Part shown: positions 1-64,000 of the stretch, in pieces
Layout of the letters: each line of letters begins with the position of its first letter
Position numbering within the stretch: position 1 is the stretch's first letter
Assembly (NCBI GenBank): GCA_001781125.1
Contig: MFKT01000009.1
Location: 126,840-190,839, forward strand
Source: Candidatus Kaiserbacteria bacterium RIFCSPHIGHO2_01_FULL_53_29
GTDB lineage: Bacteria; Patescibacteriota; Minisyncoccia; Phycocordibacterales; UBA2100
Length of the DNA: 64,000 bases
Direction: 5' to 3'
Program-made: the position numbers and the translations under genes
Notes under the pieces: model-generated
Databases searched by the model: none
Told to the model about the DNA's origin: nothing
What the model saw: the letters and a program-made list of their open reading frames with translations, nothing else

Positions 1-877
1 CAAACAAGTGCCACGCGGAATTGTCGAGCTCAGCGCGCGGCGGAAGCTTGATGCCGGGCACGTCCGCGAGAAGCCTGAAGTAGCGCTTCGCCGCAGCTCG
101 ACGCTTCGCGATGAACCCGTCGAGCTTCTTCATCTGACTCACCCCGAGCGCCGCCTGAATGTCCGTAATCCGGTAATTATTACCAAGTACCTGCATTTCC
201 TGGTGCCATGCTGCTTTTGTTCTGTCTTTCAGTTTTTTTGCATCCCTTGTGAGACCGTGCGTGCGGAACATCCGCAGAAACTCATAGTAATTTTTATTAT
301 TGGTTACGATGGCACCGCCCTCGCCAGTCGTAATGGATTTTACCGGATGGAAGCTGAACATCGTCATGTCAGCCTGTGAGCCCACCGGCTTGCCGCGATA
401 TGTCGCGCCGAGGCTTTGTGCACCGTCCTCGATGAGAACAAGTCGGTGTCTTTTTGCGAGTGCACGGAACCCCGCGAGGTCGGTCGGTCGTCCCGCGTAA
501 TCGACGGGTACGATGGCTTTCGTGCGCTTGGTTATCTTTTTTTCTGCATCCCGCACATCCATATTCGCGGAGACTTCATCGATATCTGCGAACACGGGTC
601 GAGCATTGAGATACAGCGCGGCATTCCCCGTCGCGACAAAGGTCAGTGCCGGCATAATGACCTCATCTCCTTTCCCGATCCCCGCAGCGGCGTATGCCGC
701 ATGGAGCGCAGCGGTGCCTGACGAAAAGGCGATGCAGTAGTGAGCGCGTGTATAGTTCGCGAGCGAGTCCTCGAACTTCTTGACCGCCGGCCCCTGCGTC
801 AAGAACGCGGAGTGCAGCACCTTGGAGACGGCCCGCACGTCATCCTCGCCGATAGACTGGCGAGAATATGGTATCAT
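1..877 (-). CDS. DegT/DnrJ/EryC1-family PLP-dependent sugar aminotransferase (PseC/LegC-like); 3' end truncated by window edge
   Basis: Reverse-complement translation from ATG at 877: MIPYSRQSIGEDDVRAVSKVLHS... is a typical DegT/ArnB/PseC N-terminus. The ORF stays open to position 1. Its ATG overlaps the stop of the upstream dehydratase gene by 4 bp (ATGA). Confidence 0.8.
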   Translation of the reverse strand, partial: MIPYSRQSIGEDDVRAVSKVLHSAFLTQGPAVKKFEDSLANYTRAHYCIAFSSGTAALHAAYAAAGIGKGDEVIMPALTFVATGNAALYLNARPVFADIDEVSANMDVRDAEKKITKRTKAIVPVDYAGRPTDLAGFRALAKRHRLVLIEDGAQSLGATYRGKPVGSQADMTMFSFHPVKSITTGEGGAIVTNNKNYYEFLRMFRTHGLTRDAKKLKDRTKAAWHQEMQVLGNNYRITDIQAALGVSQMKKLDGFIAKRRAAAKRYFRLLADVPGIKLPPRAELDNSAWHLF

Positions 878-1857
878 ATCTTCAGTATCTTTTTCACGTG
901 CGTGCGCGAGAGGAGGAATTGCGGTGCGTTACTCACATATATGACGTTCTCCGGGAACGTCTTTGCTTTGGAGTAGTACGGTTTTGCGGTCCATGGGTGG
1001 AATTCCGGCACAACAACGAACATATCGCCGAGATCTTTGGTGCGGGGCGCTTCGTGCTCCGTAATGAGCACTTCGTGTAATTTCTCGCCCGGCCGCATGC
1101 CGATGGTCTTGATAGTGCACGTGGGTGCAAGCTCGCGCATGACGTCTTCCACCCGGAGGCTCGACATCTTCGGAACAAAAATCTCGCCGCCCTCCATAGA
1201 GCCGAGGATCTTGGTGACTAATTTCATGATGTCTTCAATGTGGAGCCAAAAGCGAGTCATGCGTCCGTCCGTGAGTGTGAGCGTTCCCGTCTGTTTTTGC
1301 TTTTCTATGAGCTCAACGAGCGAACCGCGGCTGCCGATGACATTACCGTAGCGCACCACACTGATGCGCGTCTTCCCGGTCCGACCGCGGTAGGAATTGG
1401 CGGCGATCGCGAGACGTTCCGCACACATCTTGGTCGCACCGTAGAGGTTGATGGGCTGCACGGCTTTGTCAGAGGAGATGACAAGAACGCGTTCAACGTT
1501 CCGATCGTGCGCGGCATCTATCACGTTCTTTGTGCCCATGATATTCGTCTCGATTGCCTCGGAGGGATTGTATTCGAGTGCCGGTACTTGCTTGAGTGCC
1601 GCCGCATGAATAACGACATCTACCTGATTAAAGGCGCGTATGAGGCGCGTACGGTCGCGTATATCACCGATAAAAAAGTCCACTCTTTTGTCCTTGAATT
1701 CGTGCGCCATTTCGCTTTGTTTATATTCGTCGCGGCTGAAAACGATGACCCGCTTTACTTTGGGCATTGAAAGGAGGTGCCGCACCATAGCGCGTCCGAA
1801 CGTCCCCGTACCGCCCGTAATGAGGACGATTTTGCCATTCAAGTAGGGAGCCGACAT
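874..1857 (-). CDS. UDP-N-acetylglucosamine 4,6-dehydratase (PseB/FlaA1/CapD family, short-chain dehydrogenase fold)
   Basis: ORF 874..1938. The likely start is the internal M at 1857 (MSAPYLNGKIVLITGGTGTFG, a Rossmann GxxGxxG motif); YGATK supplies the catalytic YxxxK. The length and motifs match PseB/PglF-type inverting dehydratases. Confidence 0.8.
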   Translation of the reverse strand: MSAPYLNGKIVLITGGTGTFGRAMVRHLLSMPKVKRVIVFSRDEYKQSEMAHEFKDKRVDFFIGDIRDRTRLIRAFNQVDVVIHAAALKQVPALEYNPSEAIETNIMGTKNVIDAAHDRNVERVLVISSDKAVQPINLYGATKMCAERLAIAANSYRGRTGKTRISVVRYGNVIGSRGSLVELIEKQKQTGTLTLTDGRMTRFWLHIEDIMKLVTKILGSMEGGEIFVPKMSSLRVEDVMRELAPTCTIKTIGMRPGEKLHEVLITEHEAPRTKDLGDMFVVVPEFHPWTAKPYYSKAKTFPENVIYVSNAPQFLLSRTHVKKILKI

Positions 1858-1938
1858 GCGAGCCACTCTATCGCTTTGAAGCGCGTGGGTCAACACTCCG
1901 CAAGTCTCGAAACGATCGTTCCGGGACGGACAATACAT

Positions 1939-3105
1939 TTATGATCGTGCCGTGAGCTGTGTTTCGATGGAATAATCTTGATACTTCTTGATCAGATTAC
2001 CGTCACTGTCCCGAAGCAAGTTCCCACGCTCATCCGTCATAAAGATCGCTTTATCGGTAAATGAGTCCATAACACTGTCAAATTCTGTCCGCGACATCCC
2101 AGAGTACGCCAGAAAATCGGTGATAGAAATCTTCGGCAACTTACCATCATATTTTTCCACAAGCGCAACTCCCTCCTCCCTGGTGATGCGCCCATTGCGG
2201 ATATCCAGGCAAACATGATCGGTCGCTCTTCCAAACCCGAACTTCACAAATTTAAGATAGTCATGAACACCCACTGTCGCTTCGTCAAGATTCTCATAAT
2301 TGGTATACGTGCCCTCAACGGCTCCATCCTCTTTTACTGAAAATCCATACTGTTGCATGAGTTCAACCTGCGGACGAGCATCCCATTTGAAATAGTAACC
2401 AAGAAAAACGCCTGTTATGCCCGCCGCGAGCAGTTCCTCATCAGTCGGATATTTATATCCTATTAAATCCTGCTGGGTGATGCCCCCAACTCCGACCATG
2501 TCATCAACGCGTAATCCGAGAAGGCCGCCAAACTCTTCAAGCCAGCGGCGATCGAGCGTGTTTTTCATGCGAGCGGCTTTTGGCCCGCCGTACTCAAGTT
2601 GAGAATTTTCCCCCCATAGTATAAGGGGAATTTTGTATGCAACCGCCACACGTATCGGAAAGGTAAAGATACCTATGTGGTTAGGCCATTCGTTGTCGCC
2701 AACGCGACGAAACCCTTCGAGCACCATCTTTTTATAAACGTCCGGATTCTTCTTTAGTTCGAGCACGTTGCCAAACCGGCGGATATTCTCCAAATTCTTG
2801 CGTCCGAGCTCCGTGCGCATAGTCGGCTCAAAGTGCACCAAAAGCGGATTAAGTCCATATTGCCGGGCCATATACACCTGGTAGTGACTGTCCTTGCCTC
2901 CGCTTACGGGAATGATGCAGTCGTATTTCAAACCGTCCTTGTTGTTAAATCTCTCAACCAGTTTTTTAAACTCCTCCTCCCGAGCTTTCCAGTCGATGGC
3001 ATTTTTGAGACCCGCGGAGTGGCACGCATCGCACACACCATCTTTGTCAAAAGCAAGATCGGGCTTCGTGTTCGGCATTACGCAGCGCGTGCAATAGCGG
3101 AACAT
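1939..3105 (-). CDS. N-acetyl sugar amidotransferase (WbpG/PseA/WbuX family, PP-loop ATP pyrophosphatase)
   Basis: 388 aa with the PP-loop SGGKDS motif (IIPVSGGKDSHYQ). The family normally works with adjacent HisH/HisF paralogs to make acetamidino sugars, and both paralogs are directly downstream here. Confidence 0.8.
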   Translation of the reverse strand: MFRYCTRCVMPNTKPDLAFDKDGVCDACHSAGLKNAIDWKAREEEFKKLVERFNNKDGLKYDCIIPVSGGKDSHYQVYMARQYGLNPLLVHFEPTMRTELGRKNLENIRRFGNVLELKKNPDVYKKMVLEGFRRVGDNEWPNHIGIFTFPIRVAVAYKIPLILWGENSQLEYGGPKAARMKNTLDRRWLEEFGGLLGLRVDDMVGVGGITQQDLIGYKYPTDEELLAAGITGVFLGYYFKWDARPQVELMQQYGFSVKEDGAVEGTYTNYENLDEATVGVHDYLKFVKFGFGRATDHVCLDIRNGRITREEGVALVEKYDGKLPKISITDFLAYSGMSRTEFDSVMDSFTDKAIFMTDERGNLLRDSDGNLIKKYQDYSIETQLTARS

Positions 3106-3108
3106 ACG

Positions 3109-3801
3109 TTATGCAGTCTTTTCCAATAAATACATCTGGCTCACATTCACCCCAGCGGTCATTGCGTACTTCTTCTCTTTTATTACGCGTAGTCCGGGGA
3201 ACGAGTCCAGAAACATTTTGCAAAAGTCCGCCTTCCATAAGAGGTTTTTGTTTCCGCGGTATACCACCTCGGTGTGCGCGGGCGCATAATATTCAAACCC
3301 CCAGATATAACGGCGCGATACGCGATGCATCTCCCTCATGATGTCTTGTATATCAGCCGGCGAAATATGGATAAGCACACCGGAGGTGAATACAAGGTCA
3401 TATGACGCATCGTCAAACGGCAGAGCGAATCCGGATCCCTGCAAGACCCTCACTTCGGGGTGGATCTTCTTCGCCTGTGCAACGGCATGTTCATTGATAT
3501 CAATGCCGGTAAGGTCCGGGAAACCCATGCGTCTCAAAAGCTCAAGCTCGAGACCGATATTCGCTCCCACCTCAAGAACGTTCATCTTTTTCTCCACCCC
3601 GCCCAAAAATTCATCATTCATCGAAGTGCGGGTTACGCCATAATCTTTGAGATATACGCGATCGAACTCTTCGACTGACTGCGGATTGCGATCGGTGTAG
3701 AGCTTTCCCATTTCCCCCGCCCATTCAGAGAGTTGTGTCGTCTCTTTACCGTTTGTCATCCACCGAATACTACCCGATTCTAGCCGGAATTCCAGCATCA
3801 C
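3109..3801 (-). CDS. Class I SAM-dependent methyltransferase (pseudaminic-acid-biosynthesis-associated methylase type)
   Basis: 230 aa. [15 protein letters not shown] is a SAM-binding motif I, followed by [12 protein letters not shown] (motif II/III). The start may be the internal M at about 3759, which would remove the 32-bp overlap with the next gene. Confidence 0.65.
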
Positions 3802-4519
3802 TCAGCGCCTTTTTTATGATCTGTGGAGTTATCTGCGTATACTGGAAAATGCTGGCAGCAGAAACTGCAGATGCGCCTGCTTGTACTGCCCGAACACAAT
3901 CATCCGGAGTCCCCGCTCCACCAAGAGCTACCACCGGGATCCGGACGGCGCGGGTAACGTACGTGATCAACTCCGTATCATATCCCTCCATCATTCCGTC
4001 ACGGTCGATTGCATTCAAAAGAATCTCCCCCGCGCCACGTTTTTCCGCCTCTTGTGCCCATTCTCTTACTTCCTTCCCTGTTTCTTTGCGCCCCCCCTCG
4101 GAGAATATGTGGTATCGTGCATCTATCTTCCTGACATCGATCGAGACGACCATGCACTGACTCCCGTATCGTTTTGCAGCCGCATCAATAAGGCCGGGCT
4201 CTTCCAGTGCGGCGCTGTTGATGGCAACCTTATCCGCCCCAAGAGAAAGTAGTCGTTGAACATCTGCAATCGTCTTTACGCCCCCGCCGAGGGTCACGGG
4301 CATGAAGCACTCCTTGGTAACTTCCGCCACCAGCCGGCCTTCTATACCGTGCTCGCGCGCGTCAAGATCGAGAAAAATCAGTTCGTCAACATCGCGAGCG
4401 TTAAAGACCCTGACAGCGGCGATGTAGTTGCCGATGTTACGGTAATCTTGGAATTTTATACTTTTCACGAGTCGCTGATCTTTGACCGTAAGGCATGGAA
4501 TGACGCGTGTTTTAAGCAT
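3770..4519 (-). CDS. HisF-like imidazole-glycerol-phosphate-synthase cyclase subunit paralog (WbuZ type)
   Basis: 249 aa. [15 protein letters not shown]...LIFLDLDA...VSIDVR...[15 protein letters not shown] are HisF (beta/alpha)8-barrel signatures. It sits in a glycan cluster rather than a his operon. Confidence 0.85.
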
Positions 4520-4529
4520 ACGGAGTGCT

Positions 4530-5135
4530 TCACATGTTGATGAAATTCCTCAGAAGTTGTTGCCCGCTCTTTTGACTTTTCTCGGGATGAAATTGTACTC
4601 CGAAAATATTGTCCCTTTGCACGGCTGCGGCAAATTGCGCACCGTACTCGCATGTACCGATTATGTGCCTCATGTCCGTCGGCTCCACTACATAGGAATG
4701 CACGAAGTAGAAGTCGCGTCCATCGATATTCGCAAACAGAGGATGATCTCCGAATGTCACGTCATTCCACCCGATGTGTGGCAGGCGGTACATGGATTCA
4801 TCAACACGCAATCTACGCGTTGTCCCCGCAACCCAGCCGAGTCCTGCGGCACCTGTTCCCTCTTCTCCCCTGTCCGTGAGAAGCTGCATGCCCAGACAAA
4901 TCCCCAAAAATGGTTTCTTTGTTTTTTGTACTTCATGAGTAAGTGCCTTGATTACTCCACTTTTGCGCAGACCGTCCATGCCATCTTCAAAAGCACCCAC
5001 CCCGGGGAAAATAATATGCGTTGCGTGTGCAAAATCTTCTGGATTTTTGGTCAGGACACTTGAGGCACCCAAGAGCGCGAGCGTGTTCGCAACAGAGCGT
5101 ACATTGCCCACTCCGTAGTCGACAATTGCGATCAT
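4530..5135 (-). CDS. HisH-like class I glutamine amidotransferase paralog (WbuY type)
   Basis: 201 aa. IAIVDYGVGN opens the protein, GICLGMQLL carries the catalytic Cys, and FGVQFHPE carries the His/Glu. Confidence 0.85.
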   Translation of the reverse strand: MIAIVDYGVGNVRSVANTLALLGASSVLTKNPEDFAHATHIIFPGVGAFEDGMDGLRKSGVIKALTHEVQKTKKPFLGICLGMQLLTDRGEEGTGAAGLGWVAGTTRRLRVDESMYRLPHIGWNDVTFGDHPLFANIDGRDFYFVHSYVVEPTDMRHIIGTCEYGAQFAAAVQRDNIFGVQFHPEKSQKSGQQLLRNFINM

Positions 5136-5923
5136 ACGTTGATTCTCTTTTGATGATCCGCATCACGGAAGGCGTTTATCGCAACGACCTTGGGATGTTC
5201 GTCGAGGTAGCGCAACACTTTCGGCACGTTCACAATCGTGCCCTCAGCATAAAACTTATTATACAAGTGTTCGAGTAGTTCATAATCTTCGGCATAATCA
5301 AGTGTGAGACGGTACGGCCGGCGATACTCTGAGGGCGCTTCGATTATTGGCCCTATCGAAAATAGATTCCCTTCATTTTTCCAAATAAACGGCGTTACGT
5401 GTTCGCGCTGGTACTGTTCCCATGCCTCTTTGCACGAACGTTCAAGAGCAGCGGTGGTAAATACCTCAACATCCAGGCCGCGCGGAAATGTGCGTCCTCC
5501 CGTTGTGCAGTTAGTTATATAATCGTATGAGCCTTCTTTAAACTTCTCGATACAGAGTTCGGTTATCTTCGGGTCAATAAGCGGGCAGTCACTCGTTATG
5601 CGCACAATGGTGTCCACGCCGTACATGCGTGCCGCGCCAAGATAGCGCGAGAGAACGTCATCGGGTGAACCGCGAAATACTGCTATCTCACTCGCCCTGC
5701 ATACGTTCTCAACGACATCGTCGCTCACATCAGTTGATGTGGCCACTATTATTTTTTCGATTGCCGTTGCCATTCTCACGCGCTCGACGATGTGCCGGAG
5801 TACCGGTTTACCCGAAAGATCAAGAAGTACTTTCCCCGGCAACCGGGTCGAGCTCATTCGCGCTTGTATGATCGCCGCAATCATACCTGCCACTATAGCT
5901 TGTAAGAAAGCCCGAGGGAACAC
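5132..5923 (-). CDS. Acylneuraminate/pseudaminate cytidylyltransferase family (CMP-nonulosonic acid synthetase, PseF/NeuA-like)
   Basis: AIIQARMSSTRLPGKVL is the canonical CMP-sugar synthetase N-terminus. The probable start is an internal Met near 5884. Confidence 0.75.
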   Translation of the reverse strand: MFPRAFLQAIVAGMIAAIIQARMSSTRLPGKVLLDLSGKPVLRHIVERVRMATAIEKIIVATSTDVSDDVVENVCRASEIAVFRGSPDDVLSRYLGAARMYGVDTIVRITSDCPLIDPKITELCIEKFKEGSYDYITNCTTGGRTFPRGLDVEVFTTAALERSCKEAWEQYQREHVTPFIWKNEGNLFSIGPIIEAPSEYRRPYRLTLDYAEDYELLEHLYNKFYAEGTIVNVPKVLRYLDEHPKVVAINAFRDADHQKRINV

Positions 5924-5968
5924 CTATTCTATCGGGCGCCCCCTCTTCAGCCTCTCGACATGGCGCGA

Positions 5969-7420
5969 CTACGGCACATGATGCTTGATTTGAACATTGG
6001 GATTGTGCAACTCCTTCAAAATGAATTGGGCGATGGTTGTAGCGCTTTCCTCAGGTGTAACAGCGTTCTTCGGATCACGTGATTGGAATATATTTGAGCG
6101 TATGGATACCTGCTCGAACGCTTTTAGAAAAGCTGCCATGTTGCTTTCGTGCCGAGCAGGTGCCTGTACATTTGTTAGAGCGCGGGTACATTCATCAACG
6201 CTTCGAACACCATGGACCCCGGGACAATCCCGGTACCAGCACCATCCGAACACCAACGGCAGCTTATCCCGAAGAAGCGCTTCCCAGCCGGCCGTACCGG
6301 TGATGACCGCCACCGTCTTGCAGTGTTCGATGAGTTCATACGAGTTCGTCCCGATCGGAACGACGCGAACTCCGGAGATTCGCGCAAGTTGTTCGTAGTA
6401 TCCCCTCCAACGCACGCAATTATATTGCGACTTATTGCGAAGGAGCCATTGCGATGGGTGTTCCTTAACGTATATTTCCCATCCCCTCGGAAGCGCCGCC
6501 GAGAGCGTCTCAACGGCTAACAATTGATCATGGAACACGCCGCCCTGAGGGCTAGAAGTTCGTTCAGGCTGGAATTGCAGAGGAAAATACACGTAGGCCC
6601 TGGAAAAATCGGCCGCTTTCGTGACTCGCCCATATTCACTTGTAAGGTTACCTTTGGATTGACGCGCGAGGTATGTGAAAACGAGGCGGAACGTTGAACC
6701 GTTCGATACGGAACGTAGTAAAGCGCGAACACGGATTTTCCACAACGTTCGACCGCTTACGCGATCCTCCAGTTCCCTTTGAAACCATGGCTTCGATATA
6801 TTTCTCTTTGAGCCCCGGTTCTCTTCCCAATAATCACGCATCTCCTTACTCAGATCTCCGGGCATGACGCCACGGGAGAGGTTGTATGCAAGGGCTGCCT
6901 GCAGCGCACCGTTACTCTTCCTGAAATCGCGGTATGAAATAAGACGACCGTCGAAGACGGTCTCTTCGAACATCAGAGTCGGAATTTTATTTTCCTGCGC
7001 AAGTTCAAATAAAATATAATTGTACAGGCTATGCGGAACTATCGGAAAAAGAATCGCCTCAGGCTGTACTGTTTTTAAAACATGTCTCCAATATGCCAGC
7101 ATTGTGTAGTAGGTATGTTTCCGCTGATCTACTGCCGCGGGGTCAAAATGTTTGTTCATCATCGTAAGGATCATGGACTCGAGACGAAAGCTCTCCTCTA
7201 TTTCTTTTGCGGACAGCGGCGGGATATTCACATCTGCCAGTGCCGGAGCGGGTTTTCCGTCCCATGCGTCGTAGTGGTCGTGGTAGATCGAGCCCGTCGG
7301 ATTACAGTGCTCGGTTCTGTCGCCAACAAAGTATACGATCTTGAGACCGCCCTTTTCGAGCCCTTCGATAAGCGGGACCATCTCTTGCTCCGGGCGCGGC
7401 CATATGAGCATCGTCCTCAT
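5969..7420 (-). CDS. Capsule_synth (KpsS/KpsC-like) family protein; putative CMP-2-keto-3-deoxy-sugar (nonulosonate) transferase
   Basis: 483 aa. The C-terminal VAVITGTAGWEALLRDKLPLVFGWCWY resembles the conserved ...VITxNSTxGxEALLxGKPVxxxG motif of KpsS/KpsC beta-Kdo transferases. The gene lies inside the CMP-nonulosonate locus. The family call is tentative. Confidence 0.4.
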   Translation of the reverse strand: MRTMLIWPRPEQEMVPLIEGLEKGGLKIVYFVGDRTEHCNPTGSIYHDHYDAWDGKPAPALADVNIPPLSAKEIEESFRLESMILTMMNKHFDPAAVDQRKHTYYTMLAYWRHVLKTVQPEAILFPIVPHSLYNYILFELAQENKIPTLMFEETVFDGRLISYRDFRKSNGALQAALAYNLSRGVMPGDLSKEMRDYWEENRGSKRNISKPWFQRELEDRVSGRTLWKIRVRALLRSVSNGSTFRLVFTYLARQSKGNLTSEYGRVTKAADFSRAYVYFPLQFQPERTSSPQGGVFHDQLLAVETLSAALPRGWEIYVKEHPSQWLLRNKSQYNCVRWRGYYEQLARISGVRVVPIGTNSYELIEHCKTVAVITGTAGWEALLRDKLPLVFGWCWYRDCPGVHGVRSVDECTRALTNVQAPARHESNMAAFLKAFEQVSIRSNIFQSRDPKNAVTPEESATTIAQFILKELHNPNVQIKHHVP

Positions 7421-7421
7421 A

Positions 7422-8411
7422 TTAGGCGTAGTCGATAGCTTCCAAGAGCTGTTTCAAAAGTCTGGAATTGCTTTCTATGGTATTGAGCGGTTTCGCTTCA
7501 CCTTTCAAACACTTGAAGAAGTGGAATGAGTCGTCCACGTACATCTGCTCGGCCCAGGTCGTTGTGATATCGTTCTCGAAATCAACTTTCTCGCCCGACT
7601 CATCAAATTCCGTCCATTTTCCCGACCGCCGATCGTAATATTTCACGATCGCGGCTTTGTAATCCCACACGATGACACCATTCTCACTGATCAGTTTGGT
7701 CGCTCTGCCGTAAGGAGTCTGGAGCATGTCGGTATGGAGCACGATTTGCGGACCCGATTTGAATTCGAGAATGAAATCAATGATGTCGTACGTGTTTATC
7801 TCAAGACTCGATTTTTTCCCATACACACAATTCATTTTTTGGATGTCGCCAAAGATATCGACCAACCAATCAAGGTCGCATATGGCATCGAGGCCGCCGC
7901 CCATTTCCTTTTTGGACGGATAATAATCGATATAGGGCTCATAGGGGTGCCAATCGGGCAAATATTCGCCCACCTCGGCTATCCCCGAGAGGATCGGTCC
8001 AATCGCATTCTCTCGGACAAGCTCTTTTATCCTTTGAGTGGCCTTCAGGAACCTGACGTTGCAACTCACATTTGCGACTAAGTTTTTCTTCCCCACTTCT
8101 TTCTGCAGGGCGTCTAGACCTTTCGTGCTGTGCCAAACGGGATTTTCCACCATGAAATTCCAGCCCTTATTCACGGCGAGCTTCATATAATAATAATGCT
8201 CGGCCGGCGGTACACAGATGAAAAGGGCGTCGAACGACGAACCCTCAAAGGCTTCCTGGCTCGGGGCCGTTCGTATGCCAAACCTCCCCCCGACGTCTTT
8301 CCTTCGATCTGCCCTGATATCCCAGCCGGTAATATCGGTGTACCCGTACATCTGCGAATGAGCGATGCGACGCCGGCCCATCGAACCGTTTCCCACAACG
8401 CCAATTTTCAT
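7422..8411 (-). CDS. Gfo/Idh/MocA-family NAD(P)-dependent oxidoreductase
   Basis: MKIGVVGNGSMGRR is an N-terminal Rossmann motif; the protein is 329 aa with the typical GFO_IDH_MocA layout. Confidence 0.75.
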   Translation of the reverse strand: MKIGVVGNGSMGRRRIAHSQMYGYTDITGWDIRADRRKDVGGRFGIRTAPSQEAFEGSSFDALFICVPPAEHYYYMKLAVNKGWNFMVENPVWHSTKGLDALQKEVGKKNLVANVSCNVRFLKATQRIKELVRENAIGPILSGIAEVGEYLPDWHPYEPYIDYYPSKKEMGGGLDAICDLDWLVDIFGDIQKMNCVYGKKSSLEINTYDIIDFILEFKSGPQIVLHTDMLQTPYGRATKLISENGVIVWDYKAAIVKYYDRRSGKWTEFDESGEKVDFENDITTTWAEQMYVDDSFHFFKCLKGEAKPLNTIESNSRLLKQLLEAIDYA

Positions 8412-9232
8412 ACTGAAGGTTTCGTTAGTCCTAATTCCCGATACGCACCCACGACATCGTTGAATCGGAATGGATGGTCTTTCTTCTGCAACTGCAAATG
8501 CTCAATGATCTTTCGATTCCGATCAAGGTCGTCCGGGGTATCTATCGAAAGATAGACATCCGAGAAGTCCACGCCTTTCGATTCGATCGCGATGGCGGGA
8601 AACTTTTCTTCATGCTCGCGGATATACGGCGTCACGTGCTCTCTTTGGGATTCCGTGGTTGCATTGCGATAAGCATCTTGGAGAGACGCGAAATCAAAAA
8701 GCTCGAAATAAAGGCCGTAGGGAAAACCCGGCTTGAAGCTGTTGGACATCAATTTATAGTACGGATATGTGGAATCAAAAAAAGTGACCATGGCGTCGAC
8801 GATGTACGGGTCCATAAAGATATCGTCGGCGGTAATCCGTATGATGATATCGGAATCAACGGCGCCTAATGACCGCGCCGCTTCGTAAAACCGCTCAAGT
8901 ACGTTCTGTTCGCTGCCGCGGAAACATTTGACCGGATACTCCCGAGCGAACTCAAAAAGTACGTCATCGCTCTCATCTGTAGTAGTCGCCACAATAGTAT
9001 CGGTGATCTCCTTGGAGTGCCGAATATTTTCAAGAAGATGCCAGAGAGTCGGCTTTCCGGAGATCTCCATAAGAGTTTTCCCCGGCAATCTTGTGGAACC
9101 CATTCTGGCCTGAATGATCGCGATCTTCTTTTTCACCTCATGAGCATACACCATAAGAAAATCGCGGACTATCGTTGCCGATTCACTGCGATATCGTATA
9201 CACCTTATAGAAATATGAGCCGGTATTGGCAA
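8408..9232 (-). CDS. Second cytidylyltransferase (acylneuraminate cytidylyltransferase / SpsF-like)
   Basis: KIAIIQARMGSTRLPGKTL motif. The likely start is the internal MVYAHEVKKK at about 9154. It is a paralog of the CDS at 5132..5923. Confidence 0.7.
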   Translation of the reverse strand: MPIPAHISIRCIRYRSESATIVRDFLMVYAHEVKKKIAIIQARMGSTRLPGKTLMEISGKPTLWHLLENIRHSKEITDTIVATTTDESDDVLFEFAREYPVKCFRGSEQNVLERFYEAARSLGAVDSDIIIRITADDIFMDPYIVDAMVTFFDSTYPYYKLMSNSFKPGFPYGLYFELFDFASLQDAYRNATTESQREHVTPYIREHEEKFPAIAIESKGVDFSDVYLSIDTPDDLDRNRKIIEHLQLQKKDHPFRFNDVVGAYRELGLTKPSV

Positions 9233-11000
9233 GCAGTTCTTTGGGACTGCCTGTTTCCATCACCCTGCCCTCGGAAAGCACAATGAGCGTGTCGGAGTCC
9301 ATTATCGTAGAGAGTCGGTGTGCGATTGCAATGATGGTAATGTTCCCCTTTAATTCTTCGATGACGCGTTTTATATGCGCCTCGGACTCATTATCGAGCG
9401 AGCTCGTGGCCTCATCGAGAATGAGGAGCTCCGGCTTGCGTGCGAGCGTGCGGGCGATAACGATGCGTTGTCGTTCTCCCGCAGAGATCATTATGCCACG
9501 GTCACCAACTTGCGTATCGAGCCCCTGCGGACTCTTCCGGATGAATTCATCGATGCGAGCCGATCGCGCTGCTTCCCATATGTCCTCATCAGAAATAGAT
9601 TCGTCGTAGAAACGGATATTATTTCGTATTGTATCCTGAATGAGAAAAAGATCCTGCGAAACATAGCCCACCTTCCTGCGCCACTCTGAAAGTACGACAC
9701 CCCGCGTATCGATGCCATCGAGTAGTATGGCGCCCAGAGATGGTTCCAGGAGCCGGAGCATCAGATCGACGCATGTCGTCTTCCCCGCGCCCGATGGTCC
9801 GACTATTCCCACCATACTGCCCTTCGGGATAGAGAATGACACATCGCGTAATACCAGTCTTTCGGCTTGGTAGGAAAAAGAAACGTTATCGAATGAAAGA
9901 GTCTCTCTGAAGGAGAAGGGCAGTGACCCCGACGTCTCTTCCTTCCACTCCTGCGCGCTGTTCTCAAGATTAATGACGCGTTCAAGGTGTGGAACGAGCT
10001 CGCTTATGTATTGAACATTCATCTGCAGCTGCTGGATATAGGTGAAGATGCGGTGGATGAGGTACAAAATGGCGGGAAGCGCTGCAAGACTAATGAACGG
10101 CGTCTTGAAGGCGAGAGCGAGAATTGCGGCAATATACATGATACCGATCGGAGCCATTGCCTGCGCGGAGATCTGTTGCAACATCTGTATGCGTGTAGAG
10201 AGTCTTTTTATATTGCTGAATAGTCCAAATCCGCGCTCTATCGCAGAGATCTCCACACCAAGGGCTTTCACGGTCTTAAGTCCGCCGACATGTTCCGTCA
10301 CGTGATGTGCGGTGTCACGAAAAAGGGAGGCACGCTCGCGCGAGAATGCGTGTACGCGATTCGTGAAAGGACGTAGGCTGATAAATACAATGGCCCCAAG
10401 GCCGAACGTCGTCAGTGTAATTGGTGCGGAGATTGAAAATGCCACAACGAGATACATCACAAGACTGGTAGCAACCGTTATGGAAAAGCTTATCTTTGAC
10501 AGAAGAGCAGTTGCCGCAGGAGTGTCTATCATGAGCGCGGTCTCGAGATTACCCAGTTTTTGCCGAAGGAGGTACGGCCATGAGGCGCGGAGAACTTTTT
10601 TGAATAATGTGGAGCGGGTCGAGCGCTCGTACTCTGTCGTGATGCCGATCTGTATGTAACTTAAGCCTAATGAGACGAGTGCCTTCCCTATGAAGAGTAC
10701 GACGATGAACGTGAGCAGGAACTTGGGCACGAAGGGTACGTGTATCCACGTGAAGAATCCTTGGATCGCGAGTGAGAGCATATCCGTAGCGGGATTGTGA
10801 AGACCGAGCACGAATGTGAGAAGCGGGATGACGGCATTGATGCCAATGCCTTCCAGAATGCCACCCACGAATCCGAGCACTGTGAGGATGAGTATTTGGC
10901 GTTTGTAGGGGCCATATGCACGCCGACCGAGGTGCACGATCGCTCCCAGAAGTCTGAATATGTTGGCAGTATTCGATTCTTCCATAAACGCCATAAACAT
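9183..11000 (-). CDS. ABC transporter, fused permease/ATPase (MsbA/PglK/Wzk-like lipid-linked glycan exporter)
   Basis: A six-helix transmembrane domain is followed by Walker A (GPSGAGKTT), the ABC signature (LSAGERQRIVIARTL) and Walker B (LILDEATSSLD). The probable start is MFMAFMEE at about 11000. Confidence 0.85.
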   Translation of the reverse strand: MFMAFMEESNTANIFRLLGAIVHLGRRAYGPYKRQILILTVLGFVGGILEGIGINAVIPLLTFVLGLHNPATDMLSLAIQGFFTWIHVPFVPKFLLTFIVVLFIGKALVSLGLSYIQIGITTEYERSTRSTLFKKVLRASWPYLLRQKLGNLETALMIDTPAATALLSKISFSITVATSLVMYLVVAFSISAPITLTTFGLGAIVFISLRPFTNRVHAFSRERASLFRDTAHHVTEHVGGLKTVKALGVEISAIERGFGLFSNIKRLSTRIQMLQQISAQAMAPIGIMYIAAILALAFKTPFISLAALPAILYLIHRIFTYIQQLQMNVQYISELVPHLERVINLENSAQEWKEETSGSLPFSFRETLSFDNVSFSYQAERLVLRDVSFSIPKGSMVGIVGPSGAGKTTCVDLMLRLLEPSLGAILLDGIDTRGVVLSEWRRKVGYVSQDLFLIQDTIRNNIRFYDESISDEDIWEAARSARIDEFIRKSPQGLDTQVGDRGIMISAGERQRIVIARTLARKPELLILDEATSSLDNESEAHIKRVIEELKGNITIIAIAHRLSTIMDSDTLIVLSEGRVMETGSPKELLANTGSYFYKVYTISQ

Positions 11001-12109
11001 TAGATCGCTACGCGCTCCAGTATCGCCTGCGCTCGAGCATGCCACGTGTACTTTTCCACGATAGCACGTGCACGCGATATCTTTTCTCTTGCCTCTACCT
11101 CGTGTGAGAGCACATAGCTAATGGCTCGCGCACAACTTTCAGCGTCATCCGGAGTAAACCAAAATGCGCTCGAATCGTCCAGTATTTCCCGAATACTAGG
11201 TACATCAGAAGCGACTATCGGGACCCCGGCCGCCATGTATTCGAAAAGTTTCAGCGGCGATGCATGCTCTCGCGATATCGCATGTTTGCCACTGTTGGGT
11301 AGGACCAGCACGTCGGCGCTCTTGAGAAAGCCCGGTACGAGCTCAAATGGTTGATACGGGACGATATGGATGTTTTTCCCCTTGTAGCGCAAATTTTCAA
11401 GCTCTTCTTCTGCGGCGCCCATGAACACTATCTGAACATCCGGAGAGACGAATTGAGCTGCCTCGAGAAGCGTATCGGTGCCCTTCCACTCGTAAAAGTG
11501 CCCTGTGTAGAGGACTATTCTCTTGTGCGGGTCGATGCCGAATTTTCCCCACATCGAACGATGAGCGTTTGCACGAGCAAAGACTTCCGGATCTACTCCG
11601 TCATGCGCGACAAGGATTTTTTCCTTTTCGATCCCAAGATTTACGAGCGCATCGCGCACACCCGCGCTTATCGCGACCAAGCCGCGCACTCTCTGGAGCG
11701 CGCGGCGCATCAAAAACCCAGCATTCGGAAGCGTATGCATTTCGAGGAACAGATTTCTCTTGGGAAGCACGAGTGCTACGAGGTATTCGCGTGTATAAAT
11801 CACATCGTCGTTCGAAAATCCAAGTTTTCGGAGTGCATACATATACGACACCGTATCGAGCACATATCGCACTCGTTCGAGCGTCCGACTCTTCCCCAAA
11901 AAATCGCTTGAAGGAGGTCTCGCTATCGTGAAGAGGGGCTTGATACCATAGTACACAAAAGGGTCATCTTTCAAGCCATGTTTCCTCTTGGGAACGACAA
12001 GGCGTACGACGTGGCCGAGCGTCGCCCACTCCTCACACAACTTCATAATGGCGTAGCCATTGGCTCGTGCCGAGGGGATCCGATTGCTGACGACGTATGA
12101 AATATTCAT
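11000..12109 (-). CDS. Glycosyltransferase family 4 (GT4)
   Basis: 369 aa. The C-terminal EYMAAGVPIVASDV matches the GT-B GT4 ExFGxxxxEA-type motif. Confidence 0.8.
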   Translation of the reverse strand: MNISYVVSNRIPSARANGYAIMKLCEEWATLGHVVRLVVPKRKHGLKDDPFVYYGIKPLFTIARPPSSDFLGKSRTLERVRYVLDTVSYMYALRKLGFSNDDVIYTREYLVALVLPKRNLFLEMHTLPNAGFLMRRALQRVRGLVAISAGVRDALVNLGIEKEKILVAHDGVDPEVFARANAHRSMWGKFGIDPHKRIVLYTGHFYEWKGTDTLLEAAQFVSPDVQIVFMGAAEEELENLRYKGKNIHIVPYQPFELVPGFLKSADVLVLPNSGKHAISREHASPLKLFEYMAAGVPIVASDVPSIREILDDSSAFWFTPDDAESCARAISYVLSHEVEAREKISRARAIVEKYTWHARAQAILERVAI

Positions 12110-14529
12110 GTTTGTCTGCGTTCTCGCCGCACTATCTCCTTATAAATATCATACACTTCCTCACCGAAAGGTTTCTTGTGTTCGATCGCGTGTCGCGCCG
12201 AGCGCCCCATGCGTTCTGCGGCATCACGGTTTTGGTAGAGATACTCGATCTTCGCTTTGATCGCATCAGGGTCCCGTATCGGGACTACGAATCCTGTTTT
12301 CCCGTCCTCTACTAATCCTGCCGCATTCTCGGTTGTAATGACGGGTAATCCGGAGGCCATGGCTTCCATGACGACGTGCGGATTTCCCTCGGTGAGTGAC
12401 GGAAGGACGAAGGCGGAGGCGCGACGGTAGTATTCCTCGGGATGCTGCGTTTTGCCGATCCACTGTATTGTGGGGTTCGCGCGAATGCTTGCATCATAAC
12501 GTCGTTTCAATTCCGCGGGTATTGCTCCGTATCCCCCCACCAGCACAAGTTCCGCGCCCGGCAGGTCTAAACCACTCCATGCTTCCAATAGGTAATGAAG
12601 TCCCTTGAGAGGAGTCGTGTAGGCCATGTATAAAACCTGAAATGTGCCGGAGGCCGATCCCGGTGTGAACCGATCGATGTTGGTATCTGGGGCAGCAACA
12701 AAGATGCGTTCGGCCGGATACCCCATCTGCATGTAGGATCGTTTCAGGAACTCGGATATTGCGATAATGTAATCGAAAGCTGCGGCGGCGCCTTCTTTTC
12801 TCATCACGCCCGCATACTCCCCCACTGGAATTTTGAGTATAGTGCACTCCTCGTCGTTGAGCTGTTTGTTTAAAGAATAGTAAGCGGTTTCAGCCAAGCC
12901 GACGACAATACTCCCACCTTTTTTTGCGACCGCGATGGTCTTTTCGAATTGCGCCGGGTAGAACAAGACTACATCTGCAGGTTGAAGCCGGAAAGATGCA
13001 AAAAAATCGAACAGGTCATCCGTTTGATCGCGTGAAAGTCCGATTCCGGATATTTTCTCTATTGCTCGCAGGGGATATCGGACAAACGCAGGAAACGCCG
13101 ATGCAATGTTCTGAAAATAGAAACTCTTGTGGACTTGGCAGATGATCTGCCTGAGTACACCATTCTTTGCGAACACGTCTATGACAGGCTGGATATCGAT
13201 CGTTTTGAGATTTTCTTTCTCGCCCAGATTCGCGAATGTAACGACCGACACGGTACGCCGCCTGCGCTCGATGACCTCTCTGAACCATTCCAATTTGATC
13301 TTGCTCGTCTCCTGTACATCATAGGGGGCAGAAAATCTTCTGCTTGCGTTACCCATACGCGTGCGCTCGACCGGTTTCATCAAGTAGATCGACAAAATGG
13401 CTTCCGTAAGCGCCGGTATATTACCTACCGGCACAAGGATGCCGTTCTCTCCCTTGTGGACAGCGCTTTTGAGCGCTCCGTGATCGTACACGACGATGGG
13501 AAGGCCGGCAGACATAGCTTCAAGCAGCGCCAGATCGAGCCCGCACGAGCGCGAGAGGTGCGAGAGATTCGCATAGAGATCGAGCGATGCATGCAATCGA
13601 ACGAGTTGCGATTCCGAAAAATTGCGGAAGAAAAATATCTTATCTTCGACTCCCTCTTCGCATGCAATGGTCTTCCACTTTTCGAGGTCGCCCGGACCAC
13701 CGCATATCGCGGCACCGATCTTGTATCCCTGCTTGTGCAATATCCCGACCGCCCGAATAAGATGATCGTGCCCCTTGCGCCACTCAAACGCACCCACTTG
13801 GCCGACCAAAAAGAGATCCCTCGGCAGTCCGAGTGAGTCCCGCAATTCCTCTTTCGTTTCTTGAAGCTTCACCTGGTACGCCTCATGGTCGCACGTGTCA
13901 TGGAAAACTCTCACCATATCCCTCGGCAGATACGTAAGCGCCCCGACCGCACAGTTGTCCATGCCGATAACCAGATCCGCCAGATTCAAGAATGGCTGCC
14001 AGAATTTCTTTTGCCCTTCTGCGCCGAGGTTTTTATTCACGCCCATATCTTGTGCGTGGATCTCCGCATACGGTTCATATACGATCGGCACGCCTCGTCT
14101 TTTAGCAACACTCGCGACCATGAACGTCTTTACGAGCGTTGCCTGACATGTGATGATATCGGGCTGAAACGTGCTAATGACCCTATCTATCCACACTCCA
14201 TATGCGGCGTACAACACGAGTTCCGTTGAAAATCCCGGATATCCTCGCCAATAACTCCTGAAAAGACCGAGGTACAATGCCGGATTGCGCAGAAAATATC
14301 GCAAAAAAAAGAAACCTTTTTTTAATGTATTCGGTTTGCTTTTGTATTCAAAAAAATAGTCCGCGTTCGCGCCGAGGTCGTCGGCATTTTCGGGACGATA
14401 CACCCACGTGATTGCGACTTCATGACCCATTTTTTTCCATGTGCGCGCGTAGAGGAGGGAGACCTTCGGAATACCCGCAAACGGCGGCGGCATACTCTGT
14501 CCGGTTGAGCCTGAGATAAGGATTCGCAT
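12106..14529 (-). CDS. Tandem two-domain GT4 glycosyltransferase (807 aa)
   Basis: It contains two GT4-like C-terminal domains: EAMSAGLPIVVYDHGAL and VMEAMASGLPVITTENAAGLVEDGKTGFVV. Confidence 0.75.
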   Translation of the reverse strand: MRILISGSTGQSMPPPFAGIPKVSLLYARTWKKMGHEVAITWVYRPENADDLGANADYFFEYKSKPNTLKKGFFFLRYFLRNPALYLGLFRSYWRGYPGFSTELVLYAAYGVWIDRVISTFQPDIITCQATLVKTFMVASVAKRRGVPIVYEPYAEIHAQDMGVNKNLGAEGQKKFWQPFLNLADLVIGMDNCAVGALTYLPRDMVRVFHDTCDHEAYQVKLQETKEELRDSLGLPRDLFLVGQVGAFEWRKGHDHLIRAVGILHKQGYKIGAAICGGPGDLEKWKTIACEEGVEDKIFFFRNFSESQLVRLHASLDLYANLSHLSRSCGLDLALLEAMSAGLPIVVYDHGALKSAVHKGENGILVPVGNIPALTEAILSIYLMKPVERTRMGNASRRFSAPYDVQETSKIKLEWFREVIERRRRTVSVVTFANLGEKENLKTIDIQPVIDVFAKNGVLRQIICQVHKSFYFQNIASAFPAFVRYPLRAIEKISGIGLSRDQTDDLFDFFASFRLQPADVVLFYPAQFEKTIAVAKKGGSIVVGLAETAYYSLNKQLNDEECTILKIPVGEYAGVMRKEGAAAAFDYIIAISEFLKRSYMQMGYPAERIFVAAPDTNIDRFTPGSASGTFQVLYMAYTTPLKGLHYLLEAWSGLDLPGAELVLVGGYGAIPAELKRRYDASIRANPTIQWIGKTQHPEEYYRRASAFVLPSLTEGNPHVVMEAMASGLPVITTENAAGLVEDGKTGFVVPIRDPDAIKAKIEYLYQNRDAAERMGRSARHAIEHKKPFGEEVYDIYKEIVRRERRQT

Positions 14530-14575
14530 ACGTTCCCAAAAACAATACTATTTCCGCAACCGATTTCCTAGGCCA

Positions 14576-15382
14576 TCAATTCTTACTCTTCAAAAGAAAC
14601 CCGCTTATGAGAGGGGTCTCAACTTCAGTCGTTTGGTATAGAGAGCCCCACAGGGGGGGGAACGTTTTCTTGGTTCTCAAATATCCCGCAAATACAAAGT
14701 GTTCTCCTTTGAGTCGTCGGATGAGTCGGTCAACGAACCGTGAGAGTAGTCCCCGCGCCGTTAGGCGGTTACAGACTATCAGGATATTCCTGATACCTGA
14801 ATCGTGCATGTTCTGGAACATTTCCCGCAGCTCGTTATTCGTGAACTCAATGTCCACATGATTCATGAGGACAAGTTGTTTGTCTGCAGACACTCCCTGG
14901 AGGGCAGGCGACCAATCTTTGTTTTTCATATCGAAAAGGCGTATGGAATCGCACTCAGTAAATACTTTTTTGAGAGTATCGACAGAATTTGGGGAGAAAT
15001 CCGAGCACGTCATCTGTAGATCAGGATTGGCTTTTTTGATCTGGTACTCAAGTCCTGCGCCACCGACACCGACGGAAAAAAGTGACGATATGCCACACTC
15101 ATTGAGAATACGGGATATTTCTTCCGCGCGCAGAGGCATTGCACCATCCTGTCCGTCTTTTTTTATTTTCGATTCAGCTGCTTTGAGCCATTCCTCTCTG
15201 CTTTCAGCAATGGAAAAGTGCGGATGATTCATCCGCAGGGCATCCCACGACTCCGCAGAGTAAAGCTCGCCGTCCTTCAAAAAAGCCGTTGCAGCACCAA
15301 AGACAGAATAGTGACGAATGGTGAGGGGAAATGGCAGAGAATTTATATAGTGCAGTATTTTCTTTGCCGGCATATATCCCAT
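14576..15382 (-). CDS. Putative methyltransferase-like protein
   Basis: 268 aa with a SAM-motif-I-like VGVGGAGLEYQI; the similarity is weak. Confidence 0.45.
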   Translation of the reverse strand: MGYMPAKKILHYINSLPFPLTIRHYSVFGAATAFLKDGELYSAESWDALRMNHPHFSIAESREEWLKAAESKIKKDGQDGAMPLRAEEISRILNECGISSLFSVGVGGAGLEYQIKKANPDLQMTCSDFSPNSVDTLKKVFTECDSIRLFDMKNKDWSPALQGVSADKQLVLMNHVDIEFTNNELREMFQNMHDSGIRNILIVCNRLTARGLLSRFVDRLIRRLKGEHFVFAGYLRTKKTFPPLWGSLYQTTEVETPLISGFLLKSKN

Positions 15383-16218
15383 TATTTCTTTTCAAGCAGG
15401 ATCCAGCTGTGATTAGCGCCGGGGTGTGCGATGTTAATAAGCATCGGGGCGACGAGGTCGACTTTGAAATTGTAACCGTATTTTTCCGCACAATCCTGTA
15501 TGGTTTCTTTTCTAAAAAAAGATATCCCCGGGTACACCCACTCGTTGAAATCAAGCTCCGTTCCCTTGTAACCCACATCGCCGTATGTGTTGCCCTCGGT
15601 AAAATGCAACGAAACGAGGATCTTTGAACCGGGCCCGACACAGGTGTCGATGTTTTTCAGAAACAGAGGCCATTGCCAATGAGCGGCATGGCTGAAGATC
15701 GAATGGCCGATGACGTAGTCGAATTTAGTCTTGAATTCAGAACCGTCAAATTCTGTGTTGTGTGCTATGCGTGGGCTTTTTTGTGAAGCTGTTTCTTTTA
15801 TCTGCGGAATTTTCAAAGAGTCTTCAACAAGCCATTTGTTCGGCTCAATGCCGAAGTAATTACCCGCATCGAGGTATTGCATGATTGGATAGCCGGCAAT
15901 AAGCGCTCCGCAACCGAGCTCAAAAACAGTGTCACTCGGTTTGCACCCGTGATACATGAGTATTGCCAGCTGCGCGGTCCCTTCTTCCGGATTAGTGCCC
16001 ACGTAGCGCACTGCGTCCCTCTCCGGTACGACCATCTGTTTAAAACCACGCGCGCGTTTCAGGCTCTGCCGGGCGGCTGCCTCATCCCTGATCGCTAATC
16101 CTGATTTTCTCCAAATAAAAAACCACTGGATCCTCCGCTTTGGTAGCACAATAATTTTATACGCCCACGGCCATTTCTTTTCTAGAAAATTTCCCACCGT
16201 CTGTTTGAACATCGACAT
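15382..16218 (-). CDS. Class I SAM-dependent methyltransferase
   Basis: VFELGCGALIAGY is motif I, and DYVIGHSIFSH is a motif II-like acidic stretch. Confidence 0.6.
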   Translation of the reverse strand: MSMFKQTVGNFLEKKWPWAYKIIVLPKRRIQWFFIWRKSGLAIRDEAAARQSLKRARGFKQMVVPERDAVRYVGTNPEEGTAQLAILMYHGCKPSDTVFELGCGALIAGYPIMQYLDAGNYFGIEPNKWLVEDSLKIPQIKETASQKSPRIAHNTEFDGSEFKTKFDYVIGHSIFSHAAHWQWPLFLKNIDTCVGPGSKILVSLHFTEGNTYGDVGYKGTELDFNEWVYPGISFFRKETIQDCAEKYGYNFKVDLVAPMLINIAHPGANHSWILLEKK

Positions 16219-16294
16219 ATACTAGCCCGAATCTTTCTATTTTGAAAACGAACCGCGGGAAATTGGCCGTTTACCCCTAGCCGCAGCGAGAAGG

Positions 16295-16346
16295 CCCTGT
16301 GCCTTTTTAACGGTTTGAGTGATTCCTCCGTTAAAAAAGCACAGGG
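16295..16346. promoter_or_regulatory. Imperfect 19-bp inverted repeat (CCCTGTGCCTTTTTAACGG / CCGTTAAAAAAGCACAGGG) with a 14-nt spacer in a divergent promoter region
   Basis: Read directly from the sequence: 18 of 19 positions are complementary. It lies between the minus-strand methyltransferase/GT operon (start 16218) and the plus-strand fdtA-like gene (start 16394). Confidence 0.35.
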
Positions 16347-16393
16347 CTTCGAGTCCTTTTTGACAAAAAGTGGAAATGGGGTAAGATTTTCGC

Positions 16394-16813
16394 GTGGCAA
16401 ATCCCCTCTACAAAATACTGACATTCCCGCTTTCCGATACGAAAAACGGTTTGCTGACGATGTTTCAAGCTACAGGCCCTGCATCGAAAAAAGTGCCGTT
16501 CCCGATCCGCAGAGTCCTCGCGATCACCGGTATGAAAGGAAAAGATCACCGCGGAGCTCACGCGCATTTTAAAACGAAACAGATCCTTGTCGCGCTCAGG
16601 GGCGGATGCACGGTAGAACTCGATGATGGAAAAAGAAAATCGCACGTGCGACTCAATAAACAAAACGAAGGGTTGCTGCTTTTTCCGCACGTGTGGCACG
16701 TCATGCGCGATTTCAAGCCAAACACCACACTTTTGGTCATTGCCGACACTGCGTATGACGAAAAAGACTACATCCGTCGTTACGCTCAATTTTCGCGGGT
16801 CGTTAAAAAATAA
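16394..16813 (+). CDS. WxcM-like cupin, dTDP-4-keto-6-deoxyglucose 3,4-ketoisomerase (FdtA-like)
   Basis: 139 aa. RGAHAHFKTKQILVALRGGCTVELDDG ... LLVIADTAYDEKDYIRRY is a WxcM/FdtA cupin signature. Confidence 0.7.
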   Translation: MANPLYKILTFPLSDTKNGLLTMFQATGPASKKVPFPIRRVLAITGMKGKDHRGAHAHFKTKQILVALRGGCTVELDDGKRKSHVRLNKQNEGLLLFPHVWHVMRDFKPNTTLLVIADTAYDEKDYIRRYAQFSRVVKK

Positions 16814-16815
16814 AT

Positions 16816-17910
16816 ATGCAGATTCCCTTTCATGATTTTAAAAAAGAGTATAGGGCTTTAAAAACAGATATCGACACGGCATTACGACGCGTACTCGAGT
16901 CTGGCCAGTACATTCTGGGCCGTGAGGTTGAGAACTTTGAAAAGAATTTCGCGAAATATCTCGGTGTCAAACACATTGTCGGTGTGGGAAACGGTATGGA
17001 GGCCCTACAGATCGCCCTCATGGAGCTCGACGTCAAAGAGGGCGACGAGGTCATCACAACACCGCTTTCGGCGGTTGCCACCGCGCTTGCGATCAAGGCT
17101 GTCGGAGCGCTACCTGTATTCGTCGACGTCGATGAATATCATCACATCGACGCCTCGCGCATTGAAGAGAGGATCACCGCGCGTACCAAAGCCATTCTGC
17201 CCGTGCACCTCTTTGGCCAATCGGTAGACTTGGCAAAGATCGGGGATATAGCGAAAAAACATTCGCTTGCTATCGTCGAGGACTGCGCACAGGCGCATGG
17301 CTCTCTGTACGCCGGGCGTCATGTCGGATCATTCGGCATCGGCTGCTGGAGTTTCTATCCGACAAAAAATCTCGGGACCTACGGCGATGCGGGTGCCTTG
17401 AGCACGAACGATCCCAAAGTGGCACAAAAGTTGCACATGATCCGGAATTACGGACAGAAAAATCGATACGAACATTCGATAGTGGGTCTCAATAGCCGGC
17501 TCGACGAGCTGCATGCGGCGATATTGTCGGTCAAGCTGAAGAAACTCGATGCAAACAACACACAGCGCGGCAGACTCGCAGAGATATATCGGAAAGAACT
17601 GCAGGTAATCCCCGAAATTCGCCCTCCGCGTACGCGGGAGGCGGCCAACCACATTTTCCACTTGTTCGTTATCGAAGCAGAACGAAGGGATGAGCTCCAG
17701 GCGTATCTGCAAAGAAAAGGAATCACAACGCTCGTACACTATCCGCTTGCCATCCACAAACAGGAAGCATTTCCCGAATGCAATACGCTCCATCTGCCCG
17801 TCGTCGAGAAGCGTGTCACTACGTTACTTTCGCTCCCGTGCAACCCCCAACTCTCCGAAACGGCGGTGCGTTTCATTTGCGCAAAGATCCGGTCATTCTA
17901 CGGACGATAG
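16816..17910 (+). CDS. DegT-family dTDP-3-amino-3,6-dideoxy-sugar transaminase (FdtB/QdtB-like)
   Basis: 364 aa with a PLP-enzyme fold. TPLSAVATALAI and SFYPTKNLGTYGDAG carry the Lys of the DegT motif. It is translationally coupled to the FdtA-like gene. Confidence 0.8.
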   Translation: MQIPFHDFKKEYRALKTDIDTALRRVLESGQYILGREVENFEKNFAKYLGVKHIVGVGNGMEALQIALMELDVKEGDEVITTPLSAVATALAIKAVGALPVFVDVDEYHHIDASRIEERITARTKAILPVHLFGQSVDLAKIGDIAKKHSLAIVEDCAQAHGSLYAGRHVGSFGIGCWSFYPTKNLGTYGDAGALSTNDPKVAQKLHMIRNYGQKNRYEHSIVGLNSRLDELHAAILSVKLKKLDANNTQRGRLAEIYRKELQVIPEIRPPRTREAANHIFHLFVIEAERRDELQAYLQRKGITTLVHYPLAIHKQEAFPECNTLHLPVVEKRVTTLLSLPCNPQLSETAVRFICAKIRSFYGR

Positions 17911-18831
17911 ATATTCGCGCAGGCCTTCGTCAAAAGTATAGAGCGGCTTCCATCCGAGCCCGCATATCCGTGTGTTGTCCGTTTGATATCTCATATCCAT
18001 GCCTGAGCGGTGCGAGGGGGTAGTCGGGACTTTCTTCCCAGTGACGTGCTCCGCTTTCTCGATCAATTCTCGAACAGTAAAACCGTCCCTCGTACCCACA
18101 TTGTAGACACCTTCCCCTTCGTGAAGAACGAGATCGACAACAGGAGCGATATCTTTTACATACAGGTACTCCCGATATCCCGCGCCCTCGTTATGCAGCG
18201 GTATCGGATCCCCTGTTTTCAGACTCAACTTGATACGCGCAAGAATTTTCTCCGGCTCCTGTCGCGGCCCGAAAATGTTACAGGGACGTATCTCAACCGT
18301 ACGACCCTTGAGAATTGGGTAAGTATTCTCATACGTGATGCGCATGAGGGAGCCGGCTGCCTTTGAGCACGAATACGGACTGCGGGGTGCCAACATTTCA
18401 TCTTCACGCATTGGGTGATCGCACTCGCCATATATTTCGTCAGTGGAGACATACATTATTTTCTTGAGATGCGGCAGGTGGCGGGCCGCCTCAAACGCAT
18501 GGATGGTACCCCGCGTATTTTTCTCCAGCGTACGGCGGGGCTCGCGGATAGAATAATCCACATCAGTGATCGCGGCGGCATGGATGATGTAATCGGGCTT
18601 TTCGGCAACGATGGCATCGACGACATCGAGGTTCGCCATGTGGGCATTCAAGTGAACGAACGACCCGTCGATGATCTCCGGATTGCTCCCTTTTGAAAGG
18701 TTATCTATCACGACGACATTCCACCCCTTTCGCACAAAGTATTCCGTGACGTGGGAAAAAATAAAACTTAACCCCCCGGTAATCAAGATCCTCGGGCCTT
18801 TTCTTTCTACTCGCTTGCGCCATCCGAACAT
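17893..18831 (-). CDS. NAD-dependent NDP-sugar 4,6-dehydratase/epimerase (RmlB-like, extended SDR)
   Basis: ILITGGLSFIFSHV is an atypical glycine-rich loop; YSCSKAAGS supplies YxxxK. It is the candidate supplier of the dTDP-4-keto-6-deoxyglucose substrate for FdtA/FdtB. Confidence 0.65.
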   Translation of the reverse strand: MFGWRKRVERKGPRILITGGLSFIFSHVTEYFVRKGWNVVVIDNLSKGSNPEIIDGSFVHLNAHMANLDVVDAIVAEKPDYIIHAAAITDVDYSIREPRRTLEKNTRGTIHAFEAARHLPHLKKIMYVSTDEIYGECDHPMREDEMLAPRSPYSCSKAAGSLMRITYENTYPILKGRTVEIRPCNIFGPRQEPEKILARIKLSLKTGDPIPLHNEGAGYREYLYVKDIAPVVDLVLHEGEGVYNVGTRDGFTVRELIEKAEHVTGKKVPTTPSHRSGMDMRYQTDNTRICGLGWKPLYTFDEGLREYLSSVE

Positions 18832-18844
18832 AGATCAAAGAGTA

Positions 18845-19903
18845 TTAGTTTAGGCGCTGCTGTGCAAGTTCATAGGCAAGTACCTGCGCGAGTTTCGAAA
18901 GACTGTTATCTTCCACGCTCGCGCGCGCCTTCTGCCTCAGCGCATCTTTCTCTTGCGGAGGCAGTGCGAAGAGTACCTCGATGCGACCGGCGAGATCCTG
19001 TGGCGTCCCGTCAAAGACAAGACGAGGATCGGTAATATCGGCATAATCGCGGCTCGAGGCGACCGCGAGCGCCTCGCAGGCAGCGGCCTCAAAGATCGTT
19101 TTGTCATACATGCCGCTGTGGCTGCAATTTACAAACAGTTCGTGTGCGCTATACACCCCCGGTGTTCCGATATTCGGAATGCCTGGGTGAAAATGAACTA
19201 CCCTCTCGAGCTTTTTTTCTTGTACATTCCGAATTATCGAGTCGCGGTAGCTTGCATCGACCGGGAGCGCATCGCCATAGATATTGGTTTGGATGGTAAT
19301 TCCTTTCTGCTTCAAGATCCCTACTGCTTCAATGAGTATTTCAAGTCTCTTGGAGGGAGCGATCCTTCCAAGTGAAAGTATCGATCCTTTGCGCTCGACT
19401 CTTTCTATCGGCTTCCATGTGCCGGTATCAATTCCGACCGGCATCAGGATCGTTTTTTTATATTTCGCAGTATAGGAAAACCTTGATGTGCAGAATACTT
19501 TTGTACAGAGTGCCGCAGCGATGTCGGTGAGCAACGAACCCGAGTAGTGATTGCGCCACAAAAAGACTTTTTTGCCGAGTAACTTCCAGAGCAACCCGCC
19601 AAGCAAGACGTACTCCTGATTCATGTGCACGAGAACCGTGTCGTATTCGCGTCTCAATTTCCAGACATGCCGGTAAAAATTCAGAACGTAGTTCAGTTTT
19701 GAAGCTTGCTGTTCCTTGCCGAGCGAATACACCTGCACGTTCACGGGCAGATGATGCTCGCCCTGCTTTAAACAGACGACCGATATTTTTTCATAGCGCT
19801 TCGAGAATTCCCGGAGCCAACCATGAAAAAATCCGAGCACCGGATCAGCAATATCGACTGTCTGGGTGACGATGAGAAGACGGATACCCGATCGATGGTC
19901 CAT
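18845..19903 (-). CDS. GT4 glycosyltransferase
   Basis: 352 aa. Its N-terminal LLIVTQTVDIADPVLGFFHGWLREFSK is paralogous to the GT domain of the adjacent fusion protein. Confidence 0.7.
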   Translation of the reverse strand: MDHRSGIRLLIVTQTVDIADPVLGFFHGWLREFSKRYEKISVVCLKQGEHHLPVNVQVYSLGKEQQASKLNYVLNFYRHVWKLRREYDTVLVHMNQEYVLLGGLLWKLLGKKVFLWRNHYSGSLLTDIAAALCTKVFCTSRFSYTAKYKKTILMPVGIDTGTWKPIERVERKGSILSLGRIAPSKRLEILIEAVGILKQKGITIQTNIYGDALPVDASYRDSIIRNVQEKKLERVVHFHPGIPNIGTPGVYSAHELFVNCSHSGMYDKTIFEAAACEALAVASSRDYADITDPRLVFDGTPQDLAGRIEVLFALPPQEKDALRQKARASVEDNSLSKLAQVLAYELAQQRLN

Positions 19904-19908
19904 TGTGT

Positions 19909-21885
19909 TCAGCGCTGCTCGCCGCCGGGCCGCGCAAGCATTTCAAGCATCGCAGGCACAACAGACGAAAGCGAGTGTTCGCGACGCACATACGCGCTCA
20001 GCTGTGAGCGCTCCTGCTCGCGATCTTCGGCACTAAGCGCCCGCGCGCTCATGATCGCAGCGGAAACTGTTTCCTTCGTCAACTTCTCCATGAAGAATCG
20101 ATCATGTACAACGCCGCGCATTGATGGATCAGTGGTAATAACGATATTTCCTCCAGCCATCGCCTCAAGCAACGTCTTATTGAAGCCCCGAAGAGAACCT
20201 ATATGTATGAATATATCGTGCGCAGCATACACCTCCGGTGTACGGTCGTGTAGAATGCTTCCGCGGTATGTGACTGTGCCCCGACGTTCTAGTTCAGCAA
20301 ATTGTGTGCGAAGCTGTGATGCGTATTGATCGTTGCCCGGCCCCGGCCTACCATAGATGTCCAAGGTCGGCGGCTTATCCATCTCTGACAACGCGCCAAG
20401 TACAACGTCGAGATGTTTTGCCGGGGAAATACGTCCAAGAAAAAGCAAAGACCCGGATGCCCGATGTGGCTCATCGACCGCATACATATCAGTGTCGATG
20501 CCCATAGGAATTTTCCGCGCATGCGCGAATTTTGCGGCATATGAATCAGGGTTCGTGTAAAATAAGACATCTGACAGCGCGATTGCCGTACGGGTTCGCC
20601 AATTTGAAGACGCGTCGTTGTACCAGAAACCCACACGCTTCCCCAGCATACGCCAAAGAAATCCGGCTATGATCAGGTACTCCGGCGAGAGATGCACCAG
20701 TACCGTGTCGTAGTCACTGCGAGCTCCCCATGCGTACCGCAAAAAGCGGAGCGTATATAGAATACGCTTTACAACACGAAATCCACGCGCCGATTCTTTG
20801 CCAAGCGAATGCTCAATAACATTCCCGGGAAGTGAACCCGCGCCGTAGCCGAGACAGATCACGTGCACACGGTGCGCATGCCGGGCAAATTCTTCGAGCC
20901 AACGATGGAAAAATCCAAGCAAGGGGTCGGTGCGATCGATCGCCTCTGTGCACACAAGAATTTTCATCTCACCCCGCACAGAGCGTAACTTTTCGACTGC
21001 CAACTTTTTGATTGGATGATCAAGCACCTGCTTACCATACACATCCGCAAGAAGATCAAGATCTTTTCCCGATGATCGCAAAAGTTCGATATTCTTCTTT
21101 TCCATGGCATCAAGCACTGCTATACCTGATGTGTCTTTGATCTTCGTCTCGTATTCCCGACGCAAAGCAGCAACATCTTTAATAAAACAATGACCACCGG
21201 CACCGCGCCCGCTCTTGTGGACCGGACGCGCATACCGATTACATACCAATGGATCAGCTTCGATGGCGCGCTGAATCGCGTCCCAGTCAGATCCGTGCCG
21301 CTTCGCAAGTTCGTACATCAAGTTGAAAAATACGATCTGTGTATATCCACTACCGTTGTGCGTGTACTTTATAATCTCGGCCTCGGTACTCGAACAGGTA
21401 AGCGAAAATGGCGCCTTCGGGAGCAGTGTGTGAAGCTCTTCGGCTATCTTCTTTTGCGAGACAGAATCGTCTGTGAGACCGACAATATTTGAAAATGGGT
21501 GAGCCGCATCGTGCGCAGCCGTCACTTCACTTAGAAATTCCGGAGAATATACGACTACACGGTCAGGAAATTCTTTTTGGAATGTGCGTGTTGTTCCAGG
21601 GACGATCGTCGATTTAATAACTGCCGTTTTTCCACGGCCCACGAGCGATATCGCTTCGCGGACGATCCCTGCATTGAAACCATCGGGAGAGGTCGGCGTA
21701 GGAACCGCTATCAATACATAGTCACAATCCTTGATTTTCTCTTTATTCCCCCGATATGGCTCTTCGAGCGCGTAGCGCACAATGGGATGACCACGGCGCT
21801 CAAAATCATCGGCATAATTCTTGCCGATGAATCCTTGACCAATGAAGCCGATGAGGGGACTTTTACTCGTCATATGAAACTGCAT
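19909..21885 (-). CDS. Fusion: UDP-glucose/GDP-mannose 6-dehydrogenase-like N-terminal (NAD-binding + central domain) + GT4 glycosyltransferase
   Basis: The N-terminus has IGFIGQGFIGKNYA (Rossmann) and GGHCFIKDV (UGDH catalytic-Cys motif) but apparently lacks the C-terminal UDP-binding domain. From about aa 300, MKILVCTEAIDRTDPLLGFFHRWLEEF begins a GT4 domain with a C-terminal EAMAGGNIVITTD. Confidence 0.7.
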   Translation of the reverse strand: MQFHMTSKSPLIGFIGQGFIGKNYADDFERRGHPIVRYALEEPYRGNKEKIKDCDYVLIAVPTPTSPDGFNAGIVREAISLVGRGKTAVIKSTIVPGTTRTFQKEFPDRVVVYSPEFLSEVTAAHDAAHPFSNIVGLTDDSVSQKKIAEELHTLLPKAPFSLTCSSTEAEIIKYTHNGSGYTQIVFFNLMYELAKRHGSDWDAIQRAIEADPLVCNRYARPVHKSGRGAGGHCFIKDVAALRREYETKIKDTSGIAVLDAMEKKNIELLRSSGKDLDLLADVYGKQVLDHPIKKLAVEKLRSVRGEMKILVCTEAIDRTDPLLGFFHRWLEEFARHAHRVHVICLGYGAGSLPGNVIEHSLGKESARGFRVVKRILYTLRFLRYAWGARSDYDTVLVHLSPEYLIIAGFLWRMLGKRVGFWYNDASSNWRTRTAIALSDVLFYTNPDSYAAKFAHARKIPMGIDTDMYAVDEPHRASGSLLFLGRISPAKHLDVVLGALSEMDKPPTLDIYGRPGPGNDQYASQLRTQFAELERRGTVTYRGSILHDRTPEVYAAHDIFIHIGSLRGFNKTLLEAMAGGNIVITTDPSMRGVVHDRFFMEKLTKETVSAAIMSARALSAEDREQERSQLSAYVRREHSLSSVVPAMLEMLARPGGEQR

Positions 21886-21893
21886 TGTAGCGG

Positions 21894-22991
21894 CTATTTG
21901 CTATCCGCGCACGCAGCTATGTCAGCACAGTACGCCGCGATGTATTCGTCAAAATTTTTGTACTGATAGTTTTTGAGCTCGGCTGTTCGCGGGCCACTTT
22001 TGAACCATTCTAAAAGGGCGTTTGGAAATTCTTCAGGCTTGGCAATAATGGCTCCCGCCTCGCGGGCGATGCCGACATCGGTCGAGAGGACGGGTTTCCC
22101 TGCCGCAAGCGCTTCAATGATTACCATACCGTAGCCATCGTATTTGGACGGGAAGAGAACGAGGTCGGTAAGCGCATAATAGGGTGCGACATCTTTTCCA
22201 TCCTCAAAGAAAACACGGTCGGAGATTCCGAGATGGCGCGCGAGCCTCTCAAGGCTCCCGCGCTCGCTCCCCCCACCCACAACTATCAAACATGCAGATT
22301 GAGGTTTGACCTCACTGAAAGAACGGATCGCAAGCGCGACATTTTTCTCCGGCTCGAGACGCGACACCACGAGAAGTTTGTTCTTGTATGCGGAAAAGCG
22401 TTTCGCAAGCGCAAAGTCCTGCAGCCCAACGCGGATAGAATCGATATCGACAAAAATTGGCAGAACTGCGATCGGGGCCCGGACCGCATACCGCACCTCG
22501 ATACTTTTCTTTATGCGCTCCGAGACAACGCGTATGCGCGAGGCGCGCCGCAACACAAATCCGGCAAGGCGAACGCGGAGTCGGTTCAAGAGTGAAAGAC
22601 GCGCGTATTCAGGCGAGAGAAAATCCGTATGCACCTGTACGTGCAGAGGCACAGCTTTCATCAAGGAAATAAGCCATCCTATAAGCCCCGTCTCAAATGG
22701 ATCCTGCCCCGATACGACATCCGGTCGCGGCAATGTTCGCGCAATACGAAGCGCGTCCCATCCGAACAATAGTTTGGAGGCGGAGTTTGTTGGCATTACG
22801 CGCAGCGGGCCAGTCTCAATCTTCCGTGCACCATCAAAGCGCAGAGAAAATCCGATGATGTCCAGATTGCCGAATCGGGCGGCGTACGCTTCCTGCCGTT
22901 TGAATGCCGGAGAATCTCGGTGAAGAATACCCCTCTTTGATCGGTCAGAGCCGATTTGTAATATTCTCACCCCGTTAGAAGTCATGAGCAA
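21894..22991 (-). CDS. GT4 glycosyltransferase
   Basis: 365 aa with a GT-B fold; the C-terminal motif is EALAAGKPVLSTDVG. Confidence 0.75.
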   Translation of the reverse strand: MLMTSNGVRILQIGSDRSKRGILHRDSPAFKRQEAYAARFGNLDIIGFSLRFDGARKIETGPLRVMPTNSASKLLFGWDALRIARTLPRPDVVSGQDPFETGLIGWLISLMKAVPLHVQVHTDFLSPEYARLSLLNRLRVRLAGFVLRRASRIRVVSERIKKSIEVRYAVRAPIAVLPIFVDIDSIRVGLQDFALAKRFSAYKNKLLVVSRLEPEKNVALAIRSFSEVKPQSACLIVVGGGSERGSLERLARHLGISDRVFFEDGKDVAPYYALTDLVLFPSKYDGYGMVIIEALAAGKPVLSTDVGIAREAGAIIAKPEEFPNALLEWFKSGPRTAELKNYQYKNFDEYIAAYCADIAACADSK

Positions 22992-23066
22992 AAAAGAACT
23001 TTAGTCTGTTCTTAAGATACCGTCGACCTTGGACGTATACATACCAGCTTTGACTTTTAACGGGGC

Positions 23067-24074
23067 TCATACAGGAAGCAGCGATAGGAGTTCCTTGGCA
23101 ACCTCATCAAAGGTACGAACTTCGGTAAAGGCGGCAATCTTTTTCTTCAGACGTTCATACTCTTCTTTGTCCGCGAGCCGCTCGATCCCTTTTGTTATGT
23201 CATCCTCATCAAGCGGGTCGATGATCACGCCGTACCCGCCAAACCGTTCCGCATACCCCGAGTATTTTGTGAGTAAAAACGGTTTGCCACAGCGCAGAGC
23301 GTCGAGAACCATATTTGGTGCGACTTCGGATATCGAGGGAATGGCAACTGCATATGCGCTTCGGATCCGTTCGATGAGCATATCATGCGGGACACTACCC
23401 TCTTCGAGCTCGAATCGTACTCCTCGAGCCCGCGCTTTCGCGAACGCGCGTTTGAATCCGTCCGAATTCTTGAGTGCGATGTTCCTGCCGTAGAGCAATA
23501 CTTTGGTGTCTGCGCCCTGTGCGGGAAGCCGCTCGCCGATCACGTTCTCGACGACCGCCGCGCGGGATGCGTTCACACGATACGGCATGCGCCATATATC
23601 AAAGAGCCACCGCGTGTTGAACGCAAGAGTGGCCCGATCGAGCATAGAGCGCACCAGGTAAAAAGAAAGACGCTCTCTGAAGTTCAGCCTCGGAGGGCTG
23701 CGATAGAACAAAGGGAGCGGTATGAGTTCCTTTGTCCTCTCGATGTACGTTTCCCACACAAAGTCTCCGCCGATGCGGATAACCACCGGAATTCGGCGCA
23801 TCATGCCGACCAGCGCCGAGGGAACGCCGGCGCTGTACGTATCGAACGCGAAGATGGCGCGTGCACCCCGTGTCGCCCGGAAGAGTTTCCACACATAGAA
23901 AAGATGCCTGATGCCGGAAGGGTATTTCTTGAGCTCACTGAAAAGCAGGAGAGGTGCCTCGTGTCCCATGCGAATGAGTGCGCGCTCGACGCCTTGTGCG
24001 TAGAGTGCGGGACCACCCACTTCCGGTGGATAGATCCCCGTTGCAATGACGATGCGCATAGGCGCATCGTACAC
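23067..24074 (-). CDS. GT4 glycosyltransferase
   Basis: 335 aa. RIVIATGIYPPEVGGPALYAQ is an N-terminal GT4 motif. Confidence 0.75.
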   Translation of the reverse strand: MYDAPMRIVIATGIYPPEVGGPALYAQGVERALIRMGHEAPLLLFSELKKYPSGIRHLFYVWKLFRATRGARAIFAFDTYSAGVPSALVGMMRRIPVVIRIGGDFVWETYIERTKELIPLPLFYRSPPRLNFRERLSFYLVRSMLDRATLAFNTRWLFDIWRMPYRVNASRAAVVENVIGERLPAQGADTKVLLYGRNIALKNSDGFKRAFAKARARGVRFELEEGSVPHDMLIERIRSAYAVAIPSISEVAPNMVLDALRCGKPFLLTKYSGYAERFGGYGVIIDPLDEDDITKGIERLADKEEYERLKKKIAAFTEVRTFDEVAKELLSLLPV

Positions 24075-24113
24075 GAGATGCAGGGTGTATCAAGAGTCCG
24101 GAGGGCGGAAAAC

Positions 24114-25118
24114 CTATTGTTTTGGCTCCTTCAGATCGGCGAGAAAATCCCGATGTTCCAAAAACCATTTGGCAAAACGTGCAATGCCTTCTTCGATAGA
24201 AACCTGCGGCCTGAAGCCAAGTTCGCGGCGCGCTTTCGAACAGTCGGCGACCGTTTCCGGCACATCGCCCGCCTGGAGGGCTTTTAGTATCTTTTTTGCG
24301 CGCTTACCGAATTGCTTTTCTATAAGCCCGACAAAATGTTTGAGCGGGACGGTTTCGGATCCTCCGAGATTGTAGATCTCGCAGCGGCCTTTCGGCGCAC
24401 GTTCGATGGTACTGACAACGCCGCGAACGATGTCGTCGATGTAGGTGAAGCTCCGCTTCATGTTGCCCCGATTGTAGAGTTCGATGGGACGATCCTGAAG
24501 AATGCGGCGCGCGAATTTAAAGAGCGCCATATCGGGACGTCCCCATGGGCCGTACACGGTAAAGAAACGCAATCCGATCATCTCGGTTTTGAAGAGATGG
24601 TGGTACGCGCGCGCGAGGATCTCATTCCCGCGTTTGGTTGCGCCATAGATCGACACGGGAAGGTCGGTCCGGTCGCTTTCCTGAAAGGGTTGCTTCGAGT
24701 TCGCGCCATAGACCGAGCTGGAAGACGCGTACACGACGCGCGGCAGGCGGAATTGCCGCGCTATTTCAAATATGTTGAGCGTGCCCAGATAATTGGTGTC
24801 GGCATATATCCACGGGTTGACGAGCGAGTAGCGCACACCCGCCTGCGCTGCGAGGTGCACGATCTCGTCGGGATGCTCGGCTTTCATGACTCGCTTGAGC
24901 GCAGGATATGAAGCAACAGAGGCCTTTACAAAGTGGAACGCGGAGAACTTCCCAAGCATCGCGAGACGCCTTTTTTTCAAACGTACATCGTAGTATGACG
25001 TGACAGCATCATATCCCACGACCCTATATCCGCGATTAAGCAGCTCTTTTGCAACGTGAAAACCAATAAAGCCTGCCGCGCCTGTCACAAGCACCGTTCT
25101 CTTTTTTTTCGCACTCAT
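24114..25118 (-). CDS. UDP-glucuronate 4-epimerase-like NAD-dependent epimerase (CapI/WbnF/GLA family)
   Basis: VLVTGAAGFIGFHV, LVNPWIYADTNYLGTLNIFE and YGATKRGNE resemble UDP-GlcA 4-epimerases. Confidence 0.7.
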   Translation of the reverse strand: MSAKKKRTVLVTGAAGFIGFHVAKELLNRGYRVVGYDAVTSYYDVRLKKRRLAMLGKFSAFHFVKASVASYPALKRVMKAEHPDEIVHLAAQAGVRYSLVNPWIYADTNYLGTLNIFEIARQFRLPRVVYASSSSVYGANSKQPFQESDRTDLPVSIYGATKRGNEILARAYHHLFKTEMIGLRFFTVYGPWGRPDMALFKFARRILQDRPIELYNRGNMKRSFTYIDDIVRGVVSTIERAPKGRCEIYNLGGSETVPLKHFVGLIEKQFGKRAKKILKALQAGDVPETVADCSKARRELGFRPQVSIEEGIARFAKWFLEHRDFLADLKEPKQ

Positions 25119-25169
25119 GACTGAGAGCCTATCACAAAGCGCCGCTCGACAAAAAGGGGCTCATTGTCC

Positions 25170-26381
25170 TCATACGTTATGCCCCTGTTTCATGAGCGGT
25201 TCAAAAACCTTTTCTTTCATACCCTTTGCAATGCTGTTCCAGTCATATTTTTCTGCGACGAGTTTTCTTGCATTCGCGACAATGCGCGCAACGAGTGCAG
25301 GGTCATCCGTATACCGCATGACCGCATGCGCGACAGACTGTGGATCCTGAACTTCGCAAAAAAGTCCCGTTGCTCCGTCGGTGAGAAAATCTGGAATACC
25401 CCCGACGGGAGTCGCGACTACTGGAATTCCCGCGGCAAATGCTTCCACAAAAGCACTCCCGAATCCTTCGATGAGAGACGGTCGCACGAATATATCGGAG
25501 ATCTTAAAATACGCGGGCAGCTCGCTGTGGTCGATATGCCCCGCAAAGATCACCCGGTCGTCGACCTTTAGCCCGATCGCAATGTGATGGAGTTTCTCCC
25601 GATCTTCGCCGTTCCCCGCGATCAATAATTTCACATGCTTCGGTAAATAAACGAGAGCTTGGATAATGTCCTCGACACCTCGCGAGAGGACAAGGCGGCT
25701 GACAGTAACGACAAATACCTCGCCCATTCTTTTGTTGAACAGCATCTTTAATTCCGTGAGCTTCTCTTCGGGAATCGGAGCGGAGAACTTCGCGACATCC
25801 ACGCCGTTGGGGATGACGAAAACCTTGCCGGCGTAACCTGTTTCCCGTGTGATCTTCTCGATGAAGTGGGAAATGGTTTTGATAACGTTTGCTTTCAAAT
25901 AGATTTCTTTATAGAGCCACCACAGAGGATACAGTATGCGTCGTCGCGCTGTCATAGAGGATAGCGGCGTACCATCCTGAAGCTCTAAGAAGTATGGAGT
26001 ATTCGGATGGGCGTATTTGAAAAAAAGTGCAGCAAATCCTGCCTGATTGGCCATCAGAGCCCATGTCGCGTCGTATTTGTTTTGTCGGTACAGAAAAATT
26101 GCTTTGAGAAAAGCAGTGAACGGGAACAACAATTTTGCGAGACGACACTGCCACGGAAGTGAGCGGTCCGAGACCTTGGCGTTGTGTGCAGTAAAGCCGA
26201 TGCGGTGTACGGTCACATTCCCTACCCGCTCGACTTTCGGCAGATTGCGATCGAACCGCAGGGTGATCATGTCGAAGGAATATTCGTTCGGATCGAGACG
26301 ATCCGTCACATGCTTGATAGCGAGCTCCGCCCCGCCAATGTACGGAACATACGCGAGCGAAAAAATGAGGATCCGCTTCAT
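25170..26381 (-). CDS. GT4 glycosyltransferase
   Basis: 403 aa. ILIFSLAYVPYIGGAELAI at the N-terminus and VEAFAAGIPVVATPVGGIPDF near the C-terminus. Confidence 0.8.
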   Translation of the reverse strand: MKRILIFSLAYVPYIGGAELAIKHVTDRLDPNEYSFDMITLRFDRNLPKVERVGNVTVHRIGFTAHNAKVSDRSLPWQCRLAKLLFPFTAFLKAIFLYRQNKYDATWALMANQAGFAALFFKYAHPNTPYFLELQDGTPLSSMTARRRILYPLWWLYKEIYLKANVIKTISHFIEKITRETGYAGKVFVIPNGVDVAKFSAPIPEEKLTELKMLFNKRMGEVFVVTVSRLVLSRGVEDIIQALVYLPKHVKLLIAGNGEDREKLHHIAIGLKVDDRVIFAGHIDHSELPAYFKISDIFVRPSLIEGFGSAFVEAFAAGIPVVATPVGGIPDFLTDGATGLFCEVQDPQSVAHAVMRYTDDPALVARIVANARKLVAEKYDWNSIAKGMKEKVFEPLMKQGHNV

Positions 26382-27250
26382 TGCTTTTTCTGCGCTTTTA
26401 GCGATTCGATATATTCGCGCACGGTGTGTTCCGGCTTCCAGCCGAATTCTTTTTCGACACGGGAGGTATCAATGGTAGGCTCTGTGCGATTGCCTTTGCG
26501 CTCAGGCACCATCACAATATTGTCAGTAAACATTTTCGCGAGTTCAAGGATCGAATAGGACTCCGGACTTCCGATACCATAGTCGTCACCGCTTCCCTTT
26601 TCACCGACCATAAGAAGTGCGCGAGTAGTGTCTTCGACGTGCGTAAAATTCCGACGCTGCGTGCCCGGCGAGACAACTGTAATCGGTTCACCCCTCCGAT
26701 ACTGCTCTTTGAACCAGCCAATCACTGATGCATAAGGGCCCTCGGAGAGTTCGCGCGGTCCGTAATTGTTGAAAAAATACGTTATCGCAAAGGGGAGATT
26801 GAACCATGCGCCATAGTTGCGCACGAGTTCGGTATTGGTCGCTTTCATCCACGCATAGGGGCTTTGATCGCGTCCGAGACCATTATCGGCGAATTTGGTC
26901 GAAGAACCCGCATACAGGAGTCTGCACCCGCGTTTGCGCCAATACTCGAGGACGCTGAATGTCCCCGAGACATTGAGATCCCATACCGTTGCGATATCGT
27001 CGAAACTTTGCTCGACCCGCGAATATTCACCGAGGTGGAAAATGATGGTGGGATTTTCTTTTCCGAGCAATGATTCTATATTTTTTGTGTGTCCTTCGAC
27101 ATATTCCGCACCTTCGATGTGATTCCCCTTATTGCCCAGAAAATAATTGTCCAGTGATACGACGCGGTATTTCTTTAACAAAAGCTCAATAAGATTGGAA
27201 CCGATGAGTCCTGCCCCACCGGTAACAATGACCGTCTGTTTTTCCGCCAT
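26378..27250 (-). CDS. NAD-dependent epimerase/dehydratase (GalE-like short form)
   Basis: VIVTGGAGLIGSNLIELL, and YAWMKATNE supplies YxxxK. Confidence 0.7.
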   Translation of the reverse strand: MAEKQTVIVTGGAGLIGSNLIELLLKKYRVVSLDNYFLGNKGNHIEGAEYVEGHTKNIESLLGKENPTIIFHLGEYSRVEQSFDDIATVWDLNVSGTFSVLEYWRKRGCRLLYAGSSTKFADNGLGRDQSPYAWMKATNTELVRNYGAWFNLPFAITYFFNNYGPRELSEGPYASVIGWFKEQYRRGEPITVVSPGTQRRNFTHVEDTTRALLMVGEKGSGDDYGIGSPESYSILELAKMFTDNIVMVPERKGNRTEPTIDTSRVEKEFGWKPEHTVREYIESLKAQKKQ

Positions 27251-27264
27251 AGCGCAAGCTTACC

Positions 27265-28185
27265 TCACTCGGCTTTTTCTTCAATGATGTTCCAATCATT
27301 CTTGCCATATCGCTTCGCGGCAACGATGGATGCCGCTGCAAGCAGCGCGAGCCCTGCAGCAGCCGCCCACCAGAGGTAGGAACTATTCGAGGCCGGTGCG
27401 GCCGCAGCGGCAGTGTCTGCGGTTGCCACTTGTTCGGGATCGGCTTCGGAAACGGGAACATCGGGAAGCGTGTTCGCAACATACGTGGGATCTGCCGGCG
27501 CAGATTTTGCTGCGGACTTTTTCGTGGTCGTCTTGGTCTTTGTTTTTGCTATCGGTGCTGCCTTCGGTGGAGGTGGTGGAATCACGTTGATAGACATAGC
27601 AGTGCCGGGGCTGGGTGAGCGTGCGATAAACGATGCATCTCCCGGTGCACGATTGAGAGAATTGCCGTCACCTGCGGCCCCAAGGGAGCTTTGATATGAA
27701 ACTGAATTGATATCGGTGCTGCTCGCAGTATGGAGCGCGATCGTCTCGCCGTCATTCCCCAAACTAAACGTGCTGTCAAAAAGTTGACCGGAAAAGTTTG
27801 GCCAATCTGCCCTGAACTTTGCCGAATTGTCTGCAATCACCGCATACGTACTTGGTGCAATCGAATCCCCGCCCGAAACGGCAGCGATCTTGTGATTCGT
27901 CCCGTTCTCAAACATCTTCCAACCGGTTAATTTCACGGGAGCTGTGCCAGAGTTAAATATTTCGATCCACTCGCGGCCCGAATCCGAGCCGCTCGAAAGA
28001 TCGTACATTATTTCGGTAATCACGACCTGCCCCGACGGTACCGTCGGGGCTTGTGCAAACGCTGCGCCTGGCATGAGCCCGACAATCACGAGTGCGCCGT
28101 AGAAAAATATATTACTGCGCAGAGTCGTCTCCGCCGCGCAGTACCCGCTGGAGTTCCTCGTGCGAGATCTCACCGTTTTGACCAT
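27265..28185 (-). CDS. Membrane-anchored lamin-tail-domain (LTD) protein with Lys/Thr/Pro-rich linker
   Basis: Within ORF 27265..28776, the real start is probably M at about 28185 (MVKTVRSRTRNSSGY...IFFYGALVIVGLMPGAAFAQA, a signal peptide). VVITEIMYDLSSGSDSGREWIEIFNSGTAPVKLTGWK is an LTD signature. The C-terminus (YLWWAAAAGLALLAAASIVAAKRYGKN) is a TM anchor. The first 197 codons of the ORF read a different frame of the upstream gene's tail. Confidence 0.6.
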   Translation of the reverse strand: MVKTVRSRTRNSSGYCAAETTLRSNIFFYGALVIVGLMPGAAFAQAPTVPSGQVVITEIMYDLSSGSDSGREWIEIFNSGTAPVKLTGWKMFENGTNHKIAAVSGGDSIAPSTYAVIADNSAKFRADWPNFSGQLFDSTFSLGNDGETIALHTASSTDINSVSYQSSLGAAGDGNSLNRAPGDASFIARSPSPGTAMSINVIPPPPPKAAPIAKTKTKTTTKKSAAKSAPADPTYVANTLPDVPVSEADPEQVATADTAAAAAPASNSSYLWWAAAAGLALLAAASIVAAKRYGKNDWNIIEEKAE

Positions 28186-29926
28186 TGGGTACAGTATCGC
28201 GTACAATAGCCGGACGTGGCATAGGTGTAACGTGAGGCTGTGGATTTTGCTGCGCCCCTCCGAAGCCGTTGGCGAAGGGGGGCTTCGTCTCGCCGAAGCC
28301 TCCAGCGGAGGCGGATTTCGCTGCACGACGCTCGCGCAGAATATCGGCAGGTGAGCGGATCGGCGCCGCATGGGAGGAGTCCCCCGCCTGCGGACGAGCT
28401 TGTGCGATCGCAGCGCGAAGCGCATTGCGTTGATCGTCTTCGCGCGACAGGGGCGCGGCGCGCGGCGTAAAATCTCCTGGTGCGGGACGATCTTCGCGCG
28501 GCGCAGGCACACTGTCGCGGGAACGGGCCCGTTCAGGGCGCGGCGACGCGTCGGCACGCGGTCGCGAGCCGTAGGTGCTGCGCTCCCCCGGTTCTTTCGG
28601 TTTTTTCGGCGGCGGCTGGAAGTCGACTTGTTTCTTGTTGACCGAGGCTTCAACCTCAGCGCGCGTGCGTCCGTATTGTGCGCGCGAGCTGCGCACGCAG
28701 TCGTCCCGATACGAGATCGCGGGGGTATCAATAGGCGGAATGGTTTCCGCAGAAAAAGGCTTGGAACCCACACCATCGATCATGAGCGTGAGATAAACTT
28801 GACCGATGCCGAGGCCCACGAGGTCTTCCGGCGTAAATGTCGGCTCGAAGACCGTCTCCAACACTTCCGCATCAAAGGGCCCGACACGAAATACGATGAG
28901 GGTCCCGATGTTGCCAAAGACCGCGTCCCTCACTTCCTCCTCCATCTGTTCGATATATTGATTGGCGAGTGTGAGCGCAAGCTTGTATTTGCGCGACTCG
29001 GAGAGAATGTCGGCAAAGGCTTCGTTCATCATTGATTGGAATTCATCGACGTAGAAATAAAAACGCGGTAATTTTGCCATCCGCACACTCGGCTCGTCCG
29101 CGCGCGACATCGCCGCCAGATAGATCTTCACGACGAGCATGCTGCCGAGGAGAGAGGCATTGGTCTCACCCATGCGACCTTTCGAGAGATTGACGATAAA
29201 GATCTTTTTTTCATCCATCATCTTGCGCAGATCAAAAGATGATTTCCCCTGCCCCACAATATTGCGGATCAGAGGGTTGGCGGTGAACTGACCGATCTTG
29301 TTTTGGATCGCGGGGGTCGCCTCACGTGTGTAGGTATCGGTGAAGGCGGCAAATTCCTCCACCCAGAATCCGCGCACGATCGGGTCGGTTGTTTTTTCGA
29401 TGACGGCAGCACGGAAGGTCTTGTTGGTGAGCATGCGATTCACATCTAAGAGTGTCGAATCAGGATATTCGAGAAGTGCAAGCAGGGTGTTTTGCAAAAT
29501 GTATTCCATTCTCGCGCTCCATGCATCTACCCAAATGCGCTTCAAGGCGCCCATCAAGCCAGAGACCACGAGATGACGCTTGTCGTAACCTACATCTTCC
29601 ATCACATTGAAGCCGATCGGGTGATCGGTATCAAACGGCGCGAAGTAGACGACATCTTTGATGCGATCGTGCGGGACGAAATCGAGCAGTTTTTCGGCGG
29701 TAGCGCCGTGCGGATCGATAAATGCAATACCTTCGCCATTCTGAATATCCTGTATCGCCATGTTCTCGAGCATGGTGGATTTACCCATGCCAGTTTTGCC
29801 GATGACGTAGATGTGCTTGCCGCGGTCAATACCTCGAATACCGAACATCTCGCGCTTGCCACGCGTGTGTGTAGCCGCAAAATACGTGACCCGGGTGTCA
29901 TCGTTTTTATGCTGATCGGGGGGCAT
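28112..29926 (-). CDS. VirD4/TraG/TraD-like (DUF87-type) coupling ATPase with a ~170-aa disordered Pro/Arg/Ala-rich C-terminal tail
   Basis: YVIGKTGMGKST is Walker A, and FYFYVDEFQSMM is Walker B. The C-terminal 170 aa are low complexity. Confidence 0.6.
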   Translation of the reverse strand: MPPDQHKNDDTRVTYFAATHTRGKREMFGIRGIDRGKHIYVIGKTGMGKSTMLENMAIQDIQNGEGIAFIDPHGATAEKLLDFVPHDRIKDVVYFAPFDTDHPIGFNVMEDVGYDKRHLVVSGLMGALKRIWVDAWSARMEYILQNTLLALLEYPDSTLLDVNRMLTNKTFRAAVIEKTTDPIVRGFWVEEFAAFTDTYTREATPAIQNKIGQFTANPLIRNIVGQGKSSFDLRKMMDEKKIFIVNLSKGRMGETNASLLGSMLVVKIYLAAMSRADEPSVRMAKLPRFYFYVDEFQSMMNEAFADILSESRKYKLALTLANQYIEQMEEEVRDAVFGNIGTLIVFRVGPFDAEVLETVFEPTFTPEDLVGLGIGQVYLTLMIDGVGSKPFSAETIPPIDTPAISYRDDCVRSSRAQYGRTRAEVEASVNKKQVDFQPPPKKPKEPGERSTYGSRPRADASPRPERARSRDSVPAPREDRPAPGDFTPRAAPLSREDDQRNALRAAIAQARPQAGDSSHAAPIRSPADILRERRAAKSASAGGFGETKPPFANGFGGAQQNPQPHVTPMPRPAIVRDTVPNGQNGEISHEELQRVLRGGDDSAQ

Positions 29927-29950
29927 GTCGCAATTATACCGTATCCCGCT

Positions 29951-31510
29951 TTAACGCGTAGCATCCGCCGGCGCGTACAGATCATGTACGAACGAGAGAA
30001 GTTTGCGAACATCCCCTTCCGCATCGCGTGAACCGAGCACAATGACTGCGATCGTACGATCTTGTGCCCCCACCTTGACGGTAAACGCCCCCGCATAGGT
30101 CTCCGCCGCTTCGTTTGTTTGGCCGACTTTTCCTCCAATGAGTTTCGCCGGAGCATTTTTAATGATGTTGAAGTTGCGAACATTCTTGAATGCCGGTGGT
30201 CCGTATGCGCTGTTTGCAATGTCACCAGAGGTAATGCCGAAGATAAAGCGACGATTTTCATAGATATGGCGCAGGAGGGTAAAGAGATCTTCAGGAGTCG
30301 AATAGTCGCCCTTCGCGCCTGAAGGATCAGAGAAAACCGTATGCGAGAGATTGATCGCTTTTGCTTTCTCATTCATGTAGGTCACGAACTGACTGCGGCC
30401 GCGCACCGATGCAAAGGTCTCCGCTGCTTCGTTGGATGATTCCTGGAGAAGTAGGAAGAGCAGGTCATACGCGCGCACCTCTGTCCCCGCTTTAAGGCGC
30501 GGTATCGAGGTGTAGACGAGTCCCTCCTTCGGCACGGTAACCGATTTGTCGAGATTGATGTATTCGGTGACGATAAGCGCAGAGACCAATTTTGATATCG
30601 ATGCGATGGGTGCTGCGACCGACGCACCCTTGCTCGAAAGTACGGTGCCGTTTTTCACGTCTGCGACAAGATACCCGGCAGCAGAAACCGGCGGCGCTTT
30701 GAGCTGATAGGTGAACGAGTCGCCCTGTGCTTCGACGTTGTACACGATCACCGGCATTCCGACCACGGTGAGATCGTAGACTTTCTTTGCATCATCAGTG
30801 GAAAGTCGGATGCAGCCACCCGAATACGATGAAGATACTGCTGTCCCGTCCGCATACGTGGGCCAGCCGTGAATGAAAAAGTTGCCCTGAAAATCGAGAC
30901 TCCATGGCTGATTCACCTCGCCGAATGTCGAGAAATGATTTCTCTCTTTCGATTGGATCTGATAGACGCCGGCAGGCGTTTCCCACCACGAACCTACTTT
31001 GCCCTTCGCAAGAACGGGAACCTCTATTTGCAAGACACCCCCGACATATACCACAAGCTTCATACTGGAAAGATTTGCATCAATGAACGACGCCTTTTGC
31101 TCCACGAGATTGCGCTTTACGTTTCTATAGTAATCGGGGTCCGAGAGCGCGGGCAATGCGCCGTATGTAAGAATGGGCCCCGTCGTCGATGCGGCCGATG
31201 AGGGAATGGATATCGAATAGACTACCGGCGGTTTGTACATGACGTACGCGGCAAAGGCGAGTGCCCCGAGTGCAGCAGCCCCAAGCACTGCGGTAGAAAT
31301 CGAAATATGCCATCGCCAAAGATCCGAACCATGCTCCGCGTGAGCAGGCATCTCTACGGCGGGCAAAACGGAACCCGCAGGCGCGAGCTTGGGCACAAGC
31401 TCCGCCTCGCCCCATCCCTCGAGCACCAGACGATTCACAATGATGCTGTCCGACATTCCCGTGCGTCGCAAATATTCTATACGCGGACTTGGATCTTCTG
31501 TTCGTGACAT
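29951..31510 (-). CDS. Fusion: L,D-transpeptidase (YkuD) domain + serine-type D-Ala-D-Ala carboxypeptidase (peptidase S11/PBP5-like) domain, N-terminal TM anchor
   Basis: The YkuD catalytic motif is FFIHGWPTYADG...SGGCIRLS. The S11 domain has ASISKLVSAL (SxxK), SSNEAAE (SxN) and GGKVGQT (KTG-like). Confidence 0.75.
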   Translation of the reverse strand: MSRTEDPSPRIEYLRRTGMSDSIIVNRLVLEGWGEAELVPKLAPAGSVLPAVEMPAHAEHGSDLWRWHISISTAVLGAAALGALAFAAYVMYKPPVVYSISIPSSAASTTGPILTYGALPALSDPDYYRNVKRNLVEQKASFIDANLSSMKLVVYVGGVLQIEVPVLAKGKVGSWWETPAGVYQIQSKERNHFSTFGEVNQPWSLDFQGNFFIHGWPTYADGTAVSSSYSGGCIRLSTDDAKKVYDLTVVGMPVIVYNVEAQGDSFTYQLKAPPVSAAGYLVADVKNGTVLSSKGASVAAPIASISKLVSALIVTEYINLDKSVTVPKEGLVYTSIPRLKAGTEVRAYDLLFLLLQESSNEAAETFASVRGRSQFVTYMNEKAKAINLSHTVFSDPSGAKGDYSTPEDLFTLLRHIYENRRFIFGITSGDIANSAYGPPAFKNVRNFNIIKNAPAKLIGGKVGQTNEAAETYAGAFTVKVGAQDRTIAVIVLGSRDAEGDVRKLLSFVHDLYAPADATR

Positions 31511-31541
31511 AAAAAATGAAGAGAGGTATAAGAATTATAGC

Positions 31542-31583
31542 AAAAAAAGCACGCAGCCGACCCCCGTTGGATCGGCAGCGTGC
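31542..31583 (-). terminator. Rho-independent terminator (minus strand)
   Basis: On the minus strand, GCACGCTGCCGATCCAACGGGGGTCGGCTGCGTGC forms a 12-bp GC-rich stem with one mismatch, followed by TTTTTTT. It sits downstream of the 31596..31904 ORF and just upstream of the start of the L,D-transpeptidase gene. Confidence 0.45.
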
Positions 31584-31595
31584 AGTCGTACTCCG

Positions 31596-31904
31596 TTAGC
31601 TGTTATACACTTGAATCTGCGTCGTATTGGTTACGATGCATATCAAGCGACCGTGCTCGAGCGCGCAGGCAGATTCGGCCTCCATCGGAAGAACCGGAGA
31701 AGTCGTGTCTACCCAGAACGCGAAAGCTACAGCCGTTGCCAGCCCGAAAGTGCAGGACGGCAGAAAGAAGACCGCAATCGCTACGCCCCACTCGAACCTC
31801 AGGAAGCGATCACGCCTTCGATACGCAACTGCCGTGAACAAAGTTGCGATTACCACACTCAACGCAACACTACACACTGCGCATAGCAAGAAAGTCCGCA
31901 GCAT
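31596..31904 (-). CDS. Small hypothetical membrane protein
   Basis: 102 aa with two or three hydrophobic helices, followed by a terminator hairpin. There are no recognisable motifs. Confidence 0.3.
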   Translation of the reverse strand: MLRTFLLCAVCSVALSVVIATLFTAVAYRRRDRFLRFEWGVAIAVFFLPSCTFGLATAVAFAFWVDTTSPVLPMEAESACALEHGRLICIVTNTTQIQVYNS

Positions 31905-32028
31905 GCTTGGTTCCCCCTTTTCTTTTTGCCCCGTTCACTCGGGCTGCACTTGACGCCTTATATTTTGTGCCGCCCGCCGCGAGGATAACATATGCGGAGG
32001 AAAAGTCATCTGTGATATCCACCGCGCG

Positions 32029-33159
32029 TTACTGATATTGAATGTATATCGGTTGCGGCGTGAGCTTCAGAACCTGTGCGGGCGCGAATATGCCCTCCGA
32101 CGGCGGAAGGGTGTCGTTCTTGTAGAAAATCTTAAATCCGGTGAACTGCACCGGCTCCGCGGCGACGACGTTGGTGTAGGTGCCGATCTTTTTTGCTTGC
32201 GATCCCCAGCCGTCCATATCCATCACGATCTGCACTTCCGGCAGCGGCGTGATCTGTTTGTAGTGCGTCACCATATCTTGCGTAAAACGATGCACGACGA
32301 GGATTTTCGGCGTGAGATCATTGGCTCGCACAAGGCCCGCCAAATAATTTGCCGCGTAGTTGATATCCGCGGCATCGAACGAACCGATCACCGTGCCCGG
32401 TTTGGCGCCGGTTTTCATAGAAAACTCCGGGTCGATACCCAGATGCACGTTCTGCATCGCAAGATACTTTTCGTATTGTGGAAGCTCTTTCTGGAGCGTA
32501 CTCAAACCCACCTGAAAGTCGAGAAAGACGAGCCCGTGTATCTGAGCGGCCAGTTCGAGCGCCTTGTCGATCTGGCTGTCGGGCATGCGCAAACGGTACA
32601 TGCCGTCGGCTTGCGGCGCCTCCTGTGCGGTTACAACAATGTAGTGAATTGCCGGAATGACAGGAGTCGATGGGTCCGCCGCTGCCCACTGTGCACTTGC
32701 CGATGCGAGTTTTTGCAACATGACGTCGGTCGGATACTGACCCAATGCGCCCATGCCTTTGGAATAAAAATTTCCATAGTACGCAACGACACGATTGAAC
32801 GGAAGGATGGCGCCCGCGTTCGGATAGACGGTTTTCACCGGCCACCGTGGGCGCGGAGAGGTCGTTGAGGCCACAGTGTCGTCAAGAAACGCAGCGTACC
32901 AAGGGCTCGATGTCGCCACGGCCCCTAGCTCCAGTAATTTTTTGTTGTAGGCGGCGATATCAAGCGGGGGCGCAGACACGCGAGTATTCAGCGCGGACGC
33001 GGGTGTAGAGGTCGCCGTGCGGATAAAGCTGACTCTCGGCGCGGATGCGGCTGCTACCGCGACGAACCCGGCAACGAAAAGTCCGGTACCGATGAGCAGC
33101 GCAAAACTTCTATGCCGCTTCTTCATGCTGGGTCGAGGAGTGTGAAGTGCTTTCTGCAT
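32029..33159 (-). CDS. Hypothetical exported/membrane-anchored protein (possible TIM-barrel glycoside-hydrolase-like fold)
   Basis: 376 aa. An N-terminal basic region is followed by a hydrophobic anchor (FALLIGTGLFVAGFVAVAAASA). The function is unknown. Confidence 0.5.
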   Translation of the reverse strand: MQKALHTPRPSMKKRHRSFALLIGTGLFVAGFVAVAAASAPRVSFIRTATSTPASALNTRVSAPPLDIAAYNKKLLELGAVATSSPWYAAFLDDTVASTTSPRPRWPVKTVYPNAGAILPFNRVVAYYGNFYSKGMGALGQYPTDVMLQKLASASAQWAAADPSTPVIPAIHYIVVTAQEAPQADGMYRLRMPDSQIDKALELAAQIHGLVFLDFQVGLSTLQKELPQYEKYLAMQNVHLGIDPEFSMKTGAKPGTVIGSFDAADINYAANYLAGLVRANDLTPKILVVHRFTQDMVTHYKQITPLPEVQIVMDMDGWGSQAKKIGTYTNVVAAEPVQFTGFKIFYKNDTLPPSEGIFAPAQVLKLTPQPIYIQYQ

Positions 33160-33340
33160 ATGTTTGATTCTCTTGTAACTCCTTCGAGTGACCCTCGCGC
33201 CGGCGCACGACGATGCCGAGCGCGATTATAAAGATCCCCGTAAGAAAAAAGAATATATTGTCCCACGTGTTGGGAAAACCCAAGAAGGGCAAAATGGCGA
33301 CGAACGCGCCGGCGCACATGATGAGAGCGTCGAGTGACAT
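33110..33340 (-). CDS. Small hypothetical two-helix membrane protein
   Basis: 76 aa with two hydrophobic segments. It fits between rsmI and the downstream gene on the same strand. Confidence 0.3.
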   Translation of the reverse strand: MSLDALIMCAGAFVAILPFLGFPNTWDNIFFFLTGIFIIALGIVVRRREGHSKELQENQTYAESTSHSSTQHEEAA

Positions 33341-33355
33341 AGGGAGATTATAGCA

Positions 33356-34051
33356 CTAGTTTTTCGCTTCAATGATGACAACAAATTCCCCACGGACAGC
33401 TTTTTTCTTCTCCAATGTCTCCGCAATCTCGAGCGGCGCACCGACGAGCACTTCTTCATGAATCTTGGTGAGCTCGCGCGCGATCGTTACCCGTGCGTGC
33501 GGGGCTACCGCATTCAACTCTTTCAACAATTTCAGAATACGGTGCGGGGACTCGTAGAGAACGACGGGGTATTCCGCACCAGCGATTTTCTTGAGCGCCG
33601 TCTGGCGGCCCTTTTTGTGTGGAAGAAATCCGAGGAACGTGAATTGTTCCATGTTCGCGCCCGAAATGGAGAGCGCCGCGGTGAGGGCACTCGGGCCCGG
33701 GATTGCTTCAATTTTTGCCTCCGGGAGCGCTTCGCGGACTGCCGCGACAAGCCGCGCACCTGGGTCGGAGATGCCCGGCGTGCCTGCATCGGAAACGAGT
33801 GCCACGTGCTCGCCCGCTTCGAGCCGCGCGATTATTTCCGCCGCTTTCTTTGTCTCGGTCGCCGCATCCAATCGGAACACGGATTTACGAAGTCCGTAAT
33901 GCGTCAACAATTTCGAGATGACCCGCGTATCCTCGGCGTATATCACATTCGCCTCCTTGAGATTCCAAAGGCCTCGAAAGGTAATATCCCCCAAATTGCC
34001 GATGGGTGTTGCGATGACTGATAACTTTCCCTGTGCCATTTCCTGTTCCAT
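33356..34051 (-). CDS. rsmI: 16S rRNA (cytidine1402-2'-O)-methyltransferase
   Basis: LSVIATPIGNLGDITFRGLWNLKEANVIYAEDTR is the tetrapyrrole-methylase-fold RsmI N-terminus; the protein is 231 aa. Confidence 0.85.
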   Translation of the reverse strand: MEQEMAQGKLSVIATPIGNLGDITFRGLWNLKEANVIYAEDTRVISKLLTHYGLRKSVFRLDAATETKKAAEIIARLEAGEHVALVSDAGTPGISDPGARLVAAVREALPEAKIEAIPGPSALTAALSISGANMEQFTFLGFLPHKKGRQTALKKIAGAEYPVVLYESPHRILKLLKELNAVAPHARVTIARELTKIHEEVLVGAPLEIAETLEKKKAVRGEFVVIIEAKN

Positions 34052-34053
34052 AT

Positions 34054-34320
34054 CTATTCTAGTGTTCTCAAGAACTTAAGGATAGATTGACCGCGCTTTG
34101 TCAGCTTGTGACGCACAGAATTCCCTTCGTTCCGCTTGACGACGTGGCCAGCGATCGCTAGACGCCGAATGTGCTCTGAGCCTGTCTTCCCATTTATGTT
34201 AAGTGTTGAAGAAATCTCTTCGACTGACATTTCGGGCCTTTTCTGCAACAGATTCATAATCTGAATGCGGCGGTGATTTGAAAATCCTCGCACGATCCTC
34301 TCAAGTTGCCGGAAATTCAT
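34054..34320 (-). CDS. ArsR/SmtB-family winged-helix transcriptional regulator
   Basis: 88 aa with an HTH around MSVEEISSTLNINGKTGSEHIRRLAIAGHV. Confidence 0.7.
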   Translation of the reverse strand: MNFRQLERIVRGFSNHRRIQIMNLLQKRPEMSVEEISSTLNINGKTGSEHIRRLAIAGHVVKRNEGNSVRHKLTKRGQSILKFLRTLE

Positions 34321-34333
34321 AATATTATCTATT

Positions 34334-34355
34334 CTTAAATTCTTAAGAATTTAAG
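34334..34355. promoter_or_regulatory. Perfect 22-bp palindrome CTTAAATTCTTAAGAATTTAAG; candidate ArsR-family operator
   Basis: Read directly from the sequence. It lies 14 bp upstream of the ArsR-family gene start (34320) and just downstream of the murC stop. Confidence 0.4.
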
Positions 34356-34389
34356 CATACACCGATGCGAGATAAAAGTACACCTTCCG

Positions 34390-35727
34390 TTAATCGGTAA
34401 TTTGTTCGGCGATTTTATAAATATCGCCTGCGCCCATGGTGATGATGAGGTACCGGTCGTCGTAGCCGAGCAGTTTGCCGCGGATCTCGTCGAATGAATC
34501 AAGCGCCACTGAATCACCTCCATAGCGCTGGGTTACTTCTGCGACAACCTCATTCGTGACGGATGGATCCGGCTCTTCACGGGCAGCATAAATAGGCGCG
34601 ATGATGCTCTCATCTGCTGTGGCGAGTGCCCGCCCGAATTCTTGTAAGAGCGTACGCGTGCGGCTGTAGAGATGCGGGTGGAATGCGACGACGATTTTCT
34701 TGCTGCGCCCTCCGAAGCCTTTCTTTGCCCGTTCCGTAGCTTTAGCGGAGGCGGGGGCGAAGGACGGGTCGAGGAATTTCTCCCGCGCAGCTTGAATGGT
34801 TTTCGCGATGGCGGTCGGATGGTGCGCATAATCGTCATACACGAGAGCGCCGAGTGGCGTCTCGCCCTTGTATTCAAATCTTCGCCACGAGCCTTGAAAT
34901 CCAGTAAGCGCTTCATCGGCGCGAGCGCCGACGATATCGGGAAATGCCGTGAGTGCAGCGGCCTTGGCAGCTCGGGCATTCATGCGATTGAATTCGCCCA
35001 TCTGCGAGAGGGTGGGCACATCGAGATGCGTGTAATCGATGACTTTTGCACGCACATTTTTGAGGATAGGCGCGATGTTGGGATTCTTCGGATCGGTGAT
35101 GATGTGCCCGTGCGAAGACACTTTTTCTGCTGCTATGCGAAAGGTCTCCTGTAGCGCCGCAAGATCGGGAAAATAATCCGTGTGGTCGAGCTCGATATTC
35201 GTAATGACAAGAATCTCTGGTGAGAGCTTCAGTACGTGGTCGCGGTACTCGCATGCTTCAATGACAAAAAGGTCTGGGCGGCCCGCAAGAAAATTCGAAC
35301 CGAAATCGCGCACGATGGAGCCGATAATGGCCGTCGGCTCCTTCTTGGCCTGCGCAAGGATTACCGTAAGCATCCCCGTCGTGGTCGTCTTACCGTGCGT
35401 TCCTGCGACAGCAATGGTACGGGCAGGCGCTGAAACAACTCCGAGCGCCTCGAAATATGACATCCCCGGAATGTTCATCTCTTTTGCACGCATTCGCTCG
35501 ACGTTGGTCTCGGCCACCGCGTCAGAGTAGATGAGTAATTCCGTGCCTCGGGGAACATCATCATGCCCGATTGTCACCTCGATTCCCTTTTCTCGTAGCA
35601 TCAGCGTGACTGGCGATTCATCCCGATCCGACCCGCTCACCGACTTGCCTTGGTGGGCAAGAAGTTGCGCAAGCGCTGACATCCCGATGCCGCCGATGCC
35701 CACCATGTATATTGACTGGGGTATCAT
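34390..35727 (-). CDS. murC: UDP-N-acetylmuramate--L-alanine ligase
   Basis: Within ORF 34390..35982, the real start is the internal MIPQSIYMVGIGGIGMS at 35727. GTHGKTTTTGM is the Mur ligase P-loop. Confidence 0.85.
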   Translation of the reverse strand: MIPQSIYMVGIGGIGMSALAQLLAHQGKSVSGSDRDESPVTLMLREKGIEVTIGHDDVPRGTELLIYSDAVAETNVERMRAKEMNIPGMSYFEALGVVSAPARTIAVAGTHGKTTTTGMLTVILAQAKKEPTAIIGSIVRDFGSNFLAGRPDLFVIEACEYRDHVLKLSPEILVITNIELDHTDYFPDLAALQETFRIAAEKVSSHGHIITDPKNPNIAPILKNVRAKVIDYTHLDVPTLSQMGEFNRMNARAAKAAALTAFPDIVGARADEALTGFQGSWRRFEYKGETPLGALVYDDYAHHPTAIAKTIQAAREKFLDPSFAPASAKATERAKKGFGGRSKKIVVAFHPHLYSRTRTLLQEFGRALATADESIIAPIYAAREEPDPSVTNEVVAEVTQRYGGDSVALDSFDEIRGKLLGYDDRYLIITMGAGDIYKIAEQITD

Positions 35728-35846
35728 AAACCGCAGTATACAACTCCGCGCCTGAAAACTATGAATTTCACGGGGCCTGTGCAAGAGGCATGCGGTATCC
35801 CCCGATCGCGGTTTCGGAGCTGCACCAAGTGTGCTACAAATCAGCC

Positions 35847-36500
35847 ATGCTATGGGACGGTAATCCGCTTGAACGATTTTTCGGCCGATCCCAAAACGGA
35901 CCCATTGCGGATCTGCTCGCACAACAAGCCGAAATCGCATCACGCTGCAGCAAACTGCTCCGCGAAAGCAGCTGCAAATCACTCGATGAGATCATCGCGC
36001 TGGAACACGAAGGCGACGCTACGGAAGAAAAGATTCATGAGATCATCGACAGTTCGTTTATCCTGCGATTCGATAAGTCCGACATCGGGAGTTTGGCAAA
36101 CAGCCTCGACAACATTCTGAACGGCATGCGGCAGGTGGCCATGCACGTGGATATTTATACGCCGCACATTCCCAGGTTACGGCCGGAAGCGGAAGAATTA
36201 TTACAGATCATCGAGCAGATGACCGCACAGGTGCAAAAATGCACCGGGCTCTTGCACGAAAAACGGCTGCCGCACAAGCGCGTGCGCGAGCTTACACGTG
36301 AACTCATCAAAGCAGAGTCTCGAGCTGATGCGATTCTCCACAAAGGGGAAGCCGCGCTCGTGCGGGAGTACGGGATCGAGAGCGGGGGTGCGCTCACCTT
36401 TCTTGCGCACGATAAATTACTTCGCATGCTTGAACACATCACCGATGTCGCCAATCACTGCGGCACGCTCATTCTCTCGATAACGCGTAAAGAAGCATGA
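35847..36500 (+). CDS. DUF47 (PhoU-like, YkaA) phosphate-transport regulator
   Basis: Within ORF 35790..36500, the likely start is MLWDGNPLERFF at 35847. It is immediately upstream of, and overlaps, the PiT gene, the typical DUF47-PiT pairing. Confidence 0.7.
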   Translation: MLWDGNPLERFFGRSQNGPIADLLAQQAEIASRCSKLLRESSCKSLDEIIALEHEGDATEEKIHEIIDSSFILRFDKSDIGSLANSLDNILNGMRQVAMHVDIYTPHIPRLRPEAEELLQIIEQMTAQVQKCTGLLHEKRLPHKRVRELTRELIKAESRADAILHKGEAALVREYGIESGGALTFLAHDKLLRMLEHITDVANHCGTLILSITRKEA

Positions 36501-37492
36501 TCCTGATCGTTCTTCTGTGCATTGCACTCCTGCTCGTACTGGCCGCGGAATTCATCAACGGCTGGACGGATGCACCGAATGCGATCGCAACAGTGGTAGC
36601 AACCGGCGTTCTGCCTCTCAGTATCGCCGTACCGATGGCCGTACTTCTCAATATTGCCGGCGCCTTATCGGGAACAGCAGTCGCGGCGACCATCGGCAAG
36701 GGTATCGTCACCACCGAGTCGGTTACTATTCCTGCGATTGCAGCGGCGATGATAAGTATCATCGGGTGGGGCATTTTCGCCGCATATCGTGGACTTCCGA
36801 TCAGCAAATCACATGCACTCGTCGCCGGTCTTGCGGGTGCCGCGATCGCCGGTGGCGGATTCGACTCTCTCTTGTGGGCCGGATGGGAAAAAATCCTCAT
36901 CGGTATGGCGCTCTCTGTTATCGCCGGCTTCGGGATCGCGTTCCTCATTGGAAAGACTGTCATCGCTTTGGCCGCCTCCGCATCGCCCGCACGCGCGAAG
37001 ATCGGGTTCGACGTCGCGCACATCTTTACGGCCGGAACTATGGCATTCGCGCACGGTCTGAACGACGGACAGAAATTCATCGGAATATTCACCCTCGTTC
37101 TCGTTCTCAGCGGTCACGTTCAGGGATTCAATATCCCATGGTGGGTAATCATCTTATGTGGACTTACGATGGGCCTCGGTACATCGCTCGGCGGCTGGCG
37201 CATCATCGCGACCATCGGTAAGCGTATGGTCAAAATACAATCGTGGCAGGGTTTTGCTGCGACGAGCGCCGCGTCATCGACGATTATCGTCGCCTCAGTT
37301 TTCGGAGTGCCGCTTTCGACAACACACACCATCACGACCGCAATTGCCGGTGCCAGCTCGTCGCGTCGCGTTGGAGATGTAAAATGGGGTGTTCTCGGAA
37401 GCGTCGTGCGAGGATGGTTACTCACTTTTCCGATTTGCGGGGCTCTGGCGTTCGTTGCAGCGTTCTTGGCGAATCACGCGTTCCTCTCGTAG
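36497..37492 (+). CDS. pit: Inorganic phosphate transporter, PiT (PHO4) family
   Basis: 331 aa and multi-TM. GWTDAPNAIATVV and HGLNDGQKFIG are PHO4 signature repeats. Confidence 0.85.
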   Translation: MILIVLLCIALLLVLAAEFINGWTDAPNAIATVVATGVLPLSIAVPMAVLLNIAGALSGTAVAATIGKGIVTTESVTIPAIAAAMISIIGWGIFAAYRGLPISKSHALVAGLAGAAIAGGGFDSLLWAGWEKILIGMALSVIAGFGIAFLIGKTVIALAASASPARAKIGFDVAHIFTAGTMAFAHGLNDGQKFIGIFTLVLVLSGHVQGFNIPWWVIILCGLTMGLGTSLGGWRIIATIGKRMVKIQSWQGFAATSAASSTIIVASVFGVPLSTTHTITTAIAGASSSRRVGDVKWGVLGSVVRGWLLTFPICGALAFVAAFLANHAFLS

Positions 37493-37538
37493 AACCATTT
37501 ACCTATCATATCGCATCGAAACAAGATACAATGAATGA

Positions 37539-37802
37539 ATGCAGAAGACCGAGAAGAAACCAAAATTCGATTTTGAGGAGTTGAAGGCGGCGGCGACGAG
37601 CCTGAACGGAAAGACCCGGAAAAAAGTCTTTGAGGAATATTTCGAGCGCTTCGAGGAATTCCCCTCGTACCTCTTCGACAACACCAACGGCATCGATAGT
37701 CGCTTGCAAGAAACCATCCAGGATCTTAGGAACGACCCCGAGACGACCAAGCCGATGCTCAAAGGTATCGACGTCCTTATGCAGCGTCTCCCATCGCTTT
37801 GA
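37539..37802 (+). CDS. Small hypothetical protein
   Basis: 87 aa, charged. It has no recognisable motifs and overlaps the 3' end of the convergent gene by 26 bp. Confidence 0.25.
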   Translation: MQKTEKKPKFDFEELKAAATSLNGKTRKKVFEEYFERFEEFPSYLFDNTNGIDSRLQETIQDLRNDPETTKPMLKGIDVLMQRLPSL

Positions 37803-40299
37803 CGAGCGCCACGAATTGATCCCCCTTCTCCTCGAAATTCTTCCACAGTCCATAGCTCGGTGAAGCGCAGGAGAGAAGACACGCCGAGCCGTGCGGAGTA
37901 TTTTTGTACGCAAACTCGACCGCTTCTTTCATGTCCGAGGTTTCAAAAATATTCAAGCCTGTGCGATCTGCAAACATTCTTTTCCCGCTTTCCGGAAAGA
38001 GCACGATGTTTTTGACGTTGCGCGAACGAACTTCCTTTTCTAGTTCGGCGAAATCATACCCTCTGTCGTTTCCACCGAGAAATAGTGTCCCGACATCCGG
38101 TATCGCGCGAAGCGCAGCGATGGTGGACTCGGGCGTCGTCGATATTGCGTCGTCATAAAATAGGATTCCGTTGAACTCTCCGACCAGTTCGAGACGATGC
38201 GGAAGGCCTTTGAATGAACGTACTGCCTCTTCTATTTTTTTGTCGGGAACATCAAAGAGCCGGGCGACGGTAACGGCGGCCCTGACGTTATCGATATTGT
38301 GCTCGCCAAGCAAAGAAATTACTTTCGCATCAAACGGCAGATCGACAAACGGCATAGCTTTCGACCTTCCATCCTTGACCCATTTCTGCAATTCCGGAAC
38401 ACGTGGGTTATAGACAAATACATCTTCGCCTTCTTGGAATCGAATGATATTTTTCTTTGCCTCATAGTATCGCTCGACACCATCGTGATAATCCATGTGA
38501 TCGGGAAAGAGGTTCGTCACGACCGCAATGTGGGGCGAGAATTCGATGTCATCGAGCTGATAGCTCGAAAGTTCGAGAACTGAAATATCTTCTTCCGAAT
38601 GTTGCGACAAGAGATCGAGCATGGGAACTCCTATATTTCCCGCGAGATGCACTTTCAGTCCTGCATTTTTGAGAATGACATATATCAGGGATGCGGTCGT
38701 ACTTTTCCCCTTGCTTCCGGTAACGCCAATCGTCTTTCCCTTCCATTCTGAGAAAAAAATATTGGTCGCCGTTGTGTACTGTGCGCGAACTTTCTTTTTG
38801 GGGATACCCGGCGTCTTAAGAGCGATGTCGTAGCGATCCTGCTCGTCAAGATACTTCGTATCGGTCGCCTCGTCTGCAACACCGATGTCGAGATTCGGAT
38901 ACGTTTTGTGCAGATATGCTTCGCTCGCCAATCCTTCCTTTCCGTGGCCCAAAATAAGGGTATTTTTCATCCCGCAAAATCTAAAGCGCGTCGGCACTGT
39001 TAGAGCTTGCTGTGCATGCGTAGTCATTTTGATCAATGTCTCTCCATCCTCGATCCGCGGAAAAAAGGTTTGCACCACAGGAGAGTCCGCAAACGTATTA
39101 CGAATGAGGTACAGAGCAGCTTGTGCTTCATCAAAGGTACCGACGCAATCAAACGGCTTCATAGTTCCAAATCCGAGGATATCTTGGAAGAGGGGCTCGA
39201 GCTTCGGGTCGTTCAAGAGATCACGACCGAAGATATTGATAAGCTCCTTCCTCTCGATGAACGGCGCCAAAATCAAAAAGACGAACGCACACTTCGGACA
39301 TTCACAACACCATAGACCCTTCGGCCGCTTCGCCTCGTCAATTCTGAACGCCTTATTGCAGCTCGTGAAATGCTGGAAGTAGTTCGAGTGCCGCGCGAAC
39401 AGTTCGGCAATTCGTATTTCATAGAACGGTCGCAGAATTGAAAAATACGTTACCGAGCTCGTAACATATTCTCGAATGTAGTTCTGGAACAATGTTTCGA
39501 ATTCCGCAGATTTACTCCACTGATGATTTACGACCTCTCCGTTATGTTCGACGTTGCCGAAGTTGCTACTGTGCTCGTTGCCGACCACAACGTACTGGTA
39601 GTCGTAGAGTACCGCTGCAAGTGTTCCGAGAAATGCATAGATCGCGGAAATTGGAATATGGCCCGCAAAACTTCCCGGAAGTGGCTGGAATATTTTCTCG
39701 TCGAGAATGCGGAGGATTTTGAGCGATGTGATCCCGGCAACCTCGCACACTTCATCAACTATCTCGTGCGAGCGGTAGGTCTCGACAATAAATCCCGTGC
39801 AGAGATATTTTTGTTCTTTGAGCAACTCGATCGCAACGATTGAGTCTTTCCCGCCGCCGATACCGACGAGCACGCGGTTTTTTCGTACAAATTTAAACGG
39901 CGTCGGCGTCGGCACGTCGTCCGCGTACGGAAAGCGTATCCGCTCCCCCAAATCAAGATTGTTGCGGTACGCGAATTCTCCGAGGCCTTTGCGGTATATG
40001 GTGTTCCAAAAATCCGCTTGCGCCTTTGTAAGCTTTTGCTGCACGCGGATTTCCGGCGGACAATAGAGCTTGTAGTAGCTGATGCCAATCATCAGATGAA
40101 TATCATCTAACAATGCATCCAAAAGCGCGCTCGGCACATCAGTGAGATACGGTGCCGGTAGTACCACTACTTCACTGAACGAAATGGCCTTGCCATCTTC
40201 AAATCCCATTTCATAGTTACATACAATTTTCTTTCCTTCACGTGAAAATGTACGGGAAGTGAACCTGAAATAGGCCGCTTTTGGGTCCATGCGAGCCAT
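37777..40299 (-). CDS. murD: Fusion: N-terminal PP-loop (N-type ATP pyrophosphatase) domain + C-terminal UDP-N-acetylmuramoyl-L-alanine--glutamate ligase (MurD)
   Basis: The N-terminal ~420 aa have VLVGIGGGKDSIVAIELL (PP-loop SGGxDS-like) and a Cys cluster (WCCECPKC). The C-terminal ~420 aa are a MurD ligase: the Rossmann LILGHGKEGLASEAYL, the P-loop IGVTGSKGKSTTASL, and LELSSYQLDD. Confidence 0.75.
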   Translation of the reverse strand: MARMDPKAAYFRFTSRTFSREGKKIVCNYEMGFEDGKAISFSEVVVLPAPYLTDVPSALLDALLDDIHLMIGISYYKLYCPPEIRVQQKLTKAQADFWNTIYRKGLGEFAYRNNLDLGERIRFPYADDVPTPTPFKFVRKNRVLVGIGGGKDSIVAIELLKEQKYLCTGFIVETYRSHEIVDEVCEVAGITSLKILRILDEKIFQPLPGSFAGHIPISAIYAFLGTLAAVLYDYQYVVVGNEHSSNFGNVEHNGEVVNHQWSKSAEFETLFQNYIREYVTSSVTYFSILRPFYEIRIAELFARHSNYFQHFTSCNKAFRIDEAKRPKGLWCCECPKCAFVFLILAPFIERKELINIFGRDLLNDPKLEPLFQDILGFGTMKPFDCVGTFDEAQAALYLIRNTFADSPVVQTFFPRIEDGETLIKMTTHAQQALTVPTRFRFCGMKNTLILGHGKEGLASEAYLHKTYPNLDIGVADEATDTKYLDEQDRYDIALKTPGIPKKKVRAQYTTATNIFFSEWKGKTIGVTGSKGKSTTASLIYVILKNAGLKVHLAGNIGVPMLDLLSQHSEEDISVLELSSYQLDDIEFSPHIAVVTNLFPDHMDYHDGVERYYEAKKNIIRFQEGEDVFVYNPRVPELQKWVKDGRSKAMPFVDLPFDAKVISLLGEHNIDNVRAAVTVARLFDVPDKKIEEAVRSFKGLPHRLELVGEFNGILFYDDAISTTPESTIAALRAIPDVGTLFLGGNDRGYDFAELEKEVRSRNVKNIVLFPESGKRMFADRTGLNIFETSDMKEAVEFAYKNTPHGSACLLSCASPSYGLWKNFEEKGDQFVALVKAMGDAA

Positions 40300-40663
40300 T
40301 GTACTCCAGAGGCTGTGTTATCCACACCCATCAACACGAAAACCTCACGGGGGTCGGTGCAATAATGATAGTCGTACTGGTTTGACACCCTTGGCGTGCC
40401 ACCGAACCATGCAGCTTCATCGCTTCATGGGTCTGGAAGCGCCGCCGTAGTTGGGTCTCGACGGTGCGCAAAACATTTTTTATTTTTATCGGTAGAAGCA
40501 GTAGATGCATCGTATGACCCGGTAGTGAAATGTGCCTTAGGCTCAAACAAATTATGAAAACAAATTACGGAAGTTTCCAAAGTGCAACGATCGAGAGTTC
40601 GCTTATCACGCCGCGCCAAGCCGGCATGCCGCTTGGCGCAAAGGCACATTCTACTGACCGGGT

Positions 40664-43327
40664 ATGACACTCACCATAACAAAGCGCGACGGCATGAAGG
40701 AGGCCTTCAACGCCGACAAGATCAACCGCTCGATCGAACGTGCTTGCGAGGGCTTGCTCGATCCGATCGGGATGACGACACAGATCGCAACCGAAACAAA
40801 GCTCACGCTCTACGATGGCATCACGACCGAAGAAATGGATGCCGCGACGATCAACGCGGCCGTCCAGAACATCAAGGAAGACATCGAATACGACAAAGTC
40901 GCCGTCCGATTGCTTCTCAAAACCGTGTACCGGCGGGTCGTCGGCGAGTACAACCACGATGCAGCAGAGCTTGAGACAAAACACCGCGCACGGTTTCTGG
41001 AACACATCAAAAAACACGTTGCTGCAGGCCTGCTTGACGAACGCATGGGTACGCATTTTGATCTGGAGAAACTCGCCGCGGCACTCAAGATCGAGCGCGA
41101 CGAAGTTTTCACTTATGCAGGGCTCTCGTCACTCCTCGATCGCTACTCGATGCGCGATGAAAACCAGAAACGCATCGAATCGCCGCAATACTTCTTTATG
41201 CGTATCGCGATGGGTCTTTCCTACAACGAAAAGGATCCGACCGGGTGGGCGATCAAATTTTACGAAAAGATGTCGCGACACCTCTACATCGCCGGCGGCT
41301 CGACCAATATCGGAGCCGGAACGGCTCGACCCGCTTTGTCGAATTGTTTCCTGCTCGAAGTCCACGACGACATGGACCACATCGCGAAATCCGTCGCCGA
41401 CGTGATGAAGATATCGAAATCATCCGGCGGCATCGGTGTCTCGCTCACGAAGCTGCGCGCGGCGGGCTCTCCCCTCAAATCCTCCAACACGGTTTCGTCG
41501 GGTCCGACTCCTTTTGCAAAGATCATGGACACGGCCATCCGCGCGGTACAGCGCGGCGGCAAGAAGCTGGGTGCGCTCTGCTTCTACATGGAGAATTGGC
41601 ACTACGACTTCCCTGAATTCATCGACTGGAAGCACAACGCAGGAGACGACTACCTGCGCATGCGCACGGCCAATACCGCCGCGTTCATTTCGGACGAGTT
41701 CATGCGCCGTGTCGAGAAGGGAGAGGATTGGTACATGTTCGACCCCAAGGAGACCATGGATCTGAACGAGCTGTACGGGGCTGCGTTCAGCAAGCGTTAC
41801 CGCGAGTACGTGGAGATGGCTAAAAGCGGGAAGCTCCGCATGTTCAAAAAAGTGCCCGCGACCGAGCAGTGGCAAAACATCCTCACCGCCCTGCAATCCA
41901 CCTCGCACCCGTGGCTCACGTGGAAAGACCCCATCAACCTGCGCGCGCTCAACAACAACACCGGCACCATCCATATGTCCAATCTCTGCACCGAGATCTG
42001 CCTCCCGCAGGACAAAGACAACATCGCTGTGTGCAACCTCGCCTCGCTCAATCTCGCGGCACACATTCAGAACAAACAGATCAATTGGCGTGAACTCGAA
42101 GAAAGCGTGCGCCTCGCGGTGCGCCAGCTCGACAACCTCATCGATATCAACGTTCTGCCTATTCAAGAGGCGGCGCGCTCCGACAAGGAAAACCGTGCGG
42201 TGGGCCTCGGCGTCATGGGTTTTGCGGATGCATTAGAGCAGCTCTCCATGTCATACGAGAGCCCCCATGCGTGGGATTTCGCGGACCGCATCTTCGAATT
42301 CGTCAGTTACATCGCGATCGACGAGAGTGCGAACCTGGCGAGTGAACGCGGCTCCTACCATAATTTCGAAGGCTCGGGATGGTCCAAGGGAATGGTCCCG
42401 CTCGACACCATCGAGAGGATAGAGAAAGACCGCGGCGTCACCATCGATTTGCCGAAAATAACAAAACAGAAGCGGCTCGATTGGGCGCTGCTCCGGGAAA
42501 AAGTGAAGAGGGGTATGCGTAATGCGACTCTGATGGCGGTAGCACCAAACGCCAATATCGGCCTCGTCGCCGGTACAACTCCCGGCATTGATCCCAGGTT
42601 CGCGCAAGTATTCTCGCGCAACAAGATCTCGGGCAAGTACCTCGACCTCAACCACAACCTCGTGAAAGACCTCAAAAACATGGGGCTCTGGGATGAAGTG
42701 AAAGAGCAGATCATTGAGGATCAAGGCAACATCGCCCGTGTCGAGGGACTGCCGGCGTATCTGAAGGAGATCTACAAGACCGCGTTCACGACAAACCCGT
42801 ACGCGTACATCGAAGTGGCCGCGCGTGCGCAAAAATGGGTCGACCAAGCGCTCTCGCGCAACATGTACCTTGAGAGCCGCGATATGGAAGACATGAAAAA
42901 CGTCTACATGACGGCGTGGCGCAAGGGCCTGAAGACCACCTATTACCTGCATATGAAACCGCGCCATACGGCCGAGCAGTCAACGACGACTGTCAACAAA
43001 CAAGAGATGACCGGCAAACGCGGATTCGGCGCCATCAAAATGGCCGCCGCGGGTATCCCCGTGAATGCGACTCCCTCACCCCTCGAAATGAATACTCCCT
43101 CGCCGGTAAAGACCGAAGGATCCGTCGCCGTAATGGCTGAGGCGCCGCGCGGAGGATTCGCCGCCGTCGCCGCGCAGGCAGCGCAGGGCACAAGCGCGGA
43201 AGCTTCAGCGGCTCCGGAGGCTCCTGCACCAGCCTCGACCGAGCAGGCAAAGTCCGCCAAAACGTCCACGACCGACGCCCCCATGGACCCGGCCGACAAC
43301 CCGAACGTGTGCATCGCGTGCCAATGA
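40664..43327 (+). CDS. nrdA: Ribonucleoside-diphosphate reductase alpha subunit (class I) with N-terminal ATP-cone and C-terminal low-complexity extension
   Basis: ITKRDGMKEAFNADKINRSIERA is the ATP cone. NLCTEI is the active-site Cys/Glu motif. The C-terminal CIACQ is the Cys pair. About 90 aa of Ala/Pro-rich sequence sit before the C-terminus. Confidence 0.9.
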   Translation: MTLTITKRDGMKEAFNADKINRSIERACEGLLDPIGMTTQIATETKLTLYDGITTEEMDAATINAAVQNIKEDIEYDKVAVRLLLKTVYRRVVGEYNHDAAELETKHRARFLEHIKKHVAAGLLDERMGTHFDLEKLAAALKIERDEVFTYAGLSSLLDRYSMRDENQKRIESPQYFFMRIAMGLSYNEKDPTGWAIKFYEKMSRHLYIAGGSTNIGAGTARPALSNCFLLEVHDDMDHIAKSVADVMKISKSSGGIGVSLTKLRAAGSPLKSSNTVSSGPTPFAKIMDTAIRAVQRGGKKLGALCFYMENWHYDFPEFIDWKHNAGDDYLRMRTANTAAFISDEFMRRVEKGEDWYMFDPKETMDLNELYGAAFSKRYREYVEMAKSGKLRMFKKVPATEQWQNILTALQSTSHPWLTWKDPINLRALNNNTGTIHMSNLCTEICLPQDKDNIAVCNLASLNLAAHIQNKQINWRELEESVRLAVRQLDNLIDINVLPIQEAARSDKENRAVGLGVMGFADALEQLSMSYESPHAWDFADRIFEFVSYIAIDESANLASERGSYHNFEGSGWSKGMVPLDTIERIEKDRGVTIDLPKITKQKRLDWALLREKVKRGMRNATLMAVAPNANIGLVAGTTPGIDPRFAQVFSRNKISGKYLDLNHNLVKDLKNMGLWDEVKEQIIEDQGNIARVEGLPAYLKEIYKTAFTTNPYAYIEVAARAQKWVDQALSRNMYLESRDMEDMKNVYMTAWRKGLKTTYYLHMKPRHTAEQSTTTVNKQEMTGKRGFGAIKMAAAGIPVNATPSPLEMNTPSPVKTEGSVAVMAEAPRGGFAAVAAQAAQGTSAEASAAPEAPAPASTEQAKSAKTSTTDAPMDPADNPNVCIACQ

Positions 43328-43494
43328 TTATTATAGTTAGCTCCGATTAACCACCGACTTATGAAATCGGATGCAGTGCGAGGCGCGGGGAAAGCGGTGC
43401 GTGAGGCGTACAGAATGTACGATGAACGCGACGCTGGGGCCCCGCAACGACGCAATGCGCCGATTTCAGAAGTCCCGCTAAATAAAACAACTGT

Positions 43495-44490
43495 ATGCTA
43501 GTAGGTAAAGCATCTCCGGAGGACTACAACCTCCATCCGTCCCAGTACCCCTGGGCGACCGATCTGTACAATCAGGCGGTCCGCAACACGTGGTTCCCGC
43601 ACGAGATCGCGCTCAAAGAAGATCTCGACGATTGGGCGAAAATGACCGAAGACGAACGTCACGCGGTCGAATTCCTCGTCGCATTCTTCAATCCGGCGGA
43701 ATTGATCGTGAATCGTTCCATCGCTCTGGGAATTTATCCGTACCTCAAATCCGCCGAGTGCCATCTCTACCTCGCCAAACAAATGTGGGAGGAAGCCAAC
43801 CACTGTGTTGCGTTTGAATACGTCTTGCAGACCTTCCCGCTCGACCGCGAAAAGGTTTTTAGTCTGCACCAGCAGGTGCCTTCGATGAAAGAGAAAGAAG
43901 ACTTCATCAATAAATACATGAAGAGAATGACGGAAGACGAGCTCGATGTCTCGACACCGGACGGCAAAAAAGATTTCGTACGCAATCTTGTGGCTACCAA
44001 CATCGTGATGGAAGGCATATGGTTCTACTCCGGCTTCATGGTGGCATTGTCGTTTCGCCAGCGTAATCAACTACGCAACGTCGGCTCGCTTGTCACGTGG
44101 GTCTTGCGCGACGAATCGCTCCACCTCAAATTCGGCATCAATCTCATTCACGGCATCCTCGAAGAAAATCCGGAACTCCTGACGCAGGAATTCGCCGAGG
44201 AGATCCGCAATATCGTTATCGAGGGCGTCAACCTCGAGACGACCTTCAACCGTGACCTTTTCCCGCGCGGTATCTTGGGGCTCAACGCCGATTACGTAAA
44301 TCAATACGTGCAATATGTCGCCGACAGGCGCTTGATCGAGCTCGGGCTCGAGAAACACTACAACGCCACCAACCCCGCCAAATGGATGTCCACCGCGACC
44401 GACGTCTTCGAACTCGTCAATTTCTTCGAGGCGCAGAACACCAACTACGAGGTCAACTCCGGCGACAGCGAGAAAAAGAAAGCTTCTTAG
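43495..44490 (+). CDS. nrdB: Ribonucleoside-diphosphate reductase beta subunit (class Ia)
   Basis: EANHCVAFEY, NIVMEGIWFYSGF and LRDESLHL are di-iron/tyrosyl-radical R2 motifs. Confidence 0.9.
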   Translation: MLVGKASPEDYNLHPSQYPWATDLYNQAVRNTWFPHEIALKEDLDDWAKMTEDERHAVEFLVAFFNPAELIVNRSIALGIYPYLKSAECHLYLAKQMWEEANHCVAFEYVLQTFPLDREKVFSLHQQVPSMKEKEDFINKYMKRMTEDELDVSTPDGKKDFVRNLVATNIVMEGIWFYSGFMVALSFRQRNQLRNVGSLVTWVLRDESLHLKFGINLIHGILEENPELLTQEFAEEIRNIVIEGVNLETTFNRDLFPRGILGLNADYVNQYVQYVADRRLIELGLEKHYNATNPAKWMSTATDVFELVNFFEAQNTNYEVNSGDSEKKKAS

Positions 44491-45209
44491 GGACGCTTTC
44501 GCGGGAACAGTGGCGCGTACATGTCGTCCTTGAGAGGAATCAACAATTCCTTTTTGTTGACTTGAGCAACGAACTCAACAGAGGCATCCTCGATGATTGC
44601 GAGCGGCTGACGCTCGCTTCCCTCGCCCATCGCAAGTGTTGCGGCCGTCGCAAGAGAGTCGGCGACGTTGGTCTGTGTGAACTTCAGTTTTCTACCGAAA
44701 ATATCTTTTTTGCCCCGATAATCGCGTAACCCCCGAAGCCCCGCATACCCGAGTGCCACACCGACGACTCCCGCTCGTAGTGGCATTACGCGACTGTCGG
44801 TGATAACGATGCCGAGTTTCTTTATTTTGTATTTTTGCAAAAGACTACTACGAAGTTTCTGTGCGGTAGCGAATGAATCCTCCGGCAAGAGGATCAGTTT
44901 CCCGCTCGCCCCGCCACCGGCGGGGTCAACATTCGATTCATCGACTCCCGCATTCGCCAAGATCATTCCGTCTTTCTCCGTGAGCCACACATATTTCGTC
45001 TTGATCGCCCATTCGCTCTCCGCTTTAATTACTGCTGCCTTCTGCCTGGTGCCTTTTGCCTGACTTGTCCTTCCCTCTGCAAGCGCAACGATCTTCGACG
45101 TCACCGCTACGATCGAACCATCTTTCAGTTTCGGAATATGCCGCGTAACGAACGCAACAAGGTCCTCGTCCTCTTTAAAAAAACGGGTTTTGATCGGCCG
45201 TATATTCAT
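44487..45209 (-). CDS. F420-0:gamma-glutamyl ligase (CofE)-like family protein
   Basis: 240 aa. IVAVTSKIVALAEGR and LANAGVDESN resemble the CofE/F420-ligase fold. The function in this organism is unclear. Confidence 0.45.
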   Translation of the reverse strand: MNIRPIKTRFFKEDEDLVAFVTRHIPKLKDGSIVAVTSKIVALAEGRTSQAKGTRQKAAVIKAESEWAIKTKYVWLTEKDGMILANAGVDESNVDPAGGGASGKLILLPEDSFATAQKLRSSLLQKYKIKKLGIVITDSRVMPLRAGVVGVALGYAGLRGLRDYRGKKDIFGRKLKFTQTNVADSLATAATLAMGEGSERQPLAIIEDASVEFVAQVNKKELLIPLKDDMYAPLFPRKRP

Positions 45210-45244
45210 AATTGTGGGTATCTACAACTCTGCTCGAACCTATC

Positions 45245-45523
45245 TTAGCACCCACGCGGACTGACTCGCACGCACTTCCGCATGTGGGGGTGGAGGTTCC
45301 GGAGCTGCTTGCGGTGAGCTTTTGCTATTTTTAAACTGCACCGATACGCAAGGACGGTCGCGGTCTCTTGGATGACGTAAGGATGCACGATGAGCGTGAA
45401 GTCTGAGATTTCCTGCATGACTCGCATCGCATCTGCATGCTGCGAATCTACGTCCCGGTAGAACGCAACGAATACCGAGCTATCAACAATACAATGATTA
45501 GACTCCATATGCGATCTCATCAA
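45245..45523 (-). CDS. PIN-domain-like (VapC-type) toxin, apparently truncated
   Basis: CIVDSSVFVAFYRDVDSQHADAMRVMQEI...TLIVHPYVIQETATVLA resembles the N-terminal two-thirds of a PIN domain. At 92 aa it is too short for a full PIN, and the tail looks out of frame. Confidence 0.35.
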   Translation of the reverse strand: MMRSHMESNHCIVDSSVFVAFYRDVDSQHADAMRVMQEISDFTLIVHPYVIQETATVLAYRCSLKIAKAHRKQLRNLHPHMRKCVRVSPRGC

Positions 45524-45674
45524 TTCGCTCTGAGAGATCGCGAGCTCCTCCTGCTTTGCCCTTCACAATATGCTTTTTTGCCAGCGTATAGAATGTCGGA
45601 CGTGCGGAGCGCTTTGCTCCAAAGCGCGTGCGAGATGTGAAAGAAGCTACAAATTTCTTCGTTTGAGTTGTCAT
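45498..45674 (-). CDS. Putative antitoxin partner of the PIN-like gene
   Basis: An internal start, MTTQTKKFVASFTSRTRFGAKRS..., gives 58 aa. It overlaps the PIN-like ORF start, the usual toxin-antitoxin arrangement. Confidence 0.3.
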   Translation of the reverse strand: MTTQTKKFVASFTSRTRFGAKRSARPTFYTLAKKHIVKGKAGGARDLSERIDEIAYGV

Positions 45675-45789
45675 GTCATTAATATAGCATAGACCTGTAT
45701 TGCACTTCAAGCCCCATATCACGACTCTGGCGGGTCGAAAACGCACGACTTTTGTGGATTTTGCACTCCCGCTCCGCTATTCGTGAGAT

Positions 45790-46143
45790 AAAAATGGGTT
45801 GATTTTTCATGGCCCTGGAGATTCGGCTGGAGGCGGAGGAGTCGGCTCTGGCTGTGGCTCGCCGGAGCCTTCGGCAGACTGTGTCTCGCCAGAGGCGGAC
45901 TCCGTCCCGCCGACGGCGGAGGCGGCTGGCGGTTCAGGACTTGGCGCAGGAGAAGGTGTTGTACCGGAGCCTGAGGAGTCACCTCAGGCTCCGGCGGCTC
46001 CCGCCGTCTGCCCCGAGAGCAACGCCTTCAGCTGTTCCTCGTTGACACAGGTGTCGTTGATGCAAAGCTGCTCTTTGGCGCGGAACGTGCGGGCGAAGAC
46101 TTCCTGAATGCCGTTCCCGGCATCGGCGAGCCATTCCGCTAAA
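45790..46143 (-). pseudogene. Degenerate fragment homologous to the 3' end of the giant gene at 46728..62771 (no start codon, frameshifted)
   Basis: The minus-strand frame reads LAEWLADAGNGIQEVFARTFRAKEQLCINDTCVNEEQLKALLSGQTAGAAGA*. This aligns with GIFDSVYARIFTTDELVFKRGTGDELTVKKLCLEDVCVTREEFKALLDKNGTQ near the giant protein's C-terminus. Downstream it continues, frameshifted, into a P/E/A-rich stretch like the giant's tail. Nucleotides 46018-46143 also resemble 47138-47300. Confidence 0.5.
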
Positions 46144-46435
46144 GGCCCGTGCGATGTTTAGTTTTTGGATTGCGCGAGGTATGGAACACGCCAATCACCT
46201 CCACGAGATCATCGGTGATTGTGTAGATCAGCAGCATGGGCAATCCGGGTATCGGACGCTCATACGAGTCGGTCTCGCCATCGAAGCGTGCTGCGCGCGG
46301 AAAGACCTTGAGTGCCTTCACGGCCATATCTACCCGCGCCGCAATGTCCGGCGCATGCGAAGGTGACCGTTTGGCGACGAACGATAGGATGCTTGCCACA
46401 TCGCCGAGTGCTTCGGCGGTGTAGGCCACTTTCAT
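46139..46435 (-). CDS. RelE/ParE-family type II toxin
   Basis: 98 aa. MKVAYTAEALGDVASILSFVAKRSP...LIYTITDDLVEVIGVFHTSRNPK shows the typical ParE-fold layout. Confidence 0.6.
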   Translation of the reverse strand: MKVAYTAEALGDVASILSFVAKRSPSHAPDIAARVDMAVKALKVFPRAARFDGETDSYERPIPGLPMLLIYTITDDLVEVIGVFHTSRNPKTKHRTGL

Positions 46436-46662
46436 AGGGAAGGATTGTAGCTTCGAAAGAGAGCCCGTACTTTGGCCTCTGGTGCATGAACCCGTGGCTT
46501 CGCCAGCCGTCGCTTGATCTCGCGCCGCTGCACAGTGTTCAACTGTGACTGGCTGAGGTCAGAAACACGCACAAGCAACTCTTGCGCGATCACCTCCTGC
46601 GCCTCCTTGGGCAGCCCGGTTACCGCCAAAACAGCTTCTGCTAATCTTTCGCGTGTTGTCAT
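46432..46662 (-). CDS. Putative addiction-module antitoxin (ParD/Phd-like, 'addiction module component' type)
   Basis: 76 aa. MTTRERLAEAVLAVTGLPKEAQEVIAQELL. Its stop overlaps the toxin start by 4 bp. Confidence 0.5.
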   Translation of the reverse strand: MTTRERLAEAVLAVTGLPKEAQEVIAQELLVRVSDLSQSQLNTVQRREIKRRLAKPRVHAPEAKVRALFRSYNPSL

Positions 46663-46727
46663 ATGACCGTTAGTTTACCATAATCCTCACCGGGCGCGCA
46701 AAGCCCGATTTCATTAAATCTTGCGGA

Positions 46728-49700
46728 TCATGGCGTTTCCGTTGGTGCCGGAATTTGTTCTGGAGCGGGCTCCGGTGCCGGAGCGGGCGCGGGTTCTGGC
46801 GCGGGCTCCGGAGCGGGTTCTGGCGCGGGAGCTGGCGCGGGAGCTGGCTCCGGCGAAGGTGCGGGCTCGGGGGCGGGAGACGCTTCTTGCGGCGCGGCCT
46901 CGGCCGCGCCGCCTCCCGTATCTGCCGGAGCTTCTTCAACAGGGGCGTCTGCGGACGGCTCCTCGGCAGGCGAGTCCGGAGTCTCGCTTGGCGTGTCTCC
47001 CGCCGGTTCTTCCGCGGGCGGCGATTCAGGAGCAGGGGTTGGTTCTGGCACGGGTTCTGGCGCGGGAGCGGGAACGGGCGAACTTCCTCCCCCACTTGCT
47101 GCGGCAGCTGCCGATTGCGCACTCTGTGTGCCATTTTTGTCGAGCAGCGCCTTAAATTCCTCGCGCGTCACGCAGACATCTTCGAGGCAGAGCTTTTTGA
47201 CCGTGAGCTCATCGCCCGTTCCCCGCTTAAAGACGAGCTCGTCGGTCGTGAAGATGCGCGCATAGACGCTGTCGAAGATGCCGGCCACCGCGTAGATCGC
47301 GCTGTTGTACGCACGAACTACCATACCACCAAGACCCTCGAGCGCACTCTTCAGCCCATCCGATGCATCCGCGAATGCCGCGTACCACGGCGTCGTGGTC
47401 GCGAATTCTTCCCGCGGCGTCGTCGTCGCGTTCACTATTTCCGCCACGCTCGTTGTCGCGACAAGCGCGTCGAATTTCGCGTCGAGTTCTTGGATAGCGC
47501 CGATGGCAGGCGCGATTAGCTGTGTGTAGTCAAGCCCGAGGTAGCCGTTCTCAGGGTCAACGATAGAGATGGTATTGGGGAAATACTGCTGTACATTCTG
47601 CGCGAGAAAGCCAAGCTGAGTGGTGGAAGCCCCTATCATGTTGAAGGAGACTGGATTGAGTTGCAAAATTTTGGACAGCGAGCTGCCGAGAGAGGAGATG
47701 TTCTCCTTAAGCCGCTCGTCGGACACGTCGGTGATGGTGCCGGTGTACTCGATGTCTCCTGTGACGTCGAGCGCGACGGAGGGATCGGTCATGGCGATGC
47801 CGACGTTGCCTGCGTTGGTCACGATGAGGTGCGTCGTCGAAGAGCCGATGTAGAAGGAAGGAGACGTGTCTACGCCGCTCGGGAGGATGGAGAGGCGGCC
47901 CCATGGCGTCGAGGTGCCAATGCCGACGTTGCTCGAGAAGACGGCTCGACCGTCGACGGTGAGAGAAGGTGTGGAAGAAGCGGCTGTTGATGTCGCACTC
48001 TGGCCGATGCGGAGGCCGGTGCGGACGAACATTTCTTCCGCCATCGTGTATCCGGCATCAGAGACAGTGAGGTACGGGTAGTCGGCGCTGTTGCCGATGT
48101 GGAGGAGCGGCGAGGAGAATTGGTAGGTGCTGAGTGAGTCATTGAAGTCATCAATAAACGCCACGCGGTTGGGCGAGAGGGCGGCAAGAGCGGGAGTATC
48201 CTCTATACCGGAAATAGTGAGGCTGCTTCCTACTTGAGACCAAGTTGAGCCGTTAAATTCATAGACTGTGAGTAAATCGTGGTCTGAATGGAAGAACGCC
48301 ACGCGGTTCGGTGACATCGCCGCAAGCGCAGGAAAAGCCGCGTGATAGGCTGTAAGAGCCAGTGAGCTCCCGACTTTTGTCCATGTCGTGCCATTAAATT
48401 CGTATGTCGAAAGGCTATCAAGAGTTCGATCAGTGTACGCAATGCGGTTTGAATTAAGCGCTGCGATGGCGCCTTGAGAAAAACTTCCCGACGGTGTAAT
48501 GCTACTCCCGATAGATGACCATACGGATCCATTAAACTCATATGCTTGCACGACGCCAGTATCGTTATCAAGGAGAGCGATACGATTTGGGGCCAGTGCG
48601 GCAAGACTTGGAGTCTGACCTATACTACTCACTGTCAATCCACTACCTATTTGAGACCAACTAGAAACTCCGAATTCGTACACTCGGAGCGAGTCGTTAT
48701 TCGCGTCAAGATATGCGATGCGACTGGGAGAAAGCGCGGCAATCCCAACAACTTGATTACTGATCGTTATTGCAAGAGCGCTTCCCTGTTGAGTCCACGA
48801 GGCTCCGTCGAAAACATATTTTCTGAGTGAACCGCTACCGCTTACGAATGCCACAGAGTTGGGCGAAAGTGTCGCTATTGTAGGATAAACATGCGATAGA
48901 GATAGCGTGTTCCCCACCTGCGCCCACGTCTGTGCGAGTCCTGCTGATGAGATGGTCAATCTTCCTGTCGTCGAAGCATTGGAGCCGATGCCGAAATTTC
49001 CATTTGCCGAAAGATACATCGACGATGTGGCGGTGAGTGTGGTGCCGACGTACGAGAGCGTCTGCCCTGCGGTGCCGGATGGGAGTGAATCTCCGGCGAT
49101 GAGACACGAGCCAGAGATGGAGAAACATCCTCCCGCCAGATCAATGCCTCTTGCAAATGTGGAGGTCGCGGCAGTGCCGGTCACATTGAGGTATGGAGTA
49201 TCGAGTCCGTTGTAGATAGTGGAGGTGGCGGAGGCGTAGAAGTTGGCGGATGCGTTGATGGAGAAAAGCGAACCGGGAGTCGTCGTCCCGATACCGACGT
49301 TTCCAGCGTTGGTGACGATGAAGTGTGTCGTGGATGAACCGATGTAGAAAGAGGGGTCAGTGCCAACGCCGCTCGGGAGGATGGAGACCTTGCCCCATGG
49401 AGTGGAAGTCCCGACACCGACGTTGCTCGAGAAGACGGCTCGACCGTCGACGGTGAGGGATGGTGTGGAAGAAGCGGCTGTTGATGTCGCACTCTGGCCA
49501 ATGCGCAGACCGGTGCGGACGAACATCTCTTCCGCCATCGTGTATCCGGCATCAGAAACAGTGAGGTACGGATAGTCGATGCTGTTGCCAACGTGGAGGA
49601 GCGGCGAGGAGAATTGGTAGGTGCGGAGGGAGTCGTTGGTGACGTCAATGTATGCGACGCGGTTGGGCGAGAGCGTTGCTAGCGCAGGGATCGCGACGCC

Positions 49701-52700
49701 CGAGATCGAAAGGCTGCTTCCGACTTGGGACCACGAGGCGCCGTTCCACTCATACACCGTAAGTGAGTCGTTGGTCGCGTCGATTAAGGCGACGCGCGAA
49801 GGCGAGAGAGCGGTCAGCGCCGGGCTCGTGGCGGACGCGATCGTGAGGCCGCTGCCGATCTGCGACCAGGTTGAGCCGTTGAATTCATAGGTACGCAGGG
49901 ATGTATTGGCGTCGTCGAGGAACGCGATACGATTCGGTCCGAGCGCCGCCATGCCCGCGGCGGCCACGCCGCCTCCGATGGTCGTACTCGTCCCGACTTG
50001 ATTCCAAACAGAGCCGTTGAACTCGTACGTGCGCAATTGATCGTTCGTCGTTTCAATGAACGCTATGCGGTTCGGTGAGAGGCCGGCGAGTGCCGGAGGT
50101 GTCCCCGATGTGATAGTGAGACCGGTTCCGATCTGTGACCAGGTAGAGGTAGCGCTGAATTCATATACGCGCAGCTCATCGTTAGTGGCGTCAATAAAGG
50201 CGATGCGGTTCGGTGAGAGCTCCGCCATCGCTGCTGCCGCAGACGTGGTGATGCCCATACTGACACCAAGTTGCGACCAACTGACGCCGTTCCATTCGTA
50301 CGCCGCGAGGACGTTGTTGTTGTTCTCAAAGAGGGCAACACGATTCGGCGATAGCGCGGCCATGGCAGGACCGCCGGCGCCTGTCACCGTCTTTCCACTC
50401 CCCACCTGCGCCCACGTCTGCGCGAGTCCTGCTGAGGAGATGGTCAGCTTCCCTGTCGTCGAGGCGTTCGAGCCGATGCCGAAGTTGCCTGAGGCGGACA
50501 TATAGAGCGTCGAGGTGGCAGTGAGTGTGGTGCCATCCTCTTGATAGTAGGGCATGTATCCCGCAGTTCCGGAAACTACCGTCCCACCGGAGTTGATCAT
50601 CAAGCACGTGCCCGCCACAGAGAAACAGCCGCTGGAGATATTCACGCCGTTGGCGAACGTGGAAGAGGCTGAGGTACCGGTGAGGTTAAGGTATGGAGTG
50701 TTGAGACCGTTGTAGATGGTGGAGGTTGCGGAGGCGTAGAAGTTGGCGGAGCCGTTAACGGAGAAAAGCGAAGCAGGGGTTGAACTGCCGATGCCCACAT
50801 TCCCGGTCGACGTCATGATGAAGTGCGTTGCGGTCGAGGAGCCGATGAGGAAAGAGGGGTTCGTCCCGTTCCCCGGATCGATGGAGACCTTGCCCCACGG
50901 CGTCGACGTGCCAACACCGACGTTGCTCGAGAAGAGCGCCCGGCCGTCGACGGTGAGGGATGGAGTAGAAGATGCAGCTGTCGAGGTGGCGCTCTGGCCG
51001 ATGCGGAGAGTGGTCCGCACGGACATCTCCTCCGCCATCGTGTGACCGGCGTCGGAGACGGTGAGGTAGGGGTAGTCCGCGCTGTTGCCGATGTGGAGGA
51101 GGGGGGAGGAGAATTGGTACGTGCGAAGCTCGTCGTTGTTCACATCAATGTAGGCAACACGGTTTGTCGACATCCCAGCGAGTGCCGGGATCGCAACCGT
51201 CGAGATCGACAGGTTGCTGCCCACCTGGGTCCAGCCGGAACCATTGAATTCATACGTCTGCAATACGTCGTTCGTCGCGTCGATGAAGGCGACACGGTTT
51301 TGGGACAGGGTCGCGAGCGCGGGAGACGTTGCCGACGCAATAGTCAGTCCGCTTCCCTGCTGTATCCACGTGGAGCCGTCAAATTCATACACGCGCAAGG
51401 AAGTGGCATTGTCATCGATAAACGCGATACGGTTTGGCGATAGCGTCGTCATTGCGGCTGCGGTCATGCCCGTGAACGAGACTCCGGTTCCCACCTGCGA
51501 CCACGTCGAGCCATTGAGTTCGTAGACGCGAAGCGAATCGTTGGTCGCGTCGATGAACGCAACGCGATTTGGCGAAAGCGCAGTGAGCCACGGACTGCCC
51601 ACCGTAGAGATAGCAAGCTCCGTTCCCACTTGCGACCACGTCGACGTCGCGCTGAGTTCATACACGCGCAGCGCATCATTCGTCCCGTCAATGAATGCGA
51701 CGCGGTTCGGCGAGAGCGCAGCCACCGCTGCCGCGGCGGCAGTTGAAATGGAGTAGCTCGGTCCGACTTGCGCCCAGGCTGCGCCGTCGAACTCAAAGTT
51801 CTTGAGCACATTGTTGTTGTTTTCAAATACCGCGACTCTGTTCGGTGAAAGGACAGTGATCGTAGGACCGCCGGAGCCCGAGATCGCTTTACCACTTCCG
51901 ATCTGCTGCCACGTCTGAGCGAGTCCCGCTGAGGAGATCGTGAGCCGTCCCGTGGTGGAAGCGGTGACACCGATACCTACTTTTCCTGCTGTTGAAAGGT
52001 AGAGCGATGATGTGGCCGTGAGCGCGGTACCGGTGTTTTCGTAGAACGGGAAGTAGCCTTGAGTTCCTGAAGTGATCGTTCCGCTTCCCTCAGTAAGACA
52101 GCTGCCATTCAAGGCGAAACACCCGCCGGAGAGATCGATGCCGTTGGCGAAGGTGGAGCTCGCGCTCGAGCCCGTGATGTTGAGGTATGGCGTCTCGAGA
52201 CCGTTGTAAATAGTGGAGGTGGCGGAGGCGAAGAAGTTGGCGGAGCCGTTGATGGAAAAGAGCGAGCTCGGCGTCGTTGTGCCGATGCCGACGTTGCCCG
52301 TATTCGTGACTATGAGATGCGCAGCGGTTGTGGAGCCGATGAAGAGTGAAGGCTGTGTGTTGTTGCCACTCACATCTATGGAGAGCCTTCCCCACGGTGT
52401 CGACGTGCCGATACCGACGTTACTTGAGAAGACTGCGCGGCCGTCGACGGTGAGTGCGGGGGTGGAACTCGCCGCGGTCGAGGTTGCGCTCTGCCCGATG
52501 CGGAGTTCTGTACGAACATTGAGTGCTTCTGCACTTGTGAGTCCAGCATCGGAAACGGTGAGGTACGGGTAGTCACTGCTGTTGCCGATGTGGAGGAGTG
52601 GGGAGGAGAATTGGTAGGTGCGGAGGGAGTCATTCGTGACATCGATAAACGCGACGCGATTCGGTGAGAGGGCGGCGAGAGCGGGAATGGCTACCGTTGC

Positions 52701-55700
52701 GATGGAAAGACTGTTCCCAACCTGCGCCCAACTAGAGCCGTTCCACTCATACACTCTAAGCGAATCGTTGGTGGCGTCGATAAAGGCGACGCGGGTCGGC
52801 GAGAGAGCGGTGAGGGTGGGAACGCCTACGTCGGAGATGGCAAGACCAGTACCTATCTGCGACCACACCGTACCGTTCAGTTCGTACATCCGCAGCGACG
52901 CATTGCTATCGTCGATGAAGGCGACGCGATTCGGGGAGATGGTGGCAAGGGCGGGCGTACCGACCGAGGAGATGCTCGTACTCGCGATCTCCGACCATGT
53001 GGAGCCATTGAATTCGTACGTGCTCAACTTGTCGCTTGTGGAATCGATAAGGGCAATGCGGTTGGGAGAGAGGCCAGCGAGAGCGGGCGTGCCGACCGAT
53101 CCGATCGTGAGACCGCTCCCGACGGTCGACCAGGTAGACGTCGCGCTGAATTCGTATACGCGGAGGGTGTCGTTGGTGCCTTCGATAAATGCGACGCGAT
53201 TCGGAGAAAGTGCGGCGAGAGCAGCAGTCGCCGACGTGGTGATGGGATGACTCACGCCCAGTTGCGCCCATCCGGCGCCGTTCCATTCGTATGTCGCGAG
53301 TACGTTGTTATTGTTCTCGAACAGTGCTACTCGATTGGGAGAAAGGGCAGCGAGAGCGGGTGCGCCCGCACTAGAAACCGTAAGCCCACTCCCCACCTGC
53401 TCCCATGTCTGCGCGAGGCCGGCGGAGGAGACAGTGAGACGACCTGTCGTCGAGGCGTTGGAGCCGATGCCAAAGTTTCCGTTTGGTGAGAGATAGGTCG
53501 ACGAAGTGGCAGTCAGGGTAGTACCGACGTACGAGAGCGTCTGGCCTGCCGTGCCTGATGGGAGAGAATCTCCGGCGGTGAGACACGTACCACTAACCGA
53601 GAAACATCCTCCCGCAAGGTCGATGCCGCGGGCGAAGGTCGAAGTGGCGGACGTGCCGGTGATGTTGAGATATGGGGATTCGATTCCGCCGGTGAACGTG
53701 GTCGTCGCCGGAGAGCCGAACGTAAAGGCGCCGCTCGTCCCGCTGATTGCAGCGGCTGCGACGCTGGATGTTGCGGAGTACGTGGACGTGGCGAGGAAGA
53801 AGGAGCCGCCAGCGTTGCGGAAGGTCCACGAATTGTTGGTACCGTCGCCAAGCGCGAACTGCGGACCGGATGAATTTGAAGAGGTTAAAGTCCAATTCGG
53901 CGTCGTCGTACCAATGCCAACCTTACTGTTCCCGAGTACGGATAGAATTGAATTCGTCGAACTCGCAGTCGCAATGTTGAAGATGTTTGCGGTAGTGCCG
54001 ATCGTCGATGAGGACGAAAGGAAAGAGCCGGAGCCGGTGACGAGGAGCGAGTTGCCTACGGTGAGCCCGCCCCTAAAGTCGCCATCAGAAGCAAAGAGGT
54101 TGTTGCGGAGCGAGAGCGTGCCTGCCTCGATACCACCGGCTTCAAGTTGTTGAACGTATGCGCCGCCGAGGTCCCAGACCTCGAAGGAATTTGACGTGCC
54201 TGTATCCGCAAAATATGCATAGCGGCCTTGGACAAAGACTCCCCTTCCGGCATTGTTTAAGTTATACGTTGCAACCCTCACTGGCGCGGCAGGATTTGAC
54301 ACGTCCCATATTTGGAACCCGTTTGCGGCACTAATATTTGCTATATAAGCATATCGGCCTTGAACGAAGAGGCCCTCGGAACCACCCGGGATTGTGCTCA
54401 GCGAGATGCGAGTCGGCAATGCCGGATTTGAAACATCCCAGATCTCAAAATCGGTTGATTGGTTCGTAATGTATGCATAGCGACCCTGAATATATATCGC
54501 ACTGCAACAGGAATTTTTAGTATTGCTCGATACACGGAAGGGTGCAGCGGGGTTGGATACATCCCATATCTCGAACGTGCTTTGATTACTACCTGCCAGA
54601 TACGCGTATTTACCTTGCACTCGTATACTTCCGGTAACACCAGCGGTACTTGCAGAGACGCGCACAGGTGCCGCCGGATTTGAGACGTCCCAAATTTCAA
54701 ATCCGTCAGTAGCGACGTTATCAGATAGGTATGCATACCGTCCCTGAACGTAAATATTCCTCCCGGTTTGATTCAAGGTATTTTGCGAAACGCGTATCGG
54801 TGCTGAAGGATTGGAGACGTCCCAAATTTCAAATCCGTTAGTGGCAGTTAGATCCGCTATGTAAGCATAGTTGCCCTGAACCTGGATACTTACGCCGCTG
54901 CCATTGAGTGTATTGCTCGAAAGTCGGATCGGTGACTCCGGATTCGAAACATCCCAAATTTCAAATGCATTGGTAGTGCCTAGATCGACCAAGTAGGCAT
55001 AGCGGCCCTGCACATATATACCGAAGCCGTTTGTGTTAAGGGTTCCTTGTCCCACCCGCCGTGCCGTCGTTGTTCCCGCCATGACACTAAGTTGTGCGAT
55101 GGTTGATGAGGCAGTGCCCCCGATAATGACCTGGCCGGTGTTGTTGATGGAAAATAGATTCAGATTGGCGGTGTTGGAGAGCGTGGAGGATGCTATCTGA
55201 AAGAGCATCGAGTTGGTCTCGCCGTTGCTGGCCTGGATGGAAAACTTTGCGTACGGCGTGGTAGAGCCAATGCCGACACGGCTAGTGGTGTCTATATAAA
55301 GAGTCGATGTGGCCGTGAGGGTCGTGCCGACGTATGAGAGCGTCTGGCCTGCGGTGCCAGTTGGGAGTGAATCTCCGGCAGTGAGACACGAGCCAGAGAT
55401 GGAGAAACATCCGCCGGCGAGATCGATACCGCGGGCGAAGGTCGAGGTCGCGGCGGTGCCGGTGATGTTGAGGTATGGAGTATTGAGTCCGTTGTAGATA
55501 GTAGAGGTGGCACCGCTGTAGAACTGCGCGGCGCTTGCGACGGAGAAGAGAGAGCCGGGGGTGGTGGTGCCGACACCGAGGTAGCCGTTGGCATTGACGG
55601 TGAGGATGCCTTGGTTGGTGGAGCTTGCGATCTGGAAGAGGTTGCTGCCGGTGGTTCCGTTGACTACGAAGTTGCCGCCCGGAGTCGTGGTGCCGATGCC

Positions 55701-58700
55701 GACGTTGCCGGCGGAAGTGATGCTTAAACGAGCGTCTGACAAAGTGATGTTACTGGAATCCGCCGCATTGTTTGTTGCAAGATGTAGCGTGCCAAGTCCA
55801 CCAGGAGCGCGCCGTTCAAAAAAGATACCGCCTTTTCTGTTGGTGTCGGTCGTTACATCAGACACCTCAAACAACAATTGAGCAGTTACCCCCGTTGTTA
55901 CAGAACTAGTCTGAATGAGGATCGTACCATCAGAATTATCAGAAATATGTAATTTTTTGTTCGGAAGAGCAGTTCCGATGCCCACCTTTCCCGCTGTCGA
56001 GATGAAGAGCGAGGAGGTGGCGGTGAGCGTCGTGTCAACGTATGAGAGGGTCTGCCCTGCCGTGCCTGATGGGAGAGAATCTCCGGCGATGAGACACGAG
56101 CCAGAGATGGAGAAACATCCGCCGGCGAGGTCGATGCCCCGCGCGAAGGTGGAGGTCGCAGCAGTGCCGGTGATGTTGAGGTACGGTGATTCGATGCCGC
56201 CCGTGAACGTGGTCGTCGCCGGAGAGCCGAAAGTAAAGGCGCCGCTCGTCCCGCTGATTGCAGCGGCGGCGACAGTTGAGGTCGCAGAGTATGTAGAGGT
56301 CGCGAGGAAGAAACTGCCGCCTGCGTTCCTGAACGTCCACGCATTGTTCGTGCCGTCGGCAAGTGCGATCTGTGGGCCGGTTGACGAGGCCACCGTAAGT
56401 ACTGAGGACGGCGTGGTCGTGCCGATACCGACAGAGCGACCGGTCGTAAAGATGTTGGAGTTGGTAGTGGATGCGTATGTCCACACCTCGGGCGAGTTGG
56501 CGCGCTGCGTCCAGTTCTTGTTTTGATTGGCGGTGGAGCTGATAGGCGCTCGGTATATGACGTCGGACAAGCCCCCGCCACCCCCCAGTCCACCGAACAG
56601 AAATACGTTTTCTCCGATTACAGCAAGTGGTGAGTATCCTAGTACACCGGGGAGGCTCTTGCCAGTGTCATCCCAGTTAGTTGGATCGGATACGGGTGCA
56701 CGGTAGATGACTTTTGAACCCTGCCCACCGAACAAATAAATATAATCTCCCGCTATCAGCACCGATGAGGCCCCTAGATTACCTGGCAGCACTGCTCCCG
56801 TATTGCTCCAACTTAGGGGATTAGAGACGGGAGCGCGATAAATCACATTGGTAAAATCGGATCCATATCCACCGAGTAAATATACATAATCGCCGATAGT
56901 AACGACGCTTGAGTACGCGAGTCCCCCGGGAAGGGTCGCGCTGGTATTCGACCAGGCCGTTGGATTCGATACTGGAGCGCGGTAGATACTTGTAAGCCCG
57001 TTGGAACCTTGATCGCCTCCAAAGAAGTAAACGTAATTACCAATAGTTGCAATACTGCTTCCTTCAATCGAATCAGGTAATGTCGCACCAGTGTCGCTCC
57101 AACTGGTGGGATTGGAAACGGGGGCGCGGTAAATGACGTTGGTCACGGAGGTACCGTTAAAGCCGCCAAAAAGATAGACGTAATCTCCAATAACCGAGAT
57201 GTTTGAATGTGACAGATTCCCCGGAAGAGTTGCCCCCGTGTCACTCCAGCTTGTGGGGTTGGAGAGGGGGGCGCGGTAAATGACATTCGTATGCCCGTTC
57301 CCGGTTGTGCGACCACCGAAAAGATAAATGTAATCACCTATCACTGCCAACTTTGAGTACGCGAGAGTGGAGGGAAGCGTACTTCCCGTGTCCACCCAAC
57401 TTCCCGGATCGAATTGGTAGCGGACCTGGGAGACCATGGAAAGAGCTGTCCAGTTGGATGAGAGCGCGGTCGTGGAAGCGTATGCATTTCGGAATTCGAG
57501 CATGCCACCGTTCTCGCGAAGACCATAGCCTTGTGCGCCCGCGCCGTATGCACCGCCGAAGTTGAGGTAGCGACTGCCCCCGTCGAGGTGGATGTTGCCG
57601 TACACGGCGAGTGTCGTGGAAGCGTATGGCGTCGTCGTACCGATGCCGAGGCTCCCCGCACTCGTAAAGGTGAGCGTGGATGAAGAAGTGAGTGTGCTTC
57701 CGGCAGAGAAGTATGCGAGCTGATTTGCTGTGCCAGAGCCTCCGATACCGCCGAGGCCCGCTGCGGAGAGACAGGTACCACTGATGGAATAGCAGCCGCC
57801 GGCGAGATCGATGCCGCGTGCGAACGTCGAGGTCGCAGCAGTGCCGGTGATGTTGAGGTAGGTGGAGGAGAGTCCATTTGAAAATGTTGATGTTCCACTT
57901 CCCTGCACGATGAGATTGCCTGTTGTCGTTGCTCCTCCGTATATGGTGAGGCCCGTGGTCTGTGTGCCACCGCCGATCGTTGAGCTCGCCGTCGAGATGA
58001 GCCCGGCGAAGGTCGAGAGGCCCGAGACACCGAGCGTCGAGCTAATGGTCTGCGCGCCGGTGAGCGCGAGAGTGGAGCCGTCGAACGTGAGGTTGGACGA
58101 TGATGTCAGGCTATCGGCATCCGAGTAGTACGCGAGACGATTGGCCGCACCAGCACCATCGAGGCCGCCGAGTCCTGTGGCAGAAAGACATGAGCCAGAG
58201 ATGGAGAAACAGCCGCCCGCGAGATCAATGCCCCGCGCGAAGGTGGAGGTGGCGGCTGTGCCGGTGATGTTGAGGTATGGTGATTCGATTCCGCCGGTGA
58301 ACGTGGTCGTCGCCGGAGAGCCGAAGGTGAACGCGCCGGTGCTGGCACTGATAGCGGCTGCGGCGACGGTGGAGGTCGCTGAGTATGTAGAGGTCGCGAG
58401 GAAGAAGGAGCCGCCAGCGTTGCGGAAGGTCCACGAGTTGTTGGTGCCGTCGCCGAGTGCGAACTGCGGACCTGTCGAGGATGCGATGGTCAGCGAGAAG
58501 AACGGTGTCGTCGTGCCGATGCCCACTTGCCCTGTCGACTTCCATATGCCCGATGGTAGATATGTCGAACCCGAAGAATCGATGTGCAAGGCGGTCGTCG
58601 AGGCGCTCGTGACCGCTTCAAAGATGTTGCCGGAGCTCGGTCCCCAGACGGTGAGCTTGGAGTACGGCGTCGAAGTGCCGAGGCCGAGCTTGCCACCGCT

Positions 58701-61700
58701 GCTGAGCGAAGTGAGTCGCAAGAGACTGCTTCCGGAAGTCGTGTAGTTGAGAGTGATGGAGTCGAGGACGGGCGTGTCGGAGCCGCCGCTAAAGATGACG
58801 CGGTAGTAGAAGTTGCTGCCGGTCCACGCGAGCGTGGAGAGCGAGACAGAGTTGCTCCCGACCGAGAGCGTGGTCGAAGCATTTGTAGTGCCCGCGGCAC
58901 TCTTCCACGTGCTGTTGTCCTGTGAGAACTGCACGCTCGCCCATGTGCCTGAGGGCAGCGCGGAGAGGGTGTAGTCGAGGGAGTCTATTGAAGAGACCGT
59001 ACCGCCCTCCGAGGAGAGGAGGTTGGTGGAGGTGGTGGTGCCGACGGACTTGTATGCGCCTGCTTCCACGGACCTGGAATATTGATAGACCGTGTCGTTT
59101 CCGATACCAACGATGTACATTTTCGAGCCGTCCGTCTTGAAGGCCATTCCGTACGGCTGGCTTTCTTGCGCTGCCACGCTCTTGGAGTCTGAGTCGTACG
59201 TTGCCGTGGAAATATCCCATGCGGTTGACAATGTATATTGGTAGACGGAGTCGCCCGTTGTATTGCCGAGCACATACATTTTCGTACCGGCCGATGAGAA
59301 CTCTACTTTATAGGGTTCACCGGTTTGAGACGATACGCTCTTTGATACCGAGTCGTACGATGCGGTCGAGACGTCCCAGGCAGAGGAAAGAGAATACTGC
59401 CAGACGCGCCCCCCAGTAATACCGATGACGTACATTTTTGTGCCGTCCGTCTTGAATGTTACGCCCACGGGATAAGTCTCTTGAGCACTGACGCTTTTAG
59501 ATTTTGATGCGTACGTGGCTGTAGAGACGTCCCACGGCGTAGAGAGTGTGTATTGATACACCGTGTCGTTCACGACACCCACGAGGTACATCTTTGATCC
59601 GTCGGTGCTGAATGCCATGCCGTACGGATCAGACTCCTGCGAACTAGCGGAGACACTCTTGTTGGCGTAGGAAGCTGACGAAACGACCCAGGCGGAAGAA
59701 AGCGTGTATTGAAAAACCGTATCGTCCGATCCATTGGCGAACCTAAGCGCATACATCTTGGTGCCATCGTCGTTAAAATTGACGGCTACAGGAAAGTCAG
59801 ATATTTGTTCACTTAAACTTTTGGATACGCTGTCGTATGAGAATTCGCTCACGTTGTTAGTATTGAGGGAGAGCGTCACCTGCCCACCACTCACGGTGGT
59901 CTGTGTCGCCGAGTCGATCTTGCTCGAATCGGCGTACGAGTCGGAATTGGTACTCGAGCCTCCCCCGCCGGTGATGTCGAGGGGTGTGAGGCTTGAGCTG
60001 GTCGCTGCGAGAGAAAGGAGGGAGCCCGGAGTGGTGGAGCCGATACCGAGGCGTGTGCCGTCGAAGACGAATCCGGAATTTGATGAGAGCGTCGTCGAGT
60101 CAGAAAAGAATGCGACGCGACTCGCAGCTCCCGAGCCGCCGACGCCGCCGAGGCCCGTGGCGGACAAACAAGTACCACTAATAGAGAAACATCCTCCCGC
60201 GAGGTCAATGCCTCTTGCAAATGTGGAAGTGGCGGCTGTGCCCGTGATGTTGAGGTACGGACTCTGGATGCCGGAAGAGAACGTGCTCGTAGCAGAACCA
60301 TTGAGATAGATGGAGCCGGTGCCGACCTTGAGCCCGCCCGCGATCTCGACATTCCCAGCGAAGGTCGACGAGGCCGAAGTCCCCTGGACGATGAGCGCTT
60401 GCGTCGTCGTCGCGCCGCCGTACACCGTGAGCCCGGTGGTTTGTCCGCCGCCGCCGATAGTTGAACTTGCTGTTGAAATGAGCCCGGCGAGCGTGGAGAG
60501 ACCGGAGACACCGAGTGTCGAGCTGATCGTCTGCGCGCCGGTAAGCGCGAGCGTCGAGCCGTCGAACGTGAGGTTGGACGATGATGTCAGGCTATCGGCA
60601 TCCGAGTAGTACGCGAGACGATTGGCCGCACCTGCCCCATCGAGGCCGCCGAGTCCTGTGGCAGAAAGACACGCGCCCGAGATGGAGAAACATCCGCCCG
60701 CCAGATCGATGCCGCGGGCGAAGGTGGAGGTGGCGGCGGTGCCCGTGATGTTGAGATACGGACTCTGAATGCCTGCGGCAAATGTTGAAGTCGCACTCGT
60801 CGAAGTGGCGGTGATGTAGTTGACCGTCGGGCTCGTCGAAGCCGCAAGCGCGCCCGTGCCGCCGCTCGAGTAGAGCCAGCCTTGACCGAAAGTTGCTGCG
60901 CCCGTGCCGCCGCTTGCAACGCCGAGCGTTCCGGAGATAGTAGAGAGCGTCGTCGATGCGGTCCATGTCGGGATTCCATTGAGATACGCGAGAATGTATC
61001 CGGCAGTACCGGTCGTCGTCGTTGAAAGCGCGCCGGTGCCGTTGCCGTATGGAATTGCGCTTGCAGCGATGTTGGCCCATCCCGTGCCACCGTTTGCGAT
61101 CGGAAGAATTCCCGTCACGTCGCTCGCGAGGTCGACAAGCGCTGTCGTCACCGCTCCCGCGACCGCTTTCAAGAATCCGGTGACGTTGGAAAAGGTAAAC
61201 GAATTGGATGCGACGAGAGCCGAGGTCGAGGCGGTGCCTGTGACGCCGAGATTGGTGCTCGTCGCGTTGACAAGCGTGGTTGCACCGGTAACCCCGAGCG
61301 TGCCCGCGACGGAAAGATTCCCCGCGGAGTCGATGGTGGTCGTCGCTGTGCCGCCGAAGTAGGCGGTGCCGAAGTTAGAGAAATTGGTTGAAGACGCACC
61401 AGCAGAAAAGATCTGAAGTGCAGTCCATGTGTTGGCTGCGGAGAGGCTGGCGCCCGCGCCTCCAGCTGATATGCACGTGCCGTCTATCGCGAAGCAGCCG
61501 TCCGCAATATCGATGCCGTTGGCAAAGCTCGAGGTCGCGGTGCCTGACACCGTGAGCGCGTTCGTCGATGCCCCGGCGGAAAACGTTTGAAGGGCCGACC
61601 ACGTGTTGGCGTTCGTCGTGTCGAGTGTGATCGTGCCATCGCTCGTTATCGTGCCGCCTGCGAGACCAGTGCCCGCAGTGATGGATGAGATGCCGCTATT

Positions 61701-62771
61701 GCCACCGCCGCTACTTCGAATGATCGTGGTGGTCTGCGTCGTCGTGGCTACCGAAATGATCGGACGATTGGCGGAGCCTGTTATCACGACGTTCTCGCCC
61801 GCTTGGATCCCATTGACGACATTGGATGCAAATATCTTGCCGCTTCCGAGGTCTATATCCGCTCCGCGTGTCGATATCCCACCCAAGGCGGAAACTGCGT
61901 TATAAAATGTTGACGCGCCGTTGAATGTACTCGCACCACCAAAAGTGCTTTGGCCGCTCGCAGTAAATGACCCTACCCGAACGAGTTGCGCGAATGACGA
62001 AGGCCCGCTGACGATGAGTGATTCAGAGAGGCGAAGCGGGACATTCATAGCTATGGATCCGGGAAGAACGATGTCGGGGCGCGCAACAGTCGTTCCGCCA
62101 ATGGTCTGCAACGAAGAGGCGCTGCGGGTCGTGCCTACGGGAGTGGAGCTGTCGCGAGAGGGGGTCAGCGTATCACCACCTTGGGCAAGGTGCGCCGCCG
62201 CGGCCTGCCTCCGCACATTTTCAGAAATAGGAAGATGGAGTGTCTGTGCAACTGTGGCGGATATTTTGATAGTCCCGGCCCTGAGGTGTGTTACCGTGTT
62301 GCGCGCAAATTCCTCTAGTTGCTTCGGCTGCACAAACGCATATGCGCTACCCGCAAGAGCAAAAAGACCCGAGAGTATGACGACAGCGGCAACTCGCGGC
62401 ATTGGAAGATACAGGAGTGTGCGTACTTTTGTATCCACACCATCGAGAGCCGCGATCGGAGATACGCCGGGAGTCTGTGGGAGCGGCACTCCTGATGAAG
62501 GATCAGTATTCGCTTCTCTCGTGTGCTCCTGATACTCCCGAATACGCTCCTTCCGAAGCACTTCAGCACTCTCAACTTTCAGCGCACTCTGGCCCTGCAG
62601 AAATTCTTTCAAAGAAGATCCGTCGACATACCATGTTTTGCCGATCGGTTTTCCGCGAACCTTTCCGGTTCGGCAAAGACGAGTAACATGGTCGCGCGTA
62701 ACGCCGGCAGCGTCCGCCGCAGCTTGCGCCGAAATACATATCGAACCGTCAATGAAAATGTGATCGGTCAT
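46728..62771 (-). CDS. Giant (5347 aa) multi-repeat surface protein: N-terminal HTH + TM helix, fibre-like Gly/Thr/Ser-rich repeats, Kelch and LVIVD beta-propellers, four ~500-aa tandem super-repeats, C-terminal tail-spike-type intramolecular chaperone (peptidase S74) domain and PE/PA-rich tail
   Basis: A single uninterrupted 16,044-nt ORF. N-terminal HTH: TRDHVTRLCRTGKVRGKPIGKTWYVDGSSLKEFL. TM helix: VAAVVILSGLFALAGSAYAFV. The motif PYLNITGTAATSTFARGIDLAGGCFSISG occurs about ten times. Kelch-like blades: GDYVYLFGG...VIYRAPVSNP. LVIVD blades: GRYAYxAD...GFEIWDVSNPxxP. Repeated blades ALAALSPNRVAFIDxTNDSLRVYEFNGSxWSQVG. C-terminal ...TGTITDVSDERLKENISSLG...LNPVSF... is the endosialidase/tail-fibre chaperone signature. 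The final ~100 aa are Pro/Glu/Ala-rich. Confidence 0.85.
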   Translation of the reverse strand: MTDHIFIDGSICISAQAAADAAGVTRDHVTRLCRTGKVRGKPIGKTWYVDGSSLKEFLQGQSALKVESAEVLRKERIREYQEHTREANTDPSSGVPLPQTPGVSPIAALDGVDTKVRTLLYLPMPRVAAVVILSGLFALAGSAYAFVQPKQLEEFARNTVTHLRAGTIKISATVAQTLHLPISENVRRQAAAAHLAQGGDTLTPSRDSSTPVGTTRSASSLQTIGGTTVARPDIVLPGSIAMNVPLRLSESLIVSGPSSFAQLVRVGSFTASGQSTFGGASTFNGASTFYNAVSALGGISTRGADIDLGSGKIFASNVVNGIQAGENVVITGSANRPIISVATTTQTTTIIRSSGGGNSGISSITAGTGLAGGTITSDGTITLDTTNANTWSALQTFSAGASTNALTVSGTATSSFANGIDIADGCFAIDGTCISAGGAGASLSAANTWTALQIFSAGASSTNFSNFGTAYFGGTATTTIDSAGNLSVAGTLGVTGATTLVNATSTNLGVTGTASTSALVASNSFTFSNVTGFLKAVAGAVTTALVDLASDVTGILPIANGGTGWANIAASAIPYGNGTGALSTTTTGTAGYILAYLNGIPTWTASTTLSTISGTLGVASGGTGAATFGQGWLYSSGGTGALAASTSPTVNYITATSTSATSTFAAGIQSPYLNITGTAATSTFARGIDLAGGCFSISGACLSATGLGGLDGAGAANRLAYYSDADSLTSSSNLTFDGSTLALTGAQTISSTLGVSGLSTLAGLISTASSTIGGGGQTTGLTVYGGATTTQALIVQGTSASSTFAGNVEIAGGLKVGTGSIYLNGSATSTFSSGIQSPYLNITGTAATSTFARGIDLAGGCFSISGTCLSATGLGGVGGSGAASRVAFFSDSTTLSSNSGFVFDGTRLGIGSTTPGSLLSLAATSSSLTPLDITGGGGSSTNSDSYADSSKIDSATQTTVSGGQVTLSLNTNNVSEFSYDSVSKSLSEQISDFPVAVNFNDDGTKMYALRFANGSDDTVFQYTLSSAWVVSSASYANKSVSASSQESDPYGMAFSTDGSKMYLVGVVNDTVYQYTLSTPWDVSTATYASKSKSVSAQETYPVGVTFKTDGTKMYVIGITGGRVWQYSLSSAWDVSTASYDSVSKSVSSQTGEPYKVEFSSAGTKMYVLGNTTGDSVYQYTLSTAWDISTATYDSDSKSVAAQESQPYGMAFKTDGSKMYIVGIGNDTVYQYSRSVEAGAYKSVGTTTSTNLLSSEGGTVSSIDSLDYTLSALPSGTWASVQFSQDNSTWKSAAGTTNASTTLSVGSNSVSLSTLAWTGSNFYYRVIFSGGSDTPVLDSITLNYTTSGSSLLRLTSLSSGGKLGLGTSTPYSKLTVWGPSSGNIFEAVTSASTTALHIDSSGSTYLPSGIWKSTGQVGIGTTTPFFSLTIASSTGPQFALGDGTNNSWTFRNAGGSFFLATSTYSATSTVAAAAISASTGAFTFGSPATTTFTGGIESPYLNITGTAATSTFARGIDLAGGCFSISGSCLSATGLGGLDGAGAANRLAYYSDADSLTSSSNLTFDGSTLALTGAQTISSTLGVSGLSTFAGLISTASSTIGGGTQTTGLTIYGGATTTGNLIVQGSGTSTFSNGLSSTYLNITGTAATSTFARGIDLAGGCYSISGTCLSAAGLGGIGGSGTANQLAYFSAGSTLTSSSTLTFTSAGSLGIGTTTPYASTTLAVYGNIHLDGGSRYLNFGGAYGAGAQGYGLRENGGMLEFRNAYASTTALSSNWTALSMVSQVRYQFDPGSWVDTGSTLPSTLAYSKLAVIGDYIYLFGGRTTGNGHTNVIYRAPLSNPTSWSDTGATLPGNLSHSNISVIGDYVYLFGGFNGTSVTNVIYRAPVSNPTSWSDTGATLPDSIEGSSIATIGNYVYFFGGDQGSNGLTSIYRAPVSNPTAWSNTSATLPGGLAYSSVVTIGDYVYLLGGYGSDFTNVIYRAPVSNPLSWSNTGAVLPGNLGASSVLIAGDYIYLFGGQGSKVIYRAPVSDPTNWDDTGKSLPGVLGYSPLAVIGENVFLFGGLGGGGGLSDVIYRAPISSTANQNKNWTQRANSPEVWTYASTTNSNIFTTGRSVGIGTTTPSSVLTVASSTGPQIALADGTNNAWTFRNAGGSFFLATSTYSATSTVAAAAISGTSGAFTFGSPATTTFTGGIESPYLNITGTAATSTFARGIDLAGGCFSISGSCLIAGDSLPSGTAGQTLSYVDTTLTATSSLFISTAGKVGIGTALPNKKLHISDNSDGTILIQTSSVTTGVTAQLLFEVSDVTTDTNRKGGIFFERRAPGGLGTLHLATNNAADSSNITLSDARLSITSAGNVGIGTTTPGGNFVVNGTTGSNLFQIASSTNQGILTVNANGYLGVGTTTPGSLFSVASAAQFYSGATSTIYNGLNTPYLNITGTAATSTFARGIDLAGGCFSISGSCLTAGDSLPTGTAGQTLSYVGTTLTATSTLYIDTTSRVGIGSTTPYAKFSIQASNGETNSMLFQIASSTLSNTANLNLFSINNTGQVIIGGTASSTIAQLSVMAGTTTARRVGQGTLNTNGFGIYVQGRYAYLVDLGTTNAFEIWDVSNPESPIRLSSNTLNGSGVSIQVQGNYAYIADLTATNGFEIWDVSNPSAPIRVSQNTLNQTGRNIYVQGRYAYLSDNVATDGFEIWDVSNPAAPVRVSASTAGVTGSIRVQGKYAYLAGSNQSTFEIWDVSNPAAPFRVSSNTKNSCCSAIYIQGRYAYITNQSTDFEIWDVSNPALPTRISLSTIPGGSEGLFVQGRYAYIANISAANGFQIWDVSNPAAPVRVATYNLNNAGRGVFVQGRYAYFADTGTSNSFEVWDLGGAYVQQLEAGGIEAGTLSLRNNLFASDGDFRGGLTVGNSLLVTGSGSFLSSSSTIGTTANIFNIATASSTNSILSVLGNSKVGIGTTTPNWTLTSSNSSGPQFALGDGTNNSWTFRNAGGSFFLATSTYSATSSVAAAAISGTSGAFTFGSPATTTFTGGIESPYLNITGTSATSTFARGIDLAGGCFSVSGTCLTAGDSLPSGTAGQTLSYVGTTLTATSSTYLSPNGNFGIGSNASTTGRLTVSSAGLAQTWEQVGSGLTVSSAGAPALAALSPNRVALFENNNNVLATYEWNGAGWAQLGVSHPITTSATAALAALSPNRVAFIEGTNDTLRVYEFSATSTWSTVGSGLTIGSVGTPALAGLSPNRIALIDSTSDKLSTYEFNGSTWSEIASTSISSVGTPALATISPNRVAFIDDSNASLRMYELNGTVWSQIGTGLAISDVGVPTLTALSPTRVAFIDATNDSLRVYEWNGSSWAQVGNSLSIATVAIPALAALSPNRVAFIDVTNDSLRTYQFSSPLLHIGNSSDYPYLTVSDAGLTSAEALNVRTELRIGQSATSTAASSTPALTVDGRAVFSSNVGIGTSTPWGRLSIDVSGNNTQPSLFIGSTTAAHLIVTNTGNVGIGTTTPSSLFSINGSANFFASATSTIYNGLETPYLNITGSSASSTFANGIDLSGGCFALNGSCLTEGSGTITSGTQGYFPFYENTGTALTATSSLYLSTAGKVGIGVTASTTGRLTISSAGLAQTWQQIGSGKAISGSGGPTITVLSPNRVAVFENNNNVLKNFEFDGAAWAQVGPSYSISTAAAAAVAALSPNRVAFIDGTNDALRVYELSATSTWSQVGTELAISTVGSPWLTALSPNRVAFIDATNDSLRVYELNGSTWSQVGTGVSFTGMTAAAMTTLSPNRIAFIDDNATSLRVYEFDGSTWIQQGSGLTIASATSPALATLSQNRVAFIDATNDVLQTYEFNGSGWTQVGSNLSISTVAIPALAGMSTNRVAYIDVNNDELRTYQFSSPLLHIGNSADYPYLTVSDAGHTMAEEMSVRTTLRIGQSATSTAASSTPSLTVDGRALFSSNVGVGTSTPWGKVSIDPGNGTNPSFLIGSSTATHFIMTSTGNVGIGSSTPASLFSVNGSANFYASATSTIYNGLNTPYLNLTGTSASSTFANGVNISSGCFSVAGTCLMINSGGTVVSGTAGYMPYYQEDGTTLTATSTLYMSASGNFGIGSNASTTGKLTISSAGLAQTWAQVGSGKTVTGAGGPAMAALSPNRVALFENNNNVLAAYEWNGVSWSQLGVSMGITTSAAAAMAELSPNRIAFIDATNDELRVYEFSATSTWSQIGTGLTITSGTPPALAGLSPNRIAFIETTNDQLRTYEFNGSVWNQVGTSTTIGGGVAAAGMAALGPNRIAFLDDANTSLRTYEFNGSTWSQIGSGLTIASATSPALTALSPSRVALIDATNDSLTVYEWNGASWSQVGSSLSISGVAIPALATLSPNRVAYIDVTNDSLRTYQFSSPLLHVGNSIDYPYLTVSDAGYTMAEEMFVRTGLRIGQSATSTAASSTPSLTVDGRAVFSSNVGVGTSTPWGKVSILPSGVGTDPSFYIGSSTTHFIVTNAGNVGIGTTTPGSLFSINASANFYASATSTIYNGLDTPYLNVTGTAATSTFARGIDLAGGCFSISGSCLIAGDSLPSGTAGQTLSYVGTTLTATSSMYLSANGNFGIGSNASTTGRLTISSAGLAQTWAQVGNTLSLSHVYPTIATLSPNSVAFVSGSGSLRKYVFDGASWTQQGSALAITISNQVVGIAALSPSRIAYLDANNDSLRVYEFGVSSWSQIGSGLTVSSIGQTPSLAALAPNRIALLDNDTGVVQAYEFNGSVWSSIGSSITPSGSFSQGAIAALNSNRIAYTDRTLDSLSTYEFNGTTWTKVGSSLALTAYHAAFPALAAMSPNRVAFFHSDHDLLTVYEFNGSTWSQVGSSLTISGIEDTPALAALSPNRVAFIDDFNDSLSTYQFSSPLLHIGNSADYPYLTVSDAGYTMAEEMFVRTGLRIGQSATSTAASSTPSLTVDGRAVFSSNVGIGTSTPWGRLSILPSGVDTSPSFYIGSSTTHLIVTNAGNVGIAMTDPSVALDVTGDIEYTGTITDVSDERLKENISSLGSSLSKILQLNPVSFNMIGASTTQLGFLAQNVQQYFPNTISIVDPENGYLGLDYTQLIAPAIGAIQELDAKFDALVATTSVAEIVNATTTPREEFATTTPWYAAFADASDGLKSALEGLGGMVVRAYNSAIYAVAGIFDSVYARIFTTDELVFKRGTGDELTVKKLCLEDVCVTREEFKALLDKNGTQSAQSAAAAASGGGSSPVPAPAPEPVPEPTPAPESPPAEEPAGDTPSETPDSPAEEPSADAPVEEAPADTGGGAAEAAPQEASPAPEPAPSPEPAPAPAPAPEPAPEPAPEPAPAPAPEPAPEQIPAPTETP
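47400..53400. repeat. Four tandem ~1.5-kb near-identical intragenic repeats (each ~498 codons) within the giant gene
   Basis: The anchor peptide on the antisense ORF track (M.TPLGRME..PHGVEVP.PTLLEKTARPSTVR.GVEEAAVDVALWPMRRPVRTNISSAIVYPASETVRYG) recurs at 47866, 49360, ~50870 and ~52380, a period of 1494 nt. The corresponding sense-strand peptide is TVDGRAVFSSNVGIGTSTPWGRLSI. Confidence 0.6.
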
Positions 62772-63207
62772 TGTCCTAGAAGTGGCGTCGCCGTGCCGAC
62801 ATACCTATTAGATTAGCAAGGAAGCGTGGATTGCTAGGCAAAACAGTTCCAAAAAATGGGGACAACTATTCAGGCAGAAATGAGTGGGTCCACATGGATA
62901 TCCAGGTGTTGAAAACACGAGCGCACCATCCTACCTGGAAGTCTATCCGAGGGTGTCACTAACCGATGGGACGCCGTTCACCACAATTGGATAGCTGCAT
63001 GCCCGAACCGTGCTGTATGTTCAGAAATAGGGCTCGGGCAGATCTTGAAAAGAAGCACGCAGCCCCTAACAATGGTTTGGCTCTCTTTCCTAGCCGAGAT
63101 GCATCCGAGATACGCAAATAAGCCCTATCTCGGTCACCCTAGATAGCCTCGCGATCTCTTGTGATGGCCGCTATCACACAAGCAGCAATGCCGTCACCTC
63201 GACGTGT

Positions 63208-63561
63208 CTAAGATGTTAGCCCCTTCTGGACATCTTTGGGGTCATTTTTCTTTGAAGTTGCGGCCAAAACTACGTCTGCAAAGATCGAGACAGTGTTTTC
63301 GTGTGCAAAAATGACTGCTTTATCAAATGTATAGTCCTGCGATGCAGCAGCCGACAATACCACCCTAATGGGAGTCGCTATAATAAGCGTAATGAAATTA
63401 GCATGCTCGGGGAGAATGTCGAAGGCTCCTTCAGCATTTTTCGATGAAACCGCCTCCGCGGTGCCCTCCCAGAGTATTGCTTCCGGTGTCAATATCTTGA
63501 CTTGCAGTTGCGCATTAGGAGCGTGGGGCATGCAACAAGTAGGCTTAGAGGAGGCCGGCAC
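63208..63561 (-). CDS. atpC: F0F1 ATP synthase epsilon subunit
   Basis: LQVKILTPEAILWEGTAEAVSSKNAEGAFDILPEHANFITLI is the epsilon beta-sandwich signature. The start is probably an internal Met. Confidence 0.8.
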   Translation of the reverse strand: MPASSKPTCCMPHAPNAQLQVKILTPEAILWEGTAEAVSSKNAEGAFDILPEHANFITLIIATPIRVVLSAAASQDYTFDKAVIFAHENTVSIFADVVLAATSKKNDPKDVQKGLTS

Positions 63562-64000
63562 TCTTCAGGTCTCCTATGAAAAGTAATTTCTCAGGCGATA
63601 CGGAATCGAGGTCTCCGCGCAGGATCGCCTGCACATCACGTACGACATCCGCCAGGCGTACCGTCACACCACCGCGACCCGCTTCGAGCTCCGTCGCGTA
63701 GAGCGGCTGTGTCATGTAGTGAAGGATCCGCTCCGCACGCTGATACGTCTGTTGATTTTGTGCGGAGAGCTCTTCTTCTCCCACCACGGACACCACCCGC
63801 GCCAAACGATCGTATTGATTGAGCACCCCCATCGCTTCGATGACCGTCTGGTAGTGATCCTCACCGATGATCTGCGGATTGATCGCGTCCGACATAGAGC
63901 GGAACGGATCTATCGCGGGGTGCCAGCCACGCTGTGTAAAATCGCGGGAAAGGATGATGACCGCGTCCATGTGCGCGATTGCCGCGGTTACTGCAGGGTT
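63545..64000 (-). CDS. atpD: F0F1 ATP synthase beta subunit, C-terminal part (5' end beyond window)
   Basis: ...ILSRDFTQRGWHPAIDPFRSMSDAINPQIIGEDHYQ... is the conserved C-terminal region of F1 beta. The ORF is open to the window edge. Confidence 0.85.
   Translation of the reverse strand, partial: NPAVTAAIAHMDAVIILSRDFTQRGWHPAIDPFRSMSDAINPQIIGEDHYQTVIEAMGVLNQYDRLARVVSVVGEEELSAQNQQTYQRAERILHYMTQPLYATELEAGRGGVTVRLADVVRDVQAILRGDLDSVSPEKLLFIGDLKSAGLL

What the first reader, a model, noticed from the sequence alone, without database searches (positions are those of the whole stretch)
1..7420. Nonulosonic-acid locus equipped for acetamidino (and probably methyl) modification, plus a KpsS/KpsC-like putative transferase
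PseB-like dehydratase, PseC-like aminotransferase and a CMP-sugar synthetase define a CMP-nonulosonate (pseudaminic/legionaminic-type) pathway. The remaining steps (N-acetyltransferase, UDP-hydrolase and NulO synthase, if Pse-type) are presumably upstream of the window. The WbpG/PseA-family amidotransferase with dedicated HisH- and HisF-like partners is the known route to 7-acetamidino derivatives. A Pse-associated methylase sits between them. The 483-aa Capsule_synth-like protein resembles beta-Kdo transferases. Kdo and nonulosonates are both CMP-activated 2-keto-3-deoxy sugars, so this is a candidate nonulosonyl-transferase. That role is not established for the family.
Basis: partly seen in the sequence, partly recalled or inferred. 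Interest (0 to 1): 0.6.

Follow-up and report, generated by a model that had tools for sequence, protein, structure and literature searches.

The report
CPR bacterium pseudaminic-acid surface-glycan operon
A tiny groundwater bacterium (Candidatus Kaiserbacteria) carries a long operon predicted to make a pseudaminic-acid-type "bacterial sialic acid" with an acetamidino group and attach it to an exported surface glycan; every part resembles known enzymes, so it is a familiar kind of locus in an unusual organism, with a few atypical details.

Summary
They are a truncated PseC, PseB, a WbuX-type amidotransferase, a Pse-associated methylase, a HisF-like WbuZ, HisH, a CTP_transf_3 cytidylyltransferase and a 483-aa PF05159 protein. 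An identical metagenome contig shows the missing steps just past the left edge: full PseC, a GNAT and PseI.

The source is Candidatus Kaiserbacteria (CPR/Patescibacteria). The finding is the promoter-distal part of a glycan island of about 47 kb.

The 483-aa protein is a GT-B enzyme. Its best global structural match is KpsC, it has an invariant K-E-H-P motif, and an invariant Glu286 sits where KpsC has its Asp nucleophile. In all 8 CPR loci examined it lies beside or near a fused ABC exporter. PseB-like and DegT genes are nearby in 7 of 8.

The claim that nonulosonate transfer "is not established for the family" is outdated. A. baumannii KpsS1 (GT118) was shown to be a pseudaminyltransferase in 2024.

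Three things are atypical. No PseG is recognisable in any CPR locus. A conserved GFO–CTP–class-III aminotransferase–DUF218 block accompanies PseI. A paralogous 525-aa transferase follows PseI.

Verdict: new variant of a known kind, moderate interest.

The parts
1..877 (-). pseC, 5' 292 codons of 376 (UDP-4-amino-4,6-dideoxy-N-acetyl-beta-L-altrosamine transaminase); the gene runs off the left edge
   Evidence: Minus frame 3 translation. The full-length copy on the identical contig L001 scores TIGR03588 463.6 against a cutoff of 423.5.
874..1938 (-). pseB (inverting UDP-GlcNAc 4,6-dehydratase)
   Evidence: TIGR03589 407.8 against 407.75; FnlA 232 against 730; LegB 74 against 475. PF02719 310.8 bits.
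1939..3105 (-). WbuX/PseA/PtmG-family N-acetyl-sugar amidotransferase (PP-loop ATP pyrophosphatase type)
   Evidence: TIGR03573 378.2 against 203.2. PP-loop S68-GGKDS and an N-terminal CxxC...CxxC. Its stop abuts the pseB start.
3109..3798 (-). SAM-dependent 'pseudaminic acid biosynthesis-associated methylase'
   Evidence: TIGR03587 183.5 against 112.05. Methyltransf_11/25. Gene start as called on L001.
3770..4519 (-). WbuZ / HisF-like barrel, the inferred ammonia-delivery partner of the amidotransferase
   Evidence: TIGR03572 299.8 against 299.7; AglZ_HisF2 261 bits; true hisF below cutoff at 244.7 against 294.55. Thr11 replaces the catalytic Asp11 of HisF (plus my own knowledge of the T. maritima HisF sequence).
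4530..5135 (-). HisH-type class-I glutaminase (WbuY role)
   Evidence: TIGR01855 235.8 against 105.4. GIC80LG and H183-P-E185 are intact.
5132..5884 (-). CTP1: SpsF-like CTP_transf_3 cytidylyltransferase, the likelier CMP-Pse synthetase
   Evidence: PF02348 126 bits. PseF model only 25.9 bits. PDB 6OEW 'cytidylyltransferase' at 1.3e-46. It is the best match to the CTP of the recurrent GFO-CTP-Aminotran_3-DUF218-NeuB block and to the sole CTP of the complete Pseudogemmobacter pse operon.
5969..7420 (-). 483-aa GT-B, KpsS/KpsC-like (PF05159) putative CMP-nonulosonate transferase; motifs F-Q284-P-E286, K319-E-H-P322, G-T-A-G-W-E380
   Evidence: PF05159 36.3 bits over residues 290-411. AF2 model pLDDT 90.6. 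Best TM-scores to KpsC and WbbB. Profile hits KpsC at 1.8e-8. Motifs invariant in 47/47 sequences. Neighbourhood conserved.
7422..8411 (-). GFO/IDH/MocA NAD(P)-dependent sugar dehydrogenase, paired with CTP2
   Evidence: PF01408 and PF22725. Best NCBIfam hit is UDP-GlcNAc 3-dehydrogenase, 63 bits against 450. 84% identical to the L023 counterpart in the same gene order.
8408..9154 (-). CTP2: second SpsF-like cytidylyltransferase, 41% identical to CTP1
   Evidence: PF02348 115 bits. Paralogy shown. 76% identical to the L023 copy that also sits between the ABC exporter and GFO.
9183..11000 (-). Fused TMD-NBD ABC exporter (HepA/MsbA/PglK-like), the conserved neighbour of the 483-aa transferase
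   Evidence: ABC_membrane and ABC_tran. HepA family 348.7 bits against 725, so below the equivalog cutoff. Present beside or near the 483-type gene in 8/8 CPR loci.
11000..16789 (-). Upstream genes of the same co-directional train: GT4 (11000-12109), double-GT4 807 aa (12106-14529), unknown 268 aa (14576-15382), methyltransferase 278 aa (15382-16218), unknown 152 aa (16331-16789)
   Evidence: Overlapping or abutting stops and starts. No excess of terminator-like or promoter-like sites over shuffles.
16816..27250 (.). Further glycan genes: DegT aminotransferase (+, 16816-17910), SDR dehydratase-like (17893-18831), GT4s (18845-19903, 21894-22991, 23067-24074, 25170-26381), NDP-sugar dehydrogenase::GT4 fusion (19909-21885), SDR epimerases (24114-25118, 26378-27250)

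Best explanation
Window 1-7420 is the promoter-distal part of a long minus-strand operon. The co-directional train runs from about 16.8 kb to at least 10 kb past the left edge. It lies inside a glycan island of about 47 kb or more in a Candidatus Kaiserbacteria (CPR) genome.

Proposed pathway, with the status of each step:
1. [quoted passage not shown] Family assignment is shown here.
2. A divergent GNAT N-acylates it. Inferred.
3. An unidentified enzyme removes UDP. No PseG is recognisable. DUF218, which sits beside PseI in three CPR loci, is a candidate. Speculative.
4. PseI condenses the hexose with PEP to give the nine-carbon acid. Family assignment is shown here.
5. An SpsF-type cytidylyltransferase, probably CTP1, makes the CMP-sugar. 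Inferred from orthology and from the complete Pseudogemmobacter operon.
6. The PP-loop amidotransferase WbuX converts one N-acetyl group to an acetamidino group. It would use ammonia produced by HisH and delivered through the HisF-like WbuZ. Motifs are shown here; the substrate is inferred from operon position.
7. The nested methylase probably N-methylates the acetimidoyl group, as PtmG and PtmH do for legionaminic acid. Inferred.
8. The 483-aa GT-B enzyme transfers the nonulosonate from CMP onto a glycan built on a lipid carrier by the upstream GT4 enzymes. The likely mechanism is KpsC/WbbB-like double displacement with Glu286 as nucleophile. Inferred.
9. The adjacent fused ABC exporter moves the product across the single membrane. 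Inferred from invariant adjacency.

CTP2-GFO, together with the aldo-keto reductase and the class-III aminotransferase, probably modify the sugar further.
For: - Equivalog-level hits for PseB, PseC and PseI, and subfamily or equivalog hits for WbuX, WbuZ, HisH and the methylase.
- Intact PP-loop, intact glutaminase triad, and loss of the HisF cyclase Asp11.
- Tight operon packing, with 4-nt overlaps or gaps of 10 nt or less from hisH to pseC, and no internal terminator excess.
- The 483-aa model is confident (pLDDT 90.6) and is GT-B. Its best global fits are KpsC (TMt 0.42-0.50) and WbbB.
- Sequence profile hits in the PDB, apart from one chance-level match (E 0.33), are only KpsC (1.8e-8) and WbbB (0.04).
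- K-E-H-P, Q-P-E and G-T-x-G-W-E are invariant in 47/47 family members.
- Ungapped extension of the hhalign block puts KpsC Asp160 on Glu286 (KpsC mechanism from PMC10148158).
- Neighbourhood: the ABC exporter is beside or near the gene in 8/8 CPR loci, PseB-like and DegT genes in 7/8, and NeuB is visible in 5/8.
- The nearest non-CPR relative sits next to a complete pseB-pseC-pseG/H-pseI operon whose only cytidylyltransferase is the same SpsF type.
- Precedents: KpsS1/GT118 (PMC12887879), Gtr59/KpsS1 adjacency (PMC4487303), PtmG/PtmH (PMC3766260), SpsF (PMC7439481).
Against: - No PseG anywhere in about 47 kb, nor in the other CPR loci tested, even at E<=10.
- The GNAT is far below the PseH cutoff, and both cytidylyltransferases are far below the PseF cutoff.
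- PseB only just reaches its cutoff.
- The QXXXD nucleophile motif of GT107/GT99 is not conserved (Glu for Asp; Gln at -4 is variable), and the aligner itself did not extend to that region.
- Foldseek E-values rank UDP-GlcNAc 2-epimerases above KpsC.
- One CPR locus (L029) pairs the ABC exporter and the 483-type gene with TagF/TagD-like genes and has no visible NulO genes.
- WbuX-family enzymes also amidinate non-NulO sugars such as FucNAm and ManNAc3NAmA (my own knowledge).
- No initiating phosphoglycosyltransferase, ligase or oligosaccharyltransferase was seen, so the acceptor and final destination are unknown.
- There are no biochemical data for any CPR protein here.
Confidence: 0.6

Rival explanations
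1. The product is not plain Pse5Ac7Am. CTP2-GFO, the aldo-keto reductase and the class-III aminotransferase would convert the (CMP-)pseudaminic acid into an epimer (as EpaA/EpaB make 8-epi-Pse) or into a derivative with an extra amino group, before or after amidination.
For: - EpaA is a CTP_transf_3::AKR fusion that, with an SDR, epimerises Pse at C8 (PMC12053666).
- This locus has a spare CTP_transf_3, a GFO dehydrogenase and an AKR.
- A CTP_transf_3::Aminotran_3 fusion occurs in the Pseudogemmobacter pse operon.
- The aminotransferase is 52% identical across phyla, and GFO-CTP-Aminotran_3-DUF218-NeuB recurs in CPR loci.
Against: - There is no sequence similarity to EpaB-type SDRs in the window.
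- The chemistry of the GSA-aminomutase-like enzyme is unknown.
- In loci with a single CTP, the CTP-GFO pair may simply be the CMP-synthetase plus an unrelated step.
- The literature search found no tri-amino nonulosonate.
Confidence: 0.35
2. The amidotransferase/HisH/HisF/methylase set modifies a different amino sugar of the same glycan (a FucNAm-, QuiNAm- or ManNAc3NAmA-type residue), not the nonulosonate.
For: - TIGR03573 is named for WbuX, and WbuZ for the E. coli O145 FucNAm system.
- AglZ/HisF2 (261 bits) is an archaeal acetamidino system for a hexuronate.
- The island encodes another DegT, several SDRs, an NDP-sugar dehydrogenase and a GFO dehydrogenase whose best hit is UDP-GlcNAc 3-dehydrogenase.
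Against: - The four genes are wedged between the cytidylyltransferase and pseB with overlapping or abutting reading frames.
- The methylase belongs to the Pse-associated family TIGR03587.
- Two other CPR NulO loci (L025, L031) also place HisH/HisF next to the 483-type gene and the PseB/DegT genes.
- PtmG/PtmH give a direct NulO precedent (PMC3766260).
Confidence: 0.15
3. The 483-aa protein, or more plausibly its 525-aa paralogue next to pseI, is not a transferase to a glycan. It would be the missing nucleotide-sugar hydrolase (a PseG/NeuC functional substitute), or a primer/terminator enzyme using a non-NulO donor.
For: - No PseG is present in any CPR locus.
- Both models get their best Foldseek E-values from UDP-GlcNAc 2-epimerases, including hydrolysing NeuC.
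- The 525-aa gene directly follows pseI.
- L029 shows the ABC exporter and the 483-type gene without visible NulO genes but with TagF/TagD-like genes.
Against: - The epimerase superpositions are poor (TM about 0.3, rmsd about 18 A), whereas KpsC gives TMt 0.50-0.56.
- Sequence-level homology is to KpsC, WbbB and PF05159 only.
- L025 has both Epimerase_2 and a 483-type gene.
- Pseudogemmobacter has a bona fide PseG plus a 483-family relative.
- The CMP-type K-E-H-P motif is invariant.
Confidence: 0.12
4. A Kps-like model. The two paralogues would act like KpsS and KpsC, priming a membrane lipid with a nonulosonate and extending a short NulO linker on which the GT4 enzymes build a polymer. The ABC transporter would then export it, giving a group-2-capsule-like pathway in a monoderm.
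For: - There are two full-length-homologous PF05159 paralogues per locus, recalling KpsS and KpsC.
- The ABC exporter is invariantly adjacent.
- No Wzx/Wzy or initiating phosphoglycosyltransferase was seen in about 47 kb.
Against: - Each paralogue has a single GT module.
- The exporter is a fused MsbA/PglK-type half-transporter, not KpsMT.
- No lipid-acceptor evidence exists.
- Capping of a finished chain, as WbbB does, fits the same data equally well.
Confidence: 0.15

Closest known systems
Acinetobacter baumannii KpsS1 (GT118) and Gtr59/KpsS2: PF05159 transferases encoded next to Pse, Leg or Aci modules
   Same: - PF05159 membership and a GT-B fold related to KpsS, KpsC and WbbB.
- The gene sits beside a nonulosonate biosynthesis module.
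- The predicted donor is a CMP-5,7-diamino-nonulosonate (PMC4487303; PMC12887879 citing Walklett 2024).
   Different: - Direct similarity could not be measured because the KpsS1 sequence and paper are not available here.
- The CPR protein matches Pfam only over its C-terminal 120 residues and has no NCBIfam hit.
- It is coupled to a fused ABC exporter, not to a Wzx/Wzy capsule locus.
- The host is a monoderm CPR bacterium.
E. coli KpsC/KpsS (GT107) and Raoultella WbbB (GT99): retaining beta-Kdo transferases of ABC-transporter-dependent pathways
   Same: - Best global structural matches and, apart from one chance-level match, the only PDB sequence hits.
- The K-x-H-P and S/T-x-x-G-x-E-A-L-L motifs align.
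- An acidic residue sits at the nucleophile position.
- Partnership with an ABC exporter.
   Different: - Glu286 replaces the QXXXD aspartate, and Gln at -4 is not conserved.
- The N-terminal domain is not alignable by sequence.
- The donor is predicted to be a nine-carbon diamino acid, not Kdo.
- No Kdo pathway is present.
Tannerella forsythia Tanf_01245 / BFO_1060 family (Pse5Am7Gra and Leg-derivative transferases)
   Same: - Genetically proven transferases of an amidinated Pse derivative.
- Encoded just downstream of the CMP-Pse locus.
- Carry an HP motif (PMC5420450).
- The 525-aa paralogue weakly matches NF046086 around its HP region (26.5 bits).
   Different: - Scores are far below the family cutoff of 200, and the 483-aa protein does not hit the model at all.
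- The Tannerella enzymes feed a Bacteroidota general protein O-glycosylation system.
Campylobacter PtmG (Cj1324) / PtmH (Cj1325) and PseA; E. coli O145 WbuX/WbuY/WbuZ
   Same: - A PP-loop amidotransferase converts N-acetyl to acetamidino.
- A methyltransferase N-methylates the acetimidoyl group at the CMP-sugar level (PMC3766260).
- WbuX comes with dedicated HisH- and HisF-like partners (NCBIfam TIGR03573 and TIGR03572).
   Different: - Here the methylase is nested between wbuZ and wbuX.
- The backbone is Pse-type, not Leg.
- The position of amidination is unknown.
- The Campylobacter enzymes are not accompanied by their own HisH/HisF (my own knowledge).
A. baumannii prophage EpaA/EpaB (Pse to 8-epi-Pse)
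   Same: An extra CTP_transf_3 enzyme works with oxidoreductases (an AKR and a dehydrogenase) alongside a standard Pse pathway (PMC12053666).
   Different: - The components here are separate proteins.
- The dehydrogenase is GFO/IDH/MocA, not an SDR.
- A class-III aminotransferase is also part of the conserved set.
- The function is untested.
Bacillus subtilis SpsF (CMP-legionaminic acid step of the sps pathway)
   Same: A CTP_transf_3 cytidylyltransferase, distinct from the PseF/NeuA equivalogs, serves a nonulosonate pathway in a monoderm (PMC7439481).
   Different: That pathway is Leg-type and has an SpsG hydrolase/epimerase. Here the backbone is Pse-type and no hydrolase was identified.

Membership tests
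Pseudaminic acid pathway (PseB-C-H-G-I-F) | PseB equivalog (TIGR03589) at or above cutoff | tested here: met
   407.8 against 407.75, which is borderline. FnlA and LegB are far below their cutoffs.
Pseudaminic acid pathway (PseB-C-H-G-I-F) | PseC equivalog (TIGR03588) | tested here: met
   The full-length gene on the identical contig L001 scores 463.6 against 423.5. LegC scores 245 against 420. The window holds codons 1-292.
Pseudaminic acid pathway (PseB-C-H-G-I-F) | PseH N-acetyltransferase equivalog (TIGR03585) | tested here: not met
   A 157-aa GNAT is in the right position but scores 31.1 against 93.1. The PseH domain of the complete Pseudogemmobacter operon is also sub-threshold at 46.3.
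Pseudaminic acid pathway (PseB-C-H-G-I-F) | PseG UDP-sugar hydrolase (TIGR03590) | tested here: not met
   No hit at E<=10 among the unassigned locus proteins, nor in the unassigned proteins of four other CPR loci. As a positive control, the Pseudogemmobacter PseG scores 319.6 against 153.55. The rest of the genome could not be searched.
Pseudaminic acid pathway (PseB-C-H-G-I-F) | PseI synthase equivalog (TIGR03586) | tested here: met
   L001 17478-18524 scores 476.2 against 340.25. NeuB/NnaB scores 318 against 400. The gene lies about 5.5 kb outside the window.
Pseudaminic acid pathway (PseB-C-H-G-I-F) | PseF CMP-Pse synthetase equivalog (TIGR03584) | tested here: not met
   25.9 and 23.9 bits against 205.7. 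Both proteins are SpsF-like CTP_transf_3. The same type is the only cytidylyltransferase in a complete pse operon.
WbuX/WbuY/WbuZ (PseA/PtmG/WbpG-type) acetamidino system | TIGR03573 amidotransferase with a PP-loop | tested here: met
   378.2 against 203.2. SGGKDS at residues 68-73.
WbuX/WbuY/WbuZ (PseA/PtmG/WbpG-type) acetamidino system | Dedicated glutaminase with a Cys-His-Glu triad, plus a HisF-like partner classifying as WbuZ rather than HisF | tested here: met
   HisH 235.8 bits with C80, H183 and E185. WbuZ scores 299.8 against 299.7, while hisF scores 244.7 against 294.55. Asp11 is replaced by Thr.
WbuX/WbuY/WbuZ (PseA/PtmG/WbpG-type) acetamidino system | Substrate is the nonulosonate, and the position (N5 or N7) of the amidino group | not testable with these tools
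   Only operon adjacency and precedents are available (PMC3766260).
TIGR03587 Pse-associated methylase | Score above cutoff, and location in a Pse cluster | tested here: met
   183.5 against 112.05. The methyl acceptor is not testable.
Retaining ulosonic-acid GT-B transferases (GT107 KpsS/KpsC, GT99 WbbB, GT118 KpsS1) | PF05159 / sequence homology to KpsC | tested here: met
   PF05159 36.3 against 20, C-terminal domain only. Profile against KpsC 1.8e-8 and against WbbB 0.04.
Retaining ulosonic-acid GT-B transferases (GT107 KpsS/KpsC, GT99 WbbB, GT118 KpsS1) | GT-B fold closest to KpsC/WbbB | tested here: inconclusive
Retaining ulosonic-acid GT-B transferases (GT107 KpsS/KpsC, GT99 WbbB, GT118 KpsS1) | HP motif in the C-terminal domain | tested here: met
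   K319-E-H321-P322 is invariant in 47/47 sequences and aligns to KpsC K-V-H-P. The paralogue has K374-E-H-P377.
Retaining ulosonic-acid GT-B transferases (GT107 KpsS/KpsC, GT99 WbbB, GT118 KpsS1) | Invariant QXXXD motif with the Asp nucleophile | tested here: not met
   The position equivalent to KpsC Asp160 (offset 126 from the hhalign block) is an invariant Glu286. Gln at -4 is not conserved, while Q284-P285 are invariant. The paralogue has E-P-E341.
Retaining ulosonic-acid GT-B transferases (GT107 KpsS/KpsC, GT99 WbbB, GT118 KpsS1) | Direct similarity to KpsS1 / CAZy GT118 assignment | not tested
Retaining ulosonic-acid GT-B transferases (GT107 KpsS/KpsC, GT99 WbbB, GT118 KpsS1) | Gene adjacent to a nonulosonate biosynthesis module | tested here: met
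   In the window plus 7 other CPR loci, PseB-like and DegT genes are nearby in 7/8 and NeuB is visible in 5/8. The Pseudogemmobacter relative is beside a full pse operon.
Retaining ulosonic-acid GT-B transferases (GT107 KpsS/KpsC, GT99 WbbB, GT118 KpsS1) | Transfer of a CMP-activated 2-keto-3-deoxy acid with retention | not testable with these tools
   Needs an enzyme assay.
BFO_1060 family (T. forsythia Pse/Leg-derivative transferase, NF046086) | Score at or above 200 bits | tested here: not met
   The 483-aa protein has no hit. The 525-aa paralogue scores 26.5 bits over residues 368-439.

The most novel reading that the evidence does not exclude
Patescibacteria use a lineage-typical, PseG-less route to a further-modified pseudaminic-acid derivative. 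The route is PseB, PseC, GNAT, then the GFO-CTP-class-III aminotransferase-DUF218-PseI block, plus amidination and N-methylation here. A CPR-specific pair of KpsS/KpsC-like transferases uses a glutamate nucleophile in place of aspartate and is hard-wired to an MsbA/PglK-type ABC exporter. Together these would form a Kps- or WbbB-like, ABC-transporter-dependent pathway that coats a monoderm, host-dependent ultrasmall cell with nonulosonate-capped or nonulosonate-primed glycoconjugate. That coat could bear on episymbiotic attachment.
Probability: 0.22. Interest if true: 0.65.

Novelty: new variant of a known kind. Interest (0 to 1): 0.4.

Why it matters
- CPR/Patescibacteria have genomes of about 1 Mb and depend on host cells, so a glycan island of about 47 kb is a large investment in the cell surface, the structure that mediates attachment.
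- In the paper library searched, I found no paper that links these bacteria to nonulosonic acids.
- Characterised pseudaminyl and legionaminyl transferases are very scarce. Two large families here could supply new enzymes for glycoengineering and test whether Glu can replace Asp in the double-displacement mechanism. The 483-aa family profile alone recovers 2,825 cluster representatives at E<=1e-30, with invariant catalytic-looking residues.
- The consistent lack of PseG and the conserved cytidylyltransferase/aminotransferase/DUF218 block point to unexplored steps in nonulosonate biosynthesis.
- Even so, the overall logic (Pse module, amidotransferase, PF05159 transferase) is already known from Acinetobacter, Campylobacter, Legionella and Tannerella.

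Tried and rejected
- The 306-aa unassigned protein as PseG: rejected. It has no PDB or NCBIfam signal and is not homologous to unassigned neighbours in other CPR loci.
- DUF218 at first looked non-conserved. It later proved to sit beside PseI-type NeuB in L030 and L032. It has no PDB homologue or literature link, so it stays only a candidate.
- The KpsS1/GT118 paper and sequence are not held, so direct comparison was impossible.
I got round this through a homologue search.
- hhalign of the KpsC 148-263 segment did not extend to the QXXXD region. The Asp160/Glu286 equivalence rests on ungapped extension and on the predicted strand.
- Model coordinates are not exposed, so no residue-level superposition or distance check was possible.
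- Literature probes for CPR plus pseudaminic, legionaminic or NeuB terms, and for tri-amino nonulosonates, found nothing relevant.
- The promoter/terminator scan showed no excess over shuffles.
- Histidine biosynthesis as the role of hisH/hisF was considered and rejected. The HisF-like protein scores as WbuZ, falls below the HisF cutoff, lacks Asp11, and sits inside the sugar operon.

Full report
**Observation**

NCBIfam and Pfam classify them as follows.

| Gene | Window coordinates | Model | Score vs cutoff |
|---|---|---|---|
| PseB | 874-1938 | TIGR03589 | 407.8 vs 407.75 (exactly at cutoff) |
| WbuX-type amidotransferase | 1939-3105 | TIGR03573 | 378.2 vs 203.2 |
| Pse-associated methylase | 3109-3798 | TIGR03587 | 183.5 vs 112.05 |
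| WbuZ/HisF-like | 3770-4519 | TIGR03572 | 299.8 vs 299.7 (true HisF model below cutoff) |
| HisH | 4530-5135 | TIGR01855 | 235.8 vs 105.4 |
| Cytidylyltransferase CTP1 | 5132-5884 | CTP_transf_3 | 126 bits (PseF model only 25.9) |
| 483-aa protein | 5969-7420 | PF05159 Capsule_synth | 36.3 vs 20, residues 290-411 only; no NCBIfam hit |

The PseC-like gene is present but cut by the window edge (1-877, codons 1-292). Because the genes are on the minus strand, "upstream of the window" in the finding really means transcriptionally downstream, past coordinate 1.

**Source and missing steps**

The exact PseB protein occurs on 15 public contigs. One of them, L001 (ENA ERZ4903055, 124.6 kb), carries the same proteins in the same order and extends 10 kb beyond the left edge. 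The genes there, in order, are:
- full-length PseC (TIGR03588 463.6 vs 423.5)
- a class-III aminotransferase, GSA-aminomutase-like
- an unassigned 306-aa protein
- an EamA-like membrane protein on the other strand
- an aldo-keto reductase
- DUF218
- a 157-aa GNAT (PseH model only 31 bits)
- PseI (TIGR03586 476.2 vs 340.25)
- a second PF05159 protein of 525 aa
- a methyltransferase and a GT4

A further look-up adds a sugar C-methyltransferase, a second GFO oxidoreductase, an SDR, an NDP-sugar dehydrogenase, a mannose-1-P nucleotidyltransferase, GtrA and a sulfotransferase-like gene.

A NulO synthase is present, and the dehydratase/aminotransferase pair classifies as Pse-type. The 100%-identical hit P0001 names the organism as Candidatus Kaiserbacteria (RIFCSPHIGHO2_01_FULL_53…), a member of the CPR/Patescibacteria.

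**Extent of the locus**

Upstream of the 483-aa gene, still on the minus strand with overlapping or abutting reading frames, lie:
- a GFO/IDH/MocA dehydrogenase (7422-8411)
- a second CTP_transf_3, CTP2 (8408-9154, 41% identical to CTP1)
- a fused ABC exporter (9183-11000)
- GT4 glycosyltransferases and small genes, up to 16789

More glycan genes then run to about 27250. Promoter-like and terminator-like sites do not exceed shuffled expectation. The island is therefore at least about 47 kb, which is a large share of a CPR genome of roughly 1 Mb (genome size from my own knowledge).

**The amidotransferase set**

- WbuX has the PP-loop SGGKDS (residues 68-73) and an N-terminal CxxC…CxxC.
- HisH keeps Cys80, His183 and Glu185.
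- The HisF-like protein reads IPCLT11VKD, where T. maritima HisF has the catalytic Asp11 (HisF residues from my own knowledge).

Together with the WbuZ classification, this indicates a dedicated ammonia-delivery system and not histidine biosynthesis. PMC3766260, citing McNally 2007, reports that PtmG (Cj1324) converts CMP-Leg5Ac7Ac to CMP-Leg5Am7Ac and that PtmH (Cj1325) N-methylates the acetimidoyl group. The methylase here is nested between wbuZ and wbuX, so an N-methyl-acetimidoyl product is a reasonable inference. Neither the position (N5 or N7) nor the substrate can be read from sequence.

**The 483-aa protein**

The family has at least 428 close members (37-51% identity). All are unannotated, and nearly all the named ones come from Patescibacteria. 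An exhaustive profile search finds 10,038 cluster representatives at E<=1e-3 and 2,825 at E<=1e-30.

An AF2 model built on 47 sequences is confident (pLDDT 90.6, pTM 0.89). It shows two Rossmann-like domains with a helical insertion. Against the PDB every strong hit is GT-B. UDP-GlcNAc 2-epimerases and CalG1 have the best Foldseek E-values but poor superpositions (TM about 0.3). KpsC (TMt 0.42-0.50) and WbbB (0.36-0.39) fit best globally. Apart from one chance-level match (E 0.33), the family profile hits only KpsC (1.8e-8) and WbbB (0.04) in the PDB.

Invariant residues include F-Q284-P285-E286, K319-E-H321-P322 and G-T-A-G-W-E380. In the N-domain they include E81, K90, Y110-W111 and P129-H130.

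KpsC uses Asp160 of an invariant QXXXD motif as nucleophile, with His94 as acid and Glu66 as base (PMC10148158). hhalign pairs KpsC residue 176 with query residue 302. Ungapped extension of that block puts Asp160 on Glu286, Gln156 on the non-conserved Gln282, and the KpsC strand IVLVV on the predicted strand 276-280. The family therefore keeps an acidic residue at the nucleophile position but fails the QXXXD definition. I describe it as working like a GT107/GT99/GT118 enzyme and do not file it in any of those families.

**The paralogue**

The 525-aa protein after pseI is homologous over its full length (hhalign E 9e-43). It keeps E-P-E341, K-E-H-P377 and G-W-E426. Its family is also large and Patescibacteria-only. 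It models well (pLDDT 89.1) and again fits KpsC best (6mgd_B TMt 0.56). It weakly matches the NCBIfam BFO_1060 family (26.5 bits). That family contains the T. forsythia Pse5Am7Gra and Leg-derivative transferases, which were proven by knock-out and mass spectrometry (PMC5420450).

**Gene neighbourhood**

I examined the window plus seven taxonomically spread CPR loci (L023, L024, L025, L029-L032).

| Feature | Loci |
|---|---|
| ABC exporter directly before the 483-type gene | L024, L029, L030, L031, L032 |
| ABC exporter separated from it only by CTP2-GFO | window, L023 |
| ABC exporter about 8.5 kb upstream | L025 |
| PseB-like and DegT genes within 10 kb | 7 of 8 (not L029) |
| NeuB visible | 5 of 8 (window/L001, L023, L025, L030, L032) |

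L029 is the exception. It has TagF- and TagD-like genes and an Epimerase_2 at its edge. L025 and one module of L032 look Leg/Neu-type, so the family is not tied to Pse alone.

The nearest non-CPR relative is in Pseudogemmobacter (L011). It shares only the C-terminal domain (33% identity). It sits divergently beside a complete operon: PseB (540 bits), PseC (567), an AKR, a CTP_transf_3::class-III aminotransferase fusion, a PseG::PseH fusion (PseG 319.6), PseI (490) and a FemAB-family protein.

**Atypical points**

1. No PseG is detectable in the window locus or in the other CPR loci tested, even at E<=10.
2. A block GFO–CTP_transf_3–Aminotran_3–DUF218–NeuB (PseI-type, 62-72% identical to the window's PseI) recurs. 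DUF218 is a position-based candidate for the missing hydrolase but has no supporting precedent.
3. CTP1 matches the CTP of that block best. CTP2 and GFO form a separate pair, 76% and 84% identical to their counterparts in L023.
4. EpaA, a CTP_transf_3::AKR fusion, works with an SDR to epimerise Pse at C8 (PMC12053666). The final sugar here may likewise be an epimer or another derivative.

**Comparison with what is known**

Kenyon et al. 2015 (PMC4487303) had already linked PF05159 proteins (Gtr59, KpsS1, KpsS2) to adjacent nonulosonate modules. KpsS1 was later shown to be a retaining Pse5Ac7Ac transferase, founding GT118 (Walklett 2024, cited in PMC12887879).

What is new is the lineage, the divergent paralogous transferase pair with Glu at the nucleophile position, the fixed coupling to an MsbA/PglK-like ABC exporter, and the PseG-less pathway variant. 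In the held paper library I found no paper connecting CPR bacteria with nonulosonic acids. That is weak evidence of absence.

**Verdict**

This is a new variant of a known kind, with interest about 0.4. The acceptor, the exact sugar, the missing hydrolase and the mechanism remain inferences that need biochemistry.

Noticed in passing
window 46728-62771 (-): Giant 5347-aa ORF with 26% Ser+Thr. It has an N-terminal HTH_17-like segment, one TM-like stretch near residues 125-146, Kelch/LVIVD/beta-propeller repeats, repeated 'SPYLNITGTAATSTFA' units, a 'chaperone of endosialidase' (Peptidase_S74) domain near the C-terminus and a Pro/Ala/Glu-rich tail. It looks like a giant surface fibre. Any link to the glycan is speculation.
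   Followed up: partly
window 27265-28776 (-); also L024 1-671 and L031 1-410: A lamin-tail-domain (LTD) protein gene immediately precedes the glycan gene train in the window and in two other CPR loci. In the window the first ~197 codons of the ORF are Arg-rich and overlap a VirD4-like ORF, so the true start is probably Met198. After that come a signal-like segment, the LTD, a Pro/Thr/Lys-rich stalk and a C-terminal membrane anchor. It is a possible glycoprotein acceptor.
   Followed up: partly
L011 4181-6217 (-) (Pseudogemmobacter sp.): A single 678-aa protein fuses the SpsF-like CTP_transf_3 domain to a GSA-aminomutase-like class-III aminotransferase, inside a complete pseB-pseC-AKR-...-pseG/H-pseI operon. 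The same aminotransferase is 52% identical in the CPR loci. Its role in Pse chemistry is unknown.
   Followed up: partly
L001 16355-16972; L030 18090-18737; L032 17623-18234: A DUF218 gene sits directly beside the PseI-type NeuB in three CPR loci that lack PseG (30-46% identity among the copies). No solved homologue or literature link was found.
   Followed up: partly
L023 13442-15844: An 800-aa protein fuses amine-oxidase/GLF-like flavoenzyme domains to a NeuB synthase domain in the Parcubacteria locus. That locus also has a second, stand-alone PseI-type NeuB.
   Followed up: no
L032 (whole locus): One CPR locus carries two NeuB genes, two CTP_transf_3 genes, a PglD-like acetyltransferase, a radical-SAM/SPASM protein, a formyltransferase and both the 483-type and 525-type PF05159 genes. 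This suggests two different nonulosonates, each with its own transferase.
   Followed up: no
L024 11434-12498; L025 13546-14595; L011 443-1522: FemAB-family (TIGR04421-like) proteins recur next to nonulosonate genes, directly after the 483-type transferase in L024. They may add an aminoacyl group to the sugar.
   Followed up: no
window 19909-21885 (-): A 658-aa fusion of an NDP-sugar dehydrogenase (UDPG_MGDP_dh N-terminal and central domains) with a GT4 glycosyltransferase domain.
   Followed up: no
window 28112-29926 (-): A VirD4/TraG-like type IV coupling protein ORF overlaps the 5' part of the LTD ORF in another frame.
   Followed up: no
L029, L030, L032 (gene just before the ABC exporter): A small HTH_17 (excisionase/MerR-like) gene of 82-89 aa immediately precedes the ABC exporter and 483-type gene pair in three CPR loci. 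It may be a local regulator. No separate small HTH_17 gene was seen at that position in the window, although the giant ORF begins with an HTH_17-like segment.
   Followed up: no
window 37777-40299 (-) and 44487-45209 (-): An 840-aa Mur-ligase-domain protein with a long N-terminal extension, and an F420-0:gamma-glutamyl ligase-like (PF01996) gene, in a CPR genome.
   Followed up: no

What the first reader, a model, noticed from the sequence alone, without database searches (positions are those of the whole stretch)
29951..31510. Single polypeptide combining an L,D-transpeptidase (YkuD) and a D,D-carboxypeptidase (S11) domain
The catalytic motifs of both domains are intact: HG…SGGCIRLS, and SxxK / SxN / KxG. 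DD-carboxypeptidases make the tetrapeptide donors that L,D-transpeptidases need, so fusing the two would channel substrate toward 3-3 cross-links. The gene sits next to the LTD protein and the TraG-like ATPase and is preceded by a terminator, so it probably has its own promoter.
Basis: partly seen in the sequence, partly recalled or inferred. Interest (0 to 1): 0.55.

Follow-up and report, generated by a model that had tools for sequence, protein, structure and literature searches.

The report
Fused L,D-transpeptidase and PBP-type D,D-peptidase
This gene from an uncultivated ultra-small (CPR/Parcubacteria) bacterium joins two cell-wall enzymes that normally work one after the other as separate proteins; hundreds of related species share the fusion, nobody has studied it, and its penicillin-binding half carries an unusual active-site change.

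Summary
ORF 29951-31510 (-) encodes a 519-aa protein. It has an N-terminal cytoplasmic mini-domain, one membrane helix, a YkuD L,D-transpeptidase domain (aa 142-256; His214, Cys233) and a Peptidase_S11 domain (aa 271-489; Ser304-x-x-Lys307, Ser358-x-Asn360, Lys461-Val-Gly463). Both domains score above Pfam's thresholds.

It is not a one-off. The architecture occurs in at least 385 species-level genomes; every one named to a lineage is Patescibacteria/Parcubacteria. Databases annotate it only generically, and I found no paper on it.

- The third PBP motif in the window's close relatives is K-V/I/N-G, almost never K-T/S-G. This removes the hydroxyl that binds the substrate or beta-lactam carboxylate.
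- Stand-alone S11 genes near the fusion in related genomes keep K-T-G.
- Across the wider family, either active site has been lost repeatedly while the two-domain fold is kept.

Best reading: a membrane-anchored, extracytoplasmic, bifunctional stem-peptide enzyme. The S11 half trims pentapeptides to tetrapeptides and the YkuD half uses them for 3-3 cross-links. The coupling is inferred, not shown.

The upstream terminator and a TGnTATAAT promoter are real sequence features. The link to the TraG-like ATPase and LTD genes is synteny only.

Verdict: new variant of a known kind, moderate interest.

The parts
29951..31510 (-). Complete ORF, 519 aa plus stop: the YkuD-S11 fusion protein
   Evidence: ORF list. 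An identical protein, P0001, is in the database. Homologs align from residues 1-5, which supports the ATG at 31510 as the start.
31385..31489 (-). N-terminal three-helix mini-domain (aa 8-42), predicted cytoplasmic, no known family
   Evidence: AlphaFold helices 8-16, 21-30 and 35-42 with block pLDDT 88-96. The consensus RxDDPxxxIxxLRxxGMxDxxIxxRLxLEGW is conserved, and the region aligns in 42 of 80 loci. No Pfam or PDB match.
31235..31312 (-). Single transmembrane anchor (aa 67-92, WHISISTAVLGAAALGALAFAAYVMY)
   Evidence: Hydrophobic stretch read from the sequence, modelled as helix 71-92. The N-in/C-out topology is inferred from the need for the catalytic domains to reach peptidoglycan.
30743..31087 (-). 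YkuD L,D-transpeptidase catalytic domain (aa 142-256)
   Evidence: Pfam PF03734, 60.6 bits against a 23.4 cut-off. A profile search of the PDB finds LdtMt5, Ldtfm and LdtMt3.
30869..30871 (-). Codon CAC = His214 (catalytic His of the HG motif)
   Evidence: Read in the DNA. Invariant in 120/120 homologs.
30812..30814 (-). Codon TGC = Cys233 (nucleophile in S-G-G-C-I-R-L)
   Evidence: Read in the DNA. Present in 119/120 homologs.
30701..30742 (-). Inter-domain linker (aa 257-270). Low model confidence, but it contains conserved F266 and invariant Y268
   Evidence: pLDDT is 56 for block 261-270. Conservation list of alignment A1.
30044..30700 (-). Peptidase_S11 (low-molecular-weight PBP) domain (aa 271-489; the fold extends to about aa 511), with no PBP5_C domain
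   Evidence: Pfam PF00768, 72.9 bits against a 27.6 cut-off. PDB sequence hits 4rye, 6muq and 3mfd. Foldseek probability 1.0 to 4rye, 3mfd and PBP5.
30590..30601 (-). Motif 1, S304-I-S-K307 (SxxK; TCG...AAA)
   Evidence: Read in the DNA. Aligned to STIK of 4rye. S and K are each 120/120.
30431..30439 (-). Motif 2, S358-S-N360 (SxN)
   Evidence: Read in the DNA. Aligned to SGN of 4rye. 119/120.
30122..30130 (-). Motif 3, K461-V-G463: non-canonical (K-V-G in place of K-T/S-G)
   Evidence: AAA GTC GGC read in the DNA. Aligned to GGKTGYT of 4rye. In the closest 120 homologs the middle residue is I 73, V 43, T 1. In 80 species-level loci it is V 39, I 21, N 16, T 2.
31542..31583 (-). Intrinsic terminator of the upstream transcription unit: stem-loop 31583-31549 plus U7 at 31548-31542
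   Evidence: RNA fold -29.4 kcal/mol, z = -3.67, 0/200 shuffles as stable. Sequence.
31534..31542 (-). Extended -10 promoter-like element TGCTATAAT, ending 23 nt before the ATG
   Evidence: Read. Only 7 TATAAT hexamers lie on the minus strand in 64 kb, and 4 of them sit within 65 nt upstream of minus-strand gene starts in the 28-34 kb region. No -35 box. This is a consensus match, not proof of function.

Best explanation
The gene encodes a membrane-anchored, extracytoplasmic, bifunctional peptidoglycan stem-peptide enzyme that is characteristic of Parcubacteria (CPR).

Shown by sequence and model:
- A short cytoplasmic helical domain, one TM helix, then two catalytic domains on one chain.
- A YkuD domain with the His214/Cys233 dyad.
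- A short (PBP7/DacB2-like) S11 penicillin-binding domain with Ser304/Lys307, Ser358/Asn360 and Lys461/Gly463.

Inferred mechanism:
1. Ser304 is acylated at the D-Ala4-D-Ala5 bond of pentapeptide stems on nascent glycan strands near the membrane. D-Ala5 is released and a tetrapeptide remains.
2. Cys233 of the adjacent YkuD domain attacks the residue3-D-Ala4 bond of that tetrapeptide. D-Ala4 is released and a thioester forms.
3. The acyl group is transferred to the side-chain amine of residue 3 on a neighbouring stem, giving a 3-3 cross-link. Hydrolysis to a tripeptide is a side reaction.

The fusion guarantees 1:1 stoichiometry and co-localisation of donor production and donor use. In E. coli this is achieved only by a weak non-covalent PBP5-YcbB contact.

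Replacing the KTG threonine by Val/Ile/Asn is a hallmark of the window's close relatives (76 of the 80 species-level orthologs). It probably changes how the S11 site handles the terminal carboxylate, through altered leaving-group preference, product release or lower beta-lactam affinity. The S11 domain may also serve as the stem-binding module that this LDT otherwise lacks, since the protein has no LysM, PG_binding or SPOR domain.
For: Domains and catalytic residues:
- Domain assignments are above the curated cut-offs.
- Catalytic residues are aligned to solved enzymes and nearly invariant in 120 homologs. They are intact in 78 of 80 species-level orthologs, which indicates purifying selection on both sites.
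- The model has pLDDT 86 with a TM helix and two folded catalytic domains.
- The S11 fold is confirmed.
- The closest solved relatives of the YkuD domain are true L,D-transpeptidases (LdtMt5, Ldtfm, LdtMt3). No Csd6/Pgp2-type LD-carboxypeptidase appears at E <= 0.01.

Literature:
- LDTs use tetrapeptide, not pentapeptide, donors, and a class C PBP supplies them (PMC5089857; PMC13344953).
- YcbB binds PBP5 with a Kd of about 2 uM (PMC6478713).

Other support:
- A depositor-named fusion of a Zn DD-carboxypeptidase-family domain with an ErfK domain exists in the PDB (4xxt). If the depositors' description holds, the same pairing arose with an unrelated carboxypeptidase fold.
- The organism makes peptidoglycan: MurC and a MurL-MurD fusion lie in the same window.
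Against: - No enzymology or muropeptide data exist for any member, and I found no paper on the architecture.
- Motif 3 lacks the Thr/Ser hydroxyl that makes bidentate H-bonds to the carboxylate in PBP5 (PMC6478713). DD-carboxypeptidase efficiency is therefore uncertain.
- Related genomes carry a separate canonical K-T-G S11 gene 1.5-4 kb from the fusion, which could be the real housekeeping DD-carboxypeptidase.
- The nearest curated family by score is the PBP7-type endopeptidase, although it falls far below cut-off.
- In the wider family about 41-43 of 140-150 cluster representatives have lost the S11 Ser/Lys, and about 15 have lost the YkuD His/Cys. These losses arose through several independent events. 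One YkuD-dead member sits in the orthologous genomic slot. The two activities are therefore separable.
- The inter-domain geometry is not confidently modelled: linker pLDDT about 56, pTM 0.65.
Confidence: 0.5

Rival explanations
1. Cross-link remodelling enzyme. The S11 domain acts mainly as a DD-endopeptidase (PBP7-like) that opens existing 4-3 cross-links. This leaves a tetrapeptide on the former donor stem, and the YkuD domain immediately re-links it as a 3-3 bond.
For: - The best NCBIfam hit is the PBP7 endopeptidase model NF008668 (67.6 bits), ahead of DacD at 43.7 and DacA at 21.8.
- PBP7-type structures 6muq and 6azi are among the top PDB hits.
- Like PBP7, the domain lacks a PBP5_C stalk.
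- A changed carboxylate-binding residue (K-V-G) would fit a leaving group other than free D-Ala.
- A separate canonical K-T-G S11 enzyme that could do the carboxypeptidase job exists in related genomes.
- Endopeptidases are needed for YcbB-mediated synthesis in E. coli (bioRxiv 10.1101/2021.02.12.430937, listed).
Against: - The score is far below the PBP7 equivalog cut-off of 294.
- Equally good hits are DD-carboxypeptidases: Mtb DacB2 (4rye), B. subtilis DacB (3mfd) and Listeria PBPD2.
- Sequence alone cannot separate carboxypeptidase from endopeptidase activity in S11.
Confidence: 0.15
2. Sequential trimming enzyme. The S11 domain removes D-Ala5 and the YkuD domain acts as an LD-carboxypeptidase that removes D-Ala4. 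Stems are shortened to tripeptides, which limits cross-linking or recovers D-Ala, and no cross-links are made.
For: - LDTs have intrinsic LD-carboxypeptidase activity: YcbB makes tripeptide in vitro (PMC5089857).
- YkuD-fold enzymes can be dedicated LD-carboxypeptidases. Csd6 and Pgp2 are examples from my own knowledge; see also the T6SS effector preprint listed.
- The protein has no accessory PG-binding domain that might position an acceptor strand.
Against: - The profile search of solved structures retrieves transpeptidases (LdtMt5, Ldtfm, LdtMt3) and no Csd6/Pgp2-type enzyme at E <= 0.01.
- The GC-I-R-L motif with its conserved Arg is the transpeptidase-type motif.
Confidence: 0.15
3. The S11 half is mainly a non-hydrolytic stem-peptide binding or regulatory module that targets or gates the YkuD transpeptidase. 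Its catalytic residues are retained here but contribute little turnover.
For: - About 41-43 of 140-150 family representatives keep the fold but have lost the Ser/Lys nucleophile pair, so a non-catalytic role can sustain the domain. In one such member (P0131) Pfam no longer detects S11.
- The K-T-G threonine is missing in this clade.
Against: - In the window's own clade S304, K307, S358, N360, K461 and G463 are each conserved in 117-120 of 120 sequences and in 78 of 80 species. That pattern is hard to explain without catalysis.
- YkuD-dead members keep a fully intact S11 site (K-I/V-G-E-T), so the S11 site is functional in its own right.
Confidence: 0.1
4. Artefact: two adjacent genes joined by a frameshift, an assembly error or a chance ORF.
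For: None found.
Against: The same co-linear architecture, with a conserved linker (F266, Y268, P273), occurs in the top 120 of more than 1,100 hits, in 348 cluster representatives at E <= 1e-30, and in at least 385 species-level genomes from many independent studies.
Confidence: 0.01

Closest known systems
E. coli PBP5 (DacA) + YcbB/LdtD beta-lactam bypass pathway
   Same: An S11 class C PBP is paired with a YkuD L,D-transpeptidase. In E. coli PBP5 makes the tetrapeptide donor that YcbB needs (PMC5089857), and the two proteins interact weakly, with a Kd of about 2 uM (PMC6478713).
   Different: - In E. coli these are two separate proteins; here they form one chain.
- PBP5 has K-T-G and a C-terminal stalk domain with an amphipathic anchor. 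This protein has K-V-G, no PBP5_C domain and an N-terminal TM anchor.
- YcbB has large scaffold, PG-binding and capping subdomains that are absent here.
Clostridioides difficile DacA/DacC + Ldt1-5
   Same: DD-carboxypeptidases supply tetrapeptides to LDTs, which make most of the cross-links (PMC13344953).
   Different: The proteins are separate, and the DD-carboxypeptidases are canonical. The organism is a cultured Firmicute for which muropeptide data exist.
PDB 4xxt (Clostridium), named by its depositors a fusion of a Zn-dependent amidase/peptidase of the cell-wall hydrolase/DD-carboxypeptidase family with an ErfK-family domain
   Same: A YkuD/ErfK domain is covalently joined to a domain of a DD-carboxypeptidase family. 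Its YkuD part is the second-best PDB match to this family's YkuD profile (E 6.6e-06).
   Different: The partner is a metallopeptidase-type domain, not a serine S11 PBP fold, so it would be a convergent solution. I know its function only from the depositors' title and did not analyse it further.
Short S11 penicillin-binding proteins: M. tuberculosis DacB2/Rv2911 (4rye, 4p0m), PBP7-type DD-endopeptidases (6muq, 6azi), B. subtilis DacB (3mfd), Listeria PBPD2 (5zqa)
   Same: These are the best sequence and fold matches for aa 271-511, at 24-28% identity and Foldseek probability 1.0. SxxK and SxN are aligned.
   Different: All are stand-alone enzymes with K-T-G. None carries a YkuD domain, and no PDB chain covers both halves of this protein (TMq about 0.4).
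Gram-positive and mycobacterial membrane-anchored LDTs (Ldtfm 1zat/3zg4, LdtMt5 6d5a/4z7a, LdtMt3 6d4k)
   Same: They have the YkuD catalytic domain with a His/Cys dyad and GC-[IV]-R-type motif. From my own knowledge they also carry an N-terminal membrane tether.
   Different: They carry Ig-like or other accessory domains instead of a PBP domain. The residue two positions before the Cys is usually His (S-H-G-C) but is an invariant Gly here (S-G-G-C).

Membership tests
YkuD / L,D-transpeptidase catalytic domain (Pfam PF03734) | Profile match above the curated gathering score | tested here: met
   60.6 bits against a 23.4 cut-off, aa 142-256.
YkuD / L,D-transpeptidase catalytic domain (Pfam PF03734) | Catalytic His and Cys in the H-G ... 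G-C-[IV]-R-[LM] motif | tested here: met
   H214-G215 and G232-C233-I-R-L236. H is 120/120, C 119/120 and R 119/120 in homologs. Aligned to HG / GC of solved LDTs.
YkuD / L,D-transpeptidase catalytic domain (Pfam PF03734) | Extracytoplasmic location, giving access to peptidoglycan | tested here: inconclusive
   A single hydrophobic helix at aa 67-92 lies upstream of the domain. The orientation is inferred, not predicted by a dedicated tool.
YkuD / L,D-transpeptidase catalytic domain (Pfam PF03734) | Formation of 3-3 cross-links (or another LD-transpeptidation) from tetrapeptide donors | not testable with these tools
   Needs enzymology or muropeptide analysis.
Peptidase S11 / class C low-molecular-weight PBP (Pfam PF00768) | Profile match above the curated gathering score, and a PBP/beta-lactamase fold | tested here: met
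   72.9 bits against a 27.6 cut-off. Foldseek probability 1.0 with TMt 0.75-0.80 to 4rye, 5tr7, 6muq and 6azi.
Peptidase S11 / class C low-molecular-weight PBP (Pfam PF00768) | Motif 1 SxxK and motif 2 SxN | tested here: met
   S304-I-S-K307 and S358-S-N360, aligned to 4rye STIK / SGN. Conserved in 119-120 of 120 homologs.
Peptidase S11 / class C low-molecular-weight PBP (Pfam PF00768) | Motif 3 K-T/S-G, whose hydroxyl binds the substrate or beta-lactam carboxylate | tested here: not met
   The motif is K461-V462-G463. Lys and Gly are kept and the hydroxyl is lost. This holds across the window's close relatives: I 73 / V 43 / T 1 of 120, and V 39 / I 21 / N 16 / T 2 of 80. The role of the Thr is described in PMC6478713.
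Peptidase S11 / class C low-molecular-weight PBP (Pfam PF00768) | DD-carboxypeptidase activity (release of the terminal D-Ala) | not testable with these tools
   Needs an enzyme assay. Sequence cannot separate carboxypeptidase, endopeptidase and transpeptidase activities within S11.
PBP7/PbpG DD-endopeptidase (NCBIfam NF008668 equivalog) | Score at or above the equivalog cut-off | tested here: not met
   67.6 bits against a cut-off of 294. It is the best-scoring NCBIfam model but falls far below threshold.
DacA/DacC/DacD-type PBP5/6 (NCBIfam equivalogs; S11 plus the PBP5_C stalk) | Equivalog score and presence of the C-terminal PBP5_C domain | tested here: not met
   DacD scores 43.7 against 610, DacC-type 29.7 against 765 and DacA 21.8 against 694. 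There is no PBP5_C hit, and the protein ends about 8 residues after the S11 fold.
Csd6/Pgp2-type YkuD-fold LD-carboxypeptidases | Closer sequence relationship to these enzymes than to transpeptidases | tested here: not met
   Of the 12 PDB sequences found by the YkuD-domain profile at E <= 0.01, the characterised ones are LD-transpeptidases; the rest are uncharacterised ErfK-family entries (5bmq, 4xxt). No Csd6 or Pgp2 was found. This is a sequence-level test only.

The most novel reading that the evidence does not exclude
The fusion is a self-contained 3-3 cross-linking module that is insensitive to beta-lactams other than carbapenems. It would be the principal, or in some lineages the only, peptidoglycan cross-linker of Parcubacteria. 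On this reading, replacing the KTG threonine by Val/Ile/Asn is an adaptation. It would either hand the tetrapeptide product directly to the neighbouring Cys site or lower beta-lactam acylation. The repeated survival of 'half-dead' variants would show that the two domains work as one obligate structural unit, with one domain binding the stem while the other does the chemistry.
Probability: 0.12. Interest if true: 0.7.

Novelty: new variant of a known kind. Interest (0 to 1): 0.42.

Why it matters
A natural fusion of two enzymes is classic "Rosetta-stone" evidence that they work together. Here it independently supports the DD-carboxypeptidase-to-LD-transpeptidase pathway worked out in E. coli, E. 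faecium and C. difficile. It also suggests that 3-3 cross-linking is a routine part of wall synthesis in a huge, uncultivated bacterial radiation whose cell-wall chemistry is unknown.

The family offers a compact (about 420-aa ectodomain), genetically linked system for three questions:
- How donor supply and LD-transpeptidation are coupled.
- What the KTG hydroxyl contributes, since nature has replaced it with V, I or N many times.
- What a catalytically dead PBP or YkuD domain does.

If the module proves sufficient for cross-linking, it would be a minimal PBP-transpeptidase-independent cross-linking device. That is relevant to beta-lactam resistance mechanisms and to how ultra-small cells build their walls.

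Tried and rejected
- **AlphaFold-database fold search (afdb50).** The library was not installed. I therefore could not list named full-length structural matches or test for members outside the CPR by fold.
- **The only named non-CPR hit.** P0091 is labelled 'Acetobacteraceae bacterium', but it is encoded exactly on contig L016, which is titled Candidatus Parcubacteria. I treat the label as unreliable. Many 'uncultured Candidatus Saccharibacteria' titles on bulk-assembled bins are probably generic labels too.
- **Functional link to the TraG-like ATPase and LTD protein.** The order RsmI - small TM protein - (DUF4015 or a 376-aa protein) - fusion - ATPase - LTD holds in the closest clade (L001-L021) and in one divergent lineage (L081). 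It is absent from L022-L080, where scpA, scpB and a stand-alone S11 follow instead. I rejected it as evidence of shared function.
- **The 376-aa upstream protein.** I tested whether it is a diverged DUF4015 glycosyl-hydrolase-like protein, because DUF4015 fills the same slot elsewhere. BLASTP found nothing, hhalign gave probability 0.2%, and there are no Pfam, NCBIfam or PDB hits. It remains unknown.
- **The 102-aa ORF at 31596-31904.** It lies between that gene and the fusion and has no Pfam hit and no tblastn match in any of the 80 loci. It may be an orphan or spurious.
- **The N-terminal mini-domain and the pre-YkuD segment.** No Pfam or PDB similarity, even at E = 10.
- **The consensus promoter/terminator scan.** It found neither the terminator nor the promoter. 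Direct folding and a hexamer census did.
- **Literature.** Searches for the architecture, for LDTs in Patescibacteria/CPR and for PBPs in Parcubacteria returned nothing relevant.
- **Paralogs in the window.** None found by tblastn.
- **Distance between the two active sites.** I could not measure it, because model coordinates are not exposed.
Full report
**1. The observation**

The interval 29951-31510 is exactly one minus-strand ORF of 519 aa.
- Pfam places a YkuD L,D-transpeptidase domain at aa 142-256 (60.6 bits, cut-off 23.4).
- It places a Peptidase_S11 domain at aa 271-489 (72.9 bits, cut-off 27.6). A weaker overlapping Beta-lactamase2 hit is as expected for this fold.
- I located the quoted motifs and verified the codons in the DNA: H214-G215, S230-G-G-C233-I-R-L-S237, S304-I-S-K307, S358-S-N360 and K461-V-G463.
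- HMMER alignments to solved S11 enzymes (Mtb DacB2 4rye, a PBP7-type endopeptidase 6muq, B. subtilis DacB 3mfd) put these residues on the catalytic SxxK, SxN and KTG positions.
- An AlphaFold model built on 59 homologs has mean pLDDT 86.1. It shows a three-helix N-terminal mini-domain (aa 8-42), a disordered stretch, a helix at aa 71-92 that covers the hydrophobic segment 67-92, and then the YkuD and S11 folds joined by a low-confidence linker.
- Foldseek against the PDB returns S11 PBPs at probability 1.0. No chain covers both halves (TMq about 0.4).

The one correction is that 'KxG' hides a departure from the canonical K-T/S-G.

**2. Transcription signals and neighbours**

- Upstream of the gene, the sequence GCACGCUGCCGAUCC-AACG-GGGGUCGGCUGCGUGC followed directly by U7 (31583-31542) folds at -29.4 kcal/mol, z = -3.67, and no shuffle folds as well. 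This is a good intrinsic terminator that the simple scan missed.
- Its U-tract runs into TGCTATAAT (31542-31534), an extended -10 consensus that ends 23 nt before the ATG.
- TATAAT is rare in this window. There are 7 on the minus strand in 64 kb, and four of them lie just upstream of minus-strand gene starts between 28 and 34 kb. The 'own promoter' idea is therefore reasonable, though unproven.
- The TraG/VirD4-like ATPase (PF10412, PF02534, PF12696) starts 24 nt after the stop. It has its own TATAAT 6 nt before its ATG and no terminator in between. The LTD protein follows it.

**3. How common it is**

- The word-indexed search found 1,125 proteins at E <= 1e-5. The best 120 (48-100% identity) all carry PF03734 plus PF00768. 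Where named, they come from Kaiserbacteria, Paceibacterota or Parcubacteria, under generic names such as 'L,D-transpeptidase family protein' or 'D-alanyl-D-alanine carboxypeptidase'.
- The exhaustive search of 1.84 billion cluster representatives gave 348 hits at E <= 1e-30. Most of the best 150 align as one co-linear stretch across both domains.
- A scan of one genome per GTDB species, using just two family-specific peptide patterns, found 385 encoding loci. The best 80 come from 80 different assemblies, all CPR or unclassified MAGs: Kaiser-, Colwell-, Lipton-, Wolfe-, Taylor- and Nomurabacteria, and Paceibacterota.
- The single 'Acetobacteraceae' label belongs to a protein encoded exactly on a contig titled Parcubacteria.
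- No NCBIfam model comes near its cut-off, and the full-text searches found no paper describing the architecture.

The fusion is real, old and widespread in this lineage. It is present in databases but uncharacterised.

**4. Conservation of the active sites**

In the 120 closest homologs the catalytic residues are almost invariant: H214 120, C233 119, S304 120, K307 120, S358 and N360 119, K461 117, G463 118. In the 80 species-level orthologs, 78 have all of them. Both sites are therefore under purifying selection in the window's clade.

**5. The S11 domain is not canonical**

- The middle residue of motif 3 is I (73), V (43) or T (1) in the closest 120. In the 80 species-level loci it is V 39, I 21, N 16 and T 2.
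- In PBP5 this threonine hydroxyl makes bidentate hydrogen bonds to the carboxylate of meropenem, the group that mimics the terminal D-Ala carboxylate (PMC6478713).
- In 13 related loci a stand-alone S11 gene lies 1.5-4 kb downstream, typically after scpA and scpB. Eleven of these carry a canonical GGK-T-G, while the fused domain in the same 13 loci has K-V/I-G in 12.
- The fused domain is only 27-36% identical to those neighbours. That is about as distant as it is from Mtb DacB2.
- By score it sits among the short S11 enzymes that lack the PBP5_C stalk. That group includes both DD-carboxypeptidases (DacB2, DacB, PBPD2) and PBP7-type DD-endopeptidases.

Sequence cannot decide between these activities. 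The fused domain has clearly diverged from the housekeeping enzyme.

**6. Reciprocal degeneration in the wider family**

State of the best 150 cluster representatives (33-63% identity to the window protein):

| State | Count |
|---|---|
| All catalytic motifs intact | 76 |
| YkuD His/Cys kept (NFFIHGWPY...SGGCIRL is strikingly conserved), S11 Ser and/or Lys lost | 43 |
| SxxK kept, another S11 motif changed or sequence truncated | 15 |
| S11 fully intact (always K-I/V-G-E-T), YkuD Cys or His lost | 17 (three are fragments) |

- Among the 76 intact members, motif 3 is KTG 27, KNG 13, KVG 12, KIG 9 and KSG 9.
- Restricting to the 140 near-full-length sequences gives 84 intact, 41 S11-dead and 15 YkuD-dead.
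- A rough NJ tree with Fitch parsimony suggests about 13 changes of the S11 state and about 7 of the YkuD state. That means one large S11-dead clade plus scattered events (a rough estimate only).
- In an S11-dead example (P0131) Pfam no longer detects S11 at all.
- A YkuD-dead example (P0152) sits in the same syntenic slot as the window gene: RsmI - small protein - DUF4015 - fusion - TrwB-type ATPase - LTD/PKD protein. It is therefore a positional ortholog, not an extra copy.
- Some members add a third PGA_cap (CapA-like) domain.

Two conclusions follow. First, the two chemistries are separable, which argues against strictly obligate channelling. Second, the two-domain body persists without one of them, which suggests the domains also serve each other structurally, for example in binding or positioning stems.

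**7. Mechanism**

Shown: the domain folds, the catalytic residues and their conservation, the membrane anchor, and the presence of a peptidoglycan pathway in the organism (MurC and a MurL-MurD fusion in the window).

Established for separate proteins elsewhere:
- LDTs accept tetrapeptide but not pentapeptide donors.
- A class C PBP makes those donors (PMC5089857; PMC13344953).
- YcbB and PBP5 interact weakly (PMC6478713).

Inferred for this protein: Ser304 removes D-Ala5, Cys233 then takes the tetrapeptide, releases D-Ala4 and transfers the stem to a neighbouring residue-3 amine to form a 3-3 cross-link. The fusion enforces co-localisation and stoichiometry at the membrane surface.

The closest solved relatives of the YkuD domain are transpeptidases rather than Csd6/Pgp2-type LD-carboxypeptidases, which mildly favours cross-linking over pure trimming. 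PDB 4xxt, described by its depositors as a Zn DD-carboxypeptidase-family domain fused to an ErfK domain, looks like a convergent version of the same pairing.

I give the specific coupled model about 0.5. The rivals are endopeptidase-plus-LDT remodelling (0.15), sequential trimming to tripeptide (0.15), an S11 half that is mainly a binding module (0.10), and artefact (0.01).

**8. Context**

- The fusion lies in a conserved chromosomal stretch: ArsR-like, RsmI, a 76-aa membrane protein, an unknown 376-aa protein, the fusion, the TraG-like ATPase and the LTD protein. This stretch is flanked by a 27-kb surface-glycan cluster and by murC.
- The order holds in L001-L021 and in L081 but not in L022-L080. 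I read it as synteny in small streamlined genomes, not as a functional operon with the ATPase.
- The slot immediately upstream is filled either by a DUF4015 putative glycosyl hydrolase (17 loci plus L081) or by the unrelated 376-aa family (8 loci plus the window). These two show no detectable homology.

**9. Verdict**

The gene is not an oddity of this genome. It belongs to a large Parcubacteria family that annotation pipelines already recognise at the domain level.

What is new:
- A serine-PBP/LDT fusion has not been described or tested.
- Its PBP half has systematically lost the KTG hydroxyl, while canonical paralogs persist.
- The family shows repeated reciprocal inactivation of its two active sites.

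I rate it a new variant of a known kind, with moderate interest (0.42).

Noticed in passing
window 37777-40299 (-): An 840-aa protein that looks like a fusion of MurL and MurD. MurL is the UDP-MurNAc-L-Ala-L-Glu epimerase; NF041275 matches aa 9-415 at 350 bits, below its 700 cut-off. MurD (TIGR01087) matches aa 448-834 at 270 bits, above its 212 cut-off. This is a second peptidoglycan-pathway fusion in the window. It hints that D-Glu enters the stem by the MurD2/MurL route rather than through a glutamate racemase.
   Followed up: partly
window 46728-62771 (-): A giant 5,347-aa ORF in a region of strong positive GC skew. It has an N-terminal HTH_17 hit, Kelch/beta-propeller and LVIVD repeats, and a Peptidase_S74 (endosialidase chaperone) domain near the C-terminus. 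It is probably a giant surface or adhesion protein.
   Followed up: partly
window 28112-29926 (-) and 27265-28185 (-): A TraG/VirD4/TrwB-like coupling ATPase is followed by a secreted LTD-domain protein with a weak ExeM-nuclease-like hit. The pair recurs next to the fusion in the closest clade and in the divergent locus L081, where the LTD protein also has PKD domains. It may be a conserved CPR DNA-handling or uptake module. The LTD ORF as listed overlaps the ATPase gene, so its real start is probably internal, for example near 28185.
   Followed up: partly
window 29933-29938 and upstream of 33340 (-): TATAAT boxes end just 6 nt before the ATG of the ATPase gene and of the 76-aa membrane-protein gene. 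The latter has the form TGCTATAAT. This suggests leaderless transcripts in this organism.
   Followed up: no
window 32029-33159 (-): A conserved 376-aa protein with an N-terminal hydrophobic segment lies upstream of the fusion; only the 102-aa orphan ORF at 31596-31904 intervenes. It has no Pfam, NCBIfam or PDB match. In other genomes a DUF4015 putative glycosyl hydrolase fills the same slot, and the two show no detectable homology (hhalign probability 0.2%).
   Followed up: partly
window 31596-31904 (-): A 102-aa hydrophobic ORF lies between the 376-aa gene and the fusion and ends just before the terminator. It has no Pfam hit and no tblastn match in any of the 80 related loci, so it is either a lineage-specific orphan or not a gene.
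   Followed up: partly
window 1-27250: A cluster of about 27 kb for surface-glycan or nonulosonic-acid-type biosynthesis. It contains many GT4 glycosyltransferases, two CMP-sugar cytidylyltransferases (PF02348), a DegT aminotransferase, HisF/HisH-like genes, Polysacc_synt_2, several epimerases and an ABC exporter. Nearly all genes are on the minus strand.
   Followed up: partly
P0204, P0229, P0255 (family members, not in the window): Some YkuD-S11 proteins carry a third domain, PGA_cap (CapA-like). It is C-terminal in the members of about 780 aa and N-terminal in P0255.
   Followed up: no
L028, L031, L032, L034, L036, L044, L048, L050, L057, L064, L069, L070, L078: In a more distant clade the fusion gene is followed by scpA, scpB and a stand-alone S11 gene. 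The stand-alone gene has K-T-G in 11 of the 13 loci. From my own knowledge, this gene order recalls the scpA-scpB...dacB neighbourhood of Bacillus subtilis.
   Followed up: partly

What the first reader, a model, noticed from the sequence alone, without database searches (positions are those of the whole stretch)
37777..40299. PP-loop ATPase domain fused to MurD; possible MurD2/MurL-type route to peptidoglycan D-glutamate
The 840-aa protein is a full MurD ligase preceded by a ~420-aa domain with a PP-loop-like GGGKDS motif and a Cys cluster (CCECPKC). PP-loop enzymes adenylate carboxylates. An ATP-dependent UDP-MurNAc-L-Ala-L-Glu epimerase (MurL) partnered with an L-Glu-adding MurD2 has been described in Xanthomonas as an alternative to glutamate racemase. 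From memory I cannot confirm that MurL belongs to the PP-loop family. If this N-terminal domain is MurL-like, the fusion would couple L-Glu ligation and epimerisation in one polypeptide, which would be a new arrangement. If it is not, the fusion still points to an unknown ATP-dependent modification tied to stem-peptide synthesis.
Basis: inference. Interest (0 to 1): 0.7.

Follow-up and report, generated by a model that had tools for sequence, protein, structure and literature searches.

The report
Fused MurL epimerase–MurD ligase gene
One 840-residue protein of an uncultured ultra-small (CPR/Patescibacteria) bacterium joins the two enzymes of the known alternative route that puts D-glutamate into the cell wall (add L-glutamate, then invert it using ATP); this fusion is common in that bacterial radiation, is already auto-annotated in databases, and I found no study of it.

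Summary
An 840-aa ORF lies on the minus strand at 37777-40299, with GGGKDS at residues 148-153 and CCECPKC at 331-337, followed by a complete MurD.

Residues 9-415 match NCBIfam MurL (E=1e-104) and Pfam MurL_N plus MurL_epimerase_C. They are 39% identical to the annotated Xanthomonas sacchari MurL, whose gene lies directly upstream of murD in the same order as the fused domains.

The MurD half carries MurD2-type residues: Ile for E. coli K319, Arg for K348, Pro for A414 and Tyr for L416. Eleven canonical MurDs always have Lys319 and never Pro414. It has Asp, not Glu, at the E197 position; 102 of 120 homologues have Glu.

The fusion is not unique. At least 319 CPR species genomes carry it, often in the mraY–murD–ftsW slot. 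Close relatives have the split form, and UniRef labels it a "Multifunctional fusion protein". I found no paper describing it.

Verdict: a new variant of a known system, of moderate interest. Absence of murI and the enzyme activities remain untested.

The parts
37777..40299 (-). Whole murL-murD fusion ORF, 840 aa plus stop
   Evidence: ORF list and translation. The identical product is on 14 contigs, and the four places shown come from different samples or runs.
39010..40299 (-). [quoted passage not shown]
   Evidence: NF041275 at E=1.1e-104 over residues 9-415. Pfam MurL_N plus MurL_epimerase_C. 39% identity over 389 aa to X. sacchari MurL. AF2 pLDDT 95, pTM 0.94.
39265..39888 (-). QueC-like PP-loop alpha/beta core of MurL (approximately residues 138-345; boundaries inferred from secondary structure)
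39841..39858 (-). PP-loop motif GGGKDS (residues 148-153), the inferred ATP pyrophosphate-binding loop
   Evidence: [S/G]GGKDS is conserved in 120 of 120 fused homologues and in X. sacchari MurL. It is at least 98% conserved in 150 diverse MurL-family sequences. Coordinates were verified.
39511..39528 (-). Invariant NHQWSK motif (residues 258-263), a candidate for active-site residues
   Evidence: Conserved in 120 of 120 fused homologues and identical in X. sacchari MurL. H259 and K263 are 100% conserved in the 150-sequence family set. A catalytic role is inferred.
39289..39360 (-). Cys4 cluster C314-X16-C331-X2-C334-X2-C337, an inferred QueC-type structural metal (Zn) site
   Evidence: All four Cys are present in 120 of 120 fused homologues and in X. 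sacchari MurL. They are about 95% conserved family-wide. E. coli QueC has the same C...C-X2-C-X2-C pattern (sequence). Metal binding was not tested.
39139..39159 (-). KPFDCVG motif with C385, the most conserved Cys and the candidate catalytic acid/base or thioester nucleophile of the epimerase
   Evidence: C385 is conserved in 120 of 120 fused homologues and in 149 of 150 family members, more than the Cys4 cluster. Its role is inferred.
37777..38979 (-). Complete MurD-type ligase module (residues 441-840), inferred to be MurD2-like and to add L-Glu
   Evidence: TIGR01087 at 270 bits over the whole model. Pfam Mur_ligase_M and Mur_ligase_C. Best PDB matches are MurD structures 3lk7 and 2jff.
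38698..38718 (-). Mur ligase ATP-binding P-loop GSKGKST (residues 528-534)
   Evidence: Conserved in the homologues and aligned to E. coli GSNGKST (K115).
38500..38502 (-). D600, equivalent to E. coli MurD D182 and X. oryzae MurD2 E197; canonical-type here
   Evidence: Asp in the query and 18 of 120 homologues, Glu in 102 of 120 and in X. sacchari MurD2. E197D altered stereospecificity in X. oryzae MurD2 (PMC8788868).
38143..38145 (-). I719, equivalent to E. coli MurD K319; MurD2-type
   Evidence: Ile in 107 of 120 fused homologues, in X. sacchari MurD2 and in the unfused L089 MurD. Lys in 11 of 11 canonical MurDs. E. coli K319T gains L-Glu acceptance (PMC8788868).
38062..38064 (-). R746, equivalent to E. 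coli K348 and MurD2 R358
   Evidence: Arg in 120 of 120 homologues. Firmicute canonical MurDs also have Arg, so it is not diagnostic alone.
37852..37860 (-). P814-S815-Y816, equivalent to E. coli A414-S415-L416 and MurD2 P433-S-F435
   Evidence: Pro in 120 of 120 and Tyr in 118 of 120 homologues. Pro occurs in 0 of 11 canonical MurDs.
34390..35727 (-). murC (445 aa), which supplies the substrate UDP-MurNAc-L-Ala; same strand, three called genes downstream
   Evidence: TIGR01082 at 356 bits against a cutoff of 335. The called gene is in L004. murC follows the fused gene in 10 of 80 related loci.

Best explanation
The gene encodes a bifunctional enzyme that carries out both steps of the MurD2/MurL alternative route to the D-glutamate of peptidoglycan. 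The C-terminal Mur-ligase module (residues 441-840) uses ATP (to ADP) to add L-glutamate to UDP-MurNAc-L-Ala, which the nearby MurC makes. The N-terminal MurL module (residues 1 to about 430) is built on a QueC-like PP-loop ATP-pyrophosphatase core. It uses a second ATP (to AMP) to adenylate the terminal glutamate carboxylate, which acidifies the alpha-proton. [quoted passage not shown] The fusion is simply the Xanthomonas-type murL-murD operon with the intergenic stop lost. It fixes 1:1 stoichiometry and may keep the L-Glu intermediate from escaping. Shown here: homology of both halves, the fold class, motif conservation, gene order and synteny. Taken from the literature for the Xanthomonas enzymes: L-Glu ligation, unidirectional ATP/AMP-dependent epimerisation. 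Inferred: the same activities in this protein, the roles of individual residues, and any channeling.
Against: This protein has Asp600 where X. oryzae MurD2 has Glu197, and E197D changed stereospecificity in that enzyme, so it may also accept D-Glu. The NF041275 score (350 bits) is below the 700-bit equivalog cutoff of a model built for Xanthomonadales. Overall identity of the MurD half is no higher to X. sacchari MurD2 (29-30%) than to canonical MurDs (25-32%), so the MurD2 call rests on a few positions. Absence of murI, dat or a moonlighting DapF from the genome was not testable; none was found in the 64 kb window or in about 1.3 Mb of related loci, which is uninformative. There are no biochemical data for any CPR member. 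PP-loop membership rests on a predicted structure; sequence-only matches are weak.
Confidence: 0.8

Rival explanations
1. The MurD half is a normal D-Glu ligase fed by a racemase encoded elsewhere. The MurL module is auxiliary, for example repairing stem peptides into which L-Glu was misincorporated, or it is non-essential.
For: D600 is the canonical-type residue at the position where E197D shifted MurD2 specificity. TIGR01087 (murD, D-Glu ligase) is passed at 270 bits. The genome outside the window is unseen.
Against: K319, which is Lys in 11 of 11 canonical MurDs, is Ile here. Pro814 is never seen in canonical MurDs. X. sacchari MurD2 also passes TIGR01087 at 298 bits, so that model does not discriminate. 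All MurL motifs are intact and under strong conservation. The closest relative with Glu at this position (P0003, 68% identity) is otherwise the same protein.
Confidence: 0.1
2. The MurL-like module in CPR catalyses a different ATP-dependent, adenylate-mediated modification of the stem peptide. An example would be amidation of a Glu carboxylate, as QueC, NAD synthetase and asparagine synthetase amidate via acyl-adenylates. On this reading it does not epimerise.
For: The closest folds, QueC and nitrile synthetase ArtA, together with NadE and AsnB-like enzymes, are amidating or nitrile-forming PP-loop enzymes. The NF041275 score is below the equivalog cutoff. There are no biochemical data for CPR.
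Against: There is 39% identity over the whole MurL length to the Xanthomonas enzyme, with every family-invariant motif shared. The same obligatory pairing with a MurD bearing MurD2 residues is seen. No glutaminase or ammonia-channel domain is present.
Confidence: 0.05
3. The 840-aa ORF is an artefact: two adjacent genes (murL and murD) merged by a sequencing or assembly error that removed a stop codon.
For: murL and murD are adjacent or overlapping in unfused genomes. One 50%-identity cluster (Roizmanbacteria) contains both fused (865 aa) and split (448 + 417 aa) forms.
Against: The identical 840-aa product is on 14 contigs, and the places shown come from two ENA assemblies and two SRA runs. 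319 species-level genomes encode full-length collinear relatives. The junction is well aligned and modelled at pLDDT about 95.
Confidence: 0.02

Closest known systems
MurD2 (XOO_1320) + MurL (XOO_1319) of Xanthomonas oryzae, the alternative D-Glu route to peptidoglycan (Feng et al. 2017; reviews PMC5808125, PMC8788868)
   Same: Both components are present, in the same gene and domain order (murL then murD). The MurL halves are 39% identical with all motifs shared. The MurD half shares MurD2-type residues at the K319, K348, A414 and L416 positions.
   Different: Here there is one polypeptide instead of two proteins. The host is CPR/Patescibacteria rather than the Xanthomonadales, Alphaproteobacteria and rare actinomycetes listed in the reviews. 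This protein has Asp, not Glu, at the E197 position. The MurD halves are only about 30% identical. No activity has been measured.
Canonical MurD (D-Glu ligase, e.g. E. coli b0088; PDB 2jff, 3lk7) working with glutamate racemase MurI
   Same: The three-domain Mur ligase architecture is complete, with the P-loop, H183, K198, D317, T321 and S415 equivalents conserved. In many relatives the gene occupies the same dcw position between mraY and ftsW.
   Different: Lys319 is replaced by Ile and Ala414 by Pro. The protein is fused to an epimerase. The inferred substrate is L-Glu, so no free D-Glu pool is needed, and a second ATP is spent.
QueC (7-cyano-7-deazaguanine synthase, PDB 3bl5) and the QueC-like CBASS protein Cap9 (PDB 9nto), both PP-loop ATP pyrophosphatases
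   Different: Sequence identity is only 12-17%. A profile comparison aligns only the PP-loop, 22 columns. MurL adds an N-terminal domain of about 135 residues and a C-terminal helical region of about 90 residues. Its outcome is epimerisation followed by hydrolysis, not amide or nitrile formation.
Other natural fusions of Mur ligases with partner enzymes: MurC-Ddl (NF011171), MurF-alanine racemase (NF008897), MurE-MurF (NF008896)
   Same: These set a precedent for fusing a stem-peptide ligase to the enzyme that provides or handles its D-amino-acid building block. The family names appear among the weaker NCBIfam hits.
   Different: The partners and the order of reactions differ. Here the stereo-inversion happens after ligation, on the nucleotide-peptide.

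Membership tests
[quoted passage not shown] | Full-length sequence homology to characterised or annotated MurL | tested here: met
   NF041275 at E=1.1e-104, residues 9-415 against model positions 7-411 of 447. 39% identity over 389 aa to X. sacchari MurL. Pfam MurL_N and MurL_epimerase_C are precomputed for this exact protein.
[quoted passage not shown] | Score above NCBIfam's equivalog cutoff (700 bits) | tested here: not met
   The score is 350 bits. The model is named for Xanthomonadales. X. sacchari MurL scores 836 and a Pseudonocardia homologue 323. The cutoff therefore delimits close orthologues, not the family.
[quoted passage not shown] | Family-invariant motifs (GGKDS, NHQWSK, Cys4 cluster, KPFxCVG) | tested here: met
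   All are present in the query, in 120 fused homologues and in X. sacchari MurL. They are at least 95% conserved in 150 diverse members.
[quoted passage not shown] | Genetic pairing with a MurD-type ligase | tested here: met
   The query is fused to one. The genes are adjacent in X. sacchari and in the unfused dcw cluster of L089.
[quoted passage not shown] | ATP/Mg-dependent, unidirectional L-to-D epimerisation with AMP release | not testable with these tools
   This is known only for the Xanthomonas, Micromonospora and Salinispora enzymes (PMC5808125, PMC8788868).
MurD2, L-glutamate-adding MurD | Glu at the X. oryzae E197 position (E. coli D182) | tested here: not met
   The query has D600. 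Among fused homologues, 102 of 120 have Glu and 18 of 120 have Asp.
MurD2, L-glutamate-adding MurD | Arg at the R358 position (E. coli K348) | tested here: met
   The query has R746, and Arg is present in 120 of 120 homologues. This is not exclusive: Bacillus, Listeria and S. aureus canonical MurDs also have Arg.
MurD2, L-glutamate-adding MurD | Pro and an aromatic residue at the P433 and F435 positions (E. coli A414, L416) | tested here: met
   The query has P814 and Y816. Pro occurs in 0 of 11 canonical MurDs, whereas an aromatic at 416 is common in canonical enzymes. Mutating these residues did not change specificity in X. oryzae.
MurD2, L-glutamate-adding MurD | Loss of the Lys equivalent to E. 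coli K319 (K319T lets E. coli MurD accept L-Glu) | tested here: met
   I719 here, and Ile in X. sacchari MurD2 and the L089 MurD. Lys in 11 of 11 canonical MurDs. This discriminator is my own, drawn from a small control set.
MurD2, L-glutamate-adding MurD | L-Glu (not D-Glu) substrate specificity, and a genome lacking murI and dat | not testable with these tools
   There is no MurI homologue in the 64 kb window or in 80 related loci, but the rest of the genome is unavailable.
PP-loop ATP pyrophosphatase superfamily (adenine nucleotide alpha-hydrolase fold, QueC-like) | SGGxDS-type loop after the first beta-strand of the nucleotide-binding domain | tested here: met
   The sequence is GGGKDS, following strand 140-146 and starting helix 151-162. 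The first residue is Ser in 26 of 120 homologues.
PP-loop ATP pyrophosphatase superfamily (adenine nucleotide alpha-hydrolase fold, QueC-like) | Fold similarity to solved PP-loop enzymes | tested here: met
PP-loop ATP pyrophosphatase superfamily (adenine nucleotide alpha-hydrolase fold, QueC-like) | Significant sequence-profile match to a PP-loop family | tested here: inconclusive
   Pfam tRNA_Me_trans gives E=0.0066, below its cutoff. PDB MnmA gives E=0.12. hhalign against E. coli QueC aligns 22 columns at probability 4%.
Canonical MurD (TIGR01087) | Score above the equivalog cutoff over the full model | tested here: met
   270 bits against a cutoff of 212. X. sacchari MurD2 also passes at 298 bits, so the model does not separate MurD from MurD2, and the default name 'D-glutamate ligase' may be wrong.

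The most novel reading that the evidence does not exclude
In a large part of the Candidate Phyla Radiation the fused MurL-MurD2 enzyme is the only source of peptidoglycan D-glutamate, with no glutamate racemase. The so-called alternative pathway would then be the main one in a radiation that holds a sizeable share of bacterial diversity. The two active sites, held in a fixed geometry, would pass the L-Glu intermediate directly between them. MurL would also be established as a QueC-like PP-loop enzyme whose invariant Cys385 performs the inversion on an acyl-adenylate or thioester.
Probability: 0.35. Interest if true: 0.65.

Novelty: new variant of a known kind. Interest (0 to 1): 0.45.

Why it matters
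The MurD2/MurL route has been described as a curiosity of Xanthomonadales, a few Alphaproteobacteria and rare actinomycetes. The reviews I could read say MurL "lacks known conserved domains". This locus, and the hundreds like it, show three things.

- The route is widespread in CPR/Patescibacteria, often as a single gene in the housekeeping murD slot. Automated annotation that calls these genes 'D-glutamate ligase', and metabolic reconstructions that look for murI, may therefore be wrong for these organisms.
- MurL has a QueC-like PP-loop core. This gives a concrete structural basis for its ATP-to-AMP chemistry and a short list of candidate catalytic residues.
- A natural, compact and confidently modelled fusion is a convenient object for solving the first MurL structure and for testing intermediate channeling.

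It is an extension of a known system, not a new kind of system.

Tried and rejected
- **Local Pfam copy.** It lacks the MurL families and gave only Mur_ligase_M/C plus a sub-threshold PP-loop hit. The MurL Pfam names came from precomputed annotations.
- **PDB sequence search with the N-half.** No solved MurL was found, only E>0.1 PP-loop matches to MnmA.
- **hhalign of a 150-sequence MurL profile against E. coli QueC.** It aligned only the PP-loop, so the QueC relationship rests on predicted structure.
- **Overall similarity of the MurD half.** It does not separate MurD2 from MurD: 29-30% identity to X. sacchari MurD2 against 25-32% to 11 canonical MurDs. TIGR01087 passes for both. I did not attempt a deep phylogeny.
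- **phmmer with E. coli MurI.** There were no hits against all ORFs of the window and 80 related loci. This is uninformative, because murI need not be linked.
- **Reaching the rest of the 124.6 kb source contig.** One flank showed only more glycan-synthesis genes.
- **Foldseek against afdb50.** The library was unavailable.
- **Literature searches for the fusion, for MurL in CPR, and for murI absence in CPR.** None turned up anything. The paper on Saccharimonas MurI is not held.
- **Rfam and tRNA scans of the window.** Both were empty.
- **Rejected readings.** An unrelated PP-loop enzyme (TilS, QueC or MnmA) is rejected because the MurL model scores about 100 orders of magnitude better. An assembly artefact is rejected because the identical protein is on 14 contigs and the four places shown come from different samples.
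Full report
**What is there.** The interval 37777-40299 holds one uninterrupted ORF on the minus strand, with an ATG start, encoding 840 aa. GGGKDS lies at residues 148-153, and the cysteine cluster is C314...W-C331-C-E-C334-P-K-C337. The C-terminal half (residues 448-834) covers the whole murD equivalog model TIGR01087 (positions 3-440 of 441) at 270 bits against a cutoff of 212. It also has Pfam Mur_ligase_M and Mur_ligase_C. Its best matches among solved structures are MurD enzymes.

The identical 840-aa product is recorded on 14 contigs, and the four places shown come from two ENA assemblies and two SRA runs. At least 120 full-length collinear homologues of 52-68% identity exist. The ORF is therefore not an assembly accident. 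The window is part of a 124.6 kb metagenomic contig (ENA ERZ4903055). Its closest named relatives are Candidatus Kaiserbacteria and other Patescibacteria/CPR.

**Identity of the N-terminal half.**
- Residues 9-415 match NCBIfam NF041275 (MurL, UDP-N-acetyl-alpha-D-muramoyl-L-alanyl-L-glutamate epimerase) at E=1.1e-104 over essentially the whole model.
- Precomputed Pfam annotation of this exact protein lists PF26299 MurL_N and PF26298 MurL_epimerase_C. My local Pfam copy lacks these families.
- A search of the plasmid collection found a Xanthomonas sacchari replicon with an annotated murL. The query's N-half is 39% identical to it over 389 residues, E=1e-81.
- The NF041275 score (350 bits) is below the 700-bit equivalog cutoff. 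That model is tuned to Xanthomonadales: X. sacchari scores 836 bits and a Pseudonocardia homologue 323.
- GGGKDS, NHQWSK, S-C-N, W-C-x2-C-x-K-C and KPF[DE]CVG are shared with the Xanthomonas protein and are invariant or nearly so in 120 fused homologues. They are at least 95% conserved in 150 diverse family members.

**Is MurL a PP-loop enzyme?** The reviews I could read state that MurL "lacks known conserved domains", needs ATP/Mg, releases AMP, and is hypothesised to adenylate the substrate (PMC5808125, PMC8788868). No MurL structure is in the PDB by sequence search.

GGGKDS sits where the SGGxDS loop belongs, after strand 140-146 and at the start of helix 151-162, and 26 of 120 homologues have Ser first. 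The C...C-X2-C-X2-C pattern mirrors that of QueC (E. coli QueC sequence).

Sequence-only evidence is weak. tRNA_Me_trans gives E=0.0066, MnmA gives E=0.12, and hhalign to QueC aligns 22 columns. The superfamily assignment therefore rests on a predicted structure plus the motif. It gives a structural rationale for the ATP-to-AMP chemistry.

The four clustered cysteines are about 95% conserved, and a few members lack them, as is typical of a structural metal site. C385 in KPFDCVG is 99% conserved, and H214, H259 and K263 are 100% conserved. I take these as the best candidates for the acid/base (or thioester) chemistry. This is inference.

**Which kind of MurD?** The reviews report four positions in X. 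oryzae MurD2 that differ from E. coli MurD near the glutamate site.

| X. oryzae MurD2 | E. coli MurD | This protein |
|---|---|---|
| E197 | D182 | D600 |
| R358 | K348 | R746 |
| P433 | A414 | P814 |
| F435 | L416 | Y816 |
| (X. sacchari: Ile) | K319 | I719 |

E197D and R358K each change stereospecificity, and the double mutant switches MurD2 to D-Glu. E. coli K319T gains L-Glu acceptance. X. sacchari MurD2 has E, I, R, P and F at the five positions, and the MurD next to an unfused MurL (L089) has E, I, R, P and Y. Among 120 fused homologues the counts are Glu 102 / Asp 18, Ile 107, Arg 120, Pro 120 and Tyr 118.

As a control I fetched 10 canonical murD genes from mis-filed chromosomes in the plasmid collection and added E. 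coli. They cover Gamma-, Beta- and Alphaproteobacteria, Bacteroidota, Chlamydiota, Bacilli and Clostridia. All 11 have Lys at position 319 and Ala or Ser, never Pro, at position 414. Arg348 occurs in the Bacilli, and an aromatic residue at 416 is common.

The fused MurD therefore carries the two residues that separate MurL-linked from canonical MurDs in this small sample, plus Arg. It has the canonical-type Asp at the experimentally most telling position. Overall identity does not help: about 30% to MurD2 against 25-32% to canonical enzymes. TIGR01087 also accepts X. sacchari MurD2, which explains why NCBI names these proteins D-glutamate ligases.

**Context and distribution.**
- In X. sacchari, murL precedes murD and overlaps it by 20 nt, matching the domain order of the fusion.
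- A standalone relative (P0133, 42% identity) sits in a dcw cluster: mraY-murL-murD-x-ftsW-murG-ftsQ-ftsA.
- A pattern scan of one genome per GTDB species found 319 genomes encoding a full-length relative. The 80 kept are almost all labelled Kaiser-, Moran-, Uhr-, Staskawicz-, Nomura-, Buchanan-, Peregrini-, Peri- or Parcubacteria, or Patescibacteria.
- In about 26 of those 80 loci the fused gene is followed directly by ftsW-murG, and in 9 of these mraY precedes it, which is the normal murD place. In 10 others, as in this window, murC follows nearby.
- No second MurD-like ORF is in the window.
- An exhaustive HMMER search with the MurL half found 2680 50%-identity clusters (1224 at E<1e-30). 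The best 150 are a mix of standalone proteins of about 450 aa and fused proteins of about 800-915 aa.
- One Roizmanbacteria cluster contains both the fused 865-aa form and the split 448 + 417-aa form. UniRef calls the fused form "Multifunctional fusion protein" and the split one MurL.
- A rough neighbour-joining tree of the MurL domain intersperses the fused and unfused states, with at least 16 changes among 150 tips. This suggests the stop codon between the two genes is gained and lost easily. The tree is crude, so this is only indicative.

**Mechanism proposed.** MurC, encoded at 34390-35727 on the same strand, makes UDP-MurNAc-L-Ala. The C-terminal module adds L-Glu (ATP to ADP, with P-loop GSKGKST). 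[quoted passage not shown]

Because MurL is reported to act only L to D, a MurL fused to a D-Glu-adding ligase would have nothing to do. The fusion itself is thus evidence for L-Glu ligation.

The full-length AF2 model has pLDDT 92.8 and pTM 0.90, with no low-confidence linker. This argues for a fixed mutual orientation of the modules. The route costs two ATP per D-Glu and needs no racemase and no free D-Glu pool, which would suit organisms with minimal metabolism. That last point is speculation.

**What remains open.**
- Whether this genome, and CPR genomes with the fusion generally, lack murI, dat or a moonlighting DapF. None is in the 64 kb window or in about 1.3 Mb of related loci, but that is uninformative.
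- Whether D600 relaxes specificity.
- Every enzymatic claim for the CPR protein.

**Novelty.** The pathway and both enzyme families are known and in curated databases, and the fused proteins are already auto-annotated. Searches of the held literature found no paper that mentions the fusion, MurL in CPR, or MurL as a PP-loop or QueC-like enzyme. The two reviews list only Xanthomonadales, some Alphaproteobacteria and rare actinomycetes, with low-similarity hits in cyanobacteria, a fungus and an amoeba. I cannot exclude a mention in the original 2017 and 2019 papers, which are not held.

I therefore rate this a new variant of a known kind, of moderate interest. Its claim of a "new arrangement" overstates the novelty.

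Noticed in passing
window 29951-31510 (-): A 519-aa protein combines a YkuD L,D-transpeptidase domain (residues 142-256) with a Peptidase_S11 D,D-carboxypeptidase domain (residues 271-489). This is a second fusion of two consecutive peptidoglycan enzymes in the same window, since the carboxypeptidase makes the tetrapeptide donor that L,D-transpeptidases use.
   Followed up: partly
window 46728-62771 (-): A giant 5347-aa ORF carries an N-terminal HTH_17, Kelch and LVIVD repeats, several beta-propeller and Tectonin regions, and a Peptidase_S74 intramolecular-chaperone domain near the C-terminus. It looks like a surface or fibre protein, and GC skew rises over it.
   Followed up: partly
window 1-27250 (mostly -), continuing beyond the window in L102: A glycan-synthesis cluster of more than 35 kb includes many GT4 glycosyltransferases, two CMP-sugar cytidylyltransferases, DegT aminotransferases, Polysacc_synt_2 dehydratase, Capsule_synth proteins and an ABC exporter. 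Just outside the window lies NeuB, so the cluster probably makes a nonulosonic-acid-containing surface polysaccharide.
   Followed up: partly
window 27265-29926 (-): A TrwB/VirD4-like type IV secretion coupling protein (604 aa) lies next to a Lamin-tail-domain (LTD) protein. The two longest ORFs overlap in different frames, and the LTD gene as called on the source contig starts later.
   Followed up: no
window 40664-45209: Class I ribonucleotide reductase (nrdA with ATP-cone, nrdB) is divergent from the murL-murD gene. It is followed by an F420_ligase-family gene that best matches TIGR04132 'putative folate metabolism gamma-glutamate ligase'. A ParE toxin gene lies at 46139-46435.
   Followed up: no
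L002:3890-5290 (Pseudonocardia alni plasmid pPaSha1) and two other Pseudonocardia plasmids: Standalone MurL-like genes (323 bits to NF041275, annotated hypothetical) sit on mobilizable actinomycete plasmids with no adjacent murD. The neighbour is a 1300-aa WD40 protein. Their role there is unexplained.
   Followed up: partly
L010, L038, L044, L055, L059, L065 (match spans 3.4-3.8 kb instead of about 2.5 kb): In several related loci the tblastn match to the fused protein spans about 1 kb more than the gene. This is probably because the adjacent murC is picked up as a second Mur-ligase segment (murC follows directly in L010, L038, L055, L059 and L065; no murC was detected in L044), but an insertion was not excluded.
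   Followed up: no
L073: One Uhrbacteria locus has an additional 489-aa Mur-ligase ORF upstream of the fused gene. Among my queries it scored best against MurD. It may be MurE or MurF rather than a second MurD, and I did not resolve this.
   Followed up: no
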